NCBI GenBank assembly: GCA_040403495.1 | Contig: JBBAKM010000005.1 | Location: 23,677-87,676 of the forward strand | Origin: Bacteroidia bacterium | Lineage (GTDB): Bacteria; Bacteroidota; Bacteroidia; NS11-12g; UBA955 | Length of the DNA: 64,000 nucleotides | Reading direction: 5' to 3' | Part shown: positions 1-64,000 of the stretch, one piece after another | How positions within the stretch are numbered: the first letter of the stretch is position 1 | Layout: every line of letters starts with the position of its first letter | Position numbers and translations under genes: made by a program | Notes under the pieces: generated by a model | The model's input: the letters and a program-made list of their open reading frames with translations, nothing else | Databases searched by the model: none | What the model was told of the DNA's origin: nothing

Positions 1-1452
1 AATACCAAAATTAATGAATGGGAAGAGTTAACTTTTGATTTTACGGGTAAAGTTAATCCACCATCATTAAAAGGTCTTTTAAATCAAATCATTATTTTCC
101 CTGATTTCAATACTTCAGGAAGAACAGCTGATAATATTTGTTACATTGACAATATTACTTTCAATGCAGGAACAGCATCTGAACCAACATCGGCAGCCCC
201 GAGTCCTTCACAACCTTCTGCTGATGTAATCTCAATGTTTAGTAATGCTTATTCTAATAAATCAGTAAATACATGGAGAACTGATTGGTCAGCAGCGACT
301 CTTACTGATGTTCAAATCGCTGGAAATGATACCAAAAAATATACTTCTTTGGATTTTGTTGGAATAGAAACCGTAGGGGCTAATTTGCTAGATGTTAAAG
401 ACATGTTATACTTCCATGTTGATGTTTGGACTCCCAATGCAAACACTTTTAGTGTAAAATTAGTTGATATTGGAGCAGATGGTAATTTTGGTGGAGGTGA
501 TGATAAAGAACATCAAGTTACTTTAACTCCTACAAAAAACGGTTGGAATAGTTTTGATATTCCTATGTCTGATTTTGCAGGATTAACCTCTAAAGAACAT
601 ATTGCGCAATTAATTTTTAGTTGTACTCCTGCCGGTCAAGGAACTTTATATTTGGACAATATTTTTTACCACAAATCGCCAATTATCGACCCTAATACTC
701 CTCAAGAAGCTGCACCAACTCCAGCATTTGCAGGAACAGATGTGATTTCATTGTTTAGTAATGCTTACACCAATAAAACGGTTAATACTTGGCGCACAGA
801 TTGGTCTCAAGCAACTTTAACTGATTTGCAAATCAAAGGTAACGATACTAAAAAATACAGCTCTTTAGATTTCGTTGGAATTGAAACTGTTGGTGCAAAT
901 GTTATTGATGCCTCAAATATGGATAGATTTTATTTCAATGCTTGGACGCCAAATTTAACTTCATTTAAAGTGAAACTAGTTGACTTTGGTGCTGATGGTG
1001 CTTTTGCAGGTGGTGATGATAAAGAACATGAACTTACATTGACTGCCCCAACCTTAAGCAGTTGGAATACTTACGACTTGCCTTTGTCTAGTTTTACTGG
1101 ATTAACAACCAAAGCACACATTGCCCAATTGATATTAGTAGGAACTCCTACAGGTGCAGGTACTGTATTTATTGACAACGTATTGTTTAGAAAAGAAGCA
1201 CTTTCTGTTTCTAATGCTACTTTGAATACTATTAATGTGTATCCAAACCCAGCAACTGAACAAGTTACTTTGTCCTCAACTAATACTATTGCTTCTGTTG
1301 AATTATTCAATAGCTTAGGTCAAAAAGTGTTAAACTTAAATTCTGATTCAAATACCGTGACTATCGATATAGCGAATCTTAACAAAGGTATTTATACAAT
1401 AAAAACAAACACCGACAATGGACAATCTGTTTCTAAACTGATTGTAGAGTAG
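1..1452 (+). CDS. Secreted glycan-binding-type protein, 5'-truncated at the window edge. It has tandem CBM-like repeats and a T9SS C-terminal sorting domain.
   Basis: Frame 1 is open from nt 1, so the start lies outside the window. There are two tandem ~152-aa repeats and the tail of a third. The C-terminus VYPNPATEQVTL...LNKGIYTIKT fits the T9SS type-A CTD pattern. Confidence 0.7.
   Translation, partial: NTKINEWEELTFDFTGKVNPPSLKGLLNQIIIFPDFNTSGRTADNICYIDNITFNAGTASEPTSAAPSPSQPSADVISMFSNAYSNKSVNTWRTDWSAATLTDVQIAGNDTKKYTSLDFVGIETVGANLLDVKDMLYFHVDVWTPNANTFSVKLVDIGADGNFGGGDDKEHQVTLTPTKNGWNSFDIPMSDFAGLTSKEHIAQLIFSCTPAGQGTLYLDNIFYHKSPIIDPNTPQEAAPTPAFAGTDVISLFSNAYTNKTVNTWRTDWSQATLTDLQIKGNDTKKYSSLDFVGIETVGANVIDASNMDRFYFNAWTPNLTSFKVKLVDFGADGAFAGGDDKEHELTLTAPTLSSWNTYDLPLSSFTGLTTKAHIAQLILVGTPTGAGTVFIDNVLFRKEALSVSNATLNTINVYPNPATEQVTLSSTNTIASVELFNSLGQKVLNLNSDSNTVTIDIANLNKGIYTIKTNTDNGQSVSKLIVE
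223..1194 (+). repeat. Intragenic tandem duplication of a ~152-aa CBM-like module (nt 223-675 and 739-1194)
   Basis: The units share DVISxFSNAYxNKxVNTWRTDWSxATLTD, KKYxSLDFVGIETVGAN, VKLVDxGADGxFxGGDDKEH and AHIAQLI. A third, diverged copy lies at nt 8776-9243 in another gene. Confidence 0.85.
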
Positions 1453-1472
1453 ATCTTTTTTAAATTGTTGTT

Positions 1473-1511
1473 AAAAGCTGGATGTGATTTAATTCGCATC
1501 CAGCTTTTTTT
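1473..1511. terminator. Rho-independent terminator, bidirectional, between convergent genes
   Basis: The stem GCTGGATG (1477-1484) pairs with CATCCAGC (1497-1504). An A-run lies upstream and a T7 run downstream. Confidence 0.6.
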
Positions 1512-1558
1512 ATGCTCATTAATAAAGATAACTTACTAATAGGAAATGAATTATATTT

Positions 1559-4500
1559 TTATTCTTTGTTGCCGTTGCTTTCGAAATTAATCAAAAACTC
1601 AAATAAATCTTGGTGAGTCTCTAATTTTAATTTTTTCCTTAAACGGTACCTGCTTATTTCAACTCCTCTAACAGATATGCTAAACAGTTGGGCCATTTCT
1701 TTGCTCGATAAATTCATTCTTAAGTAGGCACAAAGCTTTAATTCTTTGGAGTTTAAATCAGGATATGCCTTTTTTAAATTATTTAAAAAATCACTTTGTA
1801 CGTTTTTTACATGATCTGTAAACTTATCCCATTCCTCATCTAATTTTTCGTCCGATTTTATTTGACGTAATATTTTTCTAATTTCACTCGCCTCCACTTG
1901 GTCTTTGTTCTGTAAAACTAGATTATTTAAATGACTCGTTAGCTTTCCTAAAAAAGCTTTCTTCTGAAGTAAATTCATAGCAGTACTTGCCAAGTCCTCA
2001 CTTTTGTGCTTTATCTCAGCTTGAAGATTGTCATTGGTTAATTGCATTATCGCTTTTTCGTTCTTTTCTAGCTCAAGCTGATGTTTATAGTTGATTTGTC
2101 GTTGCTCTTCCTCAAATTTAAGTTTAGCCTCCTGCATCCTAATTTGTGCTTTTTTCTGTAGTTTTTTCTTCTGTAATTTAAGTAATGTATAAAACACAGA
2201 GACTGTGATTAATAGATAAAGCAAATAAGCCCATATATTTCTATACCAAGGGGCTTTAATTTCAAAACTGTATGAGAATTGCTTAAACTCGTTGGATGGT
2301 CCATGTCTAGATTTTAAGTAAAATGTGTATTTCCCCTCTTTAAGATTTGTATAGTCTTTTTCAGGGGTTGAACTCCAATTGCTCCATTTTTTATCATGAC
2401 CTTCCAATAGGTAACTAAATTCAATGTGTGATTTGTGTCTCAAAAATGAGCTTGCAAATGAAAACCGGATTGAATTTAATTTATAAGGAATTGAAGTTTT
2501 TAAATTGCTGTCTTTTAGGAGATTATTGAATCCTCCGTATAGGATAGAATCGCCACTTCCGAAGGTTTTTACTGAACTAATATAAGTTTCATAAGGGAAT
2601 ATTTGCTTCGAGTACTTGTTGTAATTGATGTTGTAAAAACCAATGTCTGAGCCTATTATAGTATTTTCGGAATCGTAGCTGTAAATATTTTCAAAACCAC
2701 TTAACACATGATTGAATAATTCAGGTATGTATTTTACAACAGCTTGTGTTCCTTTAAAGTCCACTATGCCCAACATTTTGTCTTGGACAAACCAAATATT
2801 GCCATTCAAGTCTTCTTTTAAATACCTTATTGGGATGTTGCCTAATATACTTTGATAGTATTTAGACGGTATGATTTTGTTGCTTTTTGGGTCTATTTCA
2901 TAAATGCCTTTAGTCGTAGCAATTACAATTTTGTTTTTTATTTTAAAAACATGATTGTCTAATTCTGAAGGTAATCCATCTTTTAATGAGTATTTTTTAG
3001 TGCTATTGTCTGTTATATTGATTTTATATAAACCATGATAAGGGTGTGATACCCAAATGGAATTATTTTCTACCTCCATATAACGACTTGATTCAATGAA
3101 GTTTCTGATAGAACCATCGTTTTTGAGTTCGCCCTTCTCTTTGCTAAAAAGTTGAATGCCAAAATAATTTCCGCATGCTATTTTAGGAGGATTGCTCCCA
3201 CTAATTGGCTTGAAGGTCCAAAAGCCTAAAGATTTGAAAACAGGGCTTGCTTTGTCGTTATCAACTTTCCATAATCCATCATCTCTGCTCACAATTAGTT
3301 GATTGTCATAAGTATTGACATTCCAAGTTAAGCCATTCATTATAATTTTAGGTTTCAATGAAAGTGAACCTAATTCGTTTTTTTGTCTAATATCTATAGA
3401 TTGTAACCCCGTTGACAATGCAAAATATAAATCGCCATTTAAACTGATAGCGCCATGCCCACTGCCGTTGTTAAATGAGTTGGGATTTATATGGTAAATG
3501 GAATTTCCCCAATCAATAAGTGCAATGCTGTTGTCCATACCTATCCAAGTGCATCCATCAAAACCACTGTAAAGGCAACGGATTGTATTGCTTACTAATC
3601 CTTGTTTGGAAGAAGTATTTCCCAGGATGTTCCCTTTATTATCTATTTTGTAAAGTCCTGAATTATAGGAGCCTAATAAAAAGTGATTGCCATTAAGGAC
3701 CTCAATAGTTGTAAAGTGGTCTTCGTTTATCAAGCCATTGATTTTAAATGGGAGTATCTGATTTTGGGTTAATAAGAACAGACCATTGCCGGTGGTACTC
3801 ACCAAGCTAGTGTCTTTCCCAAAGGGTTTAATATCAGTGATTTGAAATCCGTTAGGCAACAAACTTTGATTAATCAGAGGTTCCCATCTGCCATTGTTGT
3901 AGAGTAGTATCCCGCTTTTCTTGTCTTGAGTTATGAGTTTATTGTGGTGTTTTTTTAGCGAAGTCCATGTTGTTTTCGGTTTAAAATAAGAGATACTATT
4001 GTTAGAATATCTGAAAATAAACTGAGGTGTCATGAAAAAAACATCTTGGTCAATTATTTCGATATTCCAGATATCGGCAAATGAGCTAACAGAGGGAGGG
4101 AGCTGTTTTTTTAAAGAGGTAAAAATGAATTTCCCTGTTTTGTCAGGTTTAAAATAGCCAAATTCGTCTTGTGCACCCACATATAATCGACCATCATTGC
4201 TCATGGCAATAGATCTTACAATGGTTTTGTTAGGCACTGGATGTAATTCCCATTTTACACCATTGTATATCAAAAGCCCTTCGTTGTTGGCAATAAATAA
4301 TCTGCCCATATTGTCTCTCTCAATATCCCAGTTTTGTGTGCCAGCGGAATATTCGGATTTTGTGAAAATAGAAACTTTTGCATTGTAAAGTTCCCCTTGT
4401 CCAAAACTATTGAAAGTGAAAAGTAAAAGATACAAACCCAAAAGTAACCCTTTTTGAGAGTTGCATTTTTCTTTGCTTTTGTTACGGTCTTGTATTGTTT

Positions 4501-4576
4501 TTCTTATGTTAATAATGCAAAAATAACCAAATTTTTCAGTTTGATGTAGTAGTGTAGTAGTTTTTGTTGGTTGCAA
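1559..4576 (-). CDS. Transmembrane one-component glycan sensor/regulator with a periplasmic beta-propeller region, Y_Y_Y-type domain, TM helix, coiled coil and LuxR/GerE HTH
   Basis: It has an N-terminal hydrophobic segment, long propeller-like repeats and a Y_Y_Y-like FSYLLEGHDKKWSNWS. The TM helix is IWAYLLYLLITVSVFYTLL. The C-terminal HTH is LSSKEMAQLFSISVRGVEISRYRLRKKL. No His-kinase or receiver motifs were seen. The start is TTG and uncertain. Confidence 0.75.
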   Translation of the reverse strand: MQPTKTTTLLHQTEKFGYFCIINIRKTIQDRNKSKEKCNSQKGLLLGLYLLLFTFNSFGQGELYNAKVSIFTKSEYSAGTQNWDIERDNMGRLFIANNEGLLIYNGVKWELHPVPNKTIVRSIAMSNDGRLYVGAQDEFGYFKPDKTGKFIFTSLKKQLPPSVSSFADIWNIEIIDQDVFFMTPQFIFRYSNNSISYFKPKTTWTSLKKHHNKLITQDKKSGILLYNNGRWEPLINQSLLPNGFQITDIKPFGKDTSLVSTTGNGLFLLTQNQILPFKINGLINEDHFTTIEVLNGNHFLLGSYNSGLYKIDNKGNILGNTSSKQGLVSNTIRCLYSGFDGCTWIGMDNSIALIDWGNSIYHINPNSFNNGSGHGAISLNGDLYFALSTGLQSIDIRQKNELGSLSLKPKIIMNGLTWNVNTYDNQLIVSRDDGLWKVDNDKASPVFKSLGFWTFKPISGSNPPKIACGNYFGIQLFSKEKGELKNDGSIRNFIESSRYMEVENNSIWVSHPYHGLYKINITDNSTKKYSLKDGLPSELDNHVFKIKNKIVIATTKGIYEIDPKSNKIIPSKYYQSILGNIPIRYLKEDLNGNIWFVQDKMLGIVDFKGTQAVVKYIPELFNHVLSGFENIYSYDSENTIIGSDIGFYNINYNKYSKQIFPYETYISSVKTFGSGDSILYGGFNNLLKDSNLKTSIPYKLNSIRFSFASSFLRHKSHIEFSYLLEGHDKKWSNWSSTPEKDYTNLKEGKYTFYLKSRHGPSNEFKQFSYSFEIKAPWYRNIWAYLLYLLITVSVFYTLLKLQKKKLQKKAQIRMQEAKLKFEEEQRQINYKHQLELEKNEKAIMQLTNDNLQAEIKHKSEDLASTAMNLLQKKAFLGKLTSHLNNLVLQNKDQVEASEIRKILRQIKSDEKLDEEWDKFTDHVKNVQSDFLNNLKKAYPDLNSKELKLCAYLRMNLSSKEMAQLFSISVRGVEISRYRLRKKLKLETHQDLFEFLINFESNGNKE

Positions 4577-4591
4577 TGTTATTCAAAAGAT

Positions 4592-4599
4592 TATTTTTG
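4592..4599 (+). promoter_or_regulatory. Candidate Bacteroidetes -7 box (TATTTTTG) for the glucan operon
   Basis: It matches the TAnnTTTG consensus and lies 65 nt upstream of the ATG at 4664, in the divergent intergenic region. Confidence 0.25.
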
Positions 4600-4663
4600 T
4601 CAAAAATTAGTTATTAATTACATCGAAATTTAATAAACTCTGTTAGTTGTAAATAAAAAGTAT

Positions 4664-7600
4664 ATGCCCAATAAGAATATAGAAATGATTAAAAAAGTGC
4701 TAATCCAATTTTTTTTGTTGTTAGCCCCATTGTTAGTATTTGCACAAAGCGAAAAAGTTGAAGTCATTAAGTCGCAAAATGGATTTAAACTTTCAGTCAA
4801 TGGAAAAGACTTGTTCATTAATGGAATGAATTGGGATTATTTTCCTGTAGGGACAAATTACAATTACAGTTTGTGGAATCAGTCGGATGATTTGATTAAA
4901 GCAGCTTTGGACAATGAAATGTCCTATTTGAAAAACATGGGCGTTAATGCCATTCGACAATATTCGGGTGTTCCTGCCAAATGGGTGAAATACATTTATG
5001 AAAATTATGGAATTTACACCATGCTCAACCATTCTTTTGGTCGTTATGGTTTAAATATCAATGGAAATTGGGAAGCCAATACGGACTATTCCAATCCTGC
5101 TGTTAGAGAGGTTTTGTTGAAAGAAACCAAGGAAATGGTGTCGCAATACAAAGAAACGCCGGGTATTTTATTGTTTTTGTTAGGGAATGAAAACAATTAT
5201 GGTCTCTTTTGGAGAGGTGCCGAAACAGAAAATATCCCATTTGCGGATAGAAAATCGACAAAAGATGCTTACTTTATGTATAAGCTTTTTAATGATGCAG
5301 TTAAAGAATTAAAATCAATTGACAAAAATCATCCTATGGCCATTTGTAATGGTGATTTATTGTTTTCTGACATTATTGCAAAAGAGTGTACTGATGTCGA
5401 TATTTTAGGAATAAATTGTTATAGAGGTCTTACTTTTACTGACCTGTATGAGCGCGTAAAAAATGAGTTAAATGTGCCAGTCATTCTTACTGAGTTTGGT
5501 GCTGATGCATACAATACTCGTTCAAATAATGAAGACCAAGAGTTTCAAGCTCAAGTTCTATTGAGTAATTGGAAGGAAATATACGGCAATGCTGCTGGAA
5601 TGGGAAAAAATAACAATAGTTTGGGTGGTTTTACTTTCCAATTCAGTGATGGGTGGTGGAAAACCGGTCAAACCATCAATTTGGATGAACACGATGTTAC
5701 AGCTTCTTGGTCGAACGGTGGGTATGGTAACGATTATGTTCAAGGTGAAAATAATATGAATGAGGAGTGGTTTGGCATTTGTGCAAAAGGCAAAACCAAT
5801 GAACGTGGTTTGTATGAGTTATATCCAAGGGCTGCTTATTATGCGCTTCAAAATATACACAAATTCAATCCTTATGTAGGTAATTCTAATTCAATAAATG
5901 TTTATTTTAATTCTATATCAATTGTGGATGCAGCCTTAAAGGCAAGAGGAGACAAAGCCGTTTTAGAATCCAAAGACAAAGGGAAGTTGTATCTAAGTAA
6001 TTTACAAGCCAATTTTAATACTTATCAAACGGGAGGAAGTTTAATAACAACACCTACCACCTCCAATCCTTTAAATGCCAATTCATTTCCCAATGTTCAA
6101 GGTTTTGACCACATGCAATCTTTCAATGTTGGCATTACAGCAAGGCCTGCTCCTAATATGAAAGCAAACGTTCAGTTTAATGTTTTAGGCAATGTAGCTA
6201 CCAATCCCATAGATGAAATATTCTATGAAAACAGAGGAAGACCTCTAACCGTACAAACCCCTACTGGGCCTCAGCAGATTAACTCAAATAACAGGGTACA
6301 ATTGTATAAAGCTGATTACAGTTGGGATGCTAAGGATTTTAAACTAACCGGGTTTTATAGAACAGGACATTACCATTGGGGATATGAAGGTGATTTTTTT
6401 GGATTATATCCCGAGGCTAATTATGGTCCTAACATAGATATATACAATGGGAATGCTCCTTTTGGTTTTGAAATTGAAGGCAAAAAAACTATTAAAGGAT
6501 TAAAGTTGGCTTTTGGTCCTGAATTATGGTGGGGAGCCAATCCAGCTTTCTTGTTAAAATACAGTCGAAAAATAGCAGGCTTAGATGTTACCGGTATTTT
6601 TCATGAGGATATTACTCAAAGAAATAATCTGCAAAGTTCATTTGCAGTTCCTGTGCCAAAAACCAGAAGATTAACTTTGGCAATAGGGAAGAAAATGAAT
6701 CATTTTACCTTTGATTTGGGTGGAATTTGGGGCGGACAGCCGCTTAATGGAAGAACATTTCAAATGGTTTCTGAAAATGTAGTCTACGAAGATAAAATTC
6801 AAAGTACAGATAATTTTGGAGGTAAAGCAAAGCTAACCTATTCCAAAGGAGCTATTCGTTGGTATGGTCTAGCATCATACATGGGTTTAGTGGCTAACGG
6901 AGGGGTAGACCAAACCAAAACATTTACCGGTTGGGTTCTTAAGGATGTAGGAAGTGGAAATATGTACAATGCACTTACTGGTCTGACATACAATATTGGT
7001 AAAATTCAAATTGCACCCAATTTCTTATTCCAAAAACCATTAGTAGGTCCCATTGGCCCAAGATATATGGCACCCGCTCGCCCAAGAAATATTTTAGACG
7101 ATCCTTTTTCAGTGAGAGGAAATAGAGAAACTGTGGGTGGTGAAATGTTGATTACGTATGATCCAACGCCTGCAACTTGGATGTATGAGTGGGATAATGA
7201 CAGAATGGAAGATGCCAAATTTGCTTTTAGTTCAGGATTTGTTTACAGGCATTTACCAACAGTTCAAGATGCTTCTATAGGTATTTTAGGAAATGGTCGT
7301 ACCACTTTTGTATTTCCGGGTTCAGCACCAGCGCAGGATCTTTGGGAACTAAACGCTAGAGTTGTTTCTAAAATTAATCCCGAATTTGGAATGATTGGAA
7401 ATCTGTATTTTGGAAATGGTCAAGCCAATGGAAATGATACCAGAACAATCAATAGATATGGCATGGATATTAGAACCATTTATAAAAAAATGAAATTAAT
7501 TACCATTGTTAAAATAGATGATTGGGGCCCTTTTGACTATCACCGAGATTTTAACCAAACTTTCCCGCTTCAACTGATAGGAGATTGGTCAATAGAAGTT

Positions 7601-7807
7601 GGCAAGCCAGATTGGTTCATGCTGCCAGGAACGAAAATAGGGTTCAGAACAACATACAGGACTTTAAATAAATACTCCAACAGATATTCACCGATTACAA
7701 CTTTAAATAATCTAGGTCAATTTGTTCCTGATCCCAATGCACTTGGTTTTCCGAATGGTAACGAATGGGAGCTAAGAACCTACATTCAAATCAATATTAA
7801 TAATTAA
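4664..7807 (+). CDS. Secreted clan GH-A (TIM-barrel) glycosidase domain fused to a ~600-aa porin-like C-terminal region
   Basis: The SPI signal is LLVFAQ|SE. GVNAIRQY, LLGNENNY (acid/base NE) and ILTEFGADAY (nucleophile E ~100 aa later) give a clan GH-A signature (GH2/GH5/GH158-like). The C-terminal ~600 aa is Gly/Tyr/Asn-rich with alternating amphipathic strands. Confidence 0.6.
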   Translation: MPNKNIEMIKKVLIQFFLLLAPLLVFAQSEKVEVIKSQNGFKLSVNGKDLFINGMNWDYFPVGTNYNYSLWNQSDDLIKAALDNEMSYLKNMGVNAIRQYSGVPAKWVKYIYENYGIYTMLNHSFGRYGLNINGNWEANTDYSNPAVREVLLKETKEMVSQYKETPGILLFLLGNENNYGLFWRGAETENIPFADRKSTKDAYFMYKLFNDAVKELKSIDKNHPMAICNGDLLFSDIIAKECTDVDILGINCYRGLTFTDLYERVKNELNVPVILTEFGADAYNTRSNNEDQEFQAQVLLSNWKEIYGNAAGMGKNNNSLGGFTFQFSDGWWKTGQTINLDEHDVTASWSNGGYGNDYVQGENNMNEEWFGICAKGKTNERGLYELYPRAAYYALQNIHKFNPYVGNSNSINVYFNSISIVDAALKARGDKAVLESKDKGKLYLSNLQANFNTYQTGGSLITTPTTSNPLNANSFPNVQGFDHMQSFNVGITARPAPNMKANVQFNVLGNVATNPIDEIFYENRGRPLTVQTPTGPQQINSNNRVQLYKADYSWDAKDFKLTGFYRTGHYHWGYEGDFFGLYPEANYGPNIDIYNGNAPFGFEIEGKKTIKGLKLAFGPELWWGANPAFLLKYSRKIAGLDVTGIFHEDITQRNNLQSSFAVPVPKTRRLTLAIGKKMNHFTFDLGGIWGGQPLNGRTFQMVSENVVYEDKIQSTDNFGGKAKLTYSKGAIRWYGLASYMGLVANGGVDQTKTFTGWVLKDVGSGNMYNALTGLTYNIGKIQIAPNFLFQKPLVGPIGPRYMAPARPRNILDDPFSVRGNRETVGGEMLITYDPTPATWMYEWDNDRMEDAKFAFSSGFVYRHLPTVQDASIGILGNGRTTFVFPGSAPAQDLWELNARVVSKINPEFGMIGNLYFGNGQANGNDTRTINRYGMDIRTIYKKMKLITIVKIDDWGPFDYHRDFNQTFPLQLIGDWSIEVGKPDWFMLPGTKIGFRTTYRTLNKYSNRYSPITTLNNLGQFVPDPNALGFPNGNEWELRTYIQININN

Positions 7808-7839
7808 TGAAATCACAACTCTTGCTAATATAAAATAAT

Positions 7840-9246
7840 ATGAAAATGATAAATAAGTTAAGTGTTCAAATAGGTGTTATCGCCCTATTTTTAATAGTTC
7901 AATTGGGGTGTAAACGCGAATTGTCGGAGGATGCTGTACTGCCTCAATTTAGCAACAATCCCTATGTTTTTACCGATAATTTTATAGGGTTGGGTTCTGA
8001 TTTTTATTTCCCATTTGCCGATGCTAAACCAGATGTTTTTTCGGTTGACTTAAAAGAGGGTTTCGAAAGCAATGCTTCTGTTAGAATTGATGTGCCCAAT
8101 GAGACAGATCCCGGAGGAGCTTATGCAGGGGCAATTTTTAGGATAGATGGTGCCGGTAGAAATTTGACGACTTATGATGCACTAACCTTTTATGTGAAAG
8201 CCTCTACTGGAACAAAATTAGGTGATGTCGGTTTTGGAATTGATTATTTGCAAGATAAAAACCAAGTGACTATCCAAAATGTAAACGTGGGTACCAATTG
8301 GTCTAAAGTTATTATTCCGATTCCCGACCCTTCTAAATTGGTAAATGAAAGAGGTGTTTTTTGGTTTGCGGCAGGGACTCAGGAAACGAATGGCGCTGGA
8401 TATGTTCTGTGGTTTGACGAAATTAAATTTGAAAAATTAGGCACTGTGGGTAAACCAACTTCTAGGATTTTAAATGGAGAAGTGAACTCAGTAAAGTCAT
8501 TTGTGGGTGCGACAATAACAGTTTCTGGTTTAAGTCATGTTTTTAATCTTACCAATGGTCAAGATGTTACAGTGATTTCTAAGCCTTCTTATTATAAATT
8601 TACAAGTTCTAATCCCTCAGTCGCGACTGTTAATGATTCAGGAATTGTGAAAATATTAGCCACCGGAATTGCTGAAATAACAGCCAAGGTAAATGGGGTT
8701 TTAGCAAAAGGTAAATTGATAGTTGAGTCTAAAGGGAATTTGCCAGGCGCCCCAACACCGAACAGGCCAGCAATTGATGTTAAATCAATTTTTAGTGATG
8801 CTTATGTCAATGCCACTGAGAGTAACTTCACACCTGGTTTTGGCGGTTCTACGACAATTTTTGACCTATTAACAACCAGTAGTGGTAAGGTAGTACAATA
8901 CAGTAATAATAATTATACAGGAATAATTTTTGGAAATACAGTCGATGCTTCTGCGCTTGGTTTTTTACATATCGATGCTTATGTAGAGAATGCCTCATCA
9001 GTAATAGGAATTCAAATAAGAGACATAGGGGCAAACAAAACCATTGAAACCGATGTGTTTACAGGGAATCCAATAGGGGATGACAGGGATAAAAGAATGA
9101 ATTTGACTGGATTCGAAGCAGGTGTGTGGAAATCGTTTGATATACCATTGAATGCAGGAATTCTGAATCAAAAAAGTAATTTGGGTGCTATCATAATTAC
9201 AGGAGGTCCCAATTTTATGTTAGACAATATCTATTTCTATAAATAA
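7840..9246 (+). CDS. Surface glycan-binding-protein-like lipoprotein (beta-sandwich domain, Big_2-like Ig domain, CBM-like module)
   Basis: The lipobox is LIVQLGC. The Ig-like segment is ATVNDSGIVKILATGIAEITAKVNG. The C-terminal 156 aa (nt 8776-9243) is homologous to the repeats at 223-1194 (DVKSIFSDAY...WKSFDIPL...LDNIYFYK). Confidence 0.6.
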   Translation: MKMINKLSVQIGVIALFLIVQLGCKRELSEDAVLPQFSNNPYVFTDNFIGLGSDFYFPFADAKPDVFSVDLKEGFESNASVRIDVPNETDPGGAYAGAIFRIDGAGRNLTTYDALTFYVKASTGTKLGDVGFGIDYLQDKNQVTIQNVNVGTNWSKVIIPIPDPSKLVNERGVFWFAAGTQETNGAGYVLWFDEIKFEKLGTVGKPTSRILNGEVNSVKSFVGATITVSGLSHVFNLTNGQDVTVISKPSYYKFTSSNPSVATVNDSGIVKILATGIAEITAKVNGVLAKGKLIVESKGNLPGAPTPNRPAIDVKSIFSDAYVNATESNFTPGFGGSTTIFDLLTTSSGKVVQYSNNNYTGIIFGNTVDASALGFLHIDAYVENASSVIGIQIRDIGANKTIETDVFTGNPIGDDRDKRMNLTGFEAGVWKSFDIPLNAGILNQKSNLGAIIITGGPNFMLDNIYFYK

Positions 9247-9281
9247 TACAATTTGCAGGGAATTTTTTAAATAAATAATGA

Positions 9282-10097
9282 ATGAATAAATCGAATAAAT
9301 TAACACTTTTGGCAATTATAGCAATTTCCGTGGGGGGATGTAAGGTAGAACCTATTCAAAACTTACCTGATAGGAAGTATGAATTGGTTTGGAGTGATGA
9401 GTTTGAAGGGGATTCTGGCGTTAATCCTAATGCTTTAAAATGGACCTATGATATTGGCACAGGACAAAATGGGTGGGGAAATAATGAACTTCAATCTTAT
9501 ACCAACAATCCCCAAAATGTATCTATAGATGGTACAGGGAATTTGGTTATTTCGGCTTTGAAAAGTAGTTCAGGAAACTACACTTCGGCAAGGATTAAAA
9601 CAGAAGGTCTTTTTGCCCATCAGTTTGGAAGAATTGAAGCCCGTATTAAAACACCAACTGGTTCAGGAATATGGCCTGCATTTTGGATGTTAGGAGCCGA
9701 TTTTAAGGATGTTGGCTGGCCTCAGTGTGGAGAAATTGATATTATGGAACAAAAAGGCAAATTCTCTAACATTACTTATGGTTCAATTCACGGCCCCGGA
9801 TATTCTGGTGGTCAAGCCATTACTACGCCATACGGACTGAAAGATAATAGGTTTGATGCCGATTTTAATGTTTATGCGGTTGAATGGGGCGCAAATTATA
9901 TTGATTTTTTTGTCAATAATTACCTTTACAAAAGAGTAACTCCCTCCGATGTTACAGGTGAGTGGGTGTTTAATAAACCTTTTTTTATTATCCTGAATAT
10001 TGCGGTTGGTGGAAATTTTGTTGGTCCTCCCAATATCAATACTCCTTTCCCAAGTTCTATGTATATCGATTATGTTAAAGTTTACAAAGAAATATAG
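9282..10097 (+). CDS. GH16 endo-beta-1,3-glucanase (laminarinase) lipoprotein
   Basis: The lipobox is SVGGC. It carries WSDEFEG, NGWGNNELQSYT, WPAFWMLG and the catalytic ExDxxE motif as GEIDIMEQ. Confidence 0.9.
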   Translation: MNKSNKLTLLAIIAISVGGCKVEPIQNLPDRKYELVWSDEFEGDSGVNPNALKWTYDIGTGQNGWGNNELQSYTNNPQNVSIDGTGNLVISALKSSSGNYTSARIKTEGLFAHQFGRIEARIKTPTGSGIWPAFWMLGADFKDVGWPQCGEIDIMEQKGKFSNITYGSIHGPGYSGGQAITTPYGLKDNRFDADFNVYAVEWGANYIDFFVNNYLYKRVTPSDVTGEWVFNKPFFIILNIAVGGNFVGPPNINTPFPSSMYIDYVKVYKEI

Positions 10098-10236
10098 TTA
10101 TCAAAAAAGGATTTTAAGAGAGGTTTGATTTAAACGCTTATTTGATTTTAATTTATCAAAATTCACCATCACAACAAAAATAAAACGAATAGTCGGTTAG
10201 TCTTTTAACCAAAAACGAAGCAATAGTTACCATATA

Positions 10237-13200
10237 ATGTCAGGTCAAAAACAAAATAAAGAAGCTACTTTAGTAGAGATAAAAAGATTGAAAATTGAAG
10301 GAGAGAACTTCTTTTGTATTTCAAATTATGATGAAATGCGTCCCTTTTTTATGAGTGTGGTAAGCGATTCGCACCATTGGATGTTTATTTCAAGCAATGG
10401 CGGAATTTCTGCCGGTCGCAAGAATGCTGAATATGCTTTGTTTCCCTATTATACTGCGGATAAAATTACGGAATCTTATGATATAACAGGCTCTAAATCC
10501 ATTTTCCAAATTATTCAAAATGAAAAAATCCATGTTTGGGAACCTTTTTCTGAGAGGAATAATAGCTTGTTCAATGTTTCTAGAAATCTGTATAAAAATG
10601 CCATTGGGAATAAAATTATTTTCGAAGAAATTAATCACACTTTTGAACTTACATTCAGGTATGAATGGAACTCAAGTGATCAATATGGTTTTGTTCGTAA
10701 GTCTTCATTAACAAACAATGGCAATCAAGCCTTAACGGTTGCTATATTAGATGGTATACAAAATATTATGCCTGACGGTGTCGGTGCTGATTTGCAAAAC
10801 TCAACCAGTATTTTAGTAGATGCATACAAACGCAATGAACTTGACATTGAATCGGGTATGGGAATTTATGCACTCAGTGCTATAATCGTTGATAAGGCGG
10901 AACCAAGCGAAGCGCTCAAAGCAAATATTGCTTGGTCTATTGGTATAGATAAACCCAAATACTTGCTTTCTTCTCTCCAACTTAATGCGTTCAGAAGAGG
11001 GGAGGATGTTGTTCAAGAAGAGGATGTTAAGGCAGAAAAAGGGGCTTACTTTATTAACCAAAAAATAACCTTAACCGCTGGCGAAAAGAAATCATGGTTA
11101 ATCGTTGCCGATGTGAACCAAAGTCAAGCAAATGTAGTCGCATTAACGAATGAAATTATCTCAAATAAGGAACTCAAAAAGCAAATTGAAAGTGATATAG
11201 AAATAGGGTCTAAACGTTTGAAGGAACTAAATGCATCTTCAGACGGCATTCAATTGTCTGATGATGTTTACAGAGATACTCGACATTTTTCCAATACTCT
11301 TTTTAACATAATGAGAGGGGGTATTTTTGATTTTAATTATCAAATAGAAAAAAAAGACCTTGTCAGTTATCTGGCAAATGCCAATAAAGAAGTTTATGAA
11401 ACTCACAAGGATTTGTTGCAAAGTTTGGATGATGTTTTTAACGTTTTTCAATTGCAAGACATATACAGCTCCATTAATGACAATAACTTCAAACGACTTT
11501 GTATAGAGTATTTGCCACTCAAGTTTAGCAGAAGGCATGGAGATCCAAGCAGACCTTGGAATAAATTTTCTATCAATACTCGCAACGCGGATGACCATTC
11601 TAAGGTGTTGGATTACGAGGGGAATTGGAGAGATATTTTTCAGAATTGGGAAGCTTTGTCCATCTCTTATCCTGCATTTACCAAAGGCATGATTCATAAG
11701 TTCTTGAACGCTACAACTTTCGAAGGCTATAATCCTTACAGGGTTACAAAGAGTGGATTTGATTGGGAAACGGTAGAGCCAGATAATCCTTGGTCGTATA
11801 TCGGTTATTGGGGTGATCATCAGATTATCTATTTACTCAAATTGTTGGAAATGAATGAGAAATACTATCCAGGTCAATTGAGTAGCGAATTCAGTGAAAA
11901 CTTATTTGTTTATGCCAATGTCCCCTATAAAATTAAAAATTATCAGGCGATTTTAAGAAATGCGAAAGATACAATTGAATTTGACAAAAAGTTGGATGAG
12001 GAGATTAGAGAAAATCGTGATTTAATTGGTTCAGATGCTGCTTTGCTTTTTGCGCAAAATGATAAAATCTATAATGTCAATTTTATTGAAAAAATATTGG
12101 CAACAATTTTATCTAAACTTTCCAATTTTATTCCCGAAGGCGGTATTTGGATGAATACCCAAAGACCAGAATGGAACGATGCCAATAATGCTTTGGTTGG
12201 AAATGGAGTTTCTATGGTAACATTGTATTACCTCAGAAGGTTCCTTGAATTCTTCGAAAAACTAATTGAACAAACAACTGAAGAACGTATAGAATTGTCG
12301 AATGAGTTAATCATTTTCTTTAAAAAAATTCATGCCACATTCGAAGACAACTTAGCTTTGTTAAATTCAGGAATAAACGACAGTCAACGTAAAGCAATTC
12401 TTGATAGCTTAGGACAAGCAGGAAGCGATTACCGTGAACATATCTATAAACATACTTTTTGGGGCGAAAAAAGAACTATTTCATACCGAAGACTTAAAAG
12501 TTTTGTTAAGGTAAGTCTTCAGTTTATTGAACATACTATTAAGGCCAATAAGCGTGAGGATAACATGTATCACTCCTACAATTTAATGACCCTGAAGAGC
12601 GAAAATGAAATTTCAATCACCTATTTAAGTGAAATGCTTGAAGGTCAAGTAGCCGTTTTAAGCTCCGGTTATTTGTCTCCTGAAAGTGCCCTTAAATTAT
12701 TGGATAGTATGAAAAATAGTGCCCTATTTAGAGAAGATCAATACAGCTATTTGCTCTATCCTAATAAGCAACTTCCAAAGTTTTTAGATAAAAATAGAAT
12801 TCCTAGTGAATTAGTTAAACAATCTCAGCTTCTTTCACTCATGCTTAATGACGGAAATAAATCAATTATAGAACAAGATTTAAAAGGGGAATGTCGATTT
12901 AATGGGAATTTTAAAAATTCAAATGACCTGAGTAATGCTATTGATTTGTTAAGCCATTCTAAATATGCTTCATTTATTCAAAGTGAAAAGAAGCTACTCT
13001 TAGAAATTTTTGAATCTGTATTTAATCACAAGTCATTTACTGGTCGCTCAGGTACTTTTTATGGATACGAAGGTTTAGGTTCTATTTATTGGCACATGGT
13101 TTCTAAGTTGCAATTAGCAGTCCAAGAAATGTGTATTCAAGCAATAGAAGTGCAAGAGAGTCCTGAACTTGTAGGGGGATTGTTGAAGCATTACTACGAA

Positions 13201-13689
13201 ATAAATGAAGGTGTTGGCGTGCATAAATCGCCCTCCGTTTATGGGGCATTCCCAACCGACCCCTATTCGCATACTCCAAGTAATAAAGGGGCACAACAGC
13301 CCGGAATGACTGGTCAAGTAAAAGAAGATATTCTGAGTCGATTTGGGGAATTAGGCGTTTTTGTCTCTAAAGGGTGTTTGTATTTTAACCCTTGCTTGTT
13401 GCGAAAAAATGAATTTATAACTCAAAATCGACAATTTCATTACGTAACTGTTGACATGGAACACAAAACATTAATGCCTGAAATTGGATCCTTGTGTTTT
13501 ACGTTTTGCCAAATTCCTATTGTTTATAGATTGTCAAATGATAATTATCTTGAAATTGAAAAAAGAGATGGCACTGTTTTAAGGAATAATTCATTGTGCT
13601 TAAATGAAGAAATAAGTCAGCAAATATTTAAAAGAACGGGTACAGTTTCTAAAATTACAGTTTATATCAATGGGTCTATTCTGAAGTAA
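10237..13689 (+). CDS. Large cytoplasmic protein, candidate GH149/GH94-type beta-1,3-glucan (laminaribiose/oligosaccharide) phosphorylase
   Basis: It is 1150 aa with no signal peptide, embedded among laminarin GH genes next to a sugar symporter. RPEWNDANNAL resembles the (D/E)WND acid-catalyst loop that I recall from GH94-type (alpha/alpha)6 phosphorylases. The size matches my recollection of bacterial GH149 enzymes. This is not verified. Confidence 0.45.
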   Translation: MSGQKQNKEATLVEIKRLKIEGENFFCISNYDEMRPFFMSVVSDSHHWMFISSNGGISAGRKNAEYALFPYYTADKITESYDITGSKSIFQIIQNEKIHVWEPFSERNNSLFNVSRNLYKNAIGNKIIFEEINHTFELTFRYEWNSSDQYGFVRKSSLTNNGNQALTVAILDGIQNIMPDGVGADLQNSTSILVDAYKRNELDIESGMGIYALSAIIVDKAEPSEALKANIAWSIGIDKPKYLLSSLQLNAFRRGEDVVQEEDVKAEKGAYFINQKITLTAGEKKSWLIVADVNQSQANVVALTNEIISNKELKKQIESDIEIGSKRLKELNASSDGIQLSDDVYRDTRHFSNTLFNIMRGGIFDFNYQIEKKDLVSYLANANKEVYETHKDLLQSLDDVFNVFQLQDIYSSINDNNFKRLCIEYLPLKFSRRHGDPSRPWNKFSINTRNADDHSKVLDYEGNWRDIFQNWEALSISYPAFTKGMIHKFLNATTFEGYNPYRVTKSGFDWETVEPDNPWSYIGYWGDHQIIYLLKLLEMNEKYYPGQLSSEFSENLFVYANVPYKIKNYQAILRNAKDTIEFDKKLDEEIRENRDLIGSDAALLFAQNDKIYNVNFIEKILATILSKLSNFIPEGGIWMNTQRPEWNDANNALVGNGVSMVTLYYLRRFLEFFEKLIEQTTEERIELSNELIIFFKKIHATFEDNLALLNSGINDSQRKAILDSLGQAGSDYREHIYKHTFWGEKRTISYRRLKSFVKVSLQFIEHTIKANKREDNMYHSYNLMTLKSENEISITYLSEMLEGQVAVLSSGYLSPESALKLLDSMKNSALFREDQYSYLLYPNKQLPKFLDKNRIPSELVKQSQLLSLMLNDGNKSIIEQDLKGECRFNGNFKNSNDLSNAIDLLSHSKYASFIQSEKKLLLEIFESVFNHKSFTGRSGTFYGYEGLGSIYWHMVSKLQLAVQEMCIQAIEVQESPELVGGLLKHYYEINEGVGVHKSPSVYGAFPTDPYSHTPSNKGAQQPGMTGQVKEDILSRFGELGVFVSKGCLYFNPCLLRKNEFITQNRQFHYVTVDMEHKTLMPEIGSLCFTFCQIPIVYRLSNDNYLEIEKRDGTVLRNNSLCLNEEISQQIFKRTGTVSKITVYINGSILK

Positions 13690-13693
13690 TAGG

Positions 13694-14974
13694 ATGTTTA
13701 ATTTCAGTCAATTATATCGTCTTTTGTGCATACTTTCGCTTGTTCTAATTGCCTGTAATAATAACAATTCAGTAAAAGGGAATATTTGGAATAAACCCCT
13801 TAGTAAAACTGCTTTTCAGATTTTAGGCGATACGAATTACCAAGCAATTTGCTATGGTGGGTATAGAAAAAACACCCGAGATTCACAGACTACTTTATCT
13901 CAAATAACAGAGGATATGCGGATTTTGAATGCAATGGGAGTTAAATTGCTGCGAACCTATAACACCCATTACAAGGAAATAGAAACGATATTGCAGGCTA
14001 TCTCTCAGTTGCGTTCGGAAAATTCGAATTTTGAAATGTATGTGATGCTAGGAGTTTGGATTGAATGTGAAAATGCATGGACACAAAAAGAACCTAATCA
14101 TGACAAGGAAAATGAGAAAGCTAATGCCGCAGAGATAAAAAAAGCAGTAGAATTGGCCAAACAATATCCTGACATAGTTAAAATAATAGCGGTTGGAAAT
14201 GAAGCAATGGTAAAGTGGGCAACTAATTACTATGTTCAACCAAGTGTGATTTATAAATGGGTGAATTATCTTCAATTGTTGAAGAAAAAAAATCAATTAG
14301 ACAGGGATTTATGGATTACATCTTCAGATAATTTCGCGTCATGGGGTGGCGGCGATTCTTCATATCATGTCGATGATTTAAAAAAACTTTATCAGGCCGT
14401 TGATTTTATTTCTATTCATACTTATCCAATGCATGACACCTATTATAATCCTAGTTTCTGGGGAACATTGCCAAAAGAAAATCATTTGACAAAAGAAGTT
14501 CAAATAGATTCTATGATGAAAAGAACATTGAATTATGCCAAAAGGCAATATCTTGGAGTTTATAAGTATATGAAATCCATTGGCGTAAACAAACCAATAC
14601 ATATAGGAGAAACGGGTTGGTCAACCAATTCTAATGATCTATATGGAAGCAATGGTACAAAGGCATGTGATGAATACAAATCGGCTAAATATTATCAACT
14701 TATTCGTGAATGGACCAATAAAGAAAAAATGACTTGTTTTTATTTTGAAGCATTTGATGAAAATTGGAAAGATGCTAATAATACTGCTGGTTCCGAAAAT
14801 CATTTTGGGTTATTTACGGTCAATGGAAATGCCAAATATGCACTTTGGAATATGGTAGATAAAGGTGTTTTTAAGGGTTTAACAAGAGATGGAAACTTAA
14901 TTGAAAAAACATACAAAGGGAATAAAGAAGCATTGATGGAAATAGTAGAACTTCCCGCCAAATTAAAACAATAA
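13694..14974 (+). CDS. GH17 beta-1,3-glucanase/transglycosylase lipoprotein
   Basis: The lipobox is LVLIAC. It carries AVGNEAMV (acid/base), IHIGETGWST (nucleophile), YFEAFDENWK and ENHFGLF. Confidence 0.85.
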   Translation: MFNFSQLYRLLCILSLVLIACNNNNSVKGNIWNKPLSKTAFQILGDTNYQAICYGGYRKNTRDSQTTLSQITEDMRILNAMGVKLLRTYNTHYKEIETILQAISQLRSENSNFEMYVMLGVWIECENAWTQKEPNHDKENEKANAAEIKKAVELAKQYPDIVKIIAVGNEAMVKWATNYYVQPSVIYKWVNYLQLLKKKNQLDRDLWITSSDNFASWGGGDSSYHVDDLKKLYQAVDFISIHTYPMHDTYYNPSFWGTLPKENHLTKEVQIDSMMKRTLNYAKRQYLGVYKYMKSIGVNKPIHIGETGWSTNSNDLYGSNGTKACDEYKSAKYYQLIREWTNKEKMTCFYFEAFDENWKDANNTAGSENHFGLFTVNGNAKYALWNMVDKGVFKGLTRDGNLIEKTYKGNKEALMEIVELPAKLKQ

Positions 14975-14977
14975 TAA

Positions 14978-16486
14978 ATGAATATTTTGCCAAACATATC
15001 ATACTATAACAAGTTTTTGCTTGTCATTGCTTGTATGGCTTTTGTTCAGTGCACAAATGATAATATGAAAATTGAAGTTTATGAAACCTCCAAAAGCGGA
15101 AATGCACTAACTCTGGTTTCTGATTTTAAAACAGCTGAAAAAGTAGTAAATATGTCAATTGACACAGAGGTGACCTTCCAAACTATTGTTGGCTTTGGCG
15201 GTTCATTTACCGAAGCCTCAGCCTCACTGCTCAATCAATTAAGTAAAGAAAAAAGAGAAGAATTATTACAAGCCTATTTTGGGGATAATGGTGCTAAATA
15301 TTCGTTAAGCAGAACACACATGGCATCCTGCGATTTTTCAAATTCTAATTACACTTATGCCAAACTTGAAAACGATTTGGATTTGAAAGGTTTTACAATT
15401 GAAGATGATGTTGATGATTTAATCCCAATGATATTGGAGGCTAAAAAAATATCGAAAGAAGGGTTTAAAATTATTGCTTCACCATGGACTGCACCACCTT
15501 GGATGAAAGACAATAATCACTATGTGGGAGGGAAATTATTACCTCAATATTACGATGTGTTTGCCTTGTATTTCTCTAAGTACTTGGAGGCTTATAAAGG
15601 GAAAGGAATTGATATTTGGGGGCTTACGGCTATTAATGAACCCCATGGGAATGGAAGTAATTGGGAAAGCACCCATTTTACACCTAAAGAAATGACAGAT
15701 TTTGTTGAAAATCATTTGGGTCCCAAGCTTGAAAAAGACGGTTGGGGCGATGTTAAGGTTTTAGGTTATGACCAAAATAGAGCTGGAATAAAAGAATGGG
15801 TGGATGAGATGTTCAGAAGTGATAAATCTTCGAAATATTTTGCAGGAACAGCTTTCCATTGGTATGAGAGTACTTATGAGGTTTTTCCGGAAGCCTTGTC
15901 TTATGCGCACCATAAAGCCCCAAATAAATTACTGATAGAAACCGAAGGTTGTGTGGATTCAGAAGTACCCAAATGGCGCAATGACCAATGGTATTGGGAA
16001 ATGGAGGCAACGGATTGGGGTTGGGATTGGGCGAGTGAAAAAGACAAATACTTGCATCCTAAATATGCACCTGTCAACAGGTATGCCATAGATATTATAG
16101 GGTGTTTAAATAATTATGTGAATGGTTGGGTGGATTGGAATATGGTGTTAAACAAACAAGGTGGTCCCAATTGGTTTAAAAATTGGTGCGTTGCCCCCGT
16201 TATAGTTGATGCCGAAAAAGATGAAGTTTATTACACTCCCTTGTATTATGTAATGACACATTTTAGTAGATTTATGAGGCCCGGCGCTTTGAAAATTAAA
16301 TGTGATATTGATCAAAAGTATCTTCATGCAACTGCTGTAAAAAATCCGGATGGAACTATTGCTGTTGCTGTGTTTAATCCAATCTATGAGGCTGTTACTA
16401 TTAAATTAAAACTAAATAACAAATTCCAAACATGGACCATAAATCCCCATGCCATTCAAACAATACTTATAAATAATCATAAATAG
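14978..16486 (+). CDS. GH30 glycosidase (glucosylceramidase-like; beta-1,6-glucanase type in laminarin loci)
   Basis: It carries VGFGGSFTEASA, SPWTAPPWMK, GLTAINEPHG (acid/base) and LLIETEGC (nucleophile). The signal/lipobox is AFVQC. Confidence 0.85.
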   Translation: MNILPNISYYNKFLLVIACMAFVQCTNDNMKIEVYETSKSGNALTLVSDFKTAEKVVNMSIDTEVTFQTIVGFGGSFTEASASLLNQLSKEKREELLQAYFGDNGAKYSLSRTHMASCDFSNSNYTYAKLENDLDLKGFTIEDDVDDLIPMILEAKKISKEGFKIIASPWTAPPWMKDNNHYVGGKLLPQYYDVFALYFSKYLEAYKGKGIDIWGLTAINEPHGNGSNWESTHFTPKEMTDFVENHLGPKLEKDGWGDVKVLGYDQNRAGIKEWVDEMFRSDKSSKYFAGTAFHWYESTYEVFPEALSYAHHKAPNKLLIETEGCVDSEVPKWRNDQWYWEMEATDWGWDWASEKDKYLHPKYAPVNRYAIDIIGCLNNYVNGWVDWNMVLNKQGGPNWFKNWCVAPVIVDAEKDEVYYTPLYYVMTHFSRFMRPGALKIKCDIDQKYLHATAVKNPDGTIAVAVFNPIYEAVTIKLKLNNKFQTWTINPHAIQTILINNHK

Positions 16487-16507
16487 TCTTATATTAAACC
16501 ATCAATC

Positions 16508-18070
16508 ATGTCAGTTTTACCATCAAATAGCAGAGAAAAAGTGCCCTTTATTCAAAAAATTTCATTTGGGTCGGGTCACTTAGTCCTCAATTTATTGCCT
16601 GGGGCATTAGGTGTATTTAGCTTCTTTCTTTTAACAGCCTTTGGTATGGATCCGTTTCTTGCAGGTTTGTTAGGTGGTTTGCCAAGGATTTATGATGCAT
16701 TAACCGACCCAATTATGGGTTTTATATCGGATAATACAAAGTCTAAATGGGGAAGAAGAAGGCCTTATATTTTTATTGGCGCTATCCTTAGTGGTATTTT
16801 CTATATTCTATTGTGGCAGCTAAGTCCTGAAAATTCTCAAATGTATAACTTTTGGTATTTTTTAATTTTCTCAATTGTTTTTTTAACCGGCAATACCATT
16901 TATGCAACCCCTCTTGTTGGTCTTGGTTATGAAATGACATCGGATTACAATGAAAGAACAAAATTAATGGGATTCTCCCAAACGATTGGTCAGTTGGCTT
17001 GGATGATAGTCCCTTGGTTTTGGGTGATTATTGCGGATCCTAAAATATTTGCAACCCAAGCTGAAGGGGTAAATCAATTGTCGTTTTATGTAGGTGCCGC
17101 TTGTATAGTTTTGGGTATATTGCCTGCATTCTTTTGTAAAGGGATAGACTCTCAAAACATGGAAAATAGAAAGAAAATTAGTCTAAAAACAGTTGGGTCC
17201 AACGTAAAAGACTTATTTATCTCAATGAAGCAAGTCTCCAAAAACAAGCCATTTATGAAATTGTGTGGTGCTACTTTCTTGATATTTAATGGATTTCAAA
17301 TTGTAGCGGCATTTAGTGTGTTTATTATAGTGTTTTATATGTACAACGGGAGCTATGCCGCAGCAGGAACTTGGCCTGCTTGGTTTTCAACTATTTCTGC
17401 TCTTTTAACAGCTTTTTTGGTTATTCCTATTATTACTTGGATGTCAAAAAAATGGGGTAAAAAAAATGCATTTATCATTTCAACGGCTATTTCAATTGTT
17501 GGTTATATTCTTAAGTGGTTTGGGTTTAATACTGCATTAAATTCGCAATTCAATCAAACAGGCTTGTCTCGAAAAATGACTAATGCAGTAGGCTCATTTT
17601 TTGATTTGATAAATCCAACACTTGCCGATTTAAATATGTCTTGGTTTTCTATCAATACCTCAAATGAAATGCCTTGGTTAATATTTTTACCCATCCCGTT
17701 TATTGCTTTTGGCTTGGGTGGATTGTTTACGTTAATGATGAGTATGACAGCAGATGTTTGTGATTTGGATGAGCTTGAAAATGGTATGCCAAGAAAAGAA
17801 GGAACCTTCGGTGCTATTTATTGGTGGATGGTTAAGTTAGGTCAAGCACTTGCTTTGGTTCTAAGCGGATTGGTGTTAAAATTAATTGGTTTTGATGGTG
17901 GTGCAGCTTCACAATCCGCCGAAACTATGTACTATTTAAGAATTGCAGATATAACGATTCCTTCGGTTACAGCAGCTATCGCAATAATTATTATGTGGAA
18001 ATACAATTTAGATGAAGAAAAGGCTAAAAAAATCAAAGAAGACTTAATTGCAAGAAGAGGGGAATTGTAA
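16508..18070 (+). CDS. Glycoside-pentoside-hexuronide (GPH/MelB-type) MFS sugar:cation symporter
   Basis: It is a multi-pass membrane protein. The GPH signature is DALTDPIMGFISDNTKSKWGRRRPYIFIGAI. Confidence 0.85.
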   Translation: MSVLPSNSREKVPFIQKISFGSGHLVLNLLPGALGVFSFFLLTAFGMDPFLAGLLGGLPRIYDALTDPIMGFISDNTKSKWGRRRPYIFIGAILSGIFYILLWQLSPENSQMYNFWYFLIFSIVFLTGNTIYATPLVGLGYEMTSDYNERTKLMGFSQTIGQLAWMIVPWFWVIIADPKIFATQAEGVNQLSFYVGAACIVLGILPAFFCKGIDSQNMENRKKISLKTVGSNVKDLFISMKQVSKNKPFMKLCGATFLIFNGFQIVAAFSVFIIVFYMYNGSYAAAGTWPAWFSTISALLTAFLVIPIITWMSKKWGKKNAFIISTAISIVGYILKWFGFNTALNSQFNQTGLSRKMTNAVGSFFDLINPTLADLNMSWFSINTSNEMPWLIFLPIPFIAFGLGGLFTLMMSMTADVCDLDELENGMPRKEGTFGAIYWWMVKLGQALALVLSGLVLKLIGFDGGAASQSAETMYYLRIADITIPSVTAAIAIIIMWKYNLDEEKAKKIKEDLIARRGEL

Positions 18071-18097
18071 ATAAATCTTCTCTTGTCTTTTAAGAGT

Positions 18098-19660
18098 TTA
18101 CTTTAATTTATTCTCCAAAATCAAAAAGGGAATTCCCTCTTTTATCCACTGTTCTTCTATGCCTATTTTGGGCACAACTTCCATAATCAATGAACCCAAA
18201 CAGATGTCCATGTCGCCATCATTGTCATAGTCGCCACAATCCATTAATATCCATCTCCCTTTGTTTACTTTGTCTATGGAATAGGCTTTGAAGTTTTTAG
18301 CATCGTAAAAATTACCGCCTAAATTTTTGTAAAATACAAATCCTTGTTCCAATTGATGTTGCCAATCAGGGAAAAATGAGATTGCGGCAATGTCCTTATG
18401 ACCGTCATTGTCAAAGTCGTGAACAAATGCCGAGTATGCGCCATTTAAGGGAAGAAATAATCGGTTTTTAAAGACATTGTTTCCTTCGTTTTCATAAAGA
18501 TAAATACCGTGATATGGTTTTAATATGGGTAAAAAATCGGCATTGTCTCCCGCGGTGTAAATAAGGTCTTTTTTGCCATCGTTGTTCAAGTCTTGGATTT
18601 GTAAGGACGACGAGCCATAAGAAGGCGGAAATTGAAGAACTCTTTCTCTTTTAAACTGACCATTTCCTTGGTTGTAATAAATGTCAATTCCCTCGTCGGC
18701 TTGCGCAAATAGTGCAACAATGTCTTGTTTGCCATCGTTGTTCATGTCTTCAATGTAAGCCTTAGTTGCGCCCGGTTTGTCCCATAACACTTGTTTCTTG
18801 TATTTGCCATTGCCTAAGTTTTTAAACCACGACAAGCATCCTGTAAATTTGCCAAATTCACAAACCACTAGGTCAGGCAAACCGTCGCCATCAATGTCTG
18901 ACACACTTGTATGGACAGGTCTTCTTAGTTGGTCAATAAGTATTGTAGCGCCCTCAATTCCATTTTTGGGAAGCGACATAATCATGCCTTTGGGATTATC
19001 CGTAGGGGCAAACTGTCCCATAAAAGTAACGTATTGTTCGGTCTCTGTTTCATTAACACAAACGGCACCTTCTTCAACCTCTATAGCACGTTTGATGCTA
19101 AAATCGGGGTTCAATTCAATAAATTGCTGTTTATTGGCATCTCCAAAGTAAATTCCACCATTTTTTTTGAATTTGAGCAGGGTAGTGGATGGGGGCGAAA
19201 AAACGTTAGGCGGAATGATGGCATTGAAAAAAGGATTGTTTTTTTCTAAAGCCAAAGGTGTGGTTTTTAATTCTTCGGGCGCATTTTCAATAAAATACTG
19301 CTTTATTTTTTGCCAATCTTCACTGCTGATAACAGGTTTTGATGGGTAAATATTTTTTTGAATTAAGAATGAATCCCCCTCATTGTTTTCAAACAGAGAA
19401 AGTCTTTCTTCTTCCGATTTGTAAATGCCTAAAAAGTGACCCATTTTAGGCATTACATGTTGTTCCCACATGGCTTTACTAAAATGTCCAGGTTGTGGAA
19501 GTTGATGACATCCTTGGCAATATCTTTCTGCTAAAGCGTAACCTTCCTCATTGTTTTGGGGAGTTGTTGTATTGCACGACCAAATGAGTAAGTGTAAAGT
19601 AATGAATAAGATAAAATAGAGTAAAAGTCTGAACATAAATGGCAATAAGAGTTTACGCAA
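18098..19660 (-). CDS. FG-GAP/VCBS-repeat lipoprotein with an N-terminal c-type haem-binding motif
   Basis: It has the lipobox LIWSC and a CQGCH motif near the N-terminus. Five Ca-binding-type repeats follow: DIDGDGLPD, DMNNDGKQD, DLNNDGKKD, DFDNDGHKD and DYDNDGDMD. The start is either TTG at 19660 or ATG at 19636. Confidence 0.7.
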   Translation of the reverse strand: MRKLLLPFMFRLLLYFILFITLHLLIWSCNTTTPQNNEEGYALAERYCQGCHQLPQPGHFSKAMWEQHVMPKMGHFLGIYKSEEERLSLFENNEGDSFLIQKNIYPSKPVISSEDWQKIKQYFIENAPEELKTTPLALEKNNPFFNAIIPPNVFSPPSTTLLKFKKNGGIYFGDANKQQFIELNPDFSIKRAIEVEEGAVCVNETETEQYVTFMGQFAPTDNPKGMIMSLPKNGIEGATILIDQLRRPVHTSVSDIDGDGLPDLVVCEFGKFTGCLSWFKNLGNGKYKKQVLWDKPGATKAYIEDMNNDGKQDIVALFAQADEGIDIYYNQGNGQFKRERVLQFPPSYGSSSLQIQDLNNDGKKDLIYTAGDNADFLPILKPYHGIYLYENEGNNVFKNRLFLPLNGAYSAFVHDFDNDGHKDIAAISFFPDWQHQLEQGFVFYKNLGGNFYDAKNFKAYSIDKVNKGRWILMDCGDYDNDGDMDICLGSLIMEVVPKIGIEEQWIKEGIPFLILENKLK

Positions 19661-19730
19661 TTTTAAGATTCAAACATCAACTTAAAGGTCACTTGATGTT
19701 AAGTTTTAGTAAAACTTAAGGGGTTGCTTT

Positions 19731-20855
19731 TTACTTCGATACCTCAATCAAAGCATTGCAAATATTTTCCCAAGAGAAAACGGCTTTATGAGCTTCGGCA
19801 TTTTTCGAGAAGGTTTCTTCTCTTTGCTGTTCGTAAAAGTCGTTTAATGCAGCAGCAATGTCTTCTTCTTTTTTACTGGTAACATAACCAACTACGCCAT
19901 TAGGGACTGTTTCCGCTAAGCCTCCTACATCTGTTACCAACATCGGTTTGTTAAAGTGATAAGCAATTTGTGTTACCCCACTTTGGGTCGCAGAATGGTA
20001 GGTTTGCACCACCATGTCTGAGGCGCAAAAATACTTGGATACTTCTGAGTTAGGGATAAATTCGTGATGCTTAACAATAGCTTCTTCTATGTTTAATGTT
20101 TTCATTAAATCAAAATATGGCTGACTGTCTTCGTAAAACTCTCCTGCAATAATTAACTTTACATTCTTGTCTTTCAATCCGCTTTTGGCAAAGGATTTCA
20201 ATAGTAAATCGAGCCCTTTATAGGCTCTTATAAACCCAAAAAACAACAAATAATGGAAGTTGGGGTCAAGGTTTAAAGCTAATTTCGCCTCTTTTTTATC
20301 AATCATTTCCCCAAAGTTATCGTACATAGGGTGAGGGATAAATTGCGATGGTTTCTCAGGGATTAATACTTTCAAATCGTTCAAAACAGACTGACTCATG
20401 GTGATGAATCCATCCATACTTTTTACGAAATAGTTGGTAAAAACACGGTCGTAAAAATGTTTTTCGTGTGGGTGAATATTGTCAGCAATGGCAACAACTT
20501 TGCTTGTCTTGTTCGACTTAATAATACGCGCAATAGTTCCCAAAACAGGCGCCATAAAAGGCATCCAATAACGGAAAACAACCAAGTCGGGAGCTGATTT
20601 TTTGTATTTCAATCCTACATTAATCCAATTCAATGGATTTATGGAATTCATGGCGCTGTTTATCGATGTATTTTCAGGAGCAGGGTCGCTGGAATACTGT
20701 GTTTTGCCTGGAAATAATACGGAAGGGTATTGTAATTTGAAACTCAGTATTTCACACTCATGGCCTTGGTCTTTGAATGCTTTGCACAATCTTTCATTAT
20801 ATGTGCTCAAACCGCCTCTGAGTGGCCATCCGGGACCAACTATTACAATTCTCAT
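19731..20855 (-). CDS. GT4-family (GT-B) glycosyltransferase
   Basis: It begins MRIVIVGPGWP and carries a C-terminal Glycos_transf_1-type segment LVTDVGGLAETVPNGVVGY. Confidence 0.8.
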   Translation of the reverse strand: MRIVIVGPGWPLRGGLSTYNERLCKAFKDQGHECEILSFKLQYPSVLFPGKTQYSSDPAPENTSINSAMNSINPLNWINVGLKYKKSAPDLVVFRYWMPFMAPVLGTIARIIKSNKTSKVVAIADNIHPHEKHFYDRVFTNYFVKSMDGFITMSQSVLNDLKVLIPEKPSQFIPHPMYDNFGEMIDKKEAKLALNLDPNFHYLLFFGFIRAYKGLDLLLKSFAKSGLKDKNVKLIIAGEFYEDSQPYFDLMKTLNIEEAIVKHHEFIPNSEVSKYFCASDMVVQTYHSATQSGVTQIAYHFNKPMLVTDVGGLAETVPNGVVGYVTSKKEEDIAAALNDFYEQQREETFSKNAEAHKAVFSWENICNALIEVSK

Positions 20856-20858
20856 GTC

Positions 20859-21815
20859 TTATAAATTGGTTTTTTCTGAGATAGAATACTTGTTTCTGTC
20901 TCCGCTATTTCTGCTTACTAATTCACCTAAAAAGCCAGCTAAAAATAACTGTGTGCCCAAAACCATAAACATTAATCCAATGTAAAACAATGGAGAGCTT
21001 GTCACTAAAGCCGCTCTTTCATTGATGATAATATGAATCAGTTTGTTAACCAATAAATAAAAGGCTATTAAAAAACCAACTATAAAACTCAATAAGCCAT
21101 ACAAGCCAAAAAAGTGCATCGGTTTTTTGCCGAATTTACCCATAAAGAAAATACTCAATAAGTCGAGCAATCCATTTACAAATCGGTTCAACCCAAATTT
21201 AGTAGTGCCATATTTTCTGGCTCTGTGTTCTACCACTTTTTCGCCAATTTTTTCAAATCCTTCCGATTTGGCAATAACAGGTATATAACGGTGCATTTCA
21301 CCATATACTTCTATGTTTTTAACCACCAAATGGCTGTATGCTTTCAATCCGCAGTTGAAGTCATTCAAATGGATGCCACTCATTTTTCTGGTTGCCCAAT
21401 TGAAAAGTTTGGTTGGAATCGTTTTGGTAAAAGGGTCGTAACGCTTTTTTTTCCAACCAGATATGAGGTCATATCCTTCGGTTTTTATTAAGCGGTATAA
21501 TTCAGGGATTTCATCGGGACTGTCTTGTAAATCGGCGTCCATCGTAATGATAACCTCGCCATTTGAGGCTTCAAAACCACTGTTTAATGCGGCAGATTTT
21601 CCAAAGTTGCGTCTGAAACGGATGCCTTTTACTGCCTTGTTTTCACTGCTTAATTGTTGGATAATTTCCCAACTATTGTCAGTGCTTCCATCATCAATAA
21701 AAATGACTTCATAGGTCAATTGATGGTGGTCAACTACTTTCTTTATCCATTGATACAACTCAGGTAAAGACTCTGCTTCGTTGAGCAAAGGAATAATTAT
21801 AGACAAATTAGTCAT
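20859..21815 (-). CDS. GT2 polyprenyl-phosphate glycosyltransferase (Dpm1/GtrB/ArnC-like)
   Basis: It carries LSIIIPLLNE, FIDDGSTDNS and TMDADLQDSPDE, plus two C-terminal TM helices. Confidence 0.85.
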   Translation of the reverse strand: MTNLSIIIPLLNEAESLPELYQWIKKVVDHHQLTYEVIFIDDGSTDNSWEIIQQLSSENKAVKGIRFRRNFGKSAALNSGFEASNGEVIITMDADLQDSPDEIPELYRLIKTEGYDLISGWKKKRYDPFTKTIPTKLFNWATRKMSGIHLNDFNCGLKAYSHLVVKNIEVYGEMHRYIPVIAKSEGFEKIGEKVVEHRARKYGTTKFGLNRFVNGLLDLLSIFFMGKFGKKPMHFFGLYGLLSFIVGFLIAFYLLVNKLIHIIINERAALVTSSPLFYIGLMFMVLGTQLFLAGFLGELVSRNSGDRNKYSISEKTNL

Positions 21816-22389
21816 GCTTGATTTCTTTTTTAAGGATGGCTGAAAGTATCAGGTTAATAATTGTTTGGATAATTACATTTGAGAAAAATCCAATAATAAC
21901 AATGCTGTTTAGGGTCATGAATTTTTTACTAATTTCTATAGTTTTAGCAATTTGTTCATCACTCATTTTTTGTTTTTTTAAGTCTGCTATTACTTTGTCC
22001 AACTGCTCTGACATTACAACGTCATAATCTATTACGAAGTTGAAATAAATAACTGTAAAAAGAGTAACAAAAACAGAAAGAATGAGGGTGTATTTGAATC
22101 CTAAATTAAAGCTTTGTTTAAAACTCATCCATCCATCTAAAAATTGTGTTCTGTAGCTTTTGAGTAAAGATTGCATAATCATAGTTGATATGGCAATAGA
22201 CAATAAGCCAATTAATAAACTAATGATTTTTCCGTTTTCTAATTCAGAGTCATTGACAAACTGATTGATTACCGTTACTATAATGTGTAAAAATAGTCCA
22301 ATTAAGGCAAATTTAAATGCATGGTTATAAATTGCCTTTTTATTAGGTTGATTTGGTGTAGCTAAATCTACAATTGTTGTGTTGTCCAT
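21808..22389 (-). CDS. Small multi-pass membrane protein (DUF4199-like)
   Basis: It has four hydrophobic helices and sits between the dihydroorotase-like gene and the GT2 gene, as I recall for many Bacteroidetes. It overlaps GT2 by 8 nt. Confidence 0.5.
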   Translation of the reverse strand: MDNTTIVDLATPNQPNKKAIYNHAFKFALIGLFLHIIVTVINQFVNDSELENGKIISLLIGLLSIAISTMIMQSLLKSYRTQFLDGWMSFKQSFNLGFKYTLILSVFVTLFTVIYFNFVIDYDVVMSEQLDKVIADLKKQKMSDEQIAKTIEISKKFMTLNSIVIIGFFSNVIIQTIINLILSAILKKEIKHD

Positions 22390-23675
22390 TATTGTTTGTT
22401 AAAGTATATTTGATTTTTAATGCAAGTCCCTTCTATAAAGTATGAAAGTGGCTTGTTTAAGTAATAGCTGTTCCAAGACAAAGATTGATTGTTTTTGCGG
22501 TCAATGATGGTTTGCTTGTGCGGATTTATAATGACAAATGAAGCCTCTTGATTGACCTCTATACAAGGTAATTCAATGTTTAATAGGTTACTAGGATTGA
22601 AGTTTAGCTTCTCAAAGAGTTGTTCATCACTCATTTGAGGGAAAAATCTGTTTCTGCCTTCTATCGCAATACCTAAAGCCATTTGTAAGGTAATAGCACC
22701 AAAAGAAGCATATTCAAACTCAAGTGCTTTTTTCTCGATTTCCAATGGATAATGGTCGGTGCATATTGCATTTATAGTACCGTCATAAAGGCCTTCCCAC
22801 AATGCCCTAACATCATTAGCATGTCTCAGTGGTGGTGTCAGTTTTAAGTTGCTGTCAAAGTCTGAAATGGCTTCATCGGTTAAGGCTAAATTCATAACCG
22901 CCACATCACAAGTTACTTTTATCCCTTGTAGTTTGGCTTGACGGATAAGTTCAACAGAACGTTCTGTTGATATTTTCGAAATATGAACACGGTGTTGGTG
23001 GTAATCGGCAAGTTCTATTTCTCGCTGAACCATTAAATATTCAGCATGTTGAGGGATGCCTTTTAGTCCTAAACTTAATGCAATAGTGCCTTCTGAAACA
23101 TAAGCGCCTTTTGACAATTGTTTTGAAACGCAAAAACTATAAATTAAACCGTTAAAGTTTTTGCTGTATAAAATAGCCTTACTCATAGTTCCACTGTTTT
23201 CAATCGGATTATTGCTGTTTGAAAAGGCTATGGCACCACTTTTTTTCATGTCATACATCTCCGATAAATCTTCTGATTGCATGTTTTGGGTAATGGTGCC
23301 CAATGGTAAAAAACGAACAGGGAATTTGTTGACTTGGTTCATTACAAATTCAATGTCTGACTTGGTGTTTCTTGGAGGGTTCGAGTTGGGTAATAAACAA
23401 AGGTGCGAAAATCCACCTGCTAAAGCGGTTTTGTTTAAAGACTCAAATGTGTCGCGGTGTTCATAGCCGGGTTCAGTGCTGTTGCATCTTAAATCAACAA
23501 AGGAAGAGGTGATGATACATTCCGAAAAATCATAAACTTTTTCAAATTGTTGTTCATCAATTGCCTGTCCGAAATCACTGATTTTGCCATCAATGACAGC
23601 CAAGTCGCCCGTCTGTCCGTTGAAAGGAGAGTGTATGTCGGCAACTGTAATATTTTTAAGCAGATAGCTTTGCAT
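22389..23675 (-). CDS. Dihydroorotase-like amidohydrolase with degenerate metal/catalytic motifs (PyrC'-type)
   Basis: The DHOase-like backbone is present: PPLRHANDV, TDHYP and ISTERSVELIRQAK. The HxH motif is replaced (VDLRCNSTEPG), and EVTPHH is replaced by CDVAVMN. Confidence 0.7.
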   Translation of the reverse strand: MQSYLLKNITVADIHSPFNGQTGDLAVIDGKISDFGQAIDEQQFEKVYDFSECIITSSFVDLRCNSTEPGYEHRDTFESLNKTALAGGFSHLCLLPNSNPPRNTKSDIEFVMNQVNKFPVRFLPLGTITQNMQSEDLSEMYDMKKSGAIAFSNSNNPIENSGTMSKAILYSKNFNGLIYSFCVSKQLSKGAYVSEGTIALSLGLKGIPQHAEYLMVQREIELADYHQHRVHISKISTERSVELIRQAKLQGIKVTCDVAVMNLALTDEAISDFDSNLKLTPPLRHANDVRALWEGLYDGTINAICTDHYPLEIEKKALEFEYASFGAITLQMALGIAIEGRNRFFPQMSDEQLFEKLNFNPSNLLNIELPCIEVNQEASFVIINPHKQTIIDRKNNQSLSWNSYYLNKPLSYFIEGTCIKNQIYFNKQ

Positions 23676-25686
23676 GTGGTTTAAAAAAACGAATCAAAAG
23701 TATTTCAATTAATAAAAATAACAAAACAAAAGTAATACACCATTTCCAAAGTTGTTGTCCCTTTTTAATATTTTTAAAATTGGAGTTGAATGATTCTACA
23801 GTTTGGTCGATATATTCTATGTTGTTGTCTTTGCAAAATGTTTCCATTTCATTGGATTCAATGGTTCTGGTGTCGCTCTCACTTCGGTCGTAATTAAAGG
23901 ATAAATAAGCGCGAATGCTGTCACTGTTTTTGTTCTTTAATTGGTAATGTCCAGCTTGAGTTAGTTCGTATAAGTCGGTTAAATACAACTCATTGTCCTT
24001 GTTTAAAATCCCCGGAACAATTTGCTCTTTGGGATTTACCAATACTAAATCTTTGTCCGACTGATAGGGCAATCCCGTTGAAATAGGCTCCATTTGCCCA
24101 ATTTGATGGTAAAGGCTCGATTTTAACTGATTTAACAGTCCCATTTTTATCATCAAAGGCACAAACAATGCATGGTTTTGTAAATTTGAATAGGTTGCGT
24201 TCAGTGGAACCGAAAATACAAATAAATGTCCTTTTTTTACAGGAATATCCTGAAGGAAAATGGAACCGTCTTCCAAAGAAGCTATCGTAATGCCTTGTTG
24301 TATCTGCAATGGATATTTCTTTTGTGTGATGGGATAATCGGGCTGCTTGTTTTTTTTCTCAAAAATGTCTTTGATGATAGGATGCAGCTCATCCAATTGT
24401 TTCATTTTTAAAGGGGTTTCTATTGCTTTTTCGCCAATGTTAACGCCATAAGTTGAAAGTGTGTTTTTTAAACCACCATAAGGTTCTGAAGCATGCGGAA
24501 AAATAACCACATTGCCTCCGTTTTTTAGGTATTGGTCTAACTCGCTTAGCAAGCCTGACATCATTTCTTTGGGTTCATTGATGACAATAAGTGAACTGTT
24601 TTTGAAATTGCTGTAATTGATATTGCTATAGGTGTTGTGCTGTATTGCAAAACCCGGATTGTCCTGAAAAATAGCGTCAACAAATGGGTTGATGGTTTCA
24701 GAAATACATACGATTTGATGCTGTTCTTTGATGTAAAAATTAAAAAATAATTGGTCGTCGGTAGGAATTAAATCACCCCCAAGTTTTAGTTCGCAGGTGT
24801 GTAAACCGCTGTTTTCAAGCGTAAATTGAATGGTTGTTGTGCTTTTGTCAAACGATGAAATGTTAAAATTAGAAATTCCCTTTGGTTGCCCATTTATCAT
24901 TAATTCTAAGTTTAAATCTTCATAATCATTGTCAGAATAATTGCTGATTTGGACGTTCAATAAAATAGTTTCATTTTTTTGAATAACAGGGGAGCTTAAC
25001 CAGCAAGTGTCAATAGATAAATTGTCAACAATAGGCCCATTTACTTTAATGAATTGACAAACAATACTGCTGTCCAAATGCCTTTCGGTAACATAATTTT
25101 TGCTTTTTTGGAAGTCGGAAATTACATAACTCCTTTTGTCGCCATTTTCTTGATTTACAAGTCTATTTTGGAGTTTAAGTAAATCGCTCAGAGGGAAACT
25201 TTGCGACTGTGGACTTATTTTGTCGAGCGCCTCTAAAGCATCTTCCTTGTTTACAAAGTGCAGCAATGCAGGGTCTTGATTACTAGTAATAAATTGTATT
25301 CTATCAAGTTTATTGCTTTGCTCCACAATGATACGTGCTCTGTTTTTTGCAGCTTCAAACATCAAACCCTCAGCACCAGTTTGATTCATGCTAAAACTAT
25401 TGTCAATAATAATGCTGATAAAACTACCACTCTCGCTCACTTTGTTCTTGATAAGTATAGGTTGCGCAAAAGCAAATATTAAGAAAGTAAGTGCTAACAA
25501 ACGTGCAGACAGTATCAAATAACGTCTCAGTTGACTTCCGCTTTTAGTTTCAGAACTGACTTGTTTTAGAAATTTAAGATTGGTAAATAGTATTTTTTTG
25601 TAACGTCTAAAGTTAAACAAATGAATAATAATTGGAATAGCCAATAAAAACAATGCCCACAAAAATTGAGGATATAACCACGTCAT
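23656..25686 (-). CDS. BatA-type protein with an N-terminal double-transmembrane domain
   Basis: The N-terminus is MTWLYPQFLWALFLLAIPIIIHLFNFRRYKKILFTNLKFL, and there is a C-terminal TM helix. Confidence 0.7.
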   Translation of the reverse strand: MTWLYPQFLWALFLLAIPIIIHLFNFRRYKKILFTNLKFLKQVSSETKSGSQLRRYLILSARLLALTFLIFAFAQPILIKNKVSESGSFISIIIDNSFSMNQTGAEGLMFEAAKNRARIIVEQSNKLDRIQFITSNQDPALLHFVNKEDALEALDKISPQSQSFPLSDLLKLQNRLVNQENGDKRSYVISDFQKSKNYVTERHLDSSIVCQFIKVNGPIVDNLSIDTCWLSSPVIQKNETILLNVQISNYSDNDYEDLNLELMINGQPKGISNFNISSFDKSTTTIQFTLENSGLHTCELKLGGDLIPTDDQLFFNFYIKEQHQIVCISETINPFVDAIFQDNPGFAIQHNTYSNINYSNFKNSSLIVINEPKEMMSGLLSELDQYLKNGGNVVIFPHASEPYGGLKNTLSTYGVNIGEKAIETPLKMKQLDELHPIIKDIFEKKNKQPDYPITQKKYPLQIQQGITIASLEDGSIFLQDIPVKKGHLFVFSVPLNATYSNLQNHALFVPLMIKMGLLNQLKSSLYHQIGQMEPISTGLPYQSDKDLVLVNPKEQIVPGILNKDNELYLTDLYELTQAGHYQLKNKNSDSIRAYLSFNYDRSESDTRTIESNEMETFCKDNNIEYIDQTVESFNSNFKNIKKGQQLWKWCITFVLLFLLIEILLIRFFKPHAKLSA

Positions 25687-25870
25687 ACTATATGGGCAAA
25701 CTTACAAAAAAAATGTCAATGTTTTAGTCATCAAAGTTAACAGAACATTTAAGCTGTTTTTTTAAAAACTGTTTAATGTTTTACCCCGTTTTAGAATAAT
25801 TGATTAAAGAATAATTAATTTATATAACATGAATTGATTACTTAATGTGCCCTATTTTGTCATTTTAACA

Positions 25871-25910
25871 TCACCGTAATGTCACCGTAATGTCATGTTA
25901 ATGTCATTTG
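25871..25910 (+). promoter_or_regulatory. Three to four phased 11-bp direct repeats (TCACCGTAATG x2, TCATGTTAATG, TCATTTGAAT)
   Basis: The tandem repeats are read directly from the sequence. The 11-bp period equals one helical turn. They lie ~140-180 nt upstream of the FAS1 gene in a 364-bp divergent intergenic region. Confidence 0.4.
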
Positions 25911-26050
25911 AATTTTTTTGTTTAAACTTTAAGTAAATGAATTTCAGTTATTTGTAAAAAAGTTGTGTCAAATTTTAATTTTTGTTGAAACAAAATTAAA
26001 CAAACGATTGTATTTAATCGTGACATAAATACCATTAATATATACAAAAT

Positions 26051-28048
26051 ATGATTATTAAAAAAACCAAAAAAAACCTAATCAAAAAAACTAAACAAGT
26101 TTTTTTAATCCTTGCTGTTTTCTTTACAGCTAACCTAAGTGCACAAACCAATGTATACGACGATGTCATTGCAACCAGTGCTAATCACACCTATCTTAAA
26201 GCGGCTATTGACCAACAAAATCTTCAGTCTGCTCTCCGTGATCCCAATGCAAACCTAACCGTTTTTGCGCCAACAAATGCTGCTTTTGATAATTTAGCGG
26301 CTGCCCTAAATACCGATATCCCAGGTATTTTAGCCCTTTCTAACTTAACTGACGTTTTATTGTATCACGTTTTAGGTATTACTGTTCCTAGCGATAGTAT
26401 CCAAAACGGTCAAATCGTTACACCTTTGAATAATGATAACACTCTTAAGTTAACAAAAACAACAACCGGTAGTGTGTTTATTAATCACGCCTCTGTTTCT
26501 ACTGCTAACTTAAACACTGACAACGGAATTGTTCATGTTTTGGACGCTGTTTTGTTGCCAAGTACAACTGTAGTGGATATCGCTTTGGGTGACCAAACCA
26601 ATTTTTCTATTTTAACCAGCGCGGTTGTAAAAGCAGAATTATTACCTGCCCTAACTAACCCGTTGTCTAAACTAACCGTATTTGCCCCAACCAACACGGC
26701 TTTTGCTAATGCACTTACTTCTTTGGGTATCTCAGCCAATGATTTATTGAATTCTCCAGCTTTAGCGGATATTTTAACTTACCACGTTTTGGGAACTTCT
26801 GTTTTAAGCGACAGTATCAAAAATGGTCAAGTTGTTACGCCTCTTAACTCTGATAATACTTTAAAACTAACTAAAACTTCAACAGGTGACGTATTTGTCA
26901 ATCAAGCAAAAGTTACTGCTGCCAACGTAGCTGCTGACAATGGTTTAGTTCACGTATTGAATGCAGTTGTATTGCCTAATGAAACTGTTGTTGACATCGC
27001 ATTGGACGACCAAACTAATTTTTCTATCTTAACAACTGCTGTTGTAAAAGCGGAATTATTGCCTGTATTAACCAATCCATTTGCAAAACTAACTGTTTTT
27101 GCGCCAACTAATACTGCATTTGTAAATGCTTTAGATGCTCTTGATCTTACAGCAGATGAACTTCTTAACTCTCCTGAATTGGCTGATATTTTAACTTACC
27201 ACGTTTTGGCTACTGAAGTTGCAAGTGCAAATATCACAAACGGTCAAATAGTTACGCCTGTAAATAATGAAAATACACTTAAATTAACCAAAACTTCTAA
27301 TGGAAGTGTTTATGTGAATCAAGCCATGGTAACTACAGCCAATGTTTCTGCAGAAAACGGAATTGTTCACGTATTAAATGCAGTTGTTTTGCCAGCTGAA
27401 ACTGTTGTTGATATCGCTTTGGGTGACCAAACTAATTTCTCTACTTTAACTGCTGCTGTTGTAAAAGCTGAATTATTGCCTGCTTTAACGGATCCTTTTG
27501 CAACTTACACTGTTTTTGCGCCAACTAATACTGCTTTCAATAATTTAGCAACGGCTTTAAATACTGACTTAAATGGTATCTTAGCTTTGCCTAATTTAAC
27601 AGATGTGTTGTTGTACCACGTTCTAGGTGACGATGTTCTTTCTACTGAGTTAACCGCAGGTCCTGTAACGGCGTTAAACAACAAAACCTTAACTGTAACT
27701 GTAAGCCCAAGTGTTAAAATAAATGATGCAGATGTAACAACTGCTGATGTTGTTGCTGACAATGGTGTTGTTCACGTTATTAACAAAGTGTTAGTGCCTG
27801 CTGCTACTAATGTTAATTCTTTGGCAATCAAACAAATCAATGTATTCCCTAATCCTGCTAATGCTACTTTGAGCATCGGTGGATTTAGTAATGATAATTT
27901 CGAAATTGTAAACATGTATGGTGCTACTGTTTTAAAAGGCACTATGAACAATGGAACTATTTCTATTGATCAATTAGCCCAAGGTACTTACTCTTTAAAA
28001 GTTTCTCAATCTGACTCATTGTTTATTGGTAATTTTATAAAATTGTAG
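26051..28048 (+). CDS. Four-fasciclin (FAS1)-domain secreted protein with a T9SS C-terminal sorting domain
   Basis: There are four ~140-aa repeats containing TVFAPTNxAF and NGxVHVLxAVLLP. The CTD is VFPNPANATLSI...GTYSLKV. Confidence 0.9.
   Translation: MIIKKTKKNLIKKTKQVFLILAVFFTANLSAQTNVYDDVIATSANHTYLKAAIDQQNLQSALRDPNANLTVFAPTNAAFDNLAAALNTDIPGILALSNLTDVLLYHVLGITVPSDSIQNGQIVTPLNNDNTLKLTKTTTGSVFINHASVSTANLNTDNGIVHVLDAVLLPSTTVVDIALGDQTNFSILTSAVVKAELLPALTNPLSKLTVFAPTNTAFANALTSLGISANDLLNSPALADILTYHVLGTSVLSDSIKNGQVVTPLNSDNTLKLTKTSTGDVFVNQAKVTAANVAADNGLVHVLNAVVLPNETVVDIALDDQTNFSILTTAVVKAELLPVLTNPFAKLTVFAPTNTAFVNALDALDLTADELLNSPELADILTYHVLATEVASANITNGQIVTPVNNENTLKLTKTSNGSVYVNQAMVTTANVSAENGIVHVLNAVVLPAETVVDIALGDQTNFSTLTAAVVKAELLPALTDPFATYTVFAPTNTAFNNLATALNTDLNGILALPNLTDVLLYHVLGDDVLSTELTAGPVTALNNKTLTVTVSPSVKINDADVTTADVVADNGVVHVINKVLVPAATNVNSLAIKQINVFPNPANATLSIGGFSNDNFEIVNMYGATVLKGTMNNGTISIDQLAQGTYSLKVSQSDSLFIGNFIKL
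26147..27805 (+). repeat. Intragenic ~420-bp tandem repeats (4 FAS1 units)
   Basis: Near-identical DNA blocks occur at roughly 26570, 26990 and 27410 (GTxGAxATCGCxTTGGxxGACCAAACxAATTT...). Confidence 0.85.
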
Positions 28049-28069
28049 TTTTTTTTCTTTTGATTATCA

Positions 28070-28102
28070 AAGCCCAACTTCTTTAAAGTTGGGCTTTTTT
28101 TT
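28070..28102 (+). terminator. Rho-independent terminator
   Basis: AGCCCAACT (28071-28079) pairs with AGTTGGGCT (28087-28095), followed by a T8 run. Confidence 0.7.
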
Positions 28103-28244
28103 GAAATTAGATTTTTAAAAGGCGCTTTTCTAAGATCGAAATATGTGTTTTTATTTTTCCTAAAGGTTTTATGTTAAGCGCCATGTTTCTTGTTGTTTTT
28201 GTAAAATTTTAGCACTTTTTTGTCTGTTAAATAGATAAAAAACG

Positions 28245-28252
28245 TAAGTTTG
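28245..28252 (+). promoter_or_regulatory. Candidate -7 box TAAGTTTG, with TTTG at 28219-28222 as a -33 element
   Basis: It matches TAnnTTTG, lies 27 nt upstream of the fumC ATG and is spaced 22 nt from an upstream TTTG. Confidence 0.35.
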
Positions 28253-28278
28253 TAGCCATATAAAAAGTTTATTCAGAT

Positions 28279-29694
28279 ATGTCAAATACAGATTTCAGAA
28301 TTGAAAAAGACACAATGGGAGAGGTTAAAGTACCATCGCATGTGTATTGGGGAGCACAAACACAACGTTCGTTAGAGAATTTTAAAATTGGTAACCAAAA
28401 AATGCCAATTGAAATAATAAGAGCTTTTGCTATTTTGAAAAAAGCCGCAGCTATTACTAATAATAAATTAGGGGTTTTATCTCTTACTAAGTGTGATTTA
28501 ATTTGCTCAGTTTGTGATGAGATATTAGAAGGTAAATTAGACGATCAGTTTCCTTTGGTAATATGGCAAACAGGAAGTGGAACTCAAAGTAATATGAACG
28601 TGAATGAGGTTATTGCCAACCGTGCACACGTTATCAATGGTGGTTCTTTGTTGGATGAAAACAAAGTGTTGCATCCTAACGATGATGTAAATAAGTCGCA
28701 AAGTAGCAATGATACTTTCCCAACTGCCATGAGTATTGCTGCCTACAAGCAAGTAATAGATTATACCATTCCGGGAATTCAATCGCTTAAAACGACCTTA
28801 AAACACAAGTCAAGAGGCTTTAAAAATATCATTAAAATAGGAAGAACCCATTTTATGGACGCAACGCCTGTAACTCTTGGGCAAGAATTTTCGGGCTATG
28901 TTCAACAATTGAAAAATGGTGTTGACGCTATCAACAGAAGTTTGGTGCCTGCAAGCGAAATTGCATTGGGTGGAACAGCCGTTGGAACAGGAATTAATAC
29001 TCCTAAAGGTTACTCAGAATTGGTGGCCAAAACGATTGCTGAATTGTCTGGATTGCCTATTGTTTCTGCGCCAAACAAATTTGAGGCTTTAGCAGCTCAC
29101 GATGCAATGGTTGAACTACATGGTTCCCTGAAAAGAGTGGCGGTAAGTTTAATGAAAATTGGGAATGACATTAGAATGTTAAGCAGTGGTCCAAGAAGTG
29201 GAATAGGTGAAATTTTAATTCCAGACAATGAGCCAGGAAGTAGTATCATGCCAGGTAAGGTAAATCCAACACAATGTGAAGCATTAACAATGGTGTGTGC
29301 CCAAGTAATGGGTAACGATGTTGCAGTTACAATAGGAGGTTCAAATGGTCATTTTGAATTGAATGTTTTCAAACCGCTTATAGCATCCAATGTATTACAA
29401 TCAGCACGTTTATTGGGAGAAGCAGCTTTGAGTTTTGATATAAATTGTGCCAGTGGTATAGAACCTAATTTGGCTGAAATTAAAAATAAATTAGAAAATT
29501 CATTGATGTTAGTTACCGCATTAAATACGCACATTGGGTATGAGAATGCGGCTAAAATCGCTAAAAAAGCACACAAAGAAAATACTACTTTAAGACAAGC
29601 CGCTATCGGCCTTGGATTGCTAACAAATGAACAGTTTGATGAATGGGTAAAACCCGAAAATATGATTGGTAATCCTGATGAAGTAATTTCATAA
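28279..29694 (+). CDS. fumC: Class II fumarate hydratase
   Basis: It carries the lyase-1 signature [15 protein letters not shown], plus [16 protein letters not shown] and the N-terminal [14 protein letters not shown]. Confidence 0.95.
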
Positions 29695-29713
29695 TTCTAA
29701 AAAAAAATATCAA

Positions 29714-29751
29714 TAAAAAATCCCGCTTTGAATAAAAGAGGGTTTTTTTTT
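29714..29751. terminator. fumC terminator hairpin, imperfect copy (T1) of a thrice-repeated hairpin
   Basis: ATCCCGCTTT-GAATA-AAAGAGGGTT has two stem mismatches and is flanked by A and T runs. Confidence 0.5.
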
Positions 29752-29809
29752 GATTCACTATTGTTTTGAAATTTGTTTACCGTTTTTTTGAAATCGTTTT
29801 TTATTTTCA

Positions 29810-29921
29810 CCGTTCTCGCTCGTATCTTGCGAGTGAGTGTGTAAACCGACTCAGGCGTTATTAATAGTTTTTTTCCTGTGGTTGGTGTTGCGCCATGAAT
29901 GAGCGTTTGGGCACCAACCAC
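29810..29921 (+). repeat. Repeat element R1: conserved segment S followed by hairpin H
   Basis: S is CCGTTCTCGCTCGTATCTTGCGAGTGA... H is GTGGTTGGTG (29878-29887), a 24-nt loop, then CACCAACCAC (29912-29921). Confidence 0.75.
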
Positions 29922-29978
29922 TCCCAAAAGGGCAACTTGTAGGCTTCCCCAAAAACTTTATACCAAGGGAAATCAGTT

Positions 29979-30479
29979 TTACAATTTTCTTTTTATCGTT
30001 TTTCTTATGTTCTTTTTATTTTTTTCATTAATATTAATATATAATAAAAACTCTTCACTATTAAAGTAAGCCTGATTTTTAAAGTCGGAAATAATTATAA
30101 AAAAATTATAAGTTATATTTTTTTTATTAAAAAAATAATTTTTAGATTTATAAATTTGATTTTTAGAAAGAATTACACTTGACAATGAATCAGATTCATC
30201 GGTAATGAAACAATGAAACTCATTGTTAAACAAATACATTCTTTTAGTATCTAAAACAATTTTATTTTCACTTATGTTTTTAATTTCAAATGATATTATA
30301 CTGGTATCGTTAGTTTTAAGATACAAATCAAAAAACTTTGTTTTAATTTTGATATCCTCATTTTTCTTGTAAAAATTTGCATTAGCAAAAAGGGTATCAA
30401 AATATATAATTTTTTGTGCCTTTACTCTTGAACTTAAAATAAAAACAAATAGTAATGTTATAATTTTATACTTTATCAT
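29979..30479 (-). CDS. Small secreted protein, candidate immunity partner of the upstream toxin-like ORF
   Basis: It has the signal peptide LLFVFILSSRVKAQ and starts 1 nt after the upstream stop. It is visibly more AT-rich than its neighbours, and I recognise no family. Confidence 0.45.
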   Translation of the reverse strand: MIKYKIITLLFVFILSSRVKAQKIIYFDTLFANANFYKKNEDIKIKTKFFDLYLKTNDTSIISFEIKNISENKIVLDTKRMYLFNNEFHCFITDESDSLSSVILSKNQIYKSKNYFFNKKNITYNFFIIISDFKNQAYFNSEEFLLYININEKNKKNIRKTIKRKL

Positions 30480-30480
30480 A

Positions 30481-30921
30481 TTATCCTGTCACACCTGTTC
30501 TTTTACTTTTATTTTTAAATTTATCTTCAGTTCTTATTGCTTTGTTTTGCGCCCTGTCTCTATTATGATCTTTGGCAAATCTTAAACCAAAGTATAAAAT
30601 TGATTCTCCATTACTTTTGTATATTGGAAAATTATTGTGTGTGCATTCATAATATTTCCATAGTTCAAGGGAAGCTGATCCTGCTATAAGTTTAGCGACT
30701 ATAGTTACTCCATCATCACCAAGCGTATACCAAGTTATGCTAGAACTTAAACAAAATTGACCATCAAATCCTTCTCGAGAGTTACCTATAGCAATACCAT
30801 CACCTTTTTCTTGGGTGTTAAAGCCATAGCGATACTTTATGGATGCTACATATGAGCGTGTATTCATTGCACTCCCAAAGGTAGATAACTTTTTCATCCT
30901 TATTTGAGCTTGCCTTTGCAT
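30481..30921 (-). CDS. Orphan polymorphic-toxin-like C-terminal cassette
   Basis: It is 146 aa with no signal peptide. The N-terminal AMNTRSYVASIKYRYGFNTQEKGD resembles the YD/Rhs-type junction repeat (Y-x-Y-G-F-N-x-x-E-K-x-D) that precedes variable toxin domains. The frame closes only 20 codons upstream of the ATG. Confidence 0.4.
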   Translation of the reverse strand: MQRQAQIRMKKLSTFGSAMNTRSYVASIKYRYGFNTQEKGDGIAIGNSREGFDGQFCLSSSITWYTLGDDGVTIVAKLIAGSASLELWKYYECTHNNFPIYKSNGESILYFGLRFAKDHNRDRAQNKAIRTEDKFKNKSKRTGVTG

Positions 30922-31036
30922 TTTGGTACTACAATTATATGGATTATTTGGGGAAATTGGATGGGGGATTTTGTTTAGATTTCATATCAAAAGTGCTGGA
31001 TAAGAAACAAGAGAAAAAAAACAATCGTTCTTGATA

Positions 31037-31218
31037 TGGTGGTTGGTCGCAGCCGCACATGGCTTTTCTTCAGGCCAACCAAGTGAAAACGCCAGAGGCG
31101 GTATGAAAAATCACTCGCAAGATGCGAGCGAGAACGGGACATGTATAGTGGTTGGTCGCTACAACACAAGGCTTGGCTTCAGACCAACCACAGGAAAATG
31201 CTACATACCAACCAAGTG
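31037..31218 (-). repeat. Repeat element R2 (H-S-H), inverted relative to R1
   Basis: One hairpin is 31040-31048/31073-31081. The other is GTGGTTGGTC (31148-31157)/GACCAACCAC (31182-31191). Both have 24-nt loops. Between them lies the reverse complement of S (31090-31138, TCACTCGCAAGATGCGAGCGAGAACGG). Confidence 0.8.
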
Positions 31219-31230
31219 AAAAAAAATATC

Positions 31231-31269
31231 AAAAAAAAATCCCGCTTTGAATAAAAGCGGGATTTTTTT
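31231..31269. terminator. Bidirectional terminator hairpin, perfect copy (T3)
   Basis: ATCCCGCTTT (31239-31248) pairs with AAAGCGGGAT (31254-31263), with an A9 run before and a T7 run after. It lies 19 nt beyond the stop of the minus-strand OMP gene. Confidence 0.7.
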
Positions 31270-31287
31270 ATTTAGGTAAAATTTCTC

Positions 31288-32184
31288 TTAAAAATAAAAA
31301 CTTAAATTAAGCGTCGATGATGTGTTGTCTAATCCCATCCCAGAGTATGAAAGTCCATTGTTTCTAGATGATTCTGTTACAATTTGTTCTGCCTTCAAAG
31401 TTTCAGGATTAAATCTTTCCTCCACATAAGTTGCTTTTTTGCTGTTGGTTTGAATCCCTAATGAATATCCAATTTCTCCTCCAATAGATACTTTTGGTGC
31501 AATAAAATATTCAACTCCTAAAAATCCTCTTATGCCAAATGCAAAACTGCTTCCATTTTTTGATTCAATAGGTCTAGAGATTGAATAGCCGTAATTGTAA
31601 GTGTTTGGTGCAGGAAAATCGATGTTCATTGGATTCCCATATTCATAAGATTGTGAGGAGCGAGCTAAACCGATTATTGCTTCTGCGCCATAAAACCCTT
31701 GAAGTCTAGTAGAACCTTTTCTTTTTTCAAAACCAAAACCAATGAGGAATTGAGATGATTTGTAAATGTTTTTATCATAAACAAATTCGGGTGTAAAAAA
31801 GTTAGGATTAGTTACGTCTTTTCTTACAGCATTTGTTTGGCTATAACGACTCGTGTTCGCCATTAAACGACCTCTGTAAAATAAATTTTGTTTTTTAACG
31901 TATTTCACGAAAATGTTATTGCCTCCCATATTATTAAAAATGGTGTTGTTGGGGGTATAGGTAGGATTAAAATATGGTGCATTGTTGTATGAATTATTAT
32001 TCATCATATTGCCAGCAAACTCAAGAAATGGATTAGCAGAAATGCCAAATGACCAATCTCCTGCCTGAGGAAGAACTTCAACGCCCTTTTTGTTTTTAAT
32101 GCTGTTCTCCACATGTTGCCCATTTGCATTTATTGCATACAGACCTATGACAAAACAACTTAAGGTATAAAATATTTTTTTCAT
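31288..32184 (-). CDS. Outer-membrane beta-barrel protein
   Basis: It has a signal peptide and Gly/Tyr/Asn-rich alternating strands. The C-terminal strand LNLSFYF ends in Phe. Confidence 0.65.
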   Translation of the reverse strand: MKKIFYTLSCFVIGLYAINANGQHVENSIKNKKGVEVLPQAGDWSFGISANPFLEFAGNMMNNNSYNNAPYFNPTYTPNNTIFNNMGGNNIFVKYVKKQNLFYRGRLMANTSRYSQTNAVRKDVTNPNFFTPEFVYDKNIYKSSQFLIGFGFEKRKGSTRLQGFYGAEAIIGLARSSQSYEYGNPMNIDFPAPNTYNYGYSISRPIESKNGSSFAFGIRGFLGVEYFIAPKVSIGGEIGYSLGIQTNSKKATYVEERFNPETLKAEQIVTESSRNNGLSYSGMGLDNTSSTLNLSFYF

Positions 32185-32217
32185 TGTATTAATTAATTAA
32201 GATTGTTGATAGTTAGC

Positions 32218-33105
32218 TTATTGAAAATCATAATTTCTGACAGCAATTTCACCTTTATTAACAGCAATATAAGAAGAGCCTCCTCCAAATAATGTATAAG
32301 TGTAATTGCTTGGGGTGCATCCCATCCCCGGATTGGTTTTTCTGTCTGCATTAAATTGAACTCCTCTGATGTAAAAACCTTTGCTATTGGAATAGGATTC
32401 ACATGAAAATTCATACTTGCCGTTAGCGTCTACATTTAATGTAACTTGTTTGTTTCTTCCCCAATCGTCATTCCATTCTACTAGTAATTTAGTGTTAGCT
32501 GGTGCTTGTGAATATTGAGCATCTCCAACTACACATAAATCATTTCTAAATCTAACATCACCTTTAATACTCATTATGCCAACTTCTGGAGTAAGGTTAC
32601 TTCTGTATTCAAAGTTTTGTGTGTAAGACTGGCCTTTAAATAAATTTAAATTGATAGAACTGCCTGTCGAATTGTAAAATGTTTTGGGAGAACTTACCCC
32701 TAATTCATTTTTTTGAGTCGCATTTACAATATAGGCTGTATATACTGTCGCATTTAATGGTTTTGAGCCAGCTTCCACTTCTACAGAATAGTTTCCTAAA
32801 GCGTCTGTCGTTGCAGAATAGGTTCTATACCCATTGGCAACATTGCCCCAATACCATACAGTATAATTGTTGATGAGGTCTTGATTGTTAATTACTACTG
32901 TTACTGTGACACCTTCCATTCCCTCACTCAATGTGCCATTATTTAAATCTAAGTCACCTGAAATATTTCCTTTAACTGTTACTTTCCCAAGTTCGGTTAC
33001 AGGTGTTGTGTTTTTTGTGTCACTGTCTTTTTCACAAGATGATAATGAAAATAAGACAGGTAGGGCAATAAATGCCATTACTGATTTTAAGATTTGTTGT
33101 TTCAT
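32218..33105 (-). CDS. Lipoprotein with Ig/carboxypeptidase-regulatory-like beta-sandwich repeats
   Basis: The lipobox is FSLSSC. Segments such as KVTVKGNISGD and GNYSVEVEAG resemble CarbopepD_reg-like folds. Confidence 0.5.
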   Translation of the reverse strand: MKQQILKSVMAFIALPVLFSLSSCEKDSDTKNTTPVTELGKVTVKGNISGDLDLNNGTLSEGMEGVTVTVVINNQDLINNYTVWYWGNVANGYRTYSATTDALGNYSVEVEAGSKPLNATVYTAYIVNATQKNELGVSSPKTFYNSTGSSINLNLFKGQSYTQNFEYRSNLTPEVGIMSIKGDVRFRNDLCVVGDAQYSQAPANTKLLVEWNDDWGRNKQVTLNVDANGKYEFSCESYSNSKGFYIRGVQFNADRKTNPGMGCTPSNYTYTLFGGGSSYIAVNKGEIAVRNYDFQ

Positions 33106-33248
33106 TTTTAAATTTTTAATTAATTGGTTAGTACAAAACTAATAGGCCAATAATTATTAATAAATGACGATTGTCACAAAATTGGTTATTTTAAGTCATT
33201 TGTGCTTTTTTAAAAAAATAGGATGAGCGTCATAAGTTTTTTAGGTTA

Positions 33249-33289
33249 CCTCTCATCTTGCGAGTTATTTATCATACCGCCTTTGGCGG
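33249..33289 (+). repeat. Repeat element R3 (S segment only)
   Basis: CCTCTCATCTTGCGAGTTATTTATCATACCGCCTTTGGCGG aligns closely with the reverse complement of 31090-31130. Confidence 0.65.
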
Positions 33290-33381
33290 ATGTAAAAATG
33301 AAAATTCAGCTATATGAAATTCTTTTTCAAAATAAAATCTTATCATTATAAAACAAGTCCTTACTAAATTTCAACCGAAGG

Positions 33382-33498
33382 GAAAATACAACGTTAAGAC
33401 AAGCCGCTATCGACCTAGGTTTGCTAACAAATGAACAGTTTGATGAATGGGTAAAACCTGAAAATAAGATAGGTAATCCTGATGAAGTAATTTCATAA
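33382..33498 (+). pseudogene. Displaced duplicate of the last 38 codons plus stop of fumC
   Basis: It translates to [38 protein letters not shown], against fum[40 protein letters not shown] counted 8 substitutions in 117 nt. There is no upstream coding continuation. Confidence 0.9.
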
Positions 33499-33502
33499 TT
33501 CT

Positions 33503-33542
33503 AAAAAAAAATCCCGCTTTGAATAAAAGCGGGATTTTTTTT
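33503..33542. terminator. Bidirectional terminator hairpin, perfect copy (T2)
   Basis: ATCCCGCTTT (33511-33520) pairs with AAAGCGGGAT (33526-33535), flanked by A and T runs. Confidence 0.7.
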
Positions 33543-33626
33543 GATTCACTATTGTTTTGAAATTTGTTTACCGTTTTTTGGGGGTAGATAAACGCAATAC
33601 GTTTCGTATTTACAGTTTTTATCAAT

Positions 33627-34340
33627 CTAAGGCATTATATATTGTCCAAATTTGATCAACCACAAATAATATCCAAGTATTCCACCTGAAAGGCCTGAAA
33701 GTAAAAAAGTCAGTACTTTAGTCTTTGGCAATAAACGTAAAATATGAATAAGAATGCCCAAACCAATCAACCCTGTGATGATTTGAATAGACCAAATATT
33801 GATGTCTAAATGACGAGCAAGAACCATTTCGTCTCCACTAATATAAGTTTGACCATTTCTGAAAAATGATATTACTGCCACAAATAGATTAGCAACTTGC
33901 CTTAACCAAAATAATGAGATAAATATAAGAGTCCAACCAATCAAAGAAACTTTATCAGAGGTGATGTGCTTTTTTCTATATACAAGTAAAAGAAAAAAAC
34001 CAATAGTGCCTGTTAGTGTTGTTTGAAGTGGACCTCCAAGTGTTATCCAGAAATTATCTGCATGATATTTTTGTGCTGTTTTAAGATATTTTGATTTGCC
34101 AGGAAAGTCTAGTTTGTTTTTAAGTTCGTATGAATAGTTTTCATAAGTGTTACTTAAGTATTCAATTAAATCATTGTCCCAGTGTGACGAACTTTGATAA
34201 TTAATACTTGCTTCATATCCTAATAGTTTTGAAACAGAATAATGTCCTAGTTCGTGAGTTAATGTCCCAACAACAGTCATAAGAATGAATGTTAATATTA
34301 GGTAAATGGAAAGTTTGTAATCAAATTTTAAGTATTTCAT
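33627..34340 (-). CDS. Multi-pass membrane protein with an intramembrane HExxH motif (M50/S2P-like or DUF3267-like metalloprotease)
   Basis: HELGH lies within the first TM helix (VVGTLTHELGHYSV). There are about 5 further TM helices. Confidence 0.5.
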   Translation of the reverse strand: MKYLKFDYKLSIYLILTFILMTVVGTLTHELGHYSVSKLLGYEASINYQSSSHWDNDLIEYLSNTYENYSYELKNKLDFPGKSKYLKTAQKYHADNFWITLGGPLQTTLTGTIGFFLLLVYRKKHITSDKVSLIGWTLIFISLFWLRQVANLFVAVISFFRNGQTYISGDEMVLARHLDINIWSIQIITGLIGLGILIHILRLLPKTKVLTFLLSGLSGGILGYYLWLIKFGQYIMP

Positions 34341-34553
34341 GTTGTTGTTTTGGTTAATCTAATAGTTTGGGTCTAAGTTTTTGGGCGGTACAGAGGCTTC
34401 GGGATTTTAGTATCTCGGATCAGGTGAGATACGACTGCAACGAACTAGAATAGGAGCATAATTCCTGAATTTTATGAGTCTATTTTTTTTCGTCAGTTCG
34501 GCCGACACAGAACCCTTGAAATGCAACGTATTTAATGGTTTTTCATTTTGTTT

Positions 34554-35417
34554 TTATTGTATTTTTCTTCCTTTGAAACTGAATTTTGTAATTTTAACTT
34601 CTGAATTTTGTGTTATTGTTGAATAATAATACTCTGCATTTACATGATTTATTTTATTTAAATTTAAGTAACCATTATAAATTTCAATCCCCTTGTCATT
34701 AAACATCATCCAATTTCCACTAAATATTTGTCCAGTAAAAATGAAATCATGACTAGCGATTGTATCTCCATCATTTAAAAAATTTACTAAGGTAATATGA
34801 CCAGAGTTTGTATCCTTTTCTTTTATATCTATTTTAAAGTAACCATTTGGGTAAATGCCAACATAATACTTATATGTATGCCATGGCAGTATTTCAACAA
34901 TGCTACTGTCTTTCGAACCAGTAAATAAAACTTTAAATTTACCAATAATTGGAAGTTTTGGTATCGGCATCATATACCAACGCTTCAACACAGTGTCTAT
35001 TCCATCATCATTTTTAATACAAGTCTGCTTCGCTCTAAATCCAATCATTTGACATTGGTAAAACCCTTCAGGTACATTACTGAAAATTCGAACAAAACTT
35101 TTACTTATTATTGTTTCTGAACCTAACTTCCATATGACTGAATCATAAATACTATGAGCTGTAAATTTAAATCTTTCTTTATTTACAAAAACACTATCCT
35201 TATCATGAACATAATTTTTTATCCCTAAAAAATACTCTTCTGTTCCCCATTGGCTTCCAAATGTAAAACCAAAATTGGCAGTTTTTTTCCCATAGCAAGG
35301 ATCATAGTTCTCGCACTTTGGGTTGCTAGGGTCTTGACAAGGTGGGCAATCCTTTTTACAACTGTTAAAAAATAACATAACAAACAAGGCTAGGGTTATT
35401 TTAATTATTTTAAGCAT
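34554..35417 (-). CDS. Cys-rich lipoprotein, paralogue 1
   Basis: The N-terminus is MLKIIKITLALFVMLFFNSC, followed by KKDCPPCQDPSNPKCENYDPCYGKK. The first ~45 aa are nearly identical to those of the gene at 38334-39200. Confidence 0.7.
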   Translation of the reverse strand: MLKIIKITLALFVMLFFNSCKKDCPPCQDPSNPKCENYDPCYGKKTANFGFTFGSQWGTEEYFLGIKNYVHDKDSVFVNKERFKFTAHSIYDSVIWKLGSETIISKSFVRIFSNVPEGFYQCQMIGFRAKQTCIKNDDGIDTVLKRWYMMPIPKLPIIGKFKVLFTGSKDSSIVEILPWHTYKYYVGIYPNGYFKIDIKEKDTNSGHITLVNFLNDGDTIASHDFIFTGQIFSGNWMMFNDKGIEIYNGYLNLNKINHVNAEYYYSTITQNSEVKITKFSFKGRKIQ

Positions 35418-35518
35418 ATCGGTATTAGTATTTGAGGTTTTATTAAAGCACAGTCTTTTTTACATGCATATAGGCTAAGTATTAAAAAAAGTGCCGTTAG
35501 TTTTAATGAATTTTTCAT
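35405..35518 (-). CDS. Conserved 37-codon small ORF (lipoprotein-signal-like) overlapping the start of paralogue 1
   Basis: It encodes MKNSLKLTALFLILSLYACKKDCALIKPQILIPICLK*. Its stop overlaps the downstream ATG (ATGCTTAAAATAA, 13-nt overlap). The paralogous copy at 39188-39301 differs mainly by synonymous changes. Confidence 0.5.
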   Translation of the reverse strand: MKNSLKLTALFLILSLYACKKDCALIKPQILIPICLK

Positions 35519-35592
35519 AATTTCACTTGTTACGAGTTGTATTTATTTTGATATTCATTGCTATGTCTCTAAATGCAGCAAACTATCAAATA

Positions 35593-35626
35593 CAGCACAA
35601 ACGCCCTACTACGGGCGTTTGTGCTG
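35593..35626 (-). terminator. Strong hairpin terminator after the T9SS cargo gene
   Basis: A 14-bp perfect stem CAGCACAAACGCCC/GGGCGTTTGTGCTG with a 6-nt loop lies 34 nt beyond the stop at 35660. Confidence 0.65.
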
Positions 35627-35659
35627 AAAGGTGAAGACTCGTTATATTTAGCATTATTA

Positions 35660-38326
35660 TCAATAGTTGCTTTGAATTATCAGTTTCTCTGTTTTTTGGG
35701 TATTGCCGCATGTAATTCTAACAAAATAAATACCTGCAGCTAAGCCATTGGTTTCTATGTGTTGAGAAGTTTGTTTACCATTGTAGCTGTTATTGAACAA
35801 CACCTTGCCCGTTACATCCATTAATGCAATGCTGTAATCTTGTTCATTGTTGTTAAAGATAGAAATGGTGAAGTTGGCGGTGGTGGGGTTAGGGGAGAGT
35901 TTGAAAGCTACCTTAGATTTTTGTTTAATAGCTTCTTCTTCTCTGATTTGTCTTGCTTCATATTCTTCTTTTTCTCTTTTTACTGCAGATTGAGAAAATC
36001 TTTGAGCTTTGTATTTATTATTGTTGCCACAAAATGATGATACTTGAGCGTATGTTTGTGGTGGTTGTGGGATTTTATCCCAAGGGAATCCAACAATTAA
36101 TTCAATGTCAGGTGAAATTTTAGCGCCAGGCATTAATTCAAAACCATTCATAGAATAAATTTTAACTTTTTTTCCATTGGTTGTTGACATTTGTGCTGTG
36201 ATAAAAACTGGACCTTCAAAAAATAATTGTTCATTAATGTTGAATTGCACATCAGTGTCAAATTCTTTTATACCTTTTTTAAAGTTTGGCAATAATTTAT
36301 TATCGATAGAGGAATATGGGTCAGAATTAAGCGTTTTGATTTTTACTGGATAAGTGTGATTTAAGTAAAAAGTGTTATTTTTATTATCTGTTCCAATATC
36401 ATTCGAAACTCCAATGACTTTTATTTGAAAAAAAGCATATTTCATCAAACTATCTTCATTAAATTGAAGAAATGGTAAACCTAATTTTGTTATATCAAAT
36501 CTTAATGGCAAGTTTGCAAAATCATCAATATCAACATAAGGAGTGTTGAAGTTATACATGGAATTACTTTCAGAATAAAAATTAATAGGTGTAATAATAG
36601 AACTATCCACTAGGCAAGAAGATCGATAGTGTAAATTAATTGGGGGCCCAATGTTAATAAGATTCACCTTTAAACTTGAATTAATTGGGGGACCGTTGTT
36701 AATTGGCATTTTGACAACTAATCTTACTTGAATCTTAGATTTATTTATGTTAATATTTACTTTAGGGTTAAATACATATTTTAATTTTTCCGAAAGTAGA
36801 AAAGAGTAAGACAGATTTGCGAACATAGTTATTTCGCCATTAACATAAGTACTACATTCAGTTCGTTTTATATGTACTCCCAATTCAGGTGTCTCTAAAA
36901 TAGACAGAACACCTAGTCTTTCATTATATGTAGGATAAGAAGGAATCCATGTGCCTTGCTTGTTAGTGTTTGATTGCATTTGTTTATCAGACCAATTCGA
37001 TCCAGGCAATGCCAATGATATATGGGTAGCAGCAATTTCATCTTTTAATGTAAAAGTGCCAGAAGCTGTAATGGCGCCAGTAATAGTAGTTGCTGCATTA
37101 TCACTACTTTTACATCCATTAACCAGTGATGACAAAAAGGTTGTATTTGCATCTAATATTTTTTGACCTGCTGCTATTTGTTTAGTTAAATCTGCTTTAA
37201 GTGTAGATGAAGTGGTAACATCCTTAAAACTGCCATTAACAACTGAAAACATTTTTTCGGCACAGGTTAAATAGTTTTTTAGCTTATCAAGATTGTCTCT
37301 TTCAGTTTGATTTCTATTTGGATGATCTCTAACTACATCTATTAAATCAATAAATGCTTTATAGTTTACAACAGCCCCACCAGTTTTAATGGCTACAGCT
37401 CCTGAAACTCCTGCAGCTAAAATTCTTCCAAATGCCATTTTACCATAGTCTTGTGTTCCTTTTTTCTCTGTTTTTATACCGCCTGACAACTTTCCTGTGA
37501 TATCAATATTTGCAGTTTGTACAAATGCAAATGAAACATCTAGTTGAACTTTGTTGTTGCAAACACAGGGGTCATAAGTCACTGGTAAATCAAACCAGAA
37601 AAACACTTTAGGATTGTTGGTGTATTTTACAAATACGGCAATGGAACTTTCATCTGTTTCTTGGTCTAAAGGCTGAACTGTTTCGCCTTGAATGCTTAAT
37701 AAATTGGTGGCTTTCAAGTCTGGATTGTAAACATTGATATATGTTTGACCCTGTTTTAATGGAGATTGAGTTGGTATTCTCAATTCAATTCTCACAGTTT
37801 CATAAGTGTTATCAGGCTCTAATAAAGAACCAAAAAAACGCATGGTACCAGAATATTTATTGTACAAAATCATATAGGGTAGTTTAGGCCTCTCATTGCT
37901 AACCGTGTTTGGCCCAGGTTGTACATCAACCCCTAAACCAATATTCCCATTTGAACCAAACTCAACTTTCAATAATTCCCAGCCATCTTCCGGATGGTAA
38001 TTGCTATTATGATTGTCTGTCAGATTGCCATAACTGGCATTTATTGGACCATTAAAAGGATTGCGAATCCATGTCGGATTTTGATCATCATTATAATACA
38101 CCCAAAAACGTTCATCAGGCACATTTCCTCCAGGCGTATGTTTTACTCTCCAATCGAAATTATTAACCAAATTGGGGCATTCCGGGTTTACATGGTTATT
38201 GGGGTTTGTAGAAATGCCTTTGCCTGTTTCGCAATTTTGTGCGGCAGGGTTAGGGGTGCAGGTTTGACTTATAAGCCTTGTTTGGGTTATAAGAAGTATT
38301 ACTATTGCTATTATTATTTTTTTCAT
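35660..38326 (-). CDS. Large orphan secreted protein with a T9SS C-terminal sorting domain
   Basis: The preferred start is MKKIIIAIVILLITQTRLISQ, which avoids overlap with the upstream gene (the ORF track extends to 38371). The CTD is KLSPNPTTANFTISI...GIYFVRITCG. I recognised no catalytic motif. Confidence 0.7.
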   Translation of the reverse strand: MKKIIIAIVILLITQTRLISQTCTPNPAAQNCETGKGISTNPNNHVNPECPNLVNNFDWRVKHTPGGNVPDERFWVYYNDDQNPTWIRNPFNGPINASYGNLTDNHNSNYHPEDGWELLKVEFGSNGNIGLGVDVQPGPNTVSNERPKLPYMILYNKYSGTMRFFGSLLEPDNTYETVRIELRIPTQSPLKQGQTYINVYNPDLKATNLLSIQGETVQPLDQETDESSIAVFVKYTNNPKVFFWFDLPVTYDPCVCNNKVQLDVSFAFVQTANIDITGKLSGGIKTEKKGTQDYGKMAFGRILAAGVSGAVAIKTGGAVVNYKAFIDLIDVVRDHPNRNQTERDNLDKLKNYLTCAEKMFSVVNGSFKDVTTSSTLKADLTKQIAAGQKILDANTTFLSSLVNGCKSSDNAATTITGAITASGTFTLKDEIAATHISLALPGSNWSDKQMQSNTNKQGTWIPSYPTYNERLGVLSILETPELGVHIKRTECSTYVNGEITMFANLSYSFLLSEKLKYVFNPKVNININKSKIQVRLVVKMPINNGPPINSSLKVNLINIGPPINLHYRSSCLVDSSIITPINFYSESNSMYNFNTPYVDIDDFANLPLRFDITKLGLPFLQFNEDSLMKYAFFQIKVIGVSNDIGTDNKNNTFYLNHTYPVKIKTLNSDPYSSIDNKLLPNFKKGIKEFDTDVQFNINEQLFFEGPVFITAQMSTTNGKKVKIYSMNGFELMPGAKISPDIELIVGFPWDKIPQPPQTYAQVSSFCGNNNKYKAQRFSQSAVKREKEEYEARQIREEEAIKQKSKVAFKLSPNPTTANFTISIFNNNEQDYSIALMDVTGKVLFNNSYNGKQTSQHIETNGLAAGIYFVRITCGNTQKTEKLIIQSNY

Positions 38327-38333
38327 CTTTAAT

Positions 38334-39200
38334 TTACATTTTAGTTCCATGAAATTCATAATTAAGTTCACCTGAGGGAGGGCTGAACTTAAATTTTCTT
38401 GATATGTATTTATTATTGTTTTGAATAAAAACTATTGATGTTTCTGACATATATCTAGTATGGATAGAATTTGTATTATTCGGAGTTAAATACCTAATAA
38501 TTTGTGATTTATAGTTAAAACAAACTTCAGGATTTCCAGAACTTTTTGGAAGCATTAATGTGTCAGCAATTGGCAAGCCTATAATTAGTGCGAATGGCGC
38601 TGGCACACCTCTAAAACTCCCTTTTTCTAATTGAAAAAATTCCATCACAACCTCCTTTTTAGGTTCGTGTGCAAAATATCCTTTGTATTTAATTGAGGTT
38701 TCTCCATTTTCTAATAAAAGTATAGGTTTTTGGGTAAAAAACAGATTTCTAGTTATGGAAACCAAAGTGTCTTTAGGATTTGTAATACAAGAATTTATAG
38801 GCGTGCGAATGGTAAGTTTTATCGGTATCCATCTCTCCCAACCATTATCACGCAAGTAATCGCCAAAATCTACTTCTAAACCTTTCCCTTTTCTGGGGTT
38901 TACTTCTGTGCCTATTTGCCACTCATAAGTGCTGTTGGCTGGGTTGCCATCGGGTGCATCAAAACGCACACTGCTGGCGTTAAATGTGTCGCAGGGTATT
39001 AGGTTACACCATTCTTCAGGTGGTTTAAAGCCTCTATCTCCCGGGCGCACTTTAAAAAGGGTATTAATGTTTTTTTTGCCATAACATGGATCGTAGTTCT
39101 CGCACTTTGGATTGCTTGGGTCTTGGCAACACTCCTTTTTACATGTGCTAAAAAACAACACTACAAACAGGGCTAGAGTTAGTTTAATTATTTTAAGCAT
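38334..39200 (-). CDS. Cys-rich lipoprotein, paralogue 2
   Basis: The preferred start is MLKIIKLTLALFVVLFFSTC at 39200, followed by KKECCQDPSNPKCENYDPCYGKK. The track's extension to 39248 runs through the upstream small ORF. Confidence 0.7.
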   Translation of the reverse strand: MLKIIKLTLALFVVLFFSTCKKECCQDPSNPKCENYDPCYGKKNINTLFKVRPGDRGFKPPEEWCNLIPCDTFNASSVRFDAPDGNPANSTYEWQIGTEVNPRKGKGLEVDFGDYLRDNGWERWIPIKLTIRTPINSCITNPKDTLVSITRNLFFTQKPILLLENGETSIKYKGYFAHEPKKEVVMEFFQLEKGSFRGVPAPFALIIGLPIADTLMLPKSSGNPEVCFNYKSQIIRYLTPNNTNSIHTRYMSETSIVFIQNNNKYISRKFKFSPPSGELNYEFHGTKM

Positions 39201-39301
39201 AGTGGTATGGGGTTTTGGGTTGTTGTTGAGGCACAGTCTTTCTTGCATGCCGCAAGACTCAATACTAAAAAGAGTGCCGTTAATTTTAATAAACTTTTCA
39301 T
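39188..39301 (-). CDS. Conserved 37-codon small ORF (lipoprotein-signal-like) overlapping the start of paralogue 2
   Basis: It encodes MKSLLKLTALFLVLSLAACKKDCASTTTQNPIPLCLK*. It has the same 13-nt ATGCTTAAAATAA overlap and begins 4 nt after the stop of the upstream gene. Confidence 0.5.
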   Translation of the reverse strand: MKSLLKLTALFLVLSLAACKKDCASTTTQNPIPLCLK

Positions 39302-39305
39302 AACA

Positions 39306-40520
39306 TTACTTATTAAGGATGGCGTTTAATTTCGATTCTAATTCTCTTAGTCGAGCTTCTTGGGCTTTCAATTGCTCGTCTTGTTGAATAGTGTAAAGTG
39401 TTAGTTCTTCTATTTTTTGTTGTTGCAGTTTTTGTAATTCTCCCACATCTTGTCCGCTGTTCATCACACTGTCTTGGCTAGGCATGCCCGGCAAGTGGTG
39501 TTTGGTGTTAATGAACTTAGCAACTTCACTCAATGGCATTAAATTATAATTGCTATGAAATACAAAATCGGGCCACCACTGGGCATTAACAATTACTTCT
39601 GTAGCACGAAGGTTACCTCTTAGTTCTGTGTTGCCATTTGCTTCCATTCTAAGTCCGCCTTGACCGTTTCCACCCCAAGGTGCAATTACAAATCCTGAGT
39701 TTACATTTAAATTCGAACCATTAATACCCATACCATCAGTAAAAAACAGTCCTTGGTCTTGATCCTTTGAAATATTGTTGAAACCTGAGTTTGATAAGTT
39801 TGATACAAAATGCATGTGTTTAGTATAACTATTGGTTGCATTAGAACTATTTATTCCAAAAATAGCAGTTGGTAAATTTTTTAAATTTCCACTTCTAACA
39901 TCTAATGAAACCCTTGGTGATGGCATGTTTATACCCGTATTGCCTGAAGGTGCAACTAAAAATCTTGTTGCATCTAAGGCTGGGTTATTTGGATCATAAG
40001 TTTTAGCGGTCAACAGTGGTTGAGGTGTAGATGATAATGAAATTGTCGGTCCCCCTCCTGTTGTGCCTATTATTCCAATTTGTGGAACAGTTAATGTTGG
40101 ATAATAAGTTAAGTCAATTAAAGTTGAATTTTCTTGCCATGATGGATTAGTGGCTGCTATTTGGTGTAATATGTTAGGGTTAAAAATATCTACTCCATTG
40201 TTAAATGAAAAACCAGGGAATGGATTGCAACTGTTATTTTTCATAATCAATAGCCCTTTGTTTTGATCAGGGCAATAATTTATTTCAAGCCAAGCTTTTG
40301 GATTGTTGGTCCCTATTCCCACCGAATTATTGTCTGAAGATGTAGAGCTTAATGTAGGTCCATTCTGTGGAATACTTGGAGCTGAATTACCGTTCCATGT
40401 TCCAGGGGTTTGAGAATGTAAGTCTGTAATCATAGCTAAAGACAAAAATAAGAAAGAAAAGCTAAAAAGTTTGGTTAATCTCTTTTGAAAAGTTAGTGTT
40501 TTGTTTGATAATAAGCTCAT
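39306..40520 (-). CDS. Secreted tail-fibre-like protein with a conserved Bacteroidetes C-terminal WPDxVF/coiled-coil module
   Basis: It has a signal peptide and SVGIGTNNPKAWLEI (the VGIGTxxPxxxL motif common in fibre-like Bacteroidetes proteins). The C-terminus is WWPDFVFHSNYNLMPLSEVAKFINTKHHLPGMPS...KIEELTLYTIQQDEQLK. Confidence 0.55.
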   Translation of the reverse strand: MSLLSNKTLTFQKRLTKLFSFSFLFLSLAMITDLHSQTPGTWNGNSAPSIPQNGPTLSSTSSDNNSVGIGTNNPKAWLEINYCPDQNKGLLIMKNNSCNPFPGFSFNNGVDIFNPNILHQIAATNPSWQENSTLIDLTYYPTLTVPQIGIIGTTGGGPTISLSSTPQPLLTAKTYDPNNPALDATRFLVAPSGNTGINMPSPRVSLDVRSGNLKNLPTAIFGINSSNATNSYTKHMHFVSNLSNSGFNNISKDQDQGLFFTDGMGINGSNLNVNSGFVIAPWGGNGQGGLRMEANGNTELRGNLRATEVIVNAQWWPDFVFHSNYNLMPLSEVAKFINTKHHLPGMPSQDSVMNSGQDVGELQKLQQQKIEELTLYTIQQDEQLKAQEARLRELESKLNAILNK

Positions 40521-40898
40521 AAAAAATAAATGTTTCTTAAATTTTCAAAAAAGAAAATTAGAAAAACAAGTATTTTCCAAAAATCACATCATTGTGAATT
40601 TATTTCAAAAAAAGTGTAAATTCCAACAAAACAGCTGTAATTCAATGTAATTATAATATAACAGCATTGTTTTGGAATTTTTATATCACATTAATGTGGT
40701 ATAAACGCAACTTAAAAAATCAGAAAAATTTGTTAATTAATTAAAGCTTTTTAATGGTTTTATTTAACTCATGTTGCTCAAAATCGTCATTTTTTTTGGA
40801 TAATCAGAAAAAAATTGAAATAATCGCACAGAGTTATTCCCTTTTGTTTTATCCTTTTAAAAATCATTTTTTTTATACATTTACTTGAGTATTTTCAA

Positions 40899-40906
40899 TA
40901 AATTTG
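40899..40906 (+). promoter_or_regulatory. Candidate -7 box TAAATTTG immediately upstream of the carboxyltransferase gene
   Basis: It matches TAnnTTTG and ends 8 nt before the ATG at 40914, which would imply a near-leaderless mRNA. Confidence 0.25.
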
Positions 40907-40913
40907 CAAGTAC

Positions 40914-42551
40914 ATGTCGAACGAACAAAATATTGAATTTAATATCAATGAGGATTTTAATAAGCAACTGGTTTATCAATTAAAGTCTAAGTTTACCAAA
41001 GTGAGTTTGGGGGGTGGTGAAAAAGCTGCTGCCAAACAAAAAGCTAAAAATAAACTTTTAGCCAGAGAACGTATTGCCTACTTGCTTGATGAGAACAGTC
41101 CTTTTGTTGAAGTAGGTGCTTTTGCAGGTGATGGTATGTATCCTGAACATGGTGGTTGCCCTAGTGGTGGTGTCGTCTGTGGGATAGGAACTGTAAGTGG
41201 CAAGCAATGTATGATTGTTGCCAATGATGCAACCGTTAAAGCAGGTGCTTGGTTTCCCATTACCGGTAAAAAAAATCTGAGAGCTCAAGAAATAGCCATG
41301 GAAAATCGTTTGCCTATCATCTATTTGGTGGACAGTGCAGGGGTGTTCTTGCCTATGCAAGATGAGATTTTTCCCGACAAGGAACATTTTGGGCGCATTT
41401 TTAGAAACAATGCCATTATGAGTAGCAAAGGGATTACTCAAATTGCTGCCGTTATGGGAAGTTGTGTGGCAGGGGGCGCTTATTTGCCTATTATGAGCGA
41501 TGAAGCACTGATTGTGGACAAAACAGGCTCAATATTTTTGGCAGGTAGTTACTTAGTTAAGGCGGCAATAGGTGAGGACATTGACAATGAAACATTGGGA
41601 GGTAGTATTTCTCAGTCGGAAATATCTGGAGTAATCGACGACCGATTCCCTAATGATGAAGCTTGCCTTGATAGAATTAAATTTATAATGGATAAAATTG
41701 GGGCTTTTGAAAAAGCTGGTTTCGATAGAAAAGAACCCGCTAAACCCCTTAAAGATATTAAAGATTTATATGGCATTTTACCAAAAGACAGAGCGAAACC
41801 ATACAATTCTTTAGCACTCATAGAAACTTTGGTCGATAATGGTGAGTTTGAACAGTATAAAGAAGGGTATGGTCAAACGATTCTGTGCGGCTATGCGCGT
41901 ATTGAAGGTTGGGCTGTAGGTATTGTGGCCAATAACCGACAAATTACCAAAAGTAAAAAAGGGGAAATGCAGTTTGGCGGTGTTATTTACAACGACAGTG
42001 CGGACAAGGCTGCACGTTTTATCATGAACTGTAACCAAAAGAAAATACCGTTAGTGTTTCTTCAGGATGTAACCGGTTTTATGGTGGGTAGCAGAAGCGA
42101 ACACTCCGGAATTATAAAAGATGGGGCCAAAATGGTAAATGCCATGAGTAACAGCACGGTTCCAAAATTTACAATTATTATTGGAAATAGCTATGGTGCA
42201 GGCAATTATGCCATGTGTGGCAAAGCTTATGACCCTCGTCTTATATATGCATGGCCAAGTGCAAGGATTGCTGTAATGGGTGGTGAACAAGCCGCCAAAG
42301 TATTGTTACAAATAGAGAAAGCAAGTTTGGAAGCCAAAGGTGAAACCATTACGCCTGAAGCTGAAAAAGCACTGTTAGATAAAATTATGGCAAGGTATGA
42401 GGAACAATTGTCTCCTTATTATGCAGCATCTCGTCTGTGGGTTGATGGTATAATCGATCCTATTGAAACCAGAACTGTTATAAGCCAAGGAATAGAAATG
42501 GCAAACCATGCCCCCGTTCAACCGTTTAATGTCGGGGTTATTCAAACCTAG
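40914..42551 (+). CDS. Acyl-CoA carboxylase carboxyltransferase (beta) subunit, methylcrotonyl-/propionyl-CoA carboxylase family
   Basis: It is a two-domain carboxyl-transferase. It carries KLLARERIAYLLD, AVMGSCVAGGAYLP and IIGNSYGAGNYAMCG. Confidence 0.85.
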   Translation: MSNEQNIEFNINEDFNKQLVYQLKSKFTKVSLGGGEKAAAKQKAKNKLLARERIAYLLDENSPFVEVGAFAGDGMYPEHGGCPSGGVVCGIGTVSGKQCMIVANDATVKAGAWFPITGKKNLRAQEIAMENRLPIIYLVDSAGVFLPMQDEIFPDKEHFGRIFRNNAIMSSKGITQIAAVMGSCVAGGAYLPIMSDEALIVDKTGSIFLAGSYLVKAAIGEDIDNETLGGSISQSEISGVIDDRFPNDEACLDRIKFIMDKIGAFEKAGFDRKEPAKPLKDIKDLYGILPKDRAKPYNSLALIETLVDNGEFEQYKEGYGQTILCGYARIEGWAVGIVANNRQITKSKKGEMQFGGVIYNDSADKAARFIMNCNQKKIPLVFLQDVTGFMVGSRSEHSGIIKDGAKMVNAMSNSTVPKFTIIIGNSYGAGNYAMCGKAYDPRLIYAWPSARIAVMGGEQAAKVLLQIEKASLEAKGETITPEAEKALLDKIMARYEEQLSPYYAASRLWVDGIIDPIETRTVISQGIEMANHAPVQPFNVGVIQT

Positions 42552-42565
42552 AATGATAAATCCAT

Positions 42566-42596
42566 AAAAAAAGCCTCACTTGTGAGGCTTTTTTTA
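42566..42596. terminator. Bidirectional rho-independent terminator between convergent genes
   Basis: AAGCCTCA-CTTG-TGAGGCTT is flanked by A6 and T5 runs. Confidence 0.75.
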
Positions 42597-42623
42597 TGAA
42601 AGTCGTACGTTGTAATAATGTTA

Positions 42624-44180
42624 TTACTTTACAGAAGCGGCTGCTTTTAAAGCTGCGTCTGCATTAATAATGCCTCCCGTTGTACAAAGTTTTTTGTATT
42701 TTGTTTTTTTCTTTGACCCCGGAATGCTTACTTTTTGTTTAGGTTTTATGGATGAATTTTCAATAACTGCTTTTACTTGTGCCGCTGTTAAGTTAGGATA
42801 GTACGAACGTATCAGTCCTGCCAAACCTGCAGTTACCGGACTTGCCATACTTGTACCACTTAATGATTCATATTTATTGTTAGGAACTGTGCTGTATATT
42901 TCCACTCCAGGCGCAAATACATTCACTGTTTTGGATCCAAAGTTTGAAAATTCAGCAGGTTGTTGATTTCTATCACTTGCACCAACTTCTATCCAAGTGC
43001 TACATCTTTTGCCATCGGCATAAAATGGGGTAGGGTAGTTGGATTCTTTGTCTATGTTTTTAGAGTCGTTGCCTGCTGCATGTATTAATAAAACATCTTT
43101 ACTCTCTGCATATTTTACAGCATCATCAACTATTGTTTTGTTAAATGAATAAGCTTTACCGAAACTCATGTTAATCACTTTTGCACCATTGTCTACAGCG
43201 TAACGAATGGCATTTGCCACGTCTTTATCGCGCTCATCGCCATTAGGAACAACTCTAATAACCATAATTTGAACATCTGCTACAACACCATTCATGCCTA
43301 TACCGTTGTTTCTAATAGCTCCTATAATGCCACCAACATGCGAACCATGCTCGCCATCCGGTCCTTTTACTTCATTGTTGCCGTATGACTTGTTGCTAGT
43401 ATTGGTATAATCGTCTCCAATAATATATCTTGGGTCATATTTTAAGTTTAAATGGTATTGATAAACAGAATAAAAATAGTTGTGAGCATCTTCAAATTCT
43501 TTGAAAACTCTTGCAGGTGTAATGTTTTGTTTAGTAGAAGTGCCAAGTACAATATTTCTTCCAATTTTAGATTCGTTTTTTGTAGGTTCGAATTTTTCTA
43601 ATTTTTCAACACTTACATCGTTAGTGCCTAACTCCATTTTTAAAGCATCTAAATAGGATTTGATGTTTTTGTAAGTGTTGTAATAAGATTCAGCTTCTGT
43701 GTATTTTTTAGCATGTATTTTTTCTAATTCTTTGAATCTTGCAAATTCTGCTTTTTCACTTTTGCTTATGTCTTTTTTGGTTTTAGTGCCAAATTTTTTC
43801 TGGTAATCACGCAATAATCTAGTCAATTCTAAATTGTCGTATTCTACATCTTTTTCAGAACCGCCAATAAAATCCCAACCATTGATATCATCTACATAAC
43901 CATTTAAGTCATCATCAACAGAGTTTCCGGGGATTTCTTTTTTGTTCACCCAAATATTGTTTTTCAAATCGTCATGTTGAATATCGATACCATCGTCAAT
44001 AACTGCAACTATTACAGTGTTTGAATTGGCCGGTTTAGGGTTGTTTTTAATAGCATTTTCTAGGTCAATCCCCAATGTGGTGTCTTGGGTCGAAAATTTT
44101 AAATGCCAATCTTTAGGATAGACCTGTGCGCTAAGTGAGGTGCCTACTAATAAGGCGATAATAATGAGAATTCTTGTCAT
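42624..44180 (-). CDS. Secreted subtilisin-like S8 serine peptidase
   Basis: The catalytic triad contexts are VAVIDDGID (Asp), HGSHVGGIIGA (His) and SGTSMASPVTAGLAGL (Ser). It has a signal peptide. Confidence 0.9.
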   Translation of the reverse strand: MTRILIIIALLVGTSLSAQVYPKDWHLKFSTQDTTLGIDLENAIKNNPKPANSNTVIVAVIDDGIDIQHDDLKNNIWVNKKEIPGNSVDDDLNGYVDDINGWDFIGGSEKDVEYDNLELTRLLRDYQKKFGTKTKKDISKSEKAEFARFKELEKIHAKKYTEAESYYNTYKNIKSYLDALKMELGTNDVSVEKLEKFEPTKNESKIGRNIVLGTSTKQNITPARVFKEFEDAHNYFYSVYQYHLNLKYDPRYIIGDDYTNTSNKSYGNNEVKGPDGEHGSHVGGIIGAIRNNGIGMNGVVADVQIMVIRVVPNGDERDKDVANAIRYAVDNGAKVINMSFGKAYSFNKTIVDDAVKYAESKDVLLIHAAGNDSKNIDKESNYPTPFYADGKRCSTWIEVGASDRNQQPAEFSNFGSKTVNVFAPGVEIYSTVPNNKYESLSGTSMASPVTAGLAGLIRSYYPNLTAAQVKAVIENSSIKPKQKVSIPGSKKKTKYKKLCTTGGIINADAALKAAASVK

Positions 44181-44209
44181 GTTAATATAATTGTATATAG
44201 GGGGTAAAA

Positions 44210-45970
44210 TTAATGAATAAATAATTCATAAGGAAGTCGTGTTTGAAATCCTTGTGACTGTATGCCGCTTAATAAAGATTGGTAGTAATGGTGAAAAATA
44301 CCCAAGTCTTGAGCTATTTTTTTGTTTATCATTTCATTGCCACCTTGATTGAACAATTGTGTAATGGGGTCTTCAATTTGAGGGAAACTTACCATTTTAT
44401 ATGTTTTTAAATTGGCCATTTTAGCTGCAATTTTAATGGCATCATTGATGCCTCCAATACGGTCAACCAAGCCTCTTTCCATGGCGTGTTGTGCTATCCA
44501 AACATGACCTTGTGCGTATTTCTCAAGTTCAGCACTGTCTATGCCTCTGCCTTTTTCAACTATAGTCGTAAAGTCGTCGTAAATTCGGTTAACCATTTGT
44601 TGCAAATACATTCTTTCTCCGTCGCTCAATGGTTTGTCTACTCTGCCAAAGTCTGAATATTGCCCCGTTTTTACACTCTCTATAGTCAGTCCAAGCTTTT
44701 CGTTGAACAATTTTTGCATGTTAGGGAATAATCCAAATACGCCAATTGAACCTGTTAAGGAGTTGGAACTTGCTAGTATTGTATCTGCCAAACAGCTAAT
44801 ATAATAGCCACCACTTGCTGCCACATCTCCCATGGAAACAATAATTGGTTTTTTGCCTTTACACAATGCTATTTCTCGTGTAATAATATCACTTGCCAAA
44901 GCACTGCCGCCGGGAGAATTTACTCTTAATACGATGGCTTTTATGTCTTTGTCTTCACGGGCTTTAATAATCACTTTGGCCAATGAGGTGCTGCCTATGG
45001 AATTGTTATTGCCCTGACCATCTACAATTTCTCCTACCGCATACACCACTGCAATTTTGTCGCTCGATGTGTTTTTTTCTGACTCCCCACTGTTTAAGTA
45101 TGAGCTGGCTTTAATGTAGTGTTTGTTTTTTGAGTCTTTGCTGCCTATCGCTTTTCTTATTTTATTGTGAACATCATCCTGATAGGTTAAGCCGTCTATT
45201 AATCCGAAATTAAGCGCGTCTTTGGGAGATTGAATAGTGAATTGGTCTATAGCCATTCTTAGTTGATGAGTGTCTACTTGTCTTGATTCACCAATTTCAG
45301 CTATTAAGTTGTGATACAATTGATGGATATAAAATGAGATTTGTTCTCTGTTTTCTGGACTTAATTCTTCTCTTGTAAACGATTCAATAGCCCCTTTGTA
45401 TGCCCCAACTTTAACATATTGCATCTCTATTCCTAGTTTCTCAAAAGCGCCTTTGTAAAACATCACATTTGCCGATAATCCATTTAATAGGATATTCCCT
45501 GTTTTTTCTATGAAAACCGAATCAGCGATTGAGGCTAAATAATAATTTTTCTCATCGTAATAAGGTGCCATCGCATAAATAAACTTCCCTTTTGATTTAA
45601 AATCTTTTAAAGCGTTTCTAACCTCAGAAAGGGTAGCATAACCACTGTTGTTTAAATTCGTTTTTAGGTAAATGCCTTTGATTTTTGGGTCGTTTTTAGC
45701 TCTGTTGATTATTTCTAAAAGATTGTCTAATCCTAAGAATGATTCGCCCATTTCGGGGTTTAGTAAACTTAAAAAAGCCTGACTGCCTCGTTCTTGAATT
45801 TCATAGTCTAAATTCAGTTCTAAGACAGAGTTAGATTTAACACTTACTTTGCCTTCTGTACCTGAATTGATTAAACCTAAGAGCGTGAAAAACAAGAGAA
45901 CTCCTATGAAAATAAAGGAGATAAATACCCCAAAAATAGTCGCTAATGTATATTTTAAAAAGGATTTCAT
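44210..45970 (-). CDS. sppA: Signal peptide peptidase SppA, 67K type (tandem S49 domains)
   Basis: It has an N-terminal TM helix and two S49 modules, with GDVAASGGYYISC in the second. The preferred start is the ATG at 45970; the track's GTG at 46006 adds 12 aa. Confidence 0.85.
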   Translation of the reverse strand: MKSFLKYTLATIFGVFISFIFIGVLLFFTLLGLINSGTEGKVSVKSNSVLELNLDYEIQERGSQAFLSLLNPEMGESFLGLDNLLEIINRAKNDPKIKGIYLKTNLNNSGYATLSEVRNALKDFKSKGKFIYAMAPYYDEKNYYLASIADSVFIEKTGNILLNGLSANVMFYKGAFEKLGIEMQYVKVGAYKGAIESFTREELSPENREQISFYIHQLYHNLIAEIGESRQVDTHQLRMAIDQFTIQSPKDALNFGLIDGLTYQDDVHNKIRKAIGSKDSKNKHYIKASSYLNSGESEKNTSSDKIAVVYAVGEIVDGQGNNNSIGSTSLAKVIIKAREDKDIKAIVLRVNSPGGSALASDIITREIALCKGKKPIIVSMGDVAASGGYYISCLADTILASSNSLTGSIGVFGLFPNMQKLFNEKLGLTIESVKTGQYSDFGRVDKPLSDGERMYLQQMVNRIYDDFTTIVEKGRGIDSAELEKYAQGHVWIAQHAMERGLVDRIGGINDAIKIAAKMANLKTYKMVSFPQIEDPITQLFNQGGNEMINKKIAQDLGIFHHYYQSLLSGIQSQGFQTRLPYELFIH

Positions 45971-46088
45971 TGATGTTATTCTTATAATTAATCTACAAAA
46001 ATTCACTATCTTAACTACTAATTTCTTTTATTTCGATAAACATTCTATTTTAAGGATAAATTTAATTTAAATCTTTATTTTTGCTCCA

Positions 46089-47435
46089 ATGTTATTGAAT
46101 GAATTGTCCGCAGTAAGTCCAATTGATGGCCGTTACAGATCTAAAATCCAAAATTTAGCGCCCTATTTCTCTGAATTTGGCCTTATAAAATACCGTGTTC
46201 AAGTGGAAGTGGAATATCTAATTTACCTAAATGCTTCTCCCATTTCGGCCTTTAAACCTTTGTTTAGCTCAACCCAAATTGATAGTCTACGAAATATCTA
46301 CTTGAATTTTTCTGAGGAAAATGCGCTTGAAATTAAAAACATTGAAAAAACAACGAACCACGATGTAAAAGCAGTTGAGTATTTTATTAAAAGTCAAATC
46401 GAATTATTAGGATTATCAGCTTTTAAAGAATGGGTACACTTTGGACTGACAAGTCAAGATATTAATAATACTGCAATCCCTCTAAGTTTAAAAGAGGCAT
46501 TAGAAAATGAAATTCTTCCTCAATTAAACGCCGTTGTTAATACTCTAGAAAAACATGCTGACAGTTTTAAAGACATTCCGATGTTGGCAAAAACCCACGG
46601 TCAAGCAGCAAGTCCTACCAAACTTGGGAAAGAATTGAATGTGTTTGTAGTGCGTTTGAAAGAACAAATAAAACAACTTAATGCAATCCCTTTTTCAGCT
46701 AAATTTGGTGGAGCCACAGGGAATTTTAATGCCCACTATATTGCTTTCCCTCAAACGGATTGGCACGCATTTGGTCACTCTTTTGTAAACGAAGTGCTAG
46801 GATTACACAGAAGTTTCCCAACTACTCAAATTGAACATTATGACAATTTAGCGGCCTTGTTTGATGCTTTTAAAAGGATAGATACCATCTTAATTGACCT
46901 TTCAAGAGATGTGTGGCAATATATTTCAATGGATTACTTTAAACAAAAGTTAAAGGAAGGTGAAATTGGTAGCAGTGCCATGCCTCACAAAGTAAATCCT
47001 ATCGATTTCGAAAATGCTGAAGGGAATTTAGGAATAGCAAATGCCATTTTTGAACACCTAGCAGCTAAGTTGCCTATTTCTCGTTTACAAAGGGATTTAA
47101 CCGATTCTACAGTGCTTAGAAATATTGGAGTTCCTTTTGCCCATTGTCTTATTGCTTTCAGTAGTTTGCAAAAAGGGTTGGATAAGTTAATCATCAATGA
47201 AAGTGCCATCCGTAAGGATTTAGATAACAATTGGGCTGTTGTTGCCGAAGCTATTCAAACAGTTCTTAGAAGTATTGCATACCCTAATCCATACGAAGCG
47301 CTTAAATCTCTGACCAGAACCAATACGCATATCGGTGAAAAGGAAATTAAGGATTTTATTCAATCTCTCGAAATTGATGAAGCCGTAAAAGAAAGGTTAA
47401 ACCAAATTAATCCTCATAATTTCACGGGTTTTTAA
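46089..47435 (+). CDS. purB: Adenylosuccinate lyase
   Basis: It begins LSAVSPIDGRY and carries the lyase signature GSSAMPHKVNP. Confidence 0.95.
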   Translation: MLLNELSAVSPIDGRYRSKIQNLAPYFSEFGLIKYRVQVEVEYLIYLNASPISAFKPLFSSTQIDSLRNIYLNFSEENALEIKNIEKTTNHDVKAVEYFIKSQIELLGLSAFKEWVHFGLTSQDINNTAIPLSLKEALENEILPQLNAVVNTLEKHADSFKDIPMLAKTHGQAASPTKLGKELNVFVVRLKEQIKQLNAIPFSAKFGGATGNFNAHYIAFPQTDWHAFGHSFVNEVLGLHRSFPTTQIEHYDNLAALFDAFKRIDTILIDLSRDVWQYISMDYFKQKLKEGEIGSSAMPHKVNPIDFENAEGNLGIANAIFEHLAAKLPISRLQRDLTDSTVLRNIGVPFAHCLIAFSSLQKGLDKLIINESAIRKDLDNNWAVVAEAIQTVLRSIAYPNPYEALKSLTRTNTHIGEKEIKDFIQSLEIDEAVKERLNQINPHNFTGF

Positions 47436-49370
47436 TTATTCAAAACTCGTAATCTTAAACACGGTTCTTCTGTTTTCTGAGCGACCTGCCACTGTGTTGT
47501 TGTCGCTAATAGGTTTACTATCCCCATAGCCAATAGCACTTAGTCTGGTAGGTTCTATTCCCTTGGTTATTAAATAGTCTTTTACACTTTTTGCTCTGTT
47601 TTGAGACAATGTTTTATTCTTTAATTTATCCCCTGTATTGTCGGTATGACCGCCAATTTCAATTTTCATGAATGGGAATTTTTTGAGCAATAATACCAAT
47701 TTGTCTAATTCTAATTTTGATTCTTCTTTGATGTCAAATTTATCAGTGTCAAAGAACACATTCGCCAACTTAACTTCAATGTCTTTTGCAGGTTTTTTCA
47801 ACGGAACTTCAATGTTATAGGGTTCTAAGTTTTTGGTCTCTTTTAATGAGAAATTATCTGTGTAAAACAAGTAATTGGTTTGGTCCACATTCAACATGTA
47901 GTTTTTGTTGTTTTTTAAAATTACCAAAAATTCTCCTGTGTTTTTATTGCTGATAATTGAATTAACAAGTAATCCCGTTTCTAAATCAAATAGTTCAACT
48001 TTTGCGCCAATTTTTTCTTTCGAAATAGCATCATAAACAATGCCTTTTACAAAATTGACAGGCTCCGGTTTCATGCCATCGTGAATTTCAAATTTATAAA
48101 TGTCTAATCCCCCTAATCCGCCGGGTCTATTTGAACTCATGTAGCCGTAACGGCCCAAACGGTCAACAATTAGTCCGATTTCTTCACCACCAGAGTTAAT
48201 TGGATAACCAATGTTTTGAGCTTCGCTAAATCTTCCGTTTTCGTCTTTTTTACTCATGAATATGTCTTTATTGCCCATTCCTGGATGTCCGTCTGAACTG
48301 AAATATAAAGTTTGATTGTCAAAAGCTATGTAAGGGGATTGTTCTTCGCCCGAAGTGTTAATACTGCTGCCCAAATTGATGGGTGGTTGAAATCTGCCGT
48401 CTTTAAATGTAGAAGCATAAATGTCGCTTCCACCGTATCCTCCGGGTCTGTTGCTAGCAAAGTAAATAGTCATTCCATCGGGACTGATACTAGGTTGCGA
48501 TTCCCAATCAGGTGTGTTAATAGGGGCGTCTAAGTTGGTAGGGGAGCCCCATTTGCCATCATTGTATTTGGCGTAGTACAAATCGCAACTCCCTTTTCCC
48601 ATATCCATTCCCATAGGGTCTTTTCTATCACATGCTGTAAAAAAGATAAACTTACCATCTGCTGTTACAGAAATAGTTCCTTCGTTGTTGTAAGTGTTTA
48701 CTGGTGGTGGCAATGGCATGGATGGCTGATAAATGCTGTCGTTTATAGCTTTGGCAAGATAAAAGTCTTCATGAGGAAATTTTCCGCTTGTTACCAATCG
48801 GGTGTAGTAAAAGTTTAAACCATCAATAGTGCTGCCAGGGAAATATTCGTTTTCATAACTGTTTACACTAGGCCCCATATTGATAGGGTTAAAAGGAACT
48901 TTATTCTGAACCAATAATTCGCATTTTTTTAAATTGGCAATCTCTTTGTTAACCGCTGCAATTCTTCTCGGGTCCAATTTTTTTGGACTTTTTAAGTATT
49001 TCTCGAACATTTCCTTTGATTCAACATAGTTCATGTTGTTTTTATAAGCATGCCCCAATCGGAAATAATGGTAATAATTTTCAGGTTCTATGTCTATTAG
49101 CTTTTTGCAAGCATAAATAGATTGTAAATGGTCCCCTTTTTTCATCTCAAATTCTGCCTTGTATTCCCAAGCAATAATATAAGTGCTGTCTTTTTTAAGG
49201 GCTTTGTTTATCACTTCAACTGCTTTTATATAATCTTCTTCTTTATACAATCTGTAAGCCTCTTCTGATATTTTGGCAGCAGGACTCTCTTTTTTTTCTT
49301 TTTGCGCCACCGCACATGCGCTTATAAAAAATAAACTGATTAGGGTTAATGATAGTTTGATTTGATTCAT
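47436..49370 (-). CDS. OmpA-family protein with TPR and TolB-like beta-propeller repeats
   Basis: It has TPR-like N-terminal repeats, WD40-like/TolB repeats (PSISPDGMTIYFASNRPGGYGGSDIY) and a C-terminal OmpA domain (IGGHTDNTGDKLKNKTLSQNRAKSV). Confidence 0.85.
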   Translation of the reverse strand: MNQIKLSLTLISLFFISACAVAQKEKKESPAAKISEEAYRLYKEEDYIKAVEVINKALKKDSTYIIAWEYKAEFEMKKGDHLQSIYACKKLIDIEPENYYHYFRLGHAYKNNMNYVESKEMFEKYLKSPKKLDPRRIAAVNKEIANLKKCELLVQNKVPFNPINMGPSVNSYENEYFPGSTIDGLNFYYTRLVTSGKFPHEDFYLAKAINDSIYQPSMPLPPPVNTYNNEGTISVTADGKFIFFTACDRKDPMGMDMGKGSCDLYYAKYNDGKWGSPTNLDAPINTPDWESQPSISPDGMTIYFASNRPGGYGGSDIYASTFKDGRFQPPINLGSSINTSGEEQSPYIAFDNQTLYFSSDGHPGMGNKDIFMSKKDENGRFSEAQNIGYPINSGGEEIGLIVDRLGRYGYMSSNRPGGLGGLDIYKFEIHDGMKPEPVNFVKGIVYDAISKEKIGAKVELFDLETGLLVNSIISNKNTGEFLVILKNNKNYMLNVDQTNYLFYTDNFSLKETKNLEPYNIEVPLKKPAKDIEVKLANVFFDTDKFDIKEESKLELDKLVLLLKKFPFMKIEIGGHTDNTGDKLKNKTLSQNRAKSVKDYLITKGIEPTRLSAIGYGDSKPISDNNTVAGRSENRRTVFKITSFE

Positions 49371-49402
49371 TGATTACTTTTTTAAACTTAATTTTTGTAT
49401 TT

Positions 49403-49936
49403 TTATTGTTCAGGCAAAATTCCTGCCGTTCTTTTTCCTAATTCTATTACAGCTACATTTTGTAGCTTGCCCTCATGGATTTCGAATTTTATCATGGTTC
49501 TCATAATGTGAAAACCATGTCTGCCCGCCGCTCCAGGATTAATGTGCAACAAGTTGTTAACTTTCGGGTCGCGCATTACTTTTAAGATGTGACTGTGCCC
49601 GCAGATAAATAAATCAGGTGGATATTTAATGAGTTGAGCCTTTATTTTGGGGTTGTACTTGCCTGGATAACCACCAATATGCGTCATCCATACTTTGATG
49701 CCTTCGCATGTAAACTGTTGGTGTAAAGGATATATTGCTCGTAATTCGTGACCATCTACATTACCCCAAACACCTCTAATCGTTTTGCCGGTTTTCTCCA
49801 TAATGTCACTTAAATCCTTGTTGGTCCAATCGCCTGCATGCCAAATTTCATCCGCTTGGTCAAAGTGTTTAATGATATCTGGCTCTATACATCCATGCGT
49901 GTCACTTAGTAATAATATCCTTTTCACTTCTCGCAA
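49403..49936 (-). CDS. YfcE/MJ0936-type metallophosphoesterase
   Basis: It carries LLLSDTHG, HAGDW, GNVDG and CGHSH. The start is either TTG at 49936 or GTG at 49927. Confidence 0.8.
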   Translation of the reverse strand: MREVKRILLLSDTHGCIEPDIIKHFDQADEIWHAGDWTNKDLSDIMEKTGKTIRGVWGNVDGHELRAIYPLHQQFTCEGIKVWMTHIGGYPGKYNPKIKAQLIKYPPDLFICGHSHILKVMRDPKVNNLLHINPGAAGRHGFHIMRTMIKFEIHEGKLQNVAVIELGKRTAGILPEQ

Positions 49937-49963
49937 ATTAATGCTTATTTTGCCACATAAAAA

Positions 49964-50554
49964 ATGATAATTTTAATAATCTCTTTCACTGTATTAATCT
50001 CCTACCTCGCTTTTAATAATCCTGCACTATTCGAAAAACTAACCTTCTATCCCTATAAAATCAATCACAATAAGGAATGGATAAGATGGGTAGGACACGG
50101 ATTTATTCATGCCGATTATATGCACCTTATCGTTAATATGCTTACGCTTTACTTTTTTATGGATGCCTTGTCGGTTATTTTTGAACACATAGCTGGTCCA
50201 TATTACATCGTTTATGGCGTACTTTTTTACTTGTCGGCTATAGTGTGTAGTAGCGTGTTTGCTTACTTTAAACACAAAGAGGATTGGAATTACAGAGCGA
50301 TAGGAGCTTCTGGTGCCGTTAGTGCTTTCTTGTTTAGTTTTATTGTTTTTGCACCCACCGAATCTATCTATTTATACTTCGCTATTAAAATGCCGGCTTG
50401 GTTATTTGGTATTTTATATTTGGCTTATGAGTACTACATGGGCAAAAAACAAAATGACTCTATTGGCCATGATGCACATTTTTTTGGAGCGGTTTATGGC
50501 GTTATTTTTACCATTATATCCTATCCCGATTTACTTTTAAGATGGTTTAACTAA
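49964..50554 (+). CDS. Rhomboid-family intramembrane serine protease
   Basis: It has six TM helices, HLIVNM, and GASGAVSAF containing the catalytic Ser. Confidence 0.8.
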   Translation: MIILIISFTVLISYLAFNNPALFEKLTFYPYKINHNKEWIRWVGHGFIHADYMHLIVNMLTLYFFMDALSVIFEHIAGPYYIVYGVLFYLSAIVCSSVFAYFKHKEDWNYRAIGASGAVSAFLFSFIVFAPTESIYLYFAIKMPAWLFGILYLAYEYYMGKKQNDSIGHDAHFFGAVYGVIFTIISYPDLLLRWFN

Positions 50555-51201
50555 TCTTTTAGTAAATGTGAAAATGATTTTCTTAGTTTGGAAACCTTAG
50601 GGTCAATTACTGCTGTGCAATAGCTGTTTCTCTCGCGGTTTAAATTGTAATAATTTTGGTGGTAATCTTCGGCTATGTAAAAAGTGCTCAAAGGTTCTAA
50701 TTGTGTTACAATAGGTTCCTCAAAAACTTGCTCAACTTCCAGTTTTTTGATGTAAGCTTCTGCTATTGTTTTTTGGGTATCGTTGTGATAAAATATAGCA
50801 GAACGGTATTGTGTGCCTATGTCACCTCCCTGACGGTTCAATGTGCAAGGATTGTGTAATGTAAAAAACACAGTTAACAATGTTTGGTAATCGATAATAG
50901 TTGGATTGTAATAAATTTGAACAGCCTCTGCATGTCCCGTGTTGCCATTGCAAACCGCTTCGTAACTTGGGTTTTCGACGTGTCCGCCAATGTATCCACT
51001 GATAGCGGTGTCAACGCCCTTAAGTCGAGCCATTGTGGTTTCTATACACCAAAAACAGCCGCCTGCAAGTGTTGCAATTTCTAATTCTTTGTTGTTTTTT
51101 ATTTGTTCTGGTATCATGGTTTGTGTTGGTGTTTGTTGCTTGCATTGAACAAAAAATGAGGAAATCACAAGTAGCAATATGGAAACTTTTTTTCTATTCA
51201 A
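50551..51201 (-). CDS. msrA: Peptide-methionine (S)-S-oxide reductase, exported/lipoprotein form
   Basis: It carries the GGCFWC active site and the lipobox-like SSFFVQC. Confidence 0.9.
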   Translation of the reverse strand: MNRKKVSILLLVISSFFVQCKQQTPTQTMIPEQIKNNKELEIATLAGGCFWCIETTMARLKGVDTAISGYIGGHVENPSYEAVCNGNTGHAEAVQIYYNPTIIDYQTLLTVFFTLHNPCTLNRQGGDIGTQYRSAIFYHNDTQKTIAEAYIKKLEVEQVFEEPIVTQLEPLSTFYIAEDYHQNYYNLNRERNSYCTAVIDPKVSKLRKSFSHLLKD

Positions 51202-51309
51202 TGTGGTTATTTTTTCAGCAAATTTATAGTTAATTTTGTCAATTGTTGACCTTATTAATTAAACAATTTTTTCGTAGATTGGTTTTTAAGGCTTCAACTT
51301 TAAATTATT

Positions 51310-51972
51310 ATGTCGTCACACCACATTGTTCGCGAAGGTCAAGAACCCGCTCTTATTATTGCAAATGGATTGCCCTGCTCTAATGAATTGCTTTCACAAT
51401 TGTTGGAATGGAGCCCGCACATTGTAGTTTTAGATGGAGCCCTCAATAAAGTGTTAGACTTGGGCGTTAAATTCGACGTTGTGCTTGGTGATTTCGACCA
51501 TCAATCAATCCAAGAAGTTCAGTCTGTATTGCCTCCCCATTCTCGTTTGTTGCATCTTCCAGACCAAAATAAAACTGATCTTGAAAAAGGAATTGAATAC
51601 TTAATGAAGGAAGGTTATTCCGCCGTAAATATTGTGTGGGCAACCGGAAAAAGAAGCGACCATTTTATTAATAATATTGCCATTTTAGCCCGCTATCAAA
51701 ATGAGATTACAATGACCATGTTGGACGATTATTCTAAGATTTACCCTATTTTTTCTGGATTTAAGAAGTTTTATGCAGCCAATTCTAATATCTCGCTTAT
51801 CCCCCTCAACAAAGTAGAAGGATTAGTCACTAGTAATTTAGTTTGGAATTGTAACAACCTAACGATTGAATTCCCTCACCAAACCAGTAGTAGTAATAAA
51901 GTACTCAATGATGGAGTGGTTTCTGTGGAATATCATTCAGGCGTACTCCTAATGATGGAGTGTTTGGATTAG
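51310..51972 (+). CDS. Thiamine diphosphokinase
   Basis: It carries VVLGDFD and NKTDLEKGIEYL, and its ~220-aa size is typical of bacterial TPK. Confidence 0.7.
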   Translation: MSSHHIVREGQEPALIIANGLPCSNELLSQLLEWSPHIVVLDGALNKVLDLGVKFDVVLGDFDHQSIQEVQSVLPPHSRLLHLPDQNKTDLEKGIEYLMKEGYSAVNIVWATGKRSDHFINNIAILARYQNEITMTMLDDYSKIYPIFSGFKKFYAANSNISLIPLNKVEGLVTSNLVWNCNNLTIEFPHQTSSSNKVLNDGVVSVEYHSGVLLMMECLD

Positions 51973-52095
51973 TGGATTGGTTATTACTAATTACACTTAT
52001 TGATACTTTTATTTCTTTTAATTATTGCATTTTAATTCTTGTTTTTATGGAATTTCTTTGTTTTCTTGCACAATGTATAAGCAGTATTCCAAACA

Positions 52096-54741
52096 ATGAA
52101 AATCATAGATATTAAAATAATGAATGGCCCCAATTATTGGAGCATAAGACGTCATAAGCTAATTGTAATGCGTCTTGACTTAGAGGAAATGGAAGAAAGG
52201 CCTTCAAATTTAATAGATGGATTTTCGGAAAGATTAAAACTGATGTTCCCTACTATGTATGCTCACAGATGCAGTCCAGGTGTACCCGGTGGATTTTTTC
52301 AAAGGGTTGAAGATGGTACATGGATGGGACATATCATTGAACATATTGCGCTAGAAATTCAAACTTTAGCGGGTATGAATTGTGGTTTCGGTAGAACCAG
52401 ACAAACCTCGGCACATGGGGTTTATAATGTGGTGTTTAATTATTGGGAAGCAAAAGCAGGTGTTTATGCCGCCAAAGCTGCTGTTAATATTTGTCAATCT
52501 CTAATTGACAATACCCCATACCAACTCGATGAGGATATACAAAGATTAAGAGAACTAAGAGAGGAAGAAAGATTAGGCCCAAGCACAGGAAGTGTTGTTG
52601 AAGAAGCCGTAAAAAGAAACATTCCTTTTATCAGATTAAATGGTCGTTCCCTTGTACAGTTAGGGTATGGAATTAACCAAAGAAGAATTCAAGCCACTGT
52701 TGCAAGTACCACTAGTAGTATAGCGGTGGAAATAGCCTGTGACAAGGAGGATACTAAACTGCTTTTGGAAAATGCTCAAATTCCAGTTCCCAAAGGTAAA
52801 ATATGTGCCAATGATGAAGAACTCGAATTGGCCGCCTCCAGAATAGGATATCCGTTGGTAACAAAACCAATTAACGGAAACCACGGTAAAGGTATTACCA
52901 CCAATATTACCAATTGGGATGATTTAAAAATTGGTTTTGAAGCCGCTAAACAGTATTCAAGAAATATTATTGTTGAAAAATACATTACTGGTTACGATTT
53001 TAGGATTTTAGTAATCAATTATAAGTTTGTTGCTGCTGCCAAAAGAACTCCTGCTTCTGTTACTGGTGACGGTAAACGCACTATCCAAGAACTTATAGAC
53101 ATAGTAAATTCTGACCCAAGAAGAGGGTATGGACACGAAAAAGTGCTGACTGCCATTAAAGTGGATCGCTTTACGGAGCAAATTTTGGAGGAAAAAGGAT
53201 TTACTCTCGATACAGTTTTGGTAAACGGGTATGAACTGTTACTTAAACCAACCGCCAATATTAGCACGGGTGGAACAGCCGAAGATATTACCGACCATGT
53301 TCACCCAAGCAATGTTTTTATGTGTGAACGTATCGCCCGAATTATAGGATTAGATATTTGTGGTATTGATATAATGGCGCCCGATTTAAGTGTGCCGATT
53401 TCGGAAAATGGAGGTGCAATTCTGGAGGTAAATGCTGCCCCTGGTTTTAGAATGCACCTTGAACCAACAGACGGTTTGCCAAGAAATGTAGCAGAGCCTG
53501 TTATTGATATGCTCTATCCTCCGGGATCTTCTGCCCGAATTCCTATTATCGCTATTTCAGGAACAAATGGTAAAACAACCACCACCCGTTTGATGGCACA
53601 TGTGTGTAAACAAGTGGGGCATAAGGTTGGATTTACAACCACCGATGGGGTTTATATCCAAAATGAAATGATGATGAAAGGCGATTGTACAGGTCCTATT
53701 TCTGCCGAATTTGTGTTGAAAGACCCTACAGTAGATTTTGCAGTTCTTGAGTGCGCTAGAGGAGGGATTCTTAAAGCTGGCTTAGGTTTCCACCACTGTG
53801 ACATCGGTATCATAACAAATATCGCTGCCGACCACCTTGGCTTACAAGGGATAGATACCCTCGAGCAATTAGCGAAGGTAAAAGGCGTGGTCGCCGAAAG
53901 TGTGTTCCCCGATGGTTATACGATATTGAATGCCGACGATAATTTGGTGTATGAAATGCGTAAAAATATTGTTAGTAAATTAGCACTATTTAGCATGGAT
54001 GAAAGCAACCCAAGAATCATTGAACATTGTAAAAATGGTGGATTTGCGGCAATCTATGAAAATGGATATATTTCTATTCTTAAAGGAACTTGGAAAATAA
54101 GAGTTGAACGTGTCGTTAACATACCTGTGACCTTTGGTGGTAAAGCCGACTTTAATATTGCCAATTGTTTGCCTGTGGTATTGGCCGCATTTTTAAGAAA
54201 TTTTAAAATTGAAGACATCAAATCGGCACTTCAAACATTTATCCCTTCTCCTGCACAAACGCCCGGTAGAATGAATCTGTTTACTTTCAATCATTTTTCA
54301 GTAATGGTGGATTATGCTCACAATGCCGCAGGTCTTAATGCAATCGGAGGGTTTTTAAGTAAAATAGATGCGAATAAGAAAATTGGTATTATAGCCGGTG
54401 TAGGTGACAGAAGAGACGAAGATACTATTTCTTTGGGCGAAACTGCTGCCAAAATCTTTGATGAAATTGTCATTAGGCAAGACCGTAACTTAAGAGGTAA
54501 AACAGATTCTGAAATCATTGAACTAATGGTAAAAGGAATTAAAAATGTTGATCCTGATAAAAAAGTAACCATTATCCCGCTCGAAAAAGAAGCTATTTCT
54601 TTCGTTATTGAAAACGCCAAAAGAAATGACTATATCGTAATCTGTAGTGACGTAATACCTGATGCGCTCCATCAAATTATGGAACTTAAAGCCCAAGAGG
54701 ATGAAAAAAACAGTGGAATTGTCTACCAATCTGAATCATGA
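52096..54741 (+). CDS. cphA: Cyanophycin synthetase
   Basis: The N-domain is IMNGPNYWSIRRHKLIVMRLDLEE. An ATP-grasp region follows (YPLVTKPINGNHGKGI), then a Mur-ligase-like domain with the P-loop ISGTNGKTTTTRL. Confidence 0.9.
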   Translation: MKIIDIKIMNGPNYWSIRRHKLIVMRLDLEEMEERPSNLIDGFSERLKLMFPTMYAHRCSPGVPGGFFQRVEDGTWMGHIIEHIALEIQTLAGMNCGFGRTRQTSAHGVYNVVFNYWEAKAGVYAAKAAVNICQSLIDNTPYQLDEDIQRLRELREEERLGPSTGSVVEEAVKRNIPFIRLNGRSLVQLGYGINQRRIQATVASTTSSIAVEIACDKEDTKLLLENAQIPVPKGKICANDEELELAASRIGYPLVTKPINGNHGKGITTNITNWDDLKIGFEAAKQYSRNIIVEKYITGYDFRILVINYKFVAAAKRTPASVTGDGKRTIQELIDIVNSDPRRGYGHEKVLTAIKVDRFTEQILEEKGFTLDTVLVNGYELLLKPTANISTGGTAEDITDHVHPSNVFMCERIARIIGLDICGIDIMAPDLSVPISENGGAILEVNAAPGFRMHLEPTDGLPRNVAEPVIDMLYPPGSSARIPIIAISGTNGKTTTTRLMAHVCKQVGHKVGFTTTDGVYIQNEMMMKGDCTGPISAEFVLKDPTVDFAVLECARGGILKAGLGFHHCDIGIITNIAADHLGLQGIDTLEQLAKVKGVVAESVFPDGYTILNADDNLVYEMRKNIVSKLALFSMDESNPRIIEHCKNGGFAAIYENGYISILKGTWKIRVERVVNIPVTFGGKADFNIANCLPVVLAAFLRNFKIEDIKSALQTFIPSPAQTPGRMNLFTFNHFSVMVDYAHNAAGLNAIGGFLSKIDANKKIGIIAGVGDRRDEDTISLGETAAKIFDEIVIRQDRNLRGKTDSEIIELMVKGIKNVDPDKKVTIIPLEKEAISFVIENAKRNDYIVICSDVIPDALHQIMELKAQEDEKNSGIVYQSES

Positions 54742-55967
54742 TTCAAGCGAAAGCGTACTGGAAAAATTATAACTTCTTAACTGTATTCGCTTTCTTTAGC
54801 TTCTTGTTTTTGGCTTCTTTGATAGATGACAAAGCAATGGGTTACGACGTTTCTCTGTTCGTGAAATGGGCGCAAGCTATAAAAATGAACGGTATTTCAC
54901 TGATTTATCAGCCCGAAAATACTGTTGATTATCTCCCCGGTTTTTTATACGTTCTTCAAATTTATACGTGGTTTGTAAACGATGTTAATGCCATTCCTCA
55001 AACAATTCACTTTGTCAAATTGGTCCCTCTGTTTTTTGAAATACTTGCGATTTTGTTAATGTGCAGTTTCCTTAAAACGAAAATTCAACAAACATTTTTC
55101 TTCTGCCTAGGAGCATTTAATGTTGCCTACTTTTACAATACTATGTCATGGTTTCAAATTGACGGTTGGGTGGCTAGTATGATGTTTTTTTCTGTGTTTG
55201 CTGCCCTTAATAATCGTCTTTTGGGGTCCTTGCTTTTGTTTGTCCTTGCCGTAAATATCAAATTTCAAGCTATTATTGTTTTACCCGTTCTTGGTTTGTA
55301 TTGGTTAAGTCAAATTAAAACATTCAAACAACTACTGTCTGCAATCATGATTGTTGTGGTTTCTGAACTGCTCATTTTATCTCCTTTTTTAATCAATGGT
55401 TCTGCCTCGGTCGTTTTTCAAAATGTGTTTAATACTTATAATCTTTTCCCTTATGTGAGTCTAAATGCCCGCAATTTTTGGATGCTTATTGTGGAAAATC
55501 CTAGGTTCTTGGATGATAGTAATCTATTGGGATTTTTACCATACAAAACATGGGGATTGATTCTGTTTTCTGTAAGTAGTTTACTTGTCATTATCCCAAT
55601 AGTAATGGTCTTGTTTAAACAAGGAATTAAAGATAAAGCCAAATCTCAAATGCTTGTTCTATCGAGTGTGTTGGCTTGTTTCTACTTTTTTTATTTTAAT
55701 ACTCAAATGCACGAAAGATACATTCATTATGCCTTCCCATTTGTGATGTATTATTCATTTAGATATAAAACACTAGGCCTATACCTTGTATTCTCGATTG
55801 CTAGTTTTTTGAATCTTGAATCGTTATTGTTTAATCTTAATTATTGGGATACCAATAGTATTTTGATGTCTCACCGCTTCATAACCATCTTGTTTACCAT
55901 AGCGGTTCTGTTATTTAGTATAAAATGGGTTCAATTTGTTAAATCTACACTTACTAATAAAGCGTGA
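54738..55967 (+). CDS. Multi-pass membrane protein, GT-C-fold glycosyltransferase-like
   Basis: It has about 11 TM helices and an acidic first loop, LIDDKAMGYD. Its ATG overlaps the cphA stop (ATGA). Confidence 0.45.
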   Translation: MIQAKAYWKNYNFLTVFAFFSFLFLASLIDDKAMGYDVSLFVKWAQAIKMNGISLIYQPENTVDYLPGFLYVLQIYTWFVNDVNAIPQTIHFVKLVPLFFEILAILLMCSFLKTKIQQTFFFCLGAFNVAYFYNTMSWFQIDGWVASMMFFSVFAALNNRLLGSLLLFVLAVNIKFQAIIVLPVLGLYWLSQIKTFKQLLSAIMIVVVSELLILSPFLINGSASVVFQNVFNTYNLFPYVSLNARNFWMLIVENPRFLDDSNLLGFLPYKTWGLILFSVSSLLVIIPIVMVLFKQGIKDKAKSQMLVLSSVLACFYFFYFNTQMHERYIHYAFPFVMYYSFRYKTLGLYLVFSIASFLNLESLLFNLNYWDTNSILMSHRFITILFTIAVLLFSIKWVQFVKSTLTNKA

Positions 55968-57370
55968 AAAGGTTTGTATTAAATAAAGGTCCACTACTCT
56001 TGTTGATAGTAACTATAGCTATTGTTATTTATTTGCAATTTTACCACTTGGGTCATTTGCCCATTATCCAATGGGATGAGTCGAGATTGGCGAACAATGC
56101 CGTGGAAATGTATTTGAATAAGTCTTATTTAATTACAACTTATGACCAAAAGCCTGACCTGTGGAATACCAAACCACCCTTTATGATTTGGCTTCAAGTT
56201 GCTTCAATCTCTGTATGGGGAATGAACGAGTTTGCGGTTCGATTTCCCTCCGCTTTGGCAGGTTTAATTGGTGTTTTATTGCTTGGGTTCTGGGTTTTTA
56301 AGTTGTCAAATTCATACATTTGGGCTTCTGTTTCTATGCTGTTGTTGGCTACAACTGGCGGATATATGCAGTTGCACGGAAGCATAACTGGCGACTATGA
56401 CGCTCTTTTGACTTGTATGATTCTACTGTCTGTTTATTGTTATTGTCAATATTATTTTATGAATCAACAAAAGGCCTATTATGGATTCATCGTTTTCTTG
56501 GCTTTGTCTGTCATGGCCAAAAGTGCCGCAGGAATAATGGTCTTCCCTCTGTTTGCATTAATGCCTCTTGCCAAAAAACAATTCCATATATTTTTAAAAC
56601 TGTTGATTGCTATGCTTGTTGCACTTATACCCTTTTTGTTGTTTTGTTTTTTAAGGGAAATGGCAAATTCTGGCTTTATCAAACAAATGCTTTTTAATGA
56701 TTTTGGAGGGCGCTATACCACTGCCATGGAGGGCCATAGACATGAATGGTATTATTATATTCAAAATTTAATAACAGAGCGTTACCACTATTTTGTGTTT
56801 TTTCTTGTTCCTGCTTTCGTTTATTTAGCGTTTAAACCGCACCCTGTAATGCGGTTTTTAGCTTTGTTTCTGTCAGGGTTTTTGCTCATAATAAGTTTGG
56901 CTACTACCAAAATTCATTGGTATGATATGCCCGTTTTGCCTATTATTACGCTTTTAATTGTTCTGTTTTTGATTCAAATTCAGACTTTGATTAAGCAAGC
57001 TTTTGTCAAACAAAGTTTTGTTGTCCTCGTTCTATTGGCAATCATACCTCTTGTTCGCGATAAGTATGAGTTTATTACACATTACAAGAATTTCCCTCTG
57101 TCGTTCGATCATTACGAGTTGAGTGAATACCTCAGAGATTACAAAGGGGAGGAGTCTTTGCATTATTTTTCGCTTGACTATGATCCAGAATATTTCTTTT
57201 ATGCGCAAACCATGTCAACGATTAAAAAAGGGGAGCAAAAGGGGTTTGATAAAGGAGATAAAGTTGTTTTTAAGCAATGTATAGAGAAAGAGTTTGAGTC
57301 TCTTTATAACTACGAAATATTGGAAGTTTACAAAGGTGTAAAATGCGTTAGAGTCTTGTCCGTAAAGTAG
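55964..57370 (+). CDS. ArnT/PMT_2-type (GT39/GT83-like) polyprenyl-phosphate-sugar-dependent membrane glycosyltransferase
   Basis: The first-loop motif is IIQWDESRLANNAVEM. It has more than 10 TM helices. Its GTG start overlaps the upstream stop (GTGA). Confidence 0.6.
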   Translation: MKRFVLNKGPLLLLIVTIAIVIYLQFYHLGHLPIIQWDESRLANNAVEMYLNKSYLITTYDQKPDLWNTKPPFMIWLQVASISVWGMNEFAVRFPSALAGLIGVLLLGFWVFKLSNSYIWASVSMLLLATTGGYMQLHGSITGDYDALLTCMILLSVYCYCQYYFMNQQKAYYGFIVFLALSVMAKSAAGIMVFPLFALMPLAKKQFHIFLKLLIAMLVALIPFLLFCFLREMANSGFIKQMLFNDFGGRYTTAMEGHRHEWYYYIQNLITERYHYFVFFLVPAFVYLAFKPHPVMRFLALFLSGFLLIISLATTKIHWYDMPVLPIITLLIVLFLIQIQTLIKQAFVKQSFVVLVLLAIIPLVRDKYEFITHYKNFPLSFDHYELSEYLRDYKGEESLHYFSLDYDPEYFFYAQTMSTIKKGEQKGFDKGDKVVFKQCIEKEFESLYNYEILEVYKGVKCVRVLSVK

Positions 57371-57450
57371 GAAATTCAAAAATATACCAAACGTTAGTTG
57401 TTTATTCTAACTTGCCATCCCTATTAGATTTGAATCTAGCCTTCAGTTTG

Positions 57451-58542
57451 TTAAAAAGGGTTTTTATATTTAGGGTTGTTGATGAACTCTGTGTCTGTTA
57501 AGCTTTTCAAAAAGGCAATTAAATCCTCTTTTTCCTGCTGACTTAAGTTAAGTTGAGCATCGTGAGCCGAAATATTAATATCCAAATTTGGAGAATCGAA
57601 ATTCATGCCATCTGAATAAAAATCAATAACATCCTCAAGTGTTGCAAAACGTCCATCATGCATGTATGGCGCCGTTAATTCTACATTTCTTAACGAAGGA
57701 ATCTTGAATTTACCTTCATCAGTAGGTTTGCCTGTTATTCTTCCTAAGCCTTTGTCTGTAAATACACTGCTTAATCCATTATTCGCCATTGAGCCATTAA
57801 GACTTGTATTGCCAAAAAATGGGATGTTACTATGGCAATGAAAACAGTCTGCACCACCATCTTCTACAGGTTTCATGAATAAGTTTAAACCCCTCAGTGC
57901 AGATGCATCAATTACGTTGAGTGTGTCAGTGCGTCCAAACAGTTGGTCTATTTTTGAGTTAAATGAAACAATACTTACCATAAACTGTTCAAGTGCCTTG
58001 GTAATTTCGACCGGAGAAATTTCCGAAGTGTTAAAGACTTTTTTGAATAATGGCGCATATCTTTCTGATTTTTTAAGTCGAATACTTAAGTCATAAAAGT
58101 TCATGTCCATTTCATCGTGTGCCTGAATTGGAATTAATAATTGTTCTCTTAAGGTAAGTGCTCTTCCATCCCAAAAAAATCTATTTTGCCACATTAAATT
58201 AAATAATGGCATTGAGTTTCTTGGGCTTAATTGTCCCCTTATGCCTTTGCTAAAACGAGTGCTTTGTGCAAATGCCCTGTTTTGGAAGTGACACGAATTG
58301 CACGAAATAGTACTGTCTAATGATAACAGCGGGTCATAGAACAACATCCTTCCAAGTAAAACGCCCTCCTCTGTCAAAGGATTGTTACTCGGAAGACGCA
58401 AAGGAGGAAATCCAGCCTTAGTCTCTATGATATAAGGAGTTAATGAAGTTTCATCTAATAATTCAGGGTCTTTTTGGCAACTTTTGAATCCAATTGCCAA
58501 TACCAATAAAACGATACTTAATATTACTTTTTTAACCATCAC
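57451..58542 (-). CDS. mbnH: Di-haem cytochrome c peroxidase family protein (MauG/MbnH-like)
   Basis: It has two CxxCH motifs (CNSCH, CFHCH) and the CCP-type segment PSLRNVELTAPYMHDG. The gene symbol is tentative. Confidence 0.75.
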   Translation of the reverse strand: MMVKKVILSIVLLVLAIGFKSCQKDPELLDETSLTPYIIETKAGFPPLRLPSNNPLTEEGVLLGRMLFYDPLLSLDSTISCNSCHFQNRAFAQSTRFSKGIRGQLSPRNSMPLFNLMWQNRFFWDGRALTLREQLLIPIQAHDEMDMNFYDLSIRLKKSERYAPLFKKVFNTSEISPVEITKALEQFMVSIVSFNSKIDQLFGRTDTLNVIDASALRGLNLFMKPVEDGGADCFHCHSNIPFFGNTSLNGSMANNGLSSVFTDKGLGRITGKPTDEGKFKIPSLRNVELTAPYMHDGRFATLEDVIDFYSDGMNFDSPNLDINISAHDAQLNLSQQEKEDLIAFLKSLTDTEFINNPKYKNPF

Positions 58543-59303
58543 TCAAACGTATTAAACTCGAAAATGCCTGAATTGTTTTGAATAAATAAATCCATTATTG
58601 GGTCGTTATTGCCAGAGTGTGACATCTTACCATTAGTTTTTAAACTGTATTTAATCTGATTGTCAAAGTATTTATTTGCTTGAATTTTGAATTTCATGCT
58701 CGAATTTTGGGTAATAGTATAGTCTGTAACAAAAGCATGAGTTCTTGCATATTTGGGGGTGGCTATGTGAAATGAAAATCCGCCAGATTTGCCATTGTTT
58801 AGAAAATAGCCTTCTACCACATTGAAAATATATCCACCTGTCCATCCCCAATGCATTTCAGTTAATGAAGGGCTCAAAGGATGGTCTAGTGGCCACTGCG
58901 CTGGATTGCCAAAGTTAACAGCGGAATCTAATCCTACAAAAAATCTAATAGCCTTGTATTGACCCTTAGGGACATTTATTAAAACCACACTTTTGCGCCC
59001 TTCTGCTATACTTAAATAAGCATATTGATCGCTCAATTTGGTTTCAATGTTATTTTGGTCAATTAATGTGAAATTAGAAATAATGTACTTCAATTTATCA
59101 AATTGAATGGAATCATTCGAGCCTGTAATGTATTGTTTGCCAAATTCTAAAGGCGCAGCATCAAAGTAGGCGTCAAAATTAATTGTAAGTTCTACTTTGG
59201 TTTCCTCGGGTAATTGAGGCGGTTCATCATCGTCGTTTTCACAACTGCTTAAAATGATGCTTAACATTAATGTTAAATAAAGGATTGGTTTTAAAGATTT
59301 CAT
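58539..59303 (-). CDS. mbnP: MbnP-like periplasmic lipoprotein, partner of the di-haem peroxidase
   Basis: The lipobox is ILSSC. It is ~250 aa. The EMHWGWTGGYIFNVVEG segment matches my recollection of the MbnP family. It overlaps the peroxidase gene by 4 nt. The gene symbol is tentative. Confidence 0.5.
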   Translation of the reverse strand: MKSLKPILYLTLMLSIILSSCENDDDEPPQLPEETKVELTINFDAYFDAAPLEFGKQYITGSNDSIQFDKLKYIISNFTLIDQNNIETKLSDQYAYLSIAEGRKSVVLINVPKGQYKAIRFFVGLDSAVNFGNPAQWPLDHPLSPSLTEMHWGWTGGYIFNVVEGYFLNNGKSGGFSFHIATPKYARTHAFVTDYTITQNSSMKFKIQANKYFDNQIKYSLKTNGKMSHSGNNDPIMDLFIQNNSGIFEFNTFE

Positions 59304-59307
59304 AAGG

Positions 59308-61233
59308 TTATATTTTAATTATTTTTTTATTTACTATTCTATTGTCCGATGTTCTAATTCTAAGGATATAGGTTCCCTCTGCGTAATTAGAAGCATCTAT
59401 TTTTATTAAATCTGAATTAGTATTCTTATTCACACCGCTAAGTTCGCTTTTTATTATTGATTTGCCAATGATATCGGTCAGTTCCCATTCCGTTATTTGA
59501 ACGTCGGAGGTGAAGAAAAATTCAGTTTTAAACGGATTGGGATACAGAGTAAAATCCGAAGATTGGTCAAGCGGAAACTTGATGTTTGTTTTCCCCAATG
59601 TGGCAAAGAAAGGGTCAAAGCTAACGGACTTAACTTTAAATGGTATTTGATAACTTGCACGGAAGTTTGCCTCATTTACAGGAATTCTAAGCAAGCTGTC
59701 TTTGTCATTCCCTCGAACAAGTAAAGGGAGGTCAATGTTAAATAAATCAACACTTGAATGGCTTTGCAATTGTGAAATGTCAATGTTTAATTGTTCGCCT
59801 TTTTGTATCCAAGTTATGTCGTAAATTGGATATCCTTCGCCATATACCCAATCATCAAAATAATCTGTTAAATCAGTGTTTGAGTTTTTTTCTAAATAGT
59901 ATTTCAAATGACTTTGTCTCGAAAAATTATAACTCAATTGTGAGTCATTAATGTATTCTTTTAAACTATTGAAAAAGGCCTCATCGCCTATTACCCAGCG
60001 TAATTGATGAAGTATCATAGCCCCTTTTTGGTAAGTTGTTCTGTACTCAAATAATCGGTTTACATTGACAGTGTCGTAGGCATAAACAGAACCATTCGGG
60101 AAACGCATAACGTCCTCGCCGAATTTTTTTAAATTCTGATACCACTCTGTTTTGCTTTCTAAAAATTCATAACATATCAAATTTAAATAGGTCGCAAAAC
60201 CTTCATTAAGCCATAATTCTTTCCAACTGCCACAGGTTACTTTATCGCCAAACCATTGGTGCGCCAACTCATGTGCTATTAAATCATAATTGAAATTAGA
60301 CATAAAACTCATGGTTTGATGTTCCATGCCGCCGCCCCAAGTGAATTGAGCATGACCGTATAATTCTTTGTGAAATGGGTATGTGCCAAATAAACTGTCA
60401 AATAAACGCATCATCTTCACCGTTTCTAGTGTCTTGTTTTGATTGTCTATAAGATTGTTATGAGGAAATGCATAATTGACTATGTCTAGATTTTGATTGA
60501 TGGAGGGTAAAAAAGCTGTTTGCGTGTATTTGTCGTATTTTGCCGCTGCAATGGCAACTAAATAAGTGGCAACAGGATATCTGTGTTTGAACAAAAAGGT
60601 CTGTTTATTCCCAATTGTTTTTTGTGAAATTAGTAGTCCGTTTGAAACAGCTATATAAGGTGTGTCCACAGTTAATTCTATGTCTATGGAATCAATCTTG
60701 TCTTTTAAGTTTTCAAAACAAGGCCACCAATAATGAGCGCCATAAGGTTGTGACAACGTGGCTATGTTAGGCCCACTAACGGTAACACTTCTAAAATAGG
60801 CCCTCGAACTCATGTTAGGTGCTCCTTGGTAATGGATTTTAATGGAATCCTTTTGATTGGCAGATAATGTAGTGCCCAAAGGAATAATTAATTGATGTGA
60901 ATTGGTGTGCGAAAAAGACATTTTCTGCCCCCTAAACAAAACACTGTCAACCGTTAATTCTCTTCTTAAATCAAAGGTAATACTGGAAATAGGGGTAGGA
61001 CTGCTGAAATGGTGATTGGCAAAGGCTGAAATAATTCTGCCATTGTTCAAATTAGGTTGTATTGACAATTGAACAAAATGAACATCCAACGGTATTGTTT
61101 GATTCCGCTTTTGGTTTAATTTGAAGTTATAATAATGTTTCATTTCTTGTTTGGCAATACTTTCTAAATCAAGCTGTGAGTAGCTTTTGTTAATAAGACA
61201 AACAAATAATAAAAACGTTGCAAAGTGTCGCAT
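59308..61233 (-). CDS. M1-family zinc aminopeptidase with a T9SS C-terminal sorting domain
   Basis: It carries GGMEHQT, HELAHQWFGD and WLNEGFATY. The CTD is LYPNPFKTEFFF...GTYILRIRT. Confidence 0.9.
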   Translation of the reverse strand: MRHFATFLLFVCLINKSYSQLDLESIAKQEMKHYYNFKLNQKRNQTIPLDVHFVQLSIQPNLNNGRIISAFANHHFSSPTPISSITFDLRRELTVDSVLFRGQKMSFSHTNSHQLIIPLGTTLSANQKDSIKIHYQGAPNMSSRAYFRSVTVSGPNIATLSQPYGAHYWWPCFENLKDKIDSIDIELTVDTPYIAVSNGLLISQKTIGNKQTFLFKHRYPVATYLVAIAAAKYDKYTQTAFLPSINQNLDIVNYAFPHNNLIDNQNKTLETVKMMRLFDSLFGTYPFHKELYGHAQFTWGGGMEHQTMSFMSNFNYDLIAHELAHQWFGDKVTCGSWKELWLNEGFATYLNLICYEFLESKTEWYQNLKKFGEDVMRFPNGSVYAYDTVNVNRLFEYRTTYQKGAMILHQLRWVIGDEAFFNSLKEYINDSQLSYNFSRQSHLKYYLEKNSNTDLTDYFDDWVYGEGYPIYDITWIQKGEQLNIDISQLQSHSSVDLFNIDLPLLVRGNDKDSLLRIPVNEANFRASYQIPFKVKSVSFDPFFATLGKTNIKFPLDQSSDFTLYPNPFKTEFFFTSDVQITEWELTDIIGKSIIKSELSGVNKNTNSDLIKIDASNYAEGTYILRIRTSDNRIVNKKIIKI

Positions 61234-61305
61234 GTATTTAATATTAACAAAAATAATATAAAAATATCATTTTTTTGGTAACAAATGTTGCAACTTTGCG
61301 CCCTA

Positions 61306-62490
61306 ATGAGTCATTATCCTATAATACATTTAAAATCAGGTAAAGAAAAATCACTTCAAAGGTCTCATCCTTGGGTTTTTAGTGGTGCTTTGCATGAGGA
61401 TTTTAAGCAATTTCCTGAAGGTTCTATAGTTCGAGTTCTTGATAATAAAAACAATTATTTGGCAACTGGTTATATTCAATATGGTAGTATTGCTGTTAGA
61501 GTTTTAAGTTTTTTTGATGAAATTATTGATGCTGAATTTTGGATTAAAACATTCCAAAATAGTTTCAACTTAAGAGAGTCTATTGGTTTAATTGATTCCA
61601 AAATAACCAATTGTTACCGTTTAATCCATGGGGAAGGGGATGGAATTCCTGGTTTAATAGTCGATTTTTACAATGGAGTTGCCGTTATTCAGTGCCATAC
61701 TTCGGGCATTTACTATCAGTTGGACCTAATTCAAAATGCCATTCAAACAGTTTTAGGTTCTAGAGTTGACGCTATTTTTAATAAAAGCAAAGAAACATTG
61801 CATGGGGCTATTCCTGATATTGAAAATTCGTGCTTGTGGGGTTCTGCCGACAATAGAATTGTTCTAGAAAATAATATCAAATTTAAAGTGGATTGGACCA
61901 CAGGTCAAAAAACAGGCTTTTTCCTCGACCAAAGAGATAACCGAACTTTATTAGGGAGCTATTCTAAAAATAAAAAAGTACTTAATACGTTTGCTTACAC
62001 CGGAGGTTTTTCTGTGTACGCACTAATGAATGGTGCAAGTCATGTTGATTCTGTTGATGTGTCCAAAACCGCTATTGACCTCCTGAAACAAAACATGGAT
62101 TTAAATGCTCCTGAAGCAAATAATCACCAAGCTGAAGCCAAAGATACTTTCGTGTTTTTTAAGGAACATGAAGATTTATATGATATCTTGGTGTTAGATC
62201 CTCCTGCGTTTGCTAAAAATATAGGGGCTCGTCACAATGCCTTAATGGGATACAAAAGGTTAAATATGGAAGGGATTAAGAAGGTAAAAAAAGGAGGACT
62301 TTTGTTTACGTTTAGTTGCTCTCAGGTTGTTGATAGTTTGCAGTTTAATCAAATAATAATGTCTGCCGCTATTGAATCAAAAAGAAAAGTTAAGGTTATA
62401 CACAGATTGACACAACCTGCCGACCATCCTGTTAATATATTTCATCCAGAAGGGGAGTATTTGAAAGGATTAGTTTTATATATCGATTAA
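61306..62490 (+). CDS. rlmI: Class I SAM-dependent rRNA (m5C) methyltransferase, RlmI-like
   Basis: It begins IHLKSGKEKSLQRSHPWVF (PUA-like N-terminus) and carries VLDPPAF. An alternative ATG lies at 61285. Confidence 0.75.
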   Translation: MSHYPIIHLKSGKEKSLQRSHPWVFSGALHEDFKQFPEGSIVRVLDNKNNYLATGYIQYGSIAVRVLSFFDEIIDAEFWIKTFQNSFNLRESIGLIDSKITNCYRLIHGEGDGIPGLIVDFYNGVAVIQCHTSGIYYQLDLIQNAIQTVLGSRVDAIFNKSKETLHGAIPDIENSCLWGSADNRIVLENNIKFKVDWTTGQKTGFFLDQRDNRTLLGSYSKNKKVLNTFAYTGGFSVYALMNGASHVDSVDVSKTAIDLLKQNMDLNAPEANNHQAEAKDTFVFFKEHEDLYDILVLDPPAFAKNIGARHNALMGYKRLNMEGIKKVKKGGLLFTFSCSQVVDSLQFNQIIMSAAIESKRKVKVIHRLTQPADHPVNIFHPEGEYLKGLVLYID

Positions 62491-62494
62491 GGAA

Positions 62495-63661
62495 ATGAGT
62501 ACAGAAAAACAATTTAAAATGGTGGCAAAAACAATCTTCGGTTTCGAGGAATTGGCTATGCAAGAACTTAAAGAGCTAGGTGCCGCTAATATAGAAAAAG
62601 GATTAAGAGCTGTAACTTTCGAAGGCGATATGGGCTTTATGTACAAAGCGAATTTGTCTTGTAGAACGGTTGTTAAAATATTAAAACCAATTCTTGAATT
62701 CAGCGCTTTTACTGAAAAAAGTTTATACGATGGGATTAGGAAAATAGAATGGGATACCATTTTTAATCTAAACCAAACTTTTGCCATTGATGCAACGGTG
62801 CATTCTGAATATTTTACCCATTCTTTGTTTGCCTCTCAAAAAATGAAGGACGCCATTGTTGACCAATTTCGAGATAAATACAATGAAAGACCAAGTGTAA
62901 ATGTAAAAAATCCTGATATTCAGTTAAATATACATATTAAGGAGCATTTAGTAACAGTTTCGTTGGATAGCTCAGGAGAATCATTGAACAAAAGAGGATA
63001 CAGAATGGAAACCAATGTGGCGCCAATAAATGAAGTGCTCGCCGCAGGTTTGGTTATTATGTCTCAATGGGATACCCATGTGCCTCTGCTCGATCCTATG
63101 TGTGGTAGTGGAACCATTTTGATAGAAGCAGCTATGATTGCCAATAATATTCCACCAAGTATTAACCGTAGTTTTTTTAACTTTATGAATTGGAACGACT
63201 TTGATAAACCTCTATTTGAGAAGATTAAAGACAATTTAGCTCAAAAAATAAAACATAATCCTGTTAAAATAATGGGTTACGACAAAGACCAATCTGTGTT
63301 AGAAAAGGCTGAGGCAACCATACAGAAAGCAGGACTTTCTAAATACATTGAACTGAAACAAATGAACTTTTTTCAATCAAAGAAAACTGTAGAAGGACCA
63401 TTGTTTTTGATTTTTAATCCGCCGTATAATGAGCGTATTGATATAGAAACGGAAACATTTTACAAGTCAATTGGTGATACGTTTAAGAAAAACTACCCCG
63501 GTACAACTGCATGGTTTGTAACTGCAAATTTGGAAGGATTGAAACATGTAGGTTTGAAAGCAAGTCGAAGAATTGTCGTAGCTAATGGGCAACTTGAAGG
63601 GCGATTTGCCAAATATGAAATTTATGAGGGAACAAAGAAGTTTGTTCGCACGGAAGAATAA
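62495..63661 (+). CDS. THUMP-domain class I SAM-dependent RNA methyltransferase (RlmL/K N-terminal type)
   Basis: It has a THUMP-like N-terminus, DPMCGSGTILIEA (SAM motif I) and FNPPYNERI (NPPY). Confidence 0.8.
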   Translation: MSTEKQFKMVAKTIFGFEELAMQELKELGAANIEKGLRAVTFEGDMGFMYKANLSCRTVVKILKPILEFSAFTEKSLYDGIRKIEWDTIFNLNQTFAIDATVHSEYFTHSLFASQKMKDAIVDQFRDKYNERPSVNVKNPDIQLNIHIKEHLVTVSLDSSGESLNKRGYRMETNVAPINEVLAAGLVIMSQWDTHVPLLDPMCGSGTILIEAAMIANNIPPSINRSFFNFMNWNDFDKPLFEKIKDNLAQKIKHNPVKIMGYDKDQSVLEKAEATIQKAGLSKYIELKQMNFFQSKKTVEGPLFLIFNPPYNERIDIETETFYKSIGDTFKKNYPGTTAWFVTANLEGLKHVGLKASRRIVVANGQLEGRFAKYEIYEGTKKFVRTEE

Positions 63662-63694
63662 TAAACTCTTTTTTAGGAGTATTTAATAAGGCGT

Positions 63695-64000
63695 TTACTT
63701 ACTAAAAGGATGCTCAATGCTGTATTTTTCGGACAAAGTAATCAAATCGTTTGTTACATTCGAAATAATAGGGATTCCCTCGTTTTTACGAACTTTTTTG
63801 AATTCAATTTCAGGTTCTCCGTGTATGATGATTTCTTGATCTGAGTTTTTTCTTTCAGCATTCTTAAATCTTAAAATCCACTGATCCATTCTTTGCTTGA
63901 ATTCAGTCTTGTCAATAAAGCCATCAACATCCATAGCTCCCAAAAAGTGACCAATCCCTTTGCCCGGTAAATCGGGCAGTACAGGTAAAAAAGAAACAAA
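63695..64000 (-). CDS. Ldh_2-family (malate/L-lactate dehydrogenase-like) oxidoreductase; only the C-terminal part is in the window
   Basis: The frame is open to nt 64000. The sequence ...LPDLPGKGIGHFLGAMDVDGFIDKTEFKQRMDQ is typical of Ldh_2 C-termini. Confidence 0.6.
   Translation of the reverse strand, partial: FVSFLPVLPDLPGKGIGHFLGAMDVDGFIDKTEFKQRMDQWILRFKNAERKNSDQEIIIHGEPEIEFKKVRKNEGIPIISNVTNDLITLSEKYSIEHPFSK

Follow-up and report, generated by a model that had tools for sequence, protein, structure and literature searches.

A single open reading frame with an ATG start (4664..7807, plus strand; 1047 amino acids) joins a secreted glucanase domain and a C-terminal barrel domain in one chain. 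This fusion probably serves as the entry gate in the outer membrane for a laminarin gene cluster that is widespread and does without the usual SusC/SusD pair, and we consider it rather likely that it acts as a TonB-independent outer-membrane glycan channel with a tethered periplasmic glucanase in this SusCD-less laminarin locus. Because near-full-length homologues of the fusion fall into more than 5000 protein clusters, the ORF is no chance reading frame. The fusion is present in at least 588 reference genomes of Bacteroidota and Gammaproteobacteria, with freshwater, soil and marine Bacteroidota and marine Gammaproteobacteria as its habitats. A first-pass annotation knew of no described case of a glycoside hydrolase covalently linked to an outer-membrane barrel; our search of the literature on GH158 with porins and on glycoside hydrolases joined to such barrels likewise found no description. 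Coordinates refer to the window, the whole 64-kb stretch of DNA analysed here, and are collected in Table 1.

Table 1. Features of the fusion protein and its gene neighborhood in the window.
Feature	Position	Strand	Basis
T9SS-secreted protein with CBM11-like region	235..1452	+	Por_Secre_tail 2.7e-16
Divergent regulator: Reg_prop and Y_Y_Y sensor repeats, LuxR-type C-terminal DNA-binding region	1559..4576	-	Pfam, NCBIfam
Type I signal peptide, residues 1-27, predicted cleavage VFA/QS	4664..4744	+	Translation: hydrophobic core
GH158-like clan GH-A (alpha/beta)8 glycosidase domain, residues ~30-405	4751..5878	+	AF2, Foldseek, profile, Pfam
Glu176 codon, predicted acid/base (LLGNENNY)	5189..5191	+	Aligns with GNE Glu of GH158(Pro)
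Glu277 codon, predicted nucleophile (ILTEFG)	5492..5494	+	Aligns with TEFG Glu of GH158(Pro)
Linker, residues 406-440, predicted helices 408-416 and 420-436	5879..5983	+	DSSP of full-length AF2 model
Outer-membrane beta-barrel domain, residues 441-1047, 24-26 predicted strands	5984..7804	+	AF2, Foldseek, profile
Putative partner lipoprotein, 468 aa, lipobox LGC then KRELSED, Big_2-like domain	7840..9246	+	Translation, weak Big_2 match
GH16 endo-beta-1,3(4)-glucanase, lipoprotein (GGC/KVEP)	9282..10097	+	Pfam GH16 3.4e-20
GH149 beta-1,3-glucan phosphorylase, no signal peptide (cytoplasmic)	10237..13689	+	NCBIfam NF058639, 1770.9 bits vs cut-off 1150
GH17 beta-1,3-glucanase or transglycosylase, lipoprotein (IAC/NNNN)	13694..14974	+	Pfam GH17
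GH30 beta-1,6-glucanase or glucosidase, secreted	14978..16486	+	Pfam GH30 1.2e-74
MFS/GPH sugar:cation symporter, inner membrane	16508..18070	+	Pfam MFS_2 3.7e-60, TIGR00792

The translation shows no lipobox cysteine at the N-terminus of the fusion protein, and gammaproteobacterial homologues carry equivalent signal peptides ending in QAQ. All motifs quoted in the first-pass annotation were found in the translation at the places it gave: LLGNENNY (172-179) and ILTEFGADAY (274-283) in the glycosidase part, and KANVQFNVLGNVA (500-512), FKLTGFYRTGHYHWGYEG (559-576), GLKLAFGPELWWGANPAFLLKY (612-633), AKLTYSKGAIRWYGLASYMGL (722-742) and WELRTYIQININ (1035-1046) in the C-terminal part. The C-terminal part had also been called rich in Gly, Tyr, Asn and Trp, which holds for glycine (10.4%) but not for the other three, as these are no more frequent there than in the N-terminal half. 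It contains no cysteine.

The proposed TIM-barrel glycosidase was borne out by Pfam, by Foldseek and by alignment of the catalytic glutamates. The N-terminal domain shows alpha/beta alternation in the AF2 model, and its five best Foldseek matches are all GH158 structures with E-values from 3e-12 to 9e-10 (GH158(Pro), 9p26/9oro, ~3e-12; BuGH158, 6pal, 9e-10). A family profile compared with PDB sequences retrieved 9oro (2.7e-6) and 6pal (1.4e-5), and phmmer reached a solved GH158 member at 3.3e-4 with an identity of about 20%. The acid/base of GH158(Pro) is Glu143 and its nucleophile is Glu229 (PMC13195107); the aligned residues here, E176 and E277, are unvaried across 59 homologues. The earlier assignment to clan GH-A stands and can be narrowed: going by sequence and model, the domain is best described as GH158-like, of a predicted beta-1,3-glucanase type. 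A GH2 identity was considered and rejected, since Pfam gave only a partial Glyco_hydro_2_C match (26.8 bits, profile positions 35-218 of 302) with no Glyco_hydro_2_N or Glyco_hydro_2, and the NCBIfam beta-galactosidase models scored 30.6 and 19.1 bits, where the cut-offs are 1284 and 999.

The GH158 endo-beta-1,3-glucanases (BuGH158 of Bacteroides uniformis, 6pal, and GH158(Pro), 9oro/9p25) share with the fusion the fold, the positions of the catalytic Glu pair and an origin in beta-1,3-glucan utilisation loci, and they are the best structural and profile match to residues 30-405. The fusion differs from them in being only ~20% identical, in lacking an Ig-like domain and in not being a lipoprotein; it has a 600-residue membrane barrel instead. 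Both solved GH158 structures carry the Ig-like domain after the catalytic barrel (PMC13195107), whereas past residue ~400 our models show a pair of helices and a linker leading into the membrane barrel. The Ig-like domain may not be a strict requirement for GH158. One relative (P0261) has an additional N-terminal CBM4_9.

The C-terminal ~600 residues, described earlier as porin-like, are predicted with good confidence by AF2 and Foldseek to form a large outer-membrane-type beta-barrel. The first AF2 run covered the full length with a shallow alignment of 59 homologues at 74-99% identity; the resulting model was poor (pLDDT 63, pTM 0.44), its Foldseek list contained glycosidases only, and it was used solely for the N-terminal domain and for secondary structure, not for placing the enzyme relative to the barrel. 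The usable model is that of the C-terminal part only, built from a 133-sequence alignment spanning two phyla, with pLDDT 81.4, pTM 0.79 and 26 DSSP strands arranged in antiparallel hairpins. When this model was compared with the PDB, the best 50 Foldseek matches were all outer-membrane barrels, including chitoporin, PfeA, BtuB, MOMP, Occ, OprC, LptD and FimD; the likeness is generic, with no close fold match (TM ~0.2-0.44, rmsd 11-20 A). The pTM value together with the barrel-only match list suggests that the barrel is closed.

The strands run as a continuous up-and-down meander. In the family profile, fixed turns of 2-3 residues are found only where an even strand passes into an odd one, with the long loops on the opposite side, and the amphipathic alternation that had been read from the sequence earlier, with one hydrophobic and one polar face, is clear in 16 of the 26 predicted strands. 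Long loops 566-599, 741-766 and 833-853 are highly conserved and fixed in length in the same profile, signature loops of the barrel are FYRTGHYHWGYEGDFFGL (564-581), GPELWWGANP (618-627), DPFSVRGNRE (813-822) and TYDPTPATWMYEWDNDRMEDAKF (831-853), and the linker is likewise conserved across the family consensus. The signal peptide, the even strand number and the short-turn/long-loop pattern are generic traits of BAM-dependent outer-membrane barrels. Of 112 gammaproteobacterial members, 104 finish with Phe, as is classical for the C-terminal signal of OMPs, and the Bacteroidota sequences terminate in QININN or QINIGK, without a C-terminal aromatic residue. The barrel part alone had no match in Pfam or NCBIfam at E<=10, and single-sequence as well as profile searches of PDB sequences matched the glycosidase part only, with no solved relative of the barrel. 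Judged by its sequence, the barrel would constitute a previously undescribed outer-membrane protein family.

Several known systems resemble the barrel in part. Sugar porins (chitoporin ChiP, OprD/Occ, LamB/ScrY) are likewise outer-membrane barrels encoded near sugar-importer and glycosidase genes, and chitoporin is the single best fold match (7vu2, E 3.8e-9), at a sugar-porin TM of only ~0.3-0.44. However, porins have 16-18 strands and not 24-26, the present barrel matches neither Pfam (E<=10) nor any PDB sequence, and it is fused to an enzyme and paired with a lipoprotein. The fusion and the adjacent lipoprotein gene occupy the barrel-plus-lipoprotein slot that SusC/SusD hold in a Bacteroidota PUL, and 22-strand TBDTs give the highest query-normalised TM for the barrel (0.36-0.39). 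A TonB-dependent transporter or SusC was rejected, since the barrel part has no Plug, TonB_dep_Rec or CarboxypepD_reg match at E<=10 and the N-terminal domain is a glycosidase. Unlike SusC, the fusion has no TonB box; with neither plug nor TonB box, transport would therefore not be TonB-energised. A plugless barrel of 24-26 strands would leak unless its loops or the lipoprotein shut the pore. Additionally, LptD-LptE, the ushers FimD/PapC and PgaA/BcsC share the 24-26-strand size class and an N-terminal non-barrel domain, LptD-LptE also having a lipoprotein partner and PgaA/BcsC a polysaccharide as likely cargo. LptD and FimD are among the fold matches at a TM of only 0.24-0.28; in contrast to these systems, the fusion locus is catabolic, implying import and not export, and there is no TPR or jellyroll domain.

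The barrel also occurs alone, as proteins of ~590 amino acids with their own signal peptide and no enzyme attached. Because such passenger-free barrels exist, the barrel also functions independently of the enzyme. Three independent contigs have the stand-alone barrel gene immediately upstream of an SBP_bac_5 gene, and the single long contig of this kind also carries ABC permease, ATPase, LacI and GH16 genes. By analogy with sugar porins, this placement next to a binding-protein gene supports a putative channel role.

The genomic neighborhood of the fusion is conserved: it is always a beta-1,3-glucan locus, with the fusion gene at its head. Among 82 related loci, a lipoprotein gene is found directly downstream in 77, GH16 in 75, GH149 in 62, GH30 in 49, GH17 in 48 and MFS in 46. 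A homologue of the T9SS protein is present in 67 of them, usually between the lipoprotein and GH16 genes, and 37 have a homologue of the regulator at the same position; a LuxR gene heads Muricauda loci (PMC13188888). Gammaproteobacterial clusters of the order GH16-MFS-GH30-...-GH149-GH1-GH17 contain the fusion and a downstream lipoprotein as well, the latter of ~220 amino acids and without similarity to the 468-aa lipoprotein of Bacteroidota. The 468-aa lipoprotein matched PDB sequences in its Big_2-like stretch only and gave no SusD-family or TPR-type match in Pfam; KRELSED after its lipobox Cys resembles the Bacteroidota surface-export signal, and by sequence it is probably a surface glycan-binding protein or a lid. 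The GH17 lipoprotein has no acidic residues after its Cys and is probably periplasm-facing. Read by their signal peptides, the proteins of the locus make up a full outside-to-cytoplasm pathway in which the fusion is the sole outer-membrane candidate.

A search of the window's ten largest other ORFs turned up no SusC-like gene. TBDT/SusC-like genes occur in the flanks of just 3 of the 82 related loci, from one cluster, and in the other 79 no TonB-dependent transporter lies closer than 10 kb. The first-pass remark that the locus lacks a SusC-like gene therefore agrees with both the large ORFs of the window and the flanks of related loci. Papers on Formosa, Muricauda, Maribacter and a North Sea bloom give GH2, GH0 or GH158 genes in comparable loci or do not mention such a gene; those genes are candidate counterparts of the fusion ORF, matched by position only.

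Could the C-terminal region instead be made up of soluble modules (beta-sandwich, CBM or Ig) strung together behind an ordinary secreted glycosidase? It is not labelled a barrel by Pfam or NCBIfam, and its composition is not markedly unlike that of the N-terminal half. However, the AF2 model is a confident single domain (pTM 0.79), its 50 best fold matches comprise transmembrane barrels only and not one sandwich domain, the strands form an up-and-down meander with 2-residue turns, and gammaproteobacterial members carry the terminal Phe. A string of soluble sandwich modules, named beforehand as the outcome that would refute the barrel, is not seen in the predicted fold, and we regard this explanation as extremely unlikely. 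It is also very unlikely, if less so, that the barrel is an anchor only, filled by its loops and holding the glucanase at the outer membrane while sugars use an unlinked porin or SusCD encoded elsewhere. The three conserved loops of fixed length could plug the lumen, susCD is frequent in marine variant-1 laminarin loci (PMC10108472), and the absence of SusC is judged from 64 kb of genome; yet an anchor leaves the enzyme-free barrels immediately upstream of an SBP gene unexplained, 24-26 strands far exceed what anchoring needs, and a TonB-dependent transporter is missing inside 10 kb in 79 of 82 loci.

Enzyme-passenger autotransporters, such as the esterase EstA (type Va) and the patatin-like PlpD (type Vd), consist of an N-terminal enzyme and a C-terminal outer-membrane barrel, the latter having 12 or 16 strands and serving secretion only. 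The order of parts in the fusion matches theirs, and its glucanase might be passed through the barrel lumen in the same manner, cutting laminarin outside and feeding its own channel. The conserved helix 420-436 immediately before strand 1 would suit such a route, as an autotransporter linker crosses the pore, and the extra CBM4_9 of P0261 suits a polymer as substrate. GH158 enzymes characterised from gut Bacteroides are termed cell-surface glycosidases in the title of one article (PMC7157763, mBio 2020), which speaks for a surface site of the domain. However, the fusion barrel has 24-26 strands and is also found without a passenger, alone beside importer genes; a type V autotransporter was rejected on the strand number, which is not 12 or 16, and on the lack of any Autotransporter or POTRA match in Pfam. 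We know of no autotransporter barrel above 12-16 strands, and the large barrels with N-terminal domains known to us (LptD, BamA, ushers, TBDTs, PgaA, BcsC) all keep those domains periplasmic. Type V systems are rare in Bacteroidota, where surface enzymes use lipoprotein export or T9SS, and both routes are already represented in the locus, by the GH16 lipoprotein and the T9SS cargo protein. Surface display is in our estimation possible but unlikely.

For the channel with a tethered glucanase, both the short-turn pattern and the stand-alone proteins point to a barrel that begins on the periplasmic side, and the default topology is therefore a periplasmic enzyme; turn parity is compatible with surface display too, because strand 1 of autotransporters also starts in the periplasm. 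A glucanase on the periplasmic side, at the inner mouth of the channel, is the most likely topology, and we lean towards it moderately. The coupling of surface depolymerisation to oligosaccharide entry, as proposed in the first-pass annotation, gains support in its channel part from the stand-alone barrels upstream of SBP genes; as for its surface site, the usual topology of barrels favors the periplasm instead.

The mechanism we propose is the following. The Sec signal peptide would deliver the fusion to the periplasm, from where the C-terminal 600 residues would enter the outer membrane and form a barrel of 24-26 strands, leaving the retaining GH158-like beta-1,3-glucanase tethered to strand 1 by the ~35-residue helical linker. 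The barrel would offer a TonB-independent passage for laminarin or laminari-oligosaccharides. The adjacent downstream lipoprotein probably cooperates, in glycan capture or as a lid, and the polymer may first be shortened at the surface by the GH16 lipoprotein. A periplasmic glucanase at the inner mouth would cleave the chain as soon as it arrives, which would block back-diffusion and could ratchet the chain inward. The products would be trimmed by GH17 and GH30, imported by the MFS symporter and phosphorolysed by the cytoplasmic GH149. In a bolder version, the barrel and lipoprotein would represent a new class of TonB-free polysaccharide importer that threads the whole laminarin chain, driven by a hydrolysis ratchet of the periplasmic glucanase; we offer this version tentatively and think it rather unlikely.

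Laminarin is among the largest organic-carbon fluxes in water, and its bacterial uptake is now credited to SusC/SusD on the basis of SusC/SusD expression. Should the barrel prove to be the entry gate, many "CAZyme clusters" without SusCD would be uptake systems complete in themselves, laminarin use would be partly overlooked by surveys based on susCD counts alone, and genes routinely labelled GH2, GH0, GH158 or beta-galactosidase would be transporter-enzyme fusions. The barrel would then stand for a new outer-membrane protein family, with the first glycoside hydrolase joined to a membrane barrel, and would provide a model case for coupling hydrolysis with translocation. Should the ratchet reading also be true, glycan uptake in Bacteroidota and Gammaproteobacteria would include a form of energy coupling unlike that of SusCD.

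The open reading frame encodes a product of 1047 residues on translation, and every motif quoted from it in the first-pass annotation was found where that annotation had placed it. The protein begins with a type I signal peptide, predicted to be cleaved after residue 27 (VFA/QS), and has no lipobox cysteine. In Pfam, the sole hit is to part of Glyco_hydro_2_C, at 26.8 bits over residues 79-286, and in NCBIfam there are only beta-galactosidase matches far below threshold. When the full-length protein was first modelled with AlphaFold2, residues ~30-400 formed a clear alpha/beta barrel, whose top structural matches in the PDB are two beta-1,3-glucanases of GH158, namely GH158(Pro) (9p26, 9oro and 9p25, E about 3e-12) and BuGH158 (6pal, 9e-10), followed by GH2 glucuronidases and the GH72 beta-1,3-glucanosyltransferase Gas2p. 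GH158(Pro) is also matched by the single sequence (3.3e-4) and, together with BuGH158, by the family profile (2.7e-6 and 1.4e-5, respectively). The glutamates in the GNE and TEFG motifs of GH158(Pro), given in PMC13195107 as its acid/base (Glu143) and nucleophile (Glu229), align with E176 (LLGNENNY) and E277 (ILTEFG) of the fusion protein, both invariant among 59 close homologues. Solved GH158 enzymes carry an Ig-like domain after the barrel, whereas the fusion protein has none there; it thus shows only part of what defines GH158, and we name the domain GH158-like for this reason. We take it for a retaining enzyme of clan GH-A, probably a beta-1,3-glucanase. The GH2 label given by annotations was ruled out, as the protein does not have the GH2 architecture.

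No Pfam family is hit by residues 430-1047, even with the threshold relaxed to E<=10, and the first AlphaFold2 model, built on a shallow alignment (74-99% identity), was poor in this part (pLDDT 63 overall). An exhaustive search with these residues gave 483 cluster representatives, including distant fusions of ~1000-1100 amino acids and stand-alone proteins of ~590 amino acids, and a later profile search added 120 relatives, mostly gammaproteobacterial and about 30% identical. On a two-phylum alignment of 133 sequences, AlphaFold2 predicted the same residues with pLDDT 81.4 and pTM 0.79, as 26 DSSP strands of 6-19 residues arranged in consecutive hairpins; with the short hairpin 698-711 counted as a loop instead, there would be 24, and both numbers are even. 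Foldseek found 354 PDB matches to this model at E<=0.001. Each of the best 50 is a transmembrane beta-barrel, and with few exceptions these are natural outer-membrane proteins; the matches include chitoporin 7vu2, MOMP, Occ porins, LptD, the FimD usher and the TonB-dependent transporters PfeA, BtuB, OprC, ChuA and FepA. These matches make the class of fold clear, yet with TM-scores of just 0.19-0.44 and rmsd of 11-20 A among the best 50, every solved family is distant.

The family profile points the same way. Hydrophobic and polar faces alternate in 16 of the 26 strands, every length-invariant turn of 2-3 residues lies at an even-to-odd strand junction, with long connections at the odd-to-even ones; read from sequence, this layout is the classical one of periplasmic turns and outer loops. 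The barrel domain contains no cysteine, and in 104 of the 112 gammaproteobacterial members the last residue is Phe (...YFKYSF), the classical C-terminal signal of outer-membrane proteins. In the Bacteroidota members the sequence closes with QININN or QINIGK and lacks an aromatic residue at the terminus (window 7784-7804 and alignments), and their insertion signal may differ from the gammaproteobacterial one. The most conserved parts are several long connections rich in aromatic and acidic residues (FYRTGHYHWGYEGDFFGL, GPELWWGANP, GLVANGG..., DPFSVRGNRE and TYDPTPATWMYEWDNDRMEDAKF), which we infer to line or constrict the lumen and to bind sugar; the conserved loops span residues 566-599, 741-766 and 833-853. 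By sequence and predicted fold, the protein has the defining features of a generic BAM-type barrel, and we are highly confident that its C-terminal part is an outer-membrane barrel; the barrel proposed from sequence is supported by AlphaFold2, Foldseek and sequence-level checks alike. Identification as a TonB-dependent transporter, a known sugar porin or an autotransporter was rejected, since the defining features of each are missing.

The genes around the fusion are conserved. Of 82 related loci, 77 have a homologue of the 468-aa lipoprotein after the fusion, 75 have GH16 there, 62 GH149, 49 GH30, 48 GH17 and 46 an MFS symporter. The strand is shared throughout and the gene order is mostly that of the window, where neighbouring genes are separated by 3-139 nt and the gene of a sensor-regulator is divergent. 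A TonB-dependent SusC-like gene was detected within 10 kb of the fusion in just 3 of the 82 loci, and a search of the large ORFs in the 64-kb window revealed none. In three gammaproteobacterial loci the fusion stands inside a cluster (GH16-MFS-GH30-[fusion]-lipoprotein-GH149-GH1-glucokinase-GH17) whose called genes include no TonB-dependent transporter. Directly 3' of it, all three encode a ~220-aa protein with a lipobox, unrelated in sequence to the 468-aa lipoprotein of Bacteroidota; the pair of barrel and adjacent lipoprotein therefore recurs across phyla with different partners. Coordinates are collected below.

Features of the window and of related loci
Feature	Source	Coordinates	Strand	Description
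Fusion gene	window	4664-7807	+	GH158-like domain and predicted barrel (residues 441-1047)
468-aa lipoprotein gene	window	7840-9246	+	directly 3' of fusion gene
Sorting-domain gene	window	235-1452	+	T9SS C-terminal sorting domain, weak CBM11-like region; ORF as listed (start tentative) without signal peptide
Regulator gene	window	1559-4576	-	1005 aa; Reg_prop and Y_Y_Y repeats, LuxR-type C-terminus
Further T9SS cargo	window	26051-28048	+	Por_Secre_tail; four fasciclin repeats
Further T9SS cargo	window	35660-38371	-	Por_Secre_tail; 903 aa, no other domain match
Cyanophycin synthetase gene	window	52096-54741	+	Cyanophycin_syn, ATP-grasp and Mur ligase domains; no relation to glucan locus
Further T9SS cargo	window	59308-61233	-	Por_Secre_tail; M1 peptidase
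~220-aa lipoprotein gene	L083	13199-13855		lipobox LTASC; about 30 nt after fusion
~220-aa lipoprotein gene	L089	11177-11869		lipobox AVAAC; about 30 nt after fusion
~220-aa lipoprotein gene	L090	11188-11853		lipobox LAVGC; about 30 nt after fusion
MFS-GH17 gene	L001	21737-23135		MFS transporter fused to GH17 domain, 782-aa product

In related loci, the homologue of the sorting-domain gene usually stands after the lipoprotein and before GH16, and in the window the gene is upstream of the regulator. The regulator seems to start with TTG, and a long leader at its N-terminus precedes a hydrophobic segment, so its real start codon may be further downstream. An MFS-GH17 fusion of the type seen in L001 is known from a report on Formosa Hel1_33_131; MFS and GH17 are separate genes in the window. 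Three more Por_Secre_tail genes confirm a T9SS-bearing Bacteroidota genome.

Four stand-alone barrels (P0184, P0199, P0266 and P0384; 588-598 aa) each have a signal peptide of their own, strand 1 after only a few further residues, and Phe as the last residue. P0199 or P0384 is carried on three independent contigs, in each of which the next gene encodes a family-5 solute-binding protein; on the sole long contig, ABC permease and ATPase genes, a LacI regulator and GH16 follow. This is how genes of sugar-specific porins are arranged, and a role in anchoring or secretion would not account for it. From signal peptides in the window, the 468-aa lipoprotein (LGC/KRELSED) and GH16 (GGC/KVEP) are probably at the surface, GH17 and GH30 would be periplasmic, the MFS protein would sit in the inner membrane and GH149 in the cytoplasm, which leaves the fusion protein as the sole candidate for the outer-membrane step of the locus. 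We consider it likely that its barrel is a glycan channel, and structure prediction and comparative context support the earlier proposal of an enzyme joined to an outer-membrane barrel as the entry route in a laminarin locus lacking SusC.

The side of the membrane on which the enzyme lies is less clear-cut. The turn pattern, and the stand-alone proteins with strand 1 at the mature N-terminus, suggest that the barrel starts on the periplasmic side. In all large barrels with an N-terminal extra domain known to us (LptD, BamA, ushers, TonB-dependent transporters, PgaA and BcsC) that domain is periplasmic, and for these two reasons we lean towards a glucanase on the periplasmic side, attached where the channel opens inward. 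The cell-surface glucanase of the first-pass annotation is the less likely topology, although autotransporters likewise start their first strand in the periplasm, with the preceding helix crossing the pore, and the fusion has a conserved helix (420-436) ahead of strand 1. Characterised Bacteroides GH158 enzymes are also described as cell-surface glycosidases (PMC7157763). A glucanase tethered in the periplasm would cut the entering chain and stop its back-diffusion, and the cutting could possibly ratchet the chain inward; GH158(Pro) is described as processive (PMC13195107), and that description concerns GH158(Pro) alone. We hold this mechanism as a whole to be somewhat favoured.

Homologues of the fusion fall into more than 5000 protein clusters at E<=0.001, and each of the 120 listed covers at least 90% of the query. 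Their names in the sources are "glycosidase", "GH2 TIM barrel-domain protein", "beta-galactosidase" or "hypothetical protein". Scanning a single genome for each species gave at least 588 confirmed matches out of the 600 examined; nearly all of the best 80 carry the label Bacteroidota or that of one of its genera, and they include Chitinophagaceae, Flavobacterium, Chryseobacterium, Cloacibacterium, Saprospiraceae, Cytophagales and Bacteroidales. Species in culture that have the fusion include Flavobacterium degerlachei, F. franklandianum, Chryseobacterium aquaticum, Cloacibacterium rupense and Foetidibacter luteolus. Contigs labelled 'Rhizobium sp. Q54' (L007) and 'uncultured Burkholderiales' (L024), with copies 80-82% identical to the window fusion and full Bacteroidota-type synteny, are probably mis-binned. 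Two variants were seen, P0261 (CBM4_9, glycosidase and barrel, 1218 aa) and P0125 (1351 aa, with an N-terminal extension of unknown type of ~350 residues).

The gene at this position is called "GH2 beta-glycosidase" in the laminarin locus of Muricauda lutaonensis (PMC13188888), and studies of North Sea blooms use "GH0" or "GH158" for it in their "variant 1 laminarin PUL", some loci of which lack susCD (PMC10108472, PMC10877868). Likened by locus position only, these genes are treated purely as enzymes in the literature found. Within a literature coverage that is incomplete, we found no paper combining GH158 with a porin and nothing relevant on the joining of a glycoside hydrolase to an outer-membrane barrel; an earlier description elsewhere is possible. 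The fusion is a new architecture with a new barrel family, within the known kinds of system that porins and PULs represent. It is widespread and part of an ecologically important pathway.

Follow-up and report, generated by a model that had tools for sequence, protein, structure and literature searches.

A repeated fumC 3′ end in a strain-variable envelope-gene block of a freshwater Bacteroidota species is most likely a recombination scar

In aquatic bacteria, flexible genomic islands of the replacement or the additive kind sit at a fixed locus among core genes, hold strain-specific gene sets with exposed envelope cargo and show a boundary excess of mostly synonymous substitutions, and homologous recombination between clonal frames was proposed as the means of their exchange (Lopez-Perez, Martin-Cuadrado & Rodriguez-Valera 2014, PMC4033161). 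For the effector-immunity displacement arrays of Rhs/CDI systems and of the Vibrio cholerae T6SS, homology-facilitated illegitimate recombination was proposed (Kirchberger et al. 2017, PMC5361080); the works cited in that paper include Jackson et al. 2009, de Vries & Wackernagel 2002 and Meier & Wackernagel 2003. Here, we compared with these systems a locus in a 64-kb window (the whole stretch of DNA that was analysed, 64,000 nucleotides) of an uncultured freshwater Bacteroidota lineage, in which the 3′ end of fumC recurs downstream of an envelope-gene block. We conclude that this fumC-tail repeat is most likely a recombination scar in a strain-variable block rather than an integrase-driven footprint.

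The locus is bounded by two core genes. The left anchor, fumC (28279 to 29694, plus strand), encodes a class II fumarate hydratase of 471 aa (Pfam Lyase_1, 7.5e-108; FumaraseC_C, 8.4e-27) with 99% amino acid identity to P0121 and 97% nucleotide identity to the relatives L176 and L178. The right anchor is a carboxyltransferase gene, CT (Carboxyl_trans, 4.5e-148), lying with its border at 40868 to 42551 on the plus strand; the border itself, at 40867/40868, is 46 nt upstream of the CT start codon, and all alleles converge there. Between the anchors, module 1 (29979 to 30921, minus strand) consists of two small ORFs of 166 aa (with a signal peptide) and 146 aa without a family match, and module 2 (31288 to 33105, minus strand) codes for a 298-aa outer-membrane beta-barrel-like protein and a 295-aa lipoprotein, with a lipobox (LSSC) and a C-terminal ...SFYF in the translations and weak NCBIfam matches to OMP_TP0733 and Riean_0653. 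Together they make up block R, which contains only envelope-protein genes and REP-like repeats. Block D (33627 to 40520, minus strand) has five genes that are of the envelope type by domain searches and translations: a 237-aa HELGH membrane protein, two paralogous lipoproteins (287 and 304 aa), a 903-aa T9SS-sorted protein and a 404-aa secreted protein. The cargo is thus predicted, from a Por_Secre_tail (T9SS) domain, lipoprotein signal peptides, an OMP-like beta-barrel end and the membrane protein, to be exposed cell-envelope proteins, the kind of structure that flexible islands encode.

To define the variation at this locus, we compared same-species relatives whose flanks are 95.5 to 98% identical in nucleotide sequence. 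At least four alleles were found between fumC and CT, namely E, R, D-like and W, and an L163-type is also listed. An empty allele, which an earlier note on this DNA had proposed to look for, does exist: in allele E (L178 and L179) fumC is followed by a 206-nt spacer and then CT. Allele R (L162, L164, L166, L167 and runs X8 to X10) carries the 3.5-kb block R alone, without the right-hand repeat and without block D; all R-type contigs part from the window exactly at 33249/33250, and 139 to 145 unrelated nt then lead to CT (joint 33249 to 40868 in X9 and X10). Module 1 varies among R-type strains, as seen in a joint from 29928 to 30910 in X10 and a reduced depth in X3, and module 2 was found in R- and W-type strains. 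In the D-like allele of L176, other envelope genes (a T9SS protein, lipoprotein paralogs and others, including divergent counterparts of block D) follow fumC directly, without the 3.6-kb block. Allele W, that of the window, reads fumC (with repeat copy A), terminator, block R, a 132-nt unit, an orphan fumC end (repeat copy B), terminator, block D and CT; it was found in nine runs (X1, X2 and X25 to X31, with contigs across module 2, the unit and copy B). In X3, a depth flow of 105.8 splits into 70.3 and 34.3, which suggests that in about two-thirds of that population fumC and its terminator are followed by 33580 onward, with the 237-aa gene of block D directly after fumC; a simple model of two strains does not account for the module 2 depth in that run (69). 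The window's block D is 5 to 6.4% diverged from the X3 version, against 1.3 to 3% for the core. Thus, gene content differs within one species at a fixed locus, with fumC and CT flanking every allele, and since the two genes are also found 3 to 7 kb apart in distant Bacteroidota, this appears to be an old slot with variable filling. The view of the site as an integration scar is thus supported for a hot spot of insertion with empty sites, and not supported for its att-like, site-specific part, since block R occurs without the right repeat and no recombinase gene was found in the 64 kb.

The repeat itself was confirmed by repeat search, blastn and alignment, including the eight coding substitutions reported earlier. 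Copy A (29578 to 29788, plus strand) comprises the last 38 codons of the functional fumC, the stop codon, the terminator and 37 nt beyond, i.e., an 8-nt ancestral spacer (GATTCACT) and a 29-nt tail common to the left ends of R and D islands. Copy B (33382 to 33579, plus strand) is an orphan fragment of 38 codons and a stop without an upstream reading frame, followed by a perfect, bidirectional terminator and a 37-nt flank. Within the window, the repeat search returned two segment pairs, 29578 to 29708 with 33382 to 33512 (131 nt, 94%) and 29712 to 29788 with 33503 to 33579 (77 nt, 96%), and blastn a single 211-column alignment (E = 3.8e-69, ~94% identity). Six of the eight substitutions in the 117 coding nt are synonymous, and at least six of eight would be expected under neutrality with P = 0.0018; the nonsynonymous ones are G443 (A) versus D (B) and M (A) versus K (B). 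G443 was found in the window strain only, with D in all FumC relatives inspected, and the M-to-K change of copy B is confined to the window, X25 and X28 having T at 33467. This synonymous bias suggests that the copies are alleles from different lineages. Consistent with this, copy A has the alleles of the R-type strains X8 to X10 except at 29609, and copy B, whose alleles are the population consensus, agrees with the functional fumC of L176, L178 and L179 at five of the eight sites. Since A alleles go with R strains and B alleles with E and D strains, mainly by synonymous differences, two parental lineages are implied. Moreover, the last 117 nt of fumC differ between copy A and L176 at six positions (5%, mostly synonymous; core, 1.3 to 3%), the boundary excess seen in flexible islands.

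The fumC terminator hairpin occurs three times in the 64 kb and nowhere else in the window. Hairpin A (29715 to 29751) is weakened by two stem changes, GAGGGT in place of GCGGGA, and the folding energies (A, −14.3; middle, −21.5; B, −22.5 kcal/mol) agree with the claim that the hairpin is better preserved in copy B, and likewise in the middle copy. This middle copy, M, was known as a bare 39-nt hairpin (31231 to 31269); we found it to extend over 54 to 55 nt (31219 to 31272) of the fumC terminator region, with 96% identity to L176 11470 to 11524 and 94% to 29700 to 29750. M is terminator-like on the minus strand and doubles as the predicted terminator of the 298-aa gene. A 12-nt indel had been read as an insertion common to copies A and M, and hence as a sign of successive insertion events. 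This reading was overturned, because TATCAAAAAAAA stands at the indel site in the terminator of the functional fumC in each of L176, L178 and L179, and copy B of X25, X26 and X27 retains 12 to 13 nt there: it is the window's copy B that has lost the 12 nt, the character is ancestral, and the shared-insertion argument fails. Successive events still fit M itself as a second, older terminator duplication, and the duplications start at different points of fumC, at codon 433 for copy B and directly past the stop for M. Contigs of X25 run in a closed cycle of 2.29 kb from the B terminator to module 2, a junction of M with B rather than of A with B, and module 2 has about twice the depth of its flanks; this form is a cycle or a tandem between two terminator copies. 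Together with copies B of X25 and X28, which are A/B mosaics, it indicated that the repeats are recombinogenic.

Short palindromic units accompany the modules of block R. Units b′ and c′ (29790 to 29930), at the left edge of module 1, have inverted matches to 31077 to 31137 and 31174 to 31198 and are present or absent by strain (joint 29751 to 29870 in X10). The repeat search also delineated a cluster a-b-c (31036 to 31203) with a variant in X10 (31060 to 31170), whose core (31087 to 31139) is multi-copy in metagenomes, with a depth in X3 of 425 versus 70 to 110 and many loose ends at 31087/31108 and 31135 to 31139. Units a, b and c are imperfect palindromes of 50 to 60 nt (z −1.8 to −2.7), intergenic, multi-copy and arranged in mosaic clusters, as are REP/BIME elements. 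They matched no Rfam family, and they were found only in block R, with none in the other ~100 kb of same-species loci. The 132-nt unit (33250 to 33381), composed of a truncated b′ and ~93 nt, forms the joint of block R with the orphan fumC end, and its part from 33250 to 33355 recurs elsewhere in relatives' genomes at 86 to 88%.

Taken together, we consider it probable that the fumC-CT spacer is a flexible genomic island, that the window's allele joins an R and a D allele additively, and that the fumC tail is the scar of this recombination. The spacer would be a hot spot at which strains of one freshwater Bacteroidota species hold different envelope-protein gene sets, and the DNA of two strains, one R-type and one D-type, would have been joined by one homologous cross-over in fumC or CT and, at the other end, by an illegitimate joint at codon 433 of a D-type fumC, beside a REP-like unit; such joining would amount to homology-facilitated illegitimate recombination, to which a single cross-over with a circularised fragment is equivalent. 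Because the incoming piece would have brought its own fumC end and terminator, the resident end would have been displaced and kept as an orphan, and an older event of the same kind may have left M. The near-identical terminators, each also ending a minus-strand module, could then serve as portable homology at which RecA-type recombination deletes, duplicates or converts sequence, and a dedicated recombinase would not be needed. Homology is continuous through fumC and from 40868 on, with sharp non-homologous joints at 33249/33250 and 33381/33382, the pattern of a homologous anchor plus a non-homologous joint with foreign DNA added. What speaks against a clean illegitimate joint is the 132-nt repeat unit, which separates block R from copy B and obscures the original joint; no convincing microhomology was seen by eye at either joint. 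The SNP density to the right of 40868 revealed no breakpoint by which to tell the recipient strain type.

Three other explanations were weighed against this origin. An assembly artefact, i.e., a chimeric contig joining two co-occurring haplotypes at the fumC end or the terminator, had to be considered, as the lineage is known here from metagenomes only, strains with different alleles co-occur in X3, and the public runs were used as contigs built with k=31, a setting at which the 39- to 51-nt hairpin repeat collapses. However, the novel joint (33249 to 33382) is spanned by independent contigs in nine runs from at least six studies (for example, a 2211-nt contig of X1 over 31240 to 33450 and an 819-nt contig of X26 over 33050 to 33854), and the depth in X1 and X2 is uniform (11 to 15×) over copy A, the block, copy B and beyond, so that a chimera is hardly conceivable. 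A purely local history, in which an in situ tandem or segmental duplication including the fumC end was followed by deletions and the exchange of modules, and in which homologous recombination with other strains replaced the allele of copy A, would draw on the tandem forms that unequal exchange between terminator copies seems to yield in X25, on the partial conversion of the X25 and X28 B copies toward A, and on the position of copy A in a recombining core gene, where synonymous-biased differences could postdate the duplication. We regard this history as unlikely, since it takes several extra steps to bring the R and the D modules onto opposite sides; R and D-like alleles occur separately in other strains, and two parents explain the linkage of A with R and of B with E/D in one step.

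A similarly low probability was assigned to site-specific integration, by which a recombinase of the tyrosine or serine type, encoded elsewhere in the genome or on a lost helper, would have inserted a cargo-only element with a surrogate fumC 3′ end into an attB at the end of fumC, leaving A and B as attL and attR. The direct repeats of a gene 3′ end, ~200 nt long and bracketing 3.6 kb, indeed resemble those of an integrative element, empty sites exist, the displaced copy has the consensus alleles and the proximal one "foreign" alleles, as if an element had restored the gene end, and M and the cycle-like contig of X25 would suggest repeated use of one site. Nevertheless, Pfam and NCBIfam searches detected neither integrase nor excisionase nor transposase domains anywhere in the 64-kb window, the block included, in agreement with the earlier note, nor did the Pfam annotation of relatives show any, and the window has no tRNA gene. 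R strains carry the block without a second fumC end, so the block is not defined by att sites; moreover, the duplications begin at codon 433 in one case and just past the stop in the other, the X25 cycle is M × B rather than A × B, and the differences are scattered over the repeat instead of leaving one identical core between divergent arms. No A × B joint was present in the contigs of 16 runs, in which rare forms would not be revealed; a joint in X4 that goes back 3762 was rejected as such a junction, being a 30-nt deletion variant of flank A.

A bolder reading, which we hold to be doubtful, would make the fumC terminator a reusable, recombinase-independent landing pad for envelope cassettes. 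Each cassette would end with its own copy of one bidirectional terminator, and cassettes would be stacked by fumC through homology-anchored recombination and then shuffled, duplicated or lost by terminator exchange, so that the locus would function like an integron array, but driven by RecA. In this reading, the illegitimate joints would be marked by REP-like units, and the 2.3-kb cycle of X25 would represent an excised cassette circle that could enter the fumC end of any strain again. If terminators were such portable recombination sites, the locus would offer a simple natural model of integrase-free cassette accretion and could serve to test a link of surface-protein turnover to phage pressure.

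With additive joining at a flexible island as the favored origin, the locus shows, at nucleotide resolution, a small envelope-gene island diversifying in uncultured freshwater Bacteroidota, with empty, single and composite alleles coexisting at fumC-CT in natural populations. It suggests that an att-like duplication of a gene end can arise without any integrase, and it advises caution in annotation, as direct repeats of a gene 3′ end are insufficient for calling an integrative element.

The feature is of an ordinary kind, resolved here in some detail. As in the attL/attR of elements that target gene 3′ ends, a direct repeat brackets foreign DNA, with the intact gene at the proximal copy and a fragment at the distal one; unlike in those elements, no integrase or excisionase was found in the window, the block also occurs without the distal repeat, the duplication boundaries differ between events and an identical core is lacking. 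Units a, b and c resemble REP/BIME units in being short imperfect palindromes of mosaic order and orientation, multi-copy and strain-variable, but differ in having no sequence relation to described Rfam families and no RAYT-type transposase seen in the 64-kb window. With the islands of PMC4033161, fumC-CT shares the fixed locus, the envelope cargo and the synonymous boundary excess; in contrast to them, it has an empty allele, is small (0.2 to 11 kb), has modules parted by copies of one terminator, and in the window adds two alleles together and leaves an orphan gene end. Finally, compared with the displacement arrays of PMC5361080, the anchor is a housekeeping TCA-cycle gene instead of a polymorphic toxin, the cargo is of the envelope type instead of toxin/immunity pairs, and the displaced fragment has no plausible function; as in those arrays, a conserved upstream gene would serve as the homologous anchor, the incoming module would carry its own 3′ end, the old 3′ end and the downstream genes would be pushed back and kept as orphans, no integrase would take part, and successive events would build arrays.

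The window, which has a G+C content of 35%, represents Bacteroidota DNA encoding T9SS sorting domains; near-verbatim sequence was found in two public freshwater metagenome runs (X1 and X2), and sequence with 1-3% divergence in many other runs. The repeat lies at the 3′ end of the class II fumarate hydratase gene fumC (28279-29694, plus strand). Nucleotides 29578-29788, comprising the last 38 codons, the stop, the terminator and 37 further nt (copy A), were found again at 33382-33579 (copy B), with no reading frame upstream of the latter. The two copies gave repeat matches of 131 nt at 94% and 77 nt at 96%, and blastn aligned them over a single stretch of 211 columns (E = 3.8e-69). Eight sites differ in the 117 coding nt, six of them synonymous (P = 0.0018), so that the duplication with eight coding substitutions described in an earlier note was confirmed by repeat search, blastn and alignment. 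The 64 kb contain exactly three occurrences of the hairpin AAAAAAAATCCCGCTTTGAATAAAAGCGGGATTTTTTTT, the third copy (M) lying at 31219-31272. It is weakened in A (−14.3 kcal/mol) and perfect in M and B (−21.5 and −22.5 kcal/mol), and both its third occurrence and its better preservation in B than in A had been correctly anticipated. The same note took the 12-nt TATCAA(T/A)AAAAA for an insertion shared by A and M, and here the polarity is the reverse: because the functional terminators of three relatives (contigs L176, L178, and L179) carry the 12 nt, the element is ancestral and was deleted in the window's copy B. B copies of other strains retain 12-13 nt at this position.

Every gene located between fumC and CT, the carboxyltransferase gene (40914-42551), is encoded on the minus strand. 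Along the plus strand, fumC is followed by terminator A, the REP-like units b′ and c′ (29790-29930), module 1 (166-aa and 146-aa ORFs with no family match), units a-b-c (31036-31203), M, module 2 (a 298-aa OMP-like protein and a 295-aa lipoprotein), a 132-nt unit with a truncated b′ at its start (33250-33381), copy B, and block D (33627-40520). Besides a 237-aa membrane protein with a HELGH motif, block D encodes two lipoproteins that are paralogs of each other, together with a T9SS-sorted protein (903 aa) and a secreted one (404 aa); modules 1 and 2 together form block R (about 3.5 kb). Every terminator copy is placed just downstream of a minus-strand module, A being downstream of fumC as well. 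Searches with Pfam and NCBIfam detected no integrase, excisionase or transposase in the whole 64-kb window, as the earlier note had stated, and precomputed Pfam annotation revealed none in the syntenic relatives. The window contains no tRNA genes.

Several features of block D were observed alongside. The 237-aa ORF (33627-34340), which has a HELGH motif and a weak Peptidase_M50 match, belongs to a membrane protein conserved widely in Bacteroidota (more than 130 homologs), for which gene callers begin at Met21 to give 217 aa. Since relatives carry this gene at 74-83% identity in unrelated contexts, it is a core-like gene captured in the island; we also considered that it adjoins fumC in more distant relatives, where, however, the gene is located elsewhere and homology stops at 33618. 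The 287-aa and 304-aa lipoproteins (34554-35417 and 38334-39248) are paralogs whose signal peptide and N-terminus (MLKIIK.TLALFV..., CQDPSNPKCENYDPCYGKK) are nearly the same and whose bodies diverge, and three such genes stand in tandem in L176 (15748-18409). Between the 903-aa protein and the 986-aa protein of L176, conservation is confined to the T9SS C-terminal sorting domain. Constant export signals with diversified bodies would be expected for surface proteins under diversifying selection.

Units a, b, and c (31036-31203, 29790-29930, and 33250-33355) constitute a family of REP/BIME-like palindromic units. The unit b core (31087-31139) is multicopy in metagenomes, with a depth of 425 versus about 110 in X3 (about 4-fold that of the chromosome) and many different flanks, and neither the window outside block R nor about 100 kb of same-species loci contain it. 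Strains have gained and lost units, as seen at the joints 29751→29870 and 31060→31170 in X10. No Rfam family was matched at the gathering threshold, and the sub-threshold matches (Thr_leader and similar) recognize the terminator hairpin only. Integron attC-like sites were rejected, as on inspection the a/c stems are unlike RYYYAAC/GTTRRRY cores and no IntI was found.

Comparison of same-species relatives revealed four alleles between fumC and CT. Empty sites, for which the earlier note had proposed a search, do exist: in L178 and L179, which come from two samples and have flanks 96.6-98% identical to the window, 206 nt separate the fumC stop from the CT start (allele E). In the R allele, fumC, the terminator, module 1 and module 2 are present without copy B and without block D. 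A single contig in X9 and X10 links 33249 to 40868 via about 145 unrelated nt, with zero depth over 33.7-40.3 kb, and four independent assemblies (L162, L164, L166, and L167) run from the module 2 gene through 33249 and 139-145 nt into CT. L176, the 1-Mb JGI contig Ga0620987_00044 with 97.4% identity to the window across 10 kb upstream, carries a D-like allele, in which fumC and its terminator are directly followed by a different 8.6-kb gene set (DUF4145, a T9SS protein of 986 aa, three lipoproteins paralogous to one another, and a protein of 389 aa) and then CT; window positions 40780-40867 are also present in this contig. The window's own arrangement (W) was recovered repeatedly, as contigs from nine runs of several studies (X1, X2, and X25-X31), 1-3% divergent from the window, span the joint of module 2, 132-nt unit and copy B, and that of X26 extends past the terminator into the 237-aa gene. 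The B-type fragment was found in none of X3-X5, X7-X10, or X20. In X3, the contig holding the fumC end has a depth of 105.8 and divides beyond the hairpin into branches of 34.3 (b′, module 1) and 70.3 (33580, 237-aa gene); these depths of collapsed contigs suggested that fumC is directly followed by the 237-aa gene in about two-thirds of the X3 population. A simple model of two strains does not account for the module 2 depth of 69 in this run. In distant Bacteroidota, too, CT follows fumC on the same strand at a distance of 3-7 kb, and this linkage together with the four alleles indicated that the locus is an old slot with variable filling. A further filling was seen in L163 (1-626), where the gene preceding CT is a different one, on the minus strand (144 aa, partial), and just the final ~85 nt of the R-type spacer is shared.

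A second strain-specific indel (25714-28194) is located immediately upstream of fumC. The window and X3/X4 contain the gene for a 665-aa fasciclin-repeat T9SS protein (26051-28048), which is missing from L176, L178, and L179, where fumC lies within ~70 nt after BatA.

The eight sites distinguishing A and B were compared among strains. The functional fumC of L176/L178/L179 is B-like at five, A-like at two and like neither at one, while R-type X8-X10 have the A alleles except at 29609. The A alleles are therefore linked to block R, and copy B represents a consensus-type fumC end such as accompanies E and D. Block D diverges by 5-6.4% from the X3 version, versus 1.3-3% for the core, and this divergence and the allele linkage point to two parental lineages and not to a duplicate that drifted in place. 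The glycine of A (AAIGLG) is unique to the window strain, and every FumC relative inspected has aspartate; the lysine of B is confined to copy B of the window, ATG being kept in X25 and X28. The glycine (GGC) is at FumC residue 443 (29608-29610), with Asp in copy B and X8-X10 (AAIDLGLL), and represents a nonsynonymous change at a conserved C-terminal-domain position.

These comparisons showed that W combines an R allele with a D allele, the link between them being the repeat unit and the orphan fumC end. Strains with an R or a D-like allele alone exist too, and R lacks the right-hand repeat. Chimeric assembly was excluded as the source of W, since nine independent contigs span the junction and depth is uniform in X1 and X2. 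The insertion had been read as the att-like scar of site-specific integration; polymorphism at a hot spot is upheld by the allele comparison, whereas the scar found no support. A site-specific recombinase acting in trans, for which we found no positive evidence and which is contradicted by the R strains lacking the second repeat, is improbable. We likewise doubt that a purely local duplication was followed by replacement, which requires more steps and leaves the linkage of allele to island type unexplained.

We reasoned instead that a DNA fragment of one strain type probably recombined into the other. One cross-over would have been homologous, within fumC or CT, and the second joint illegitimate, at codon 433 of the D-type fumC. 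The process may have been homology-facilitated illegitimate recombination, or a circularized fragment may have entered by a Campbell-type single cross-over; each would add DNA and displace the resident gene end. An SNP-density scan right of 40868 gave no signal of a recombination breakpoint. M, whose flank resembles the E spacer, appears to be a relic of a previous event of similar kind, by which module 1 would have come to separate fumC from an older order of fumC, terminator and module 2. The two duplications start at different points, which speaks against a fixed cross-over site.

In X25, contigs close a 2.29-kb cycle (31794→33512→31227→31351→31792; window 31227-33512) comprising module 2, the 132-nt unit, fumC fragment B, the terminator and module 2 again, with module 2 at a depth of 5-7× versus 3-4× for the flanking junctions (~2-fold). 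This fits a tandem duplication or a free circle from M × B exchange, and could also be a misjoin across the 39-51-nt hairpin repeat. In X25 and X28, copy B combines alleles of A and of B in a mosaic, suggestive of gene conversion. Judged from this cycle and these mosaics, the repeats are active recombination substrates. A joint in X4 (33566→29805), considered as a circle junction, comes from a variant of flank A that lacks 30 nt and was mapped onto B. That a terminator-anchored, integrase-free system accretes cassettes at fumC seems unlikely.

FumC was also scanned against genome and metagenome contigs, and among the matches listed, L001 showed 93% aa identity, all other relatives being at ≤77% with no common synteny downstream of FumC. 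L001 (MAG KLAP35) is the nearest other species among these matches; in comparison with window 19.7-29.7 kb, its syntenic neighbors upstream of fumC are just 45-74% identical, and synteny stops exactly at the fumC stop. The 93% value would reflect either an unusually conserved fumC or exchange between lineages.

Among known systems, attL/attR of integrative elements resemble the fumC-CT locus in the repeat itself only, as neither a recombinase in the 64 kb nor the same repeats wherever the element occurs were found. [quoted passage not shown] Flexible genomic islands of aquatic bacteria occupy a fixed locus, carry envelope cargo and have boundaries rich in synonymous changes (PMC4033161), and the fumC-CT locus agrees with them in locus, cargo and boundaries; it is a further case of this already known kind.
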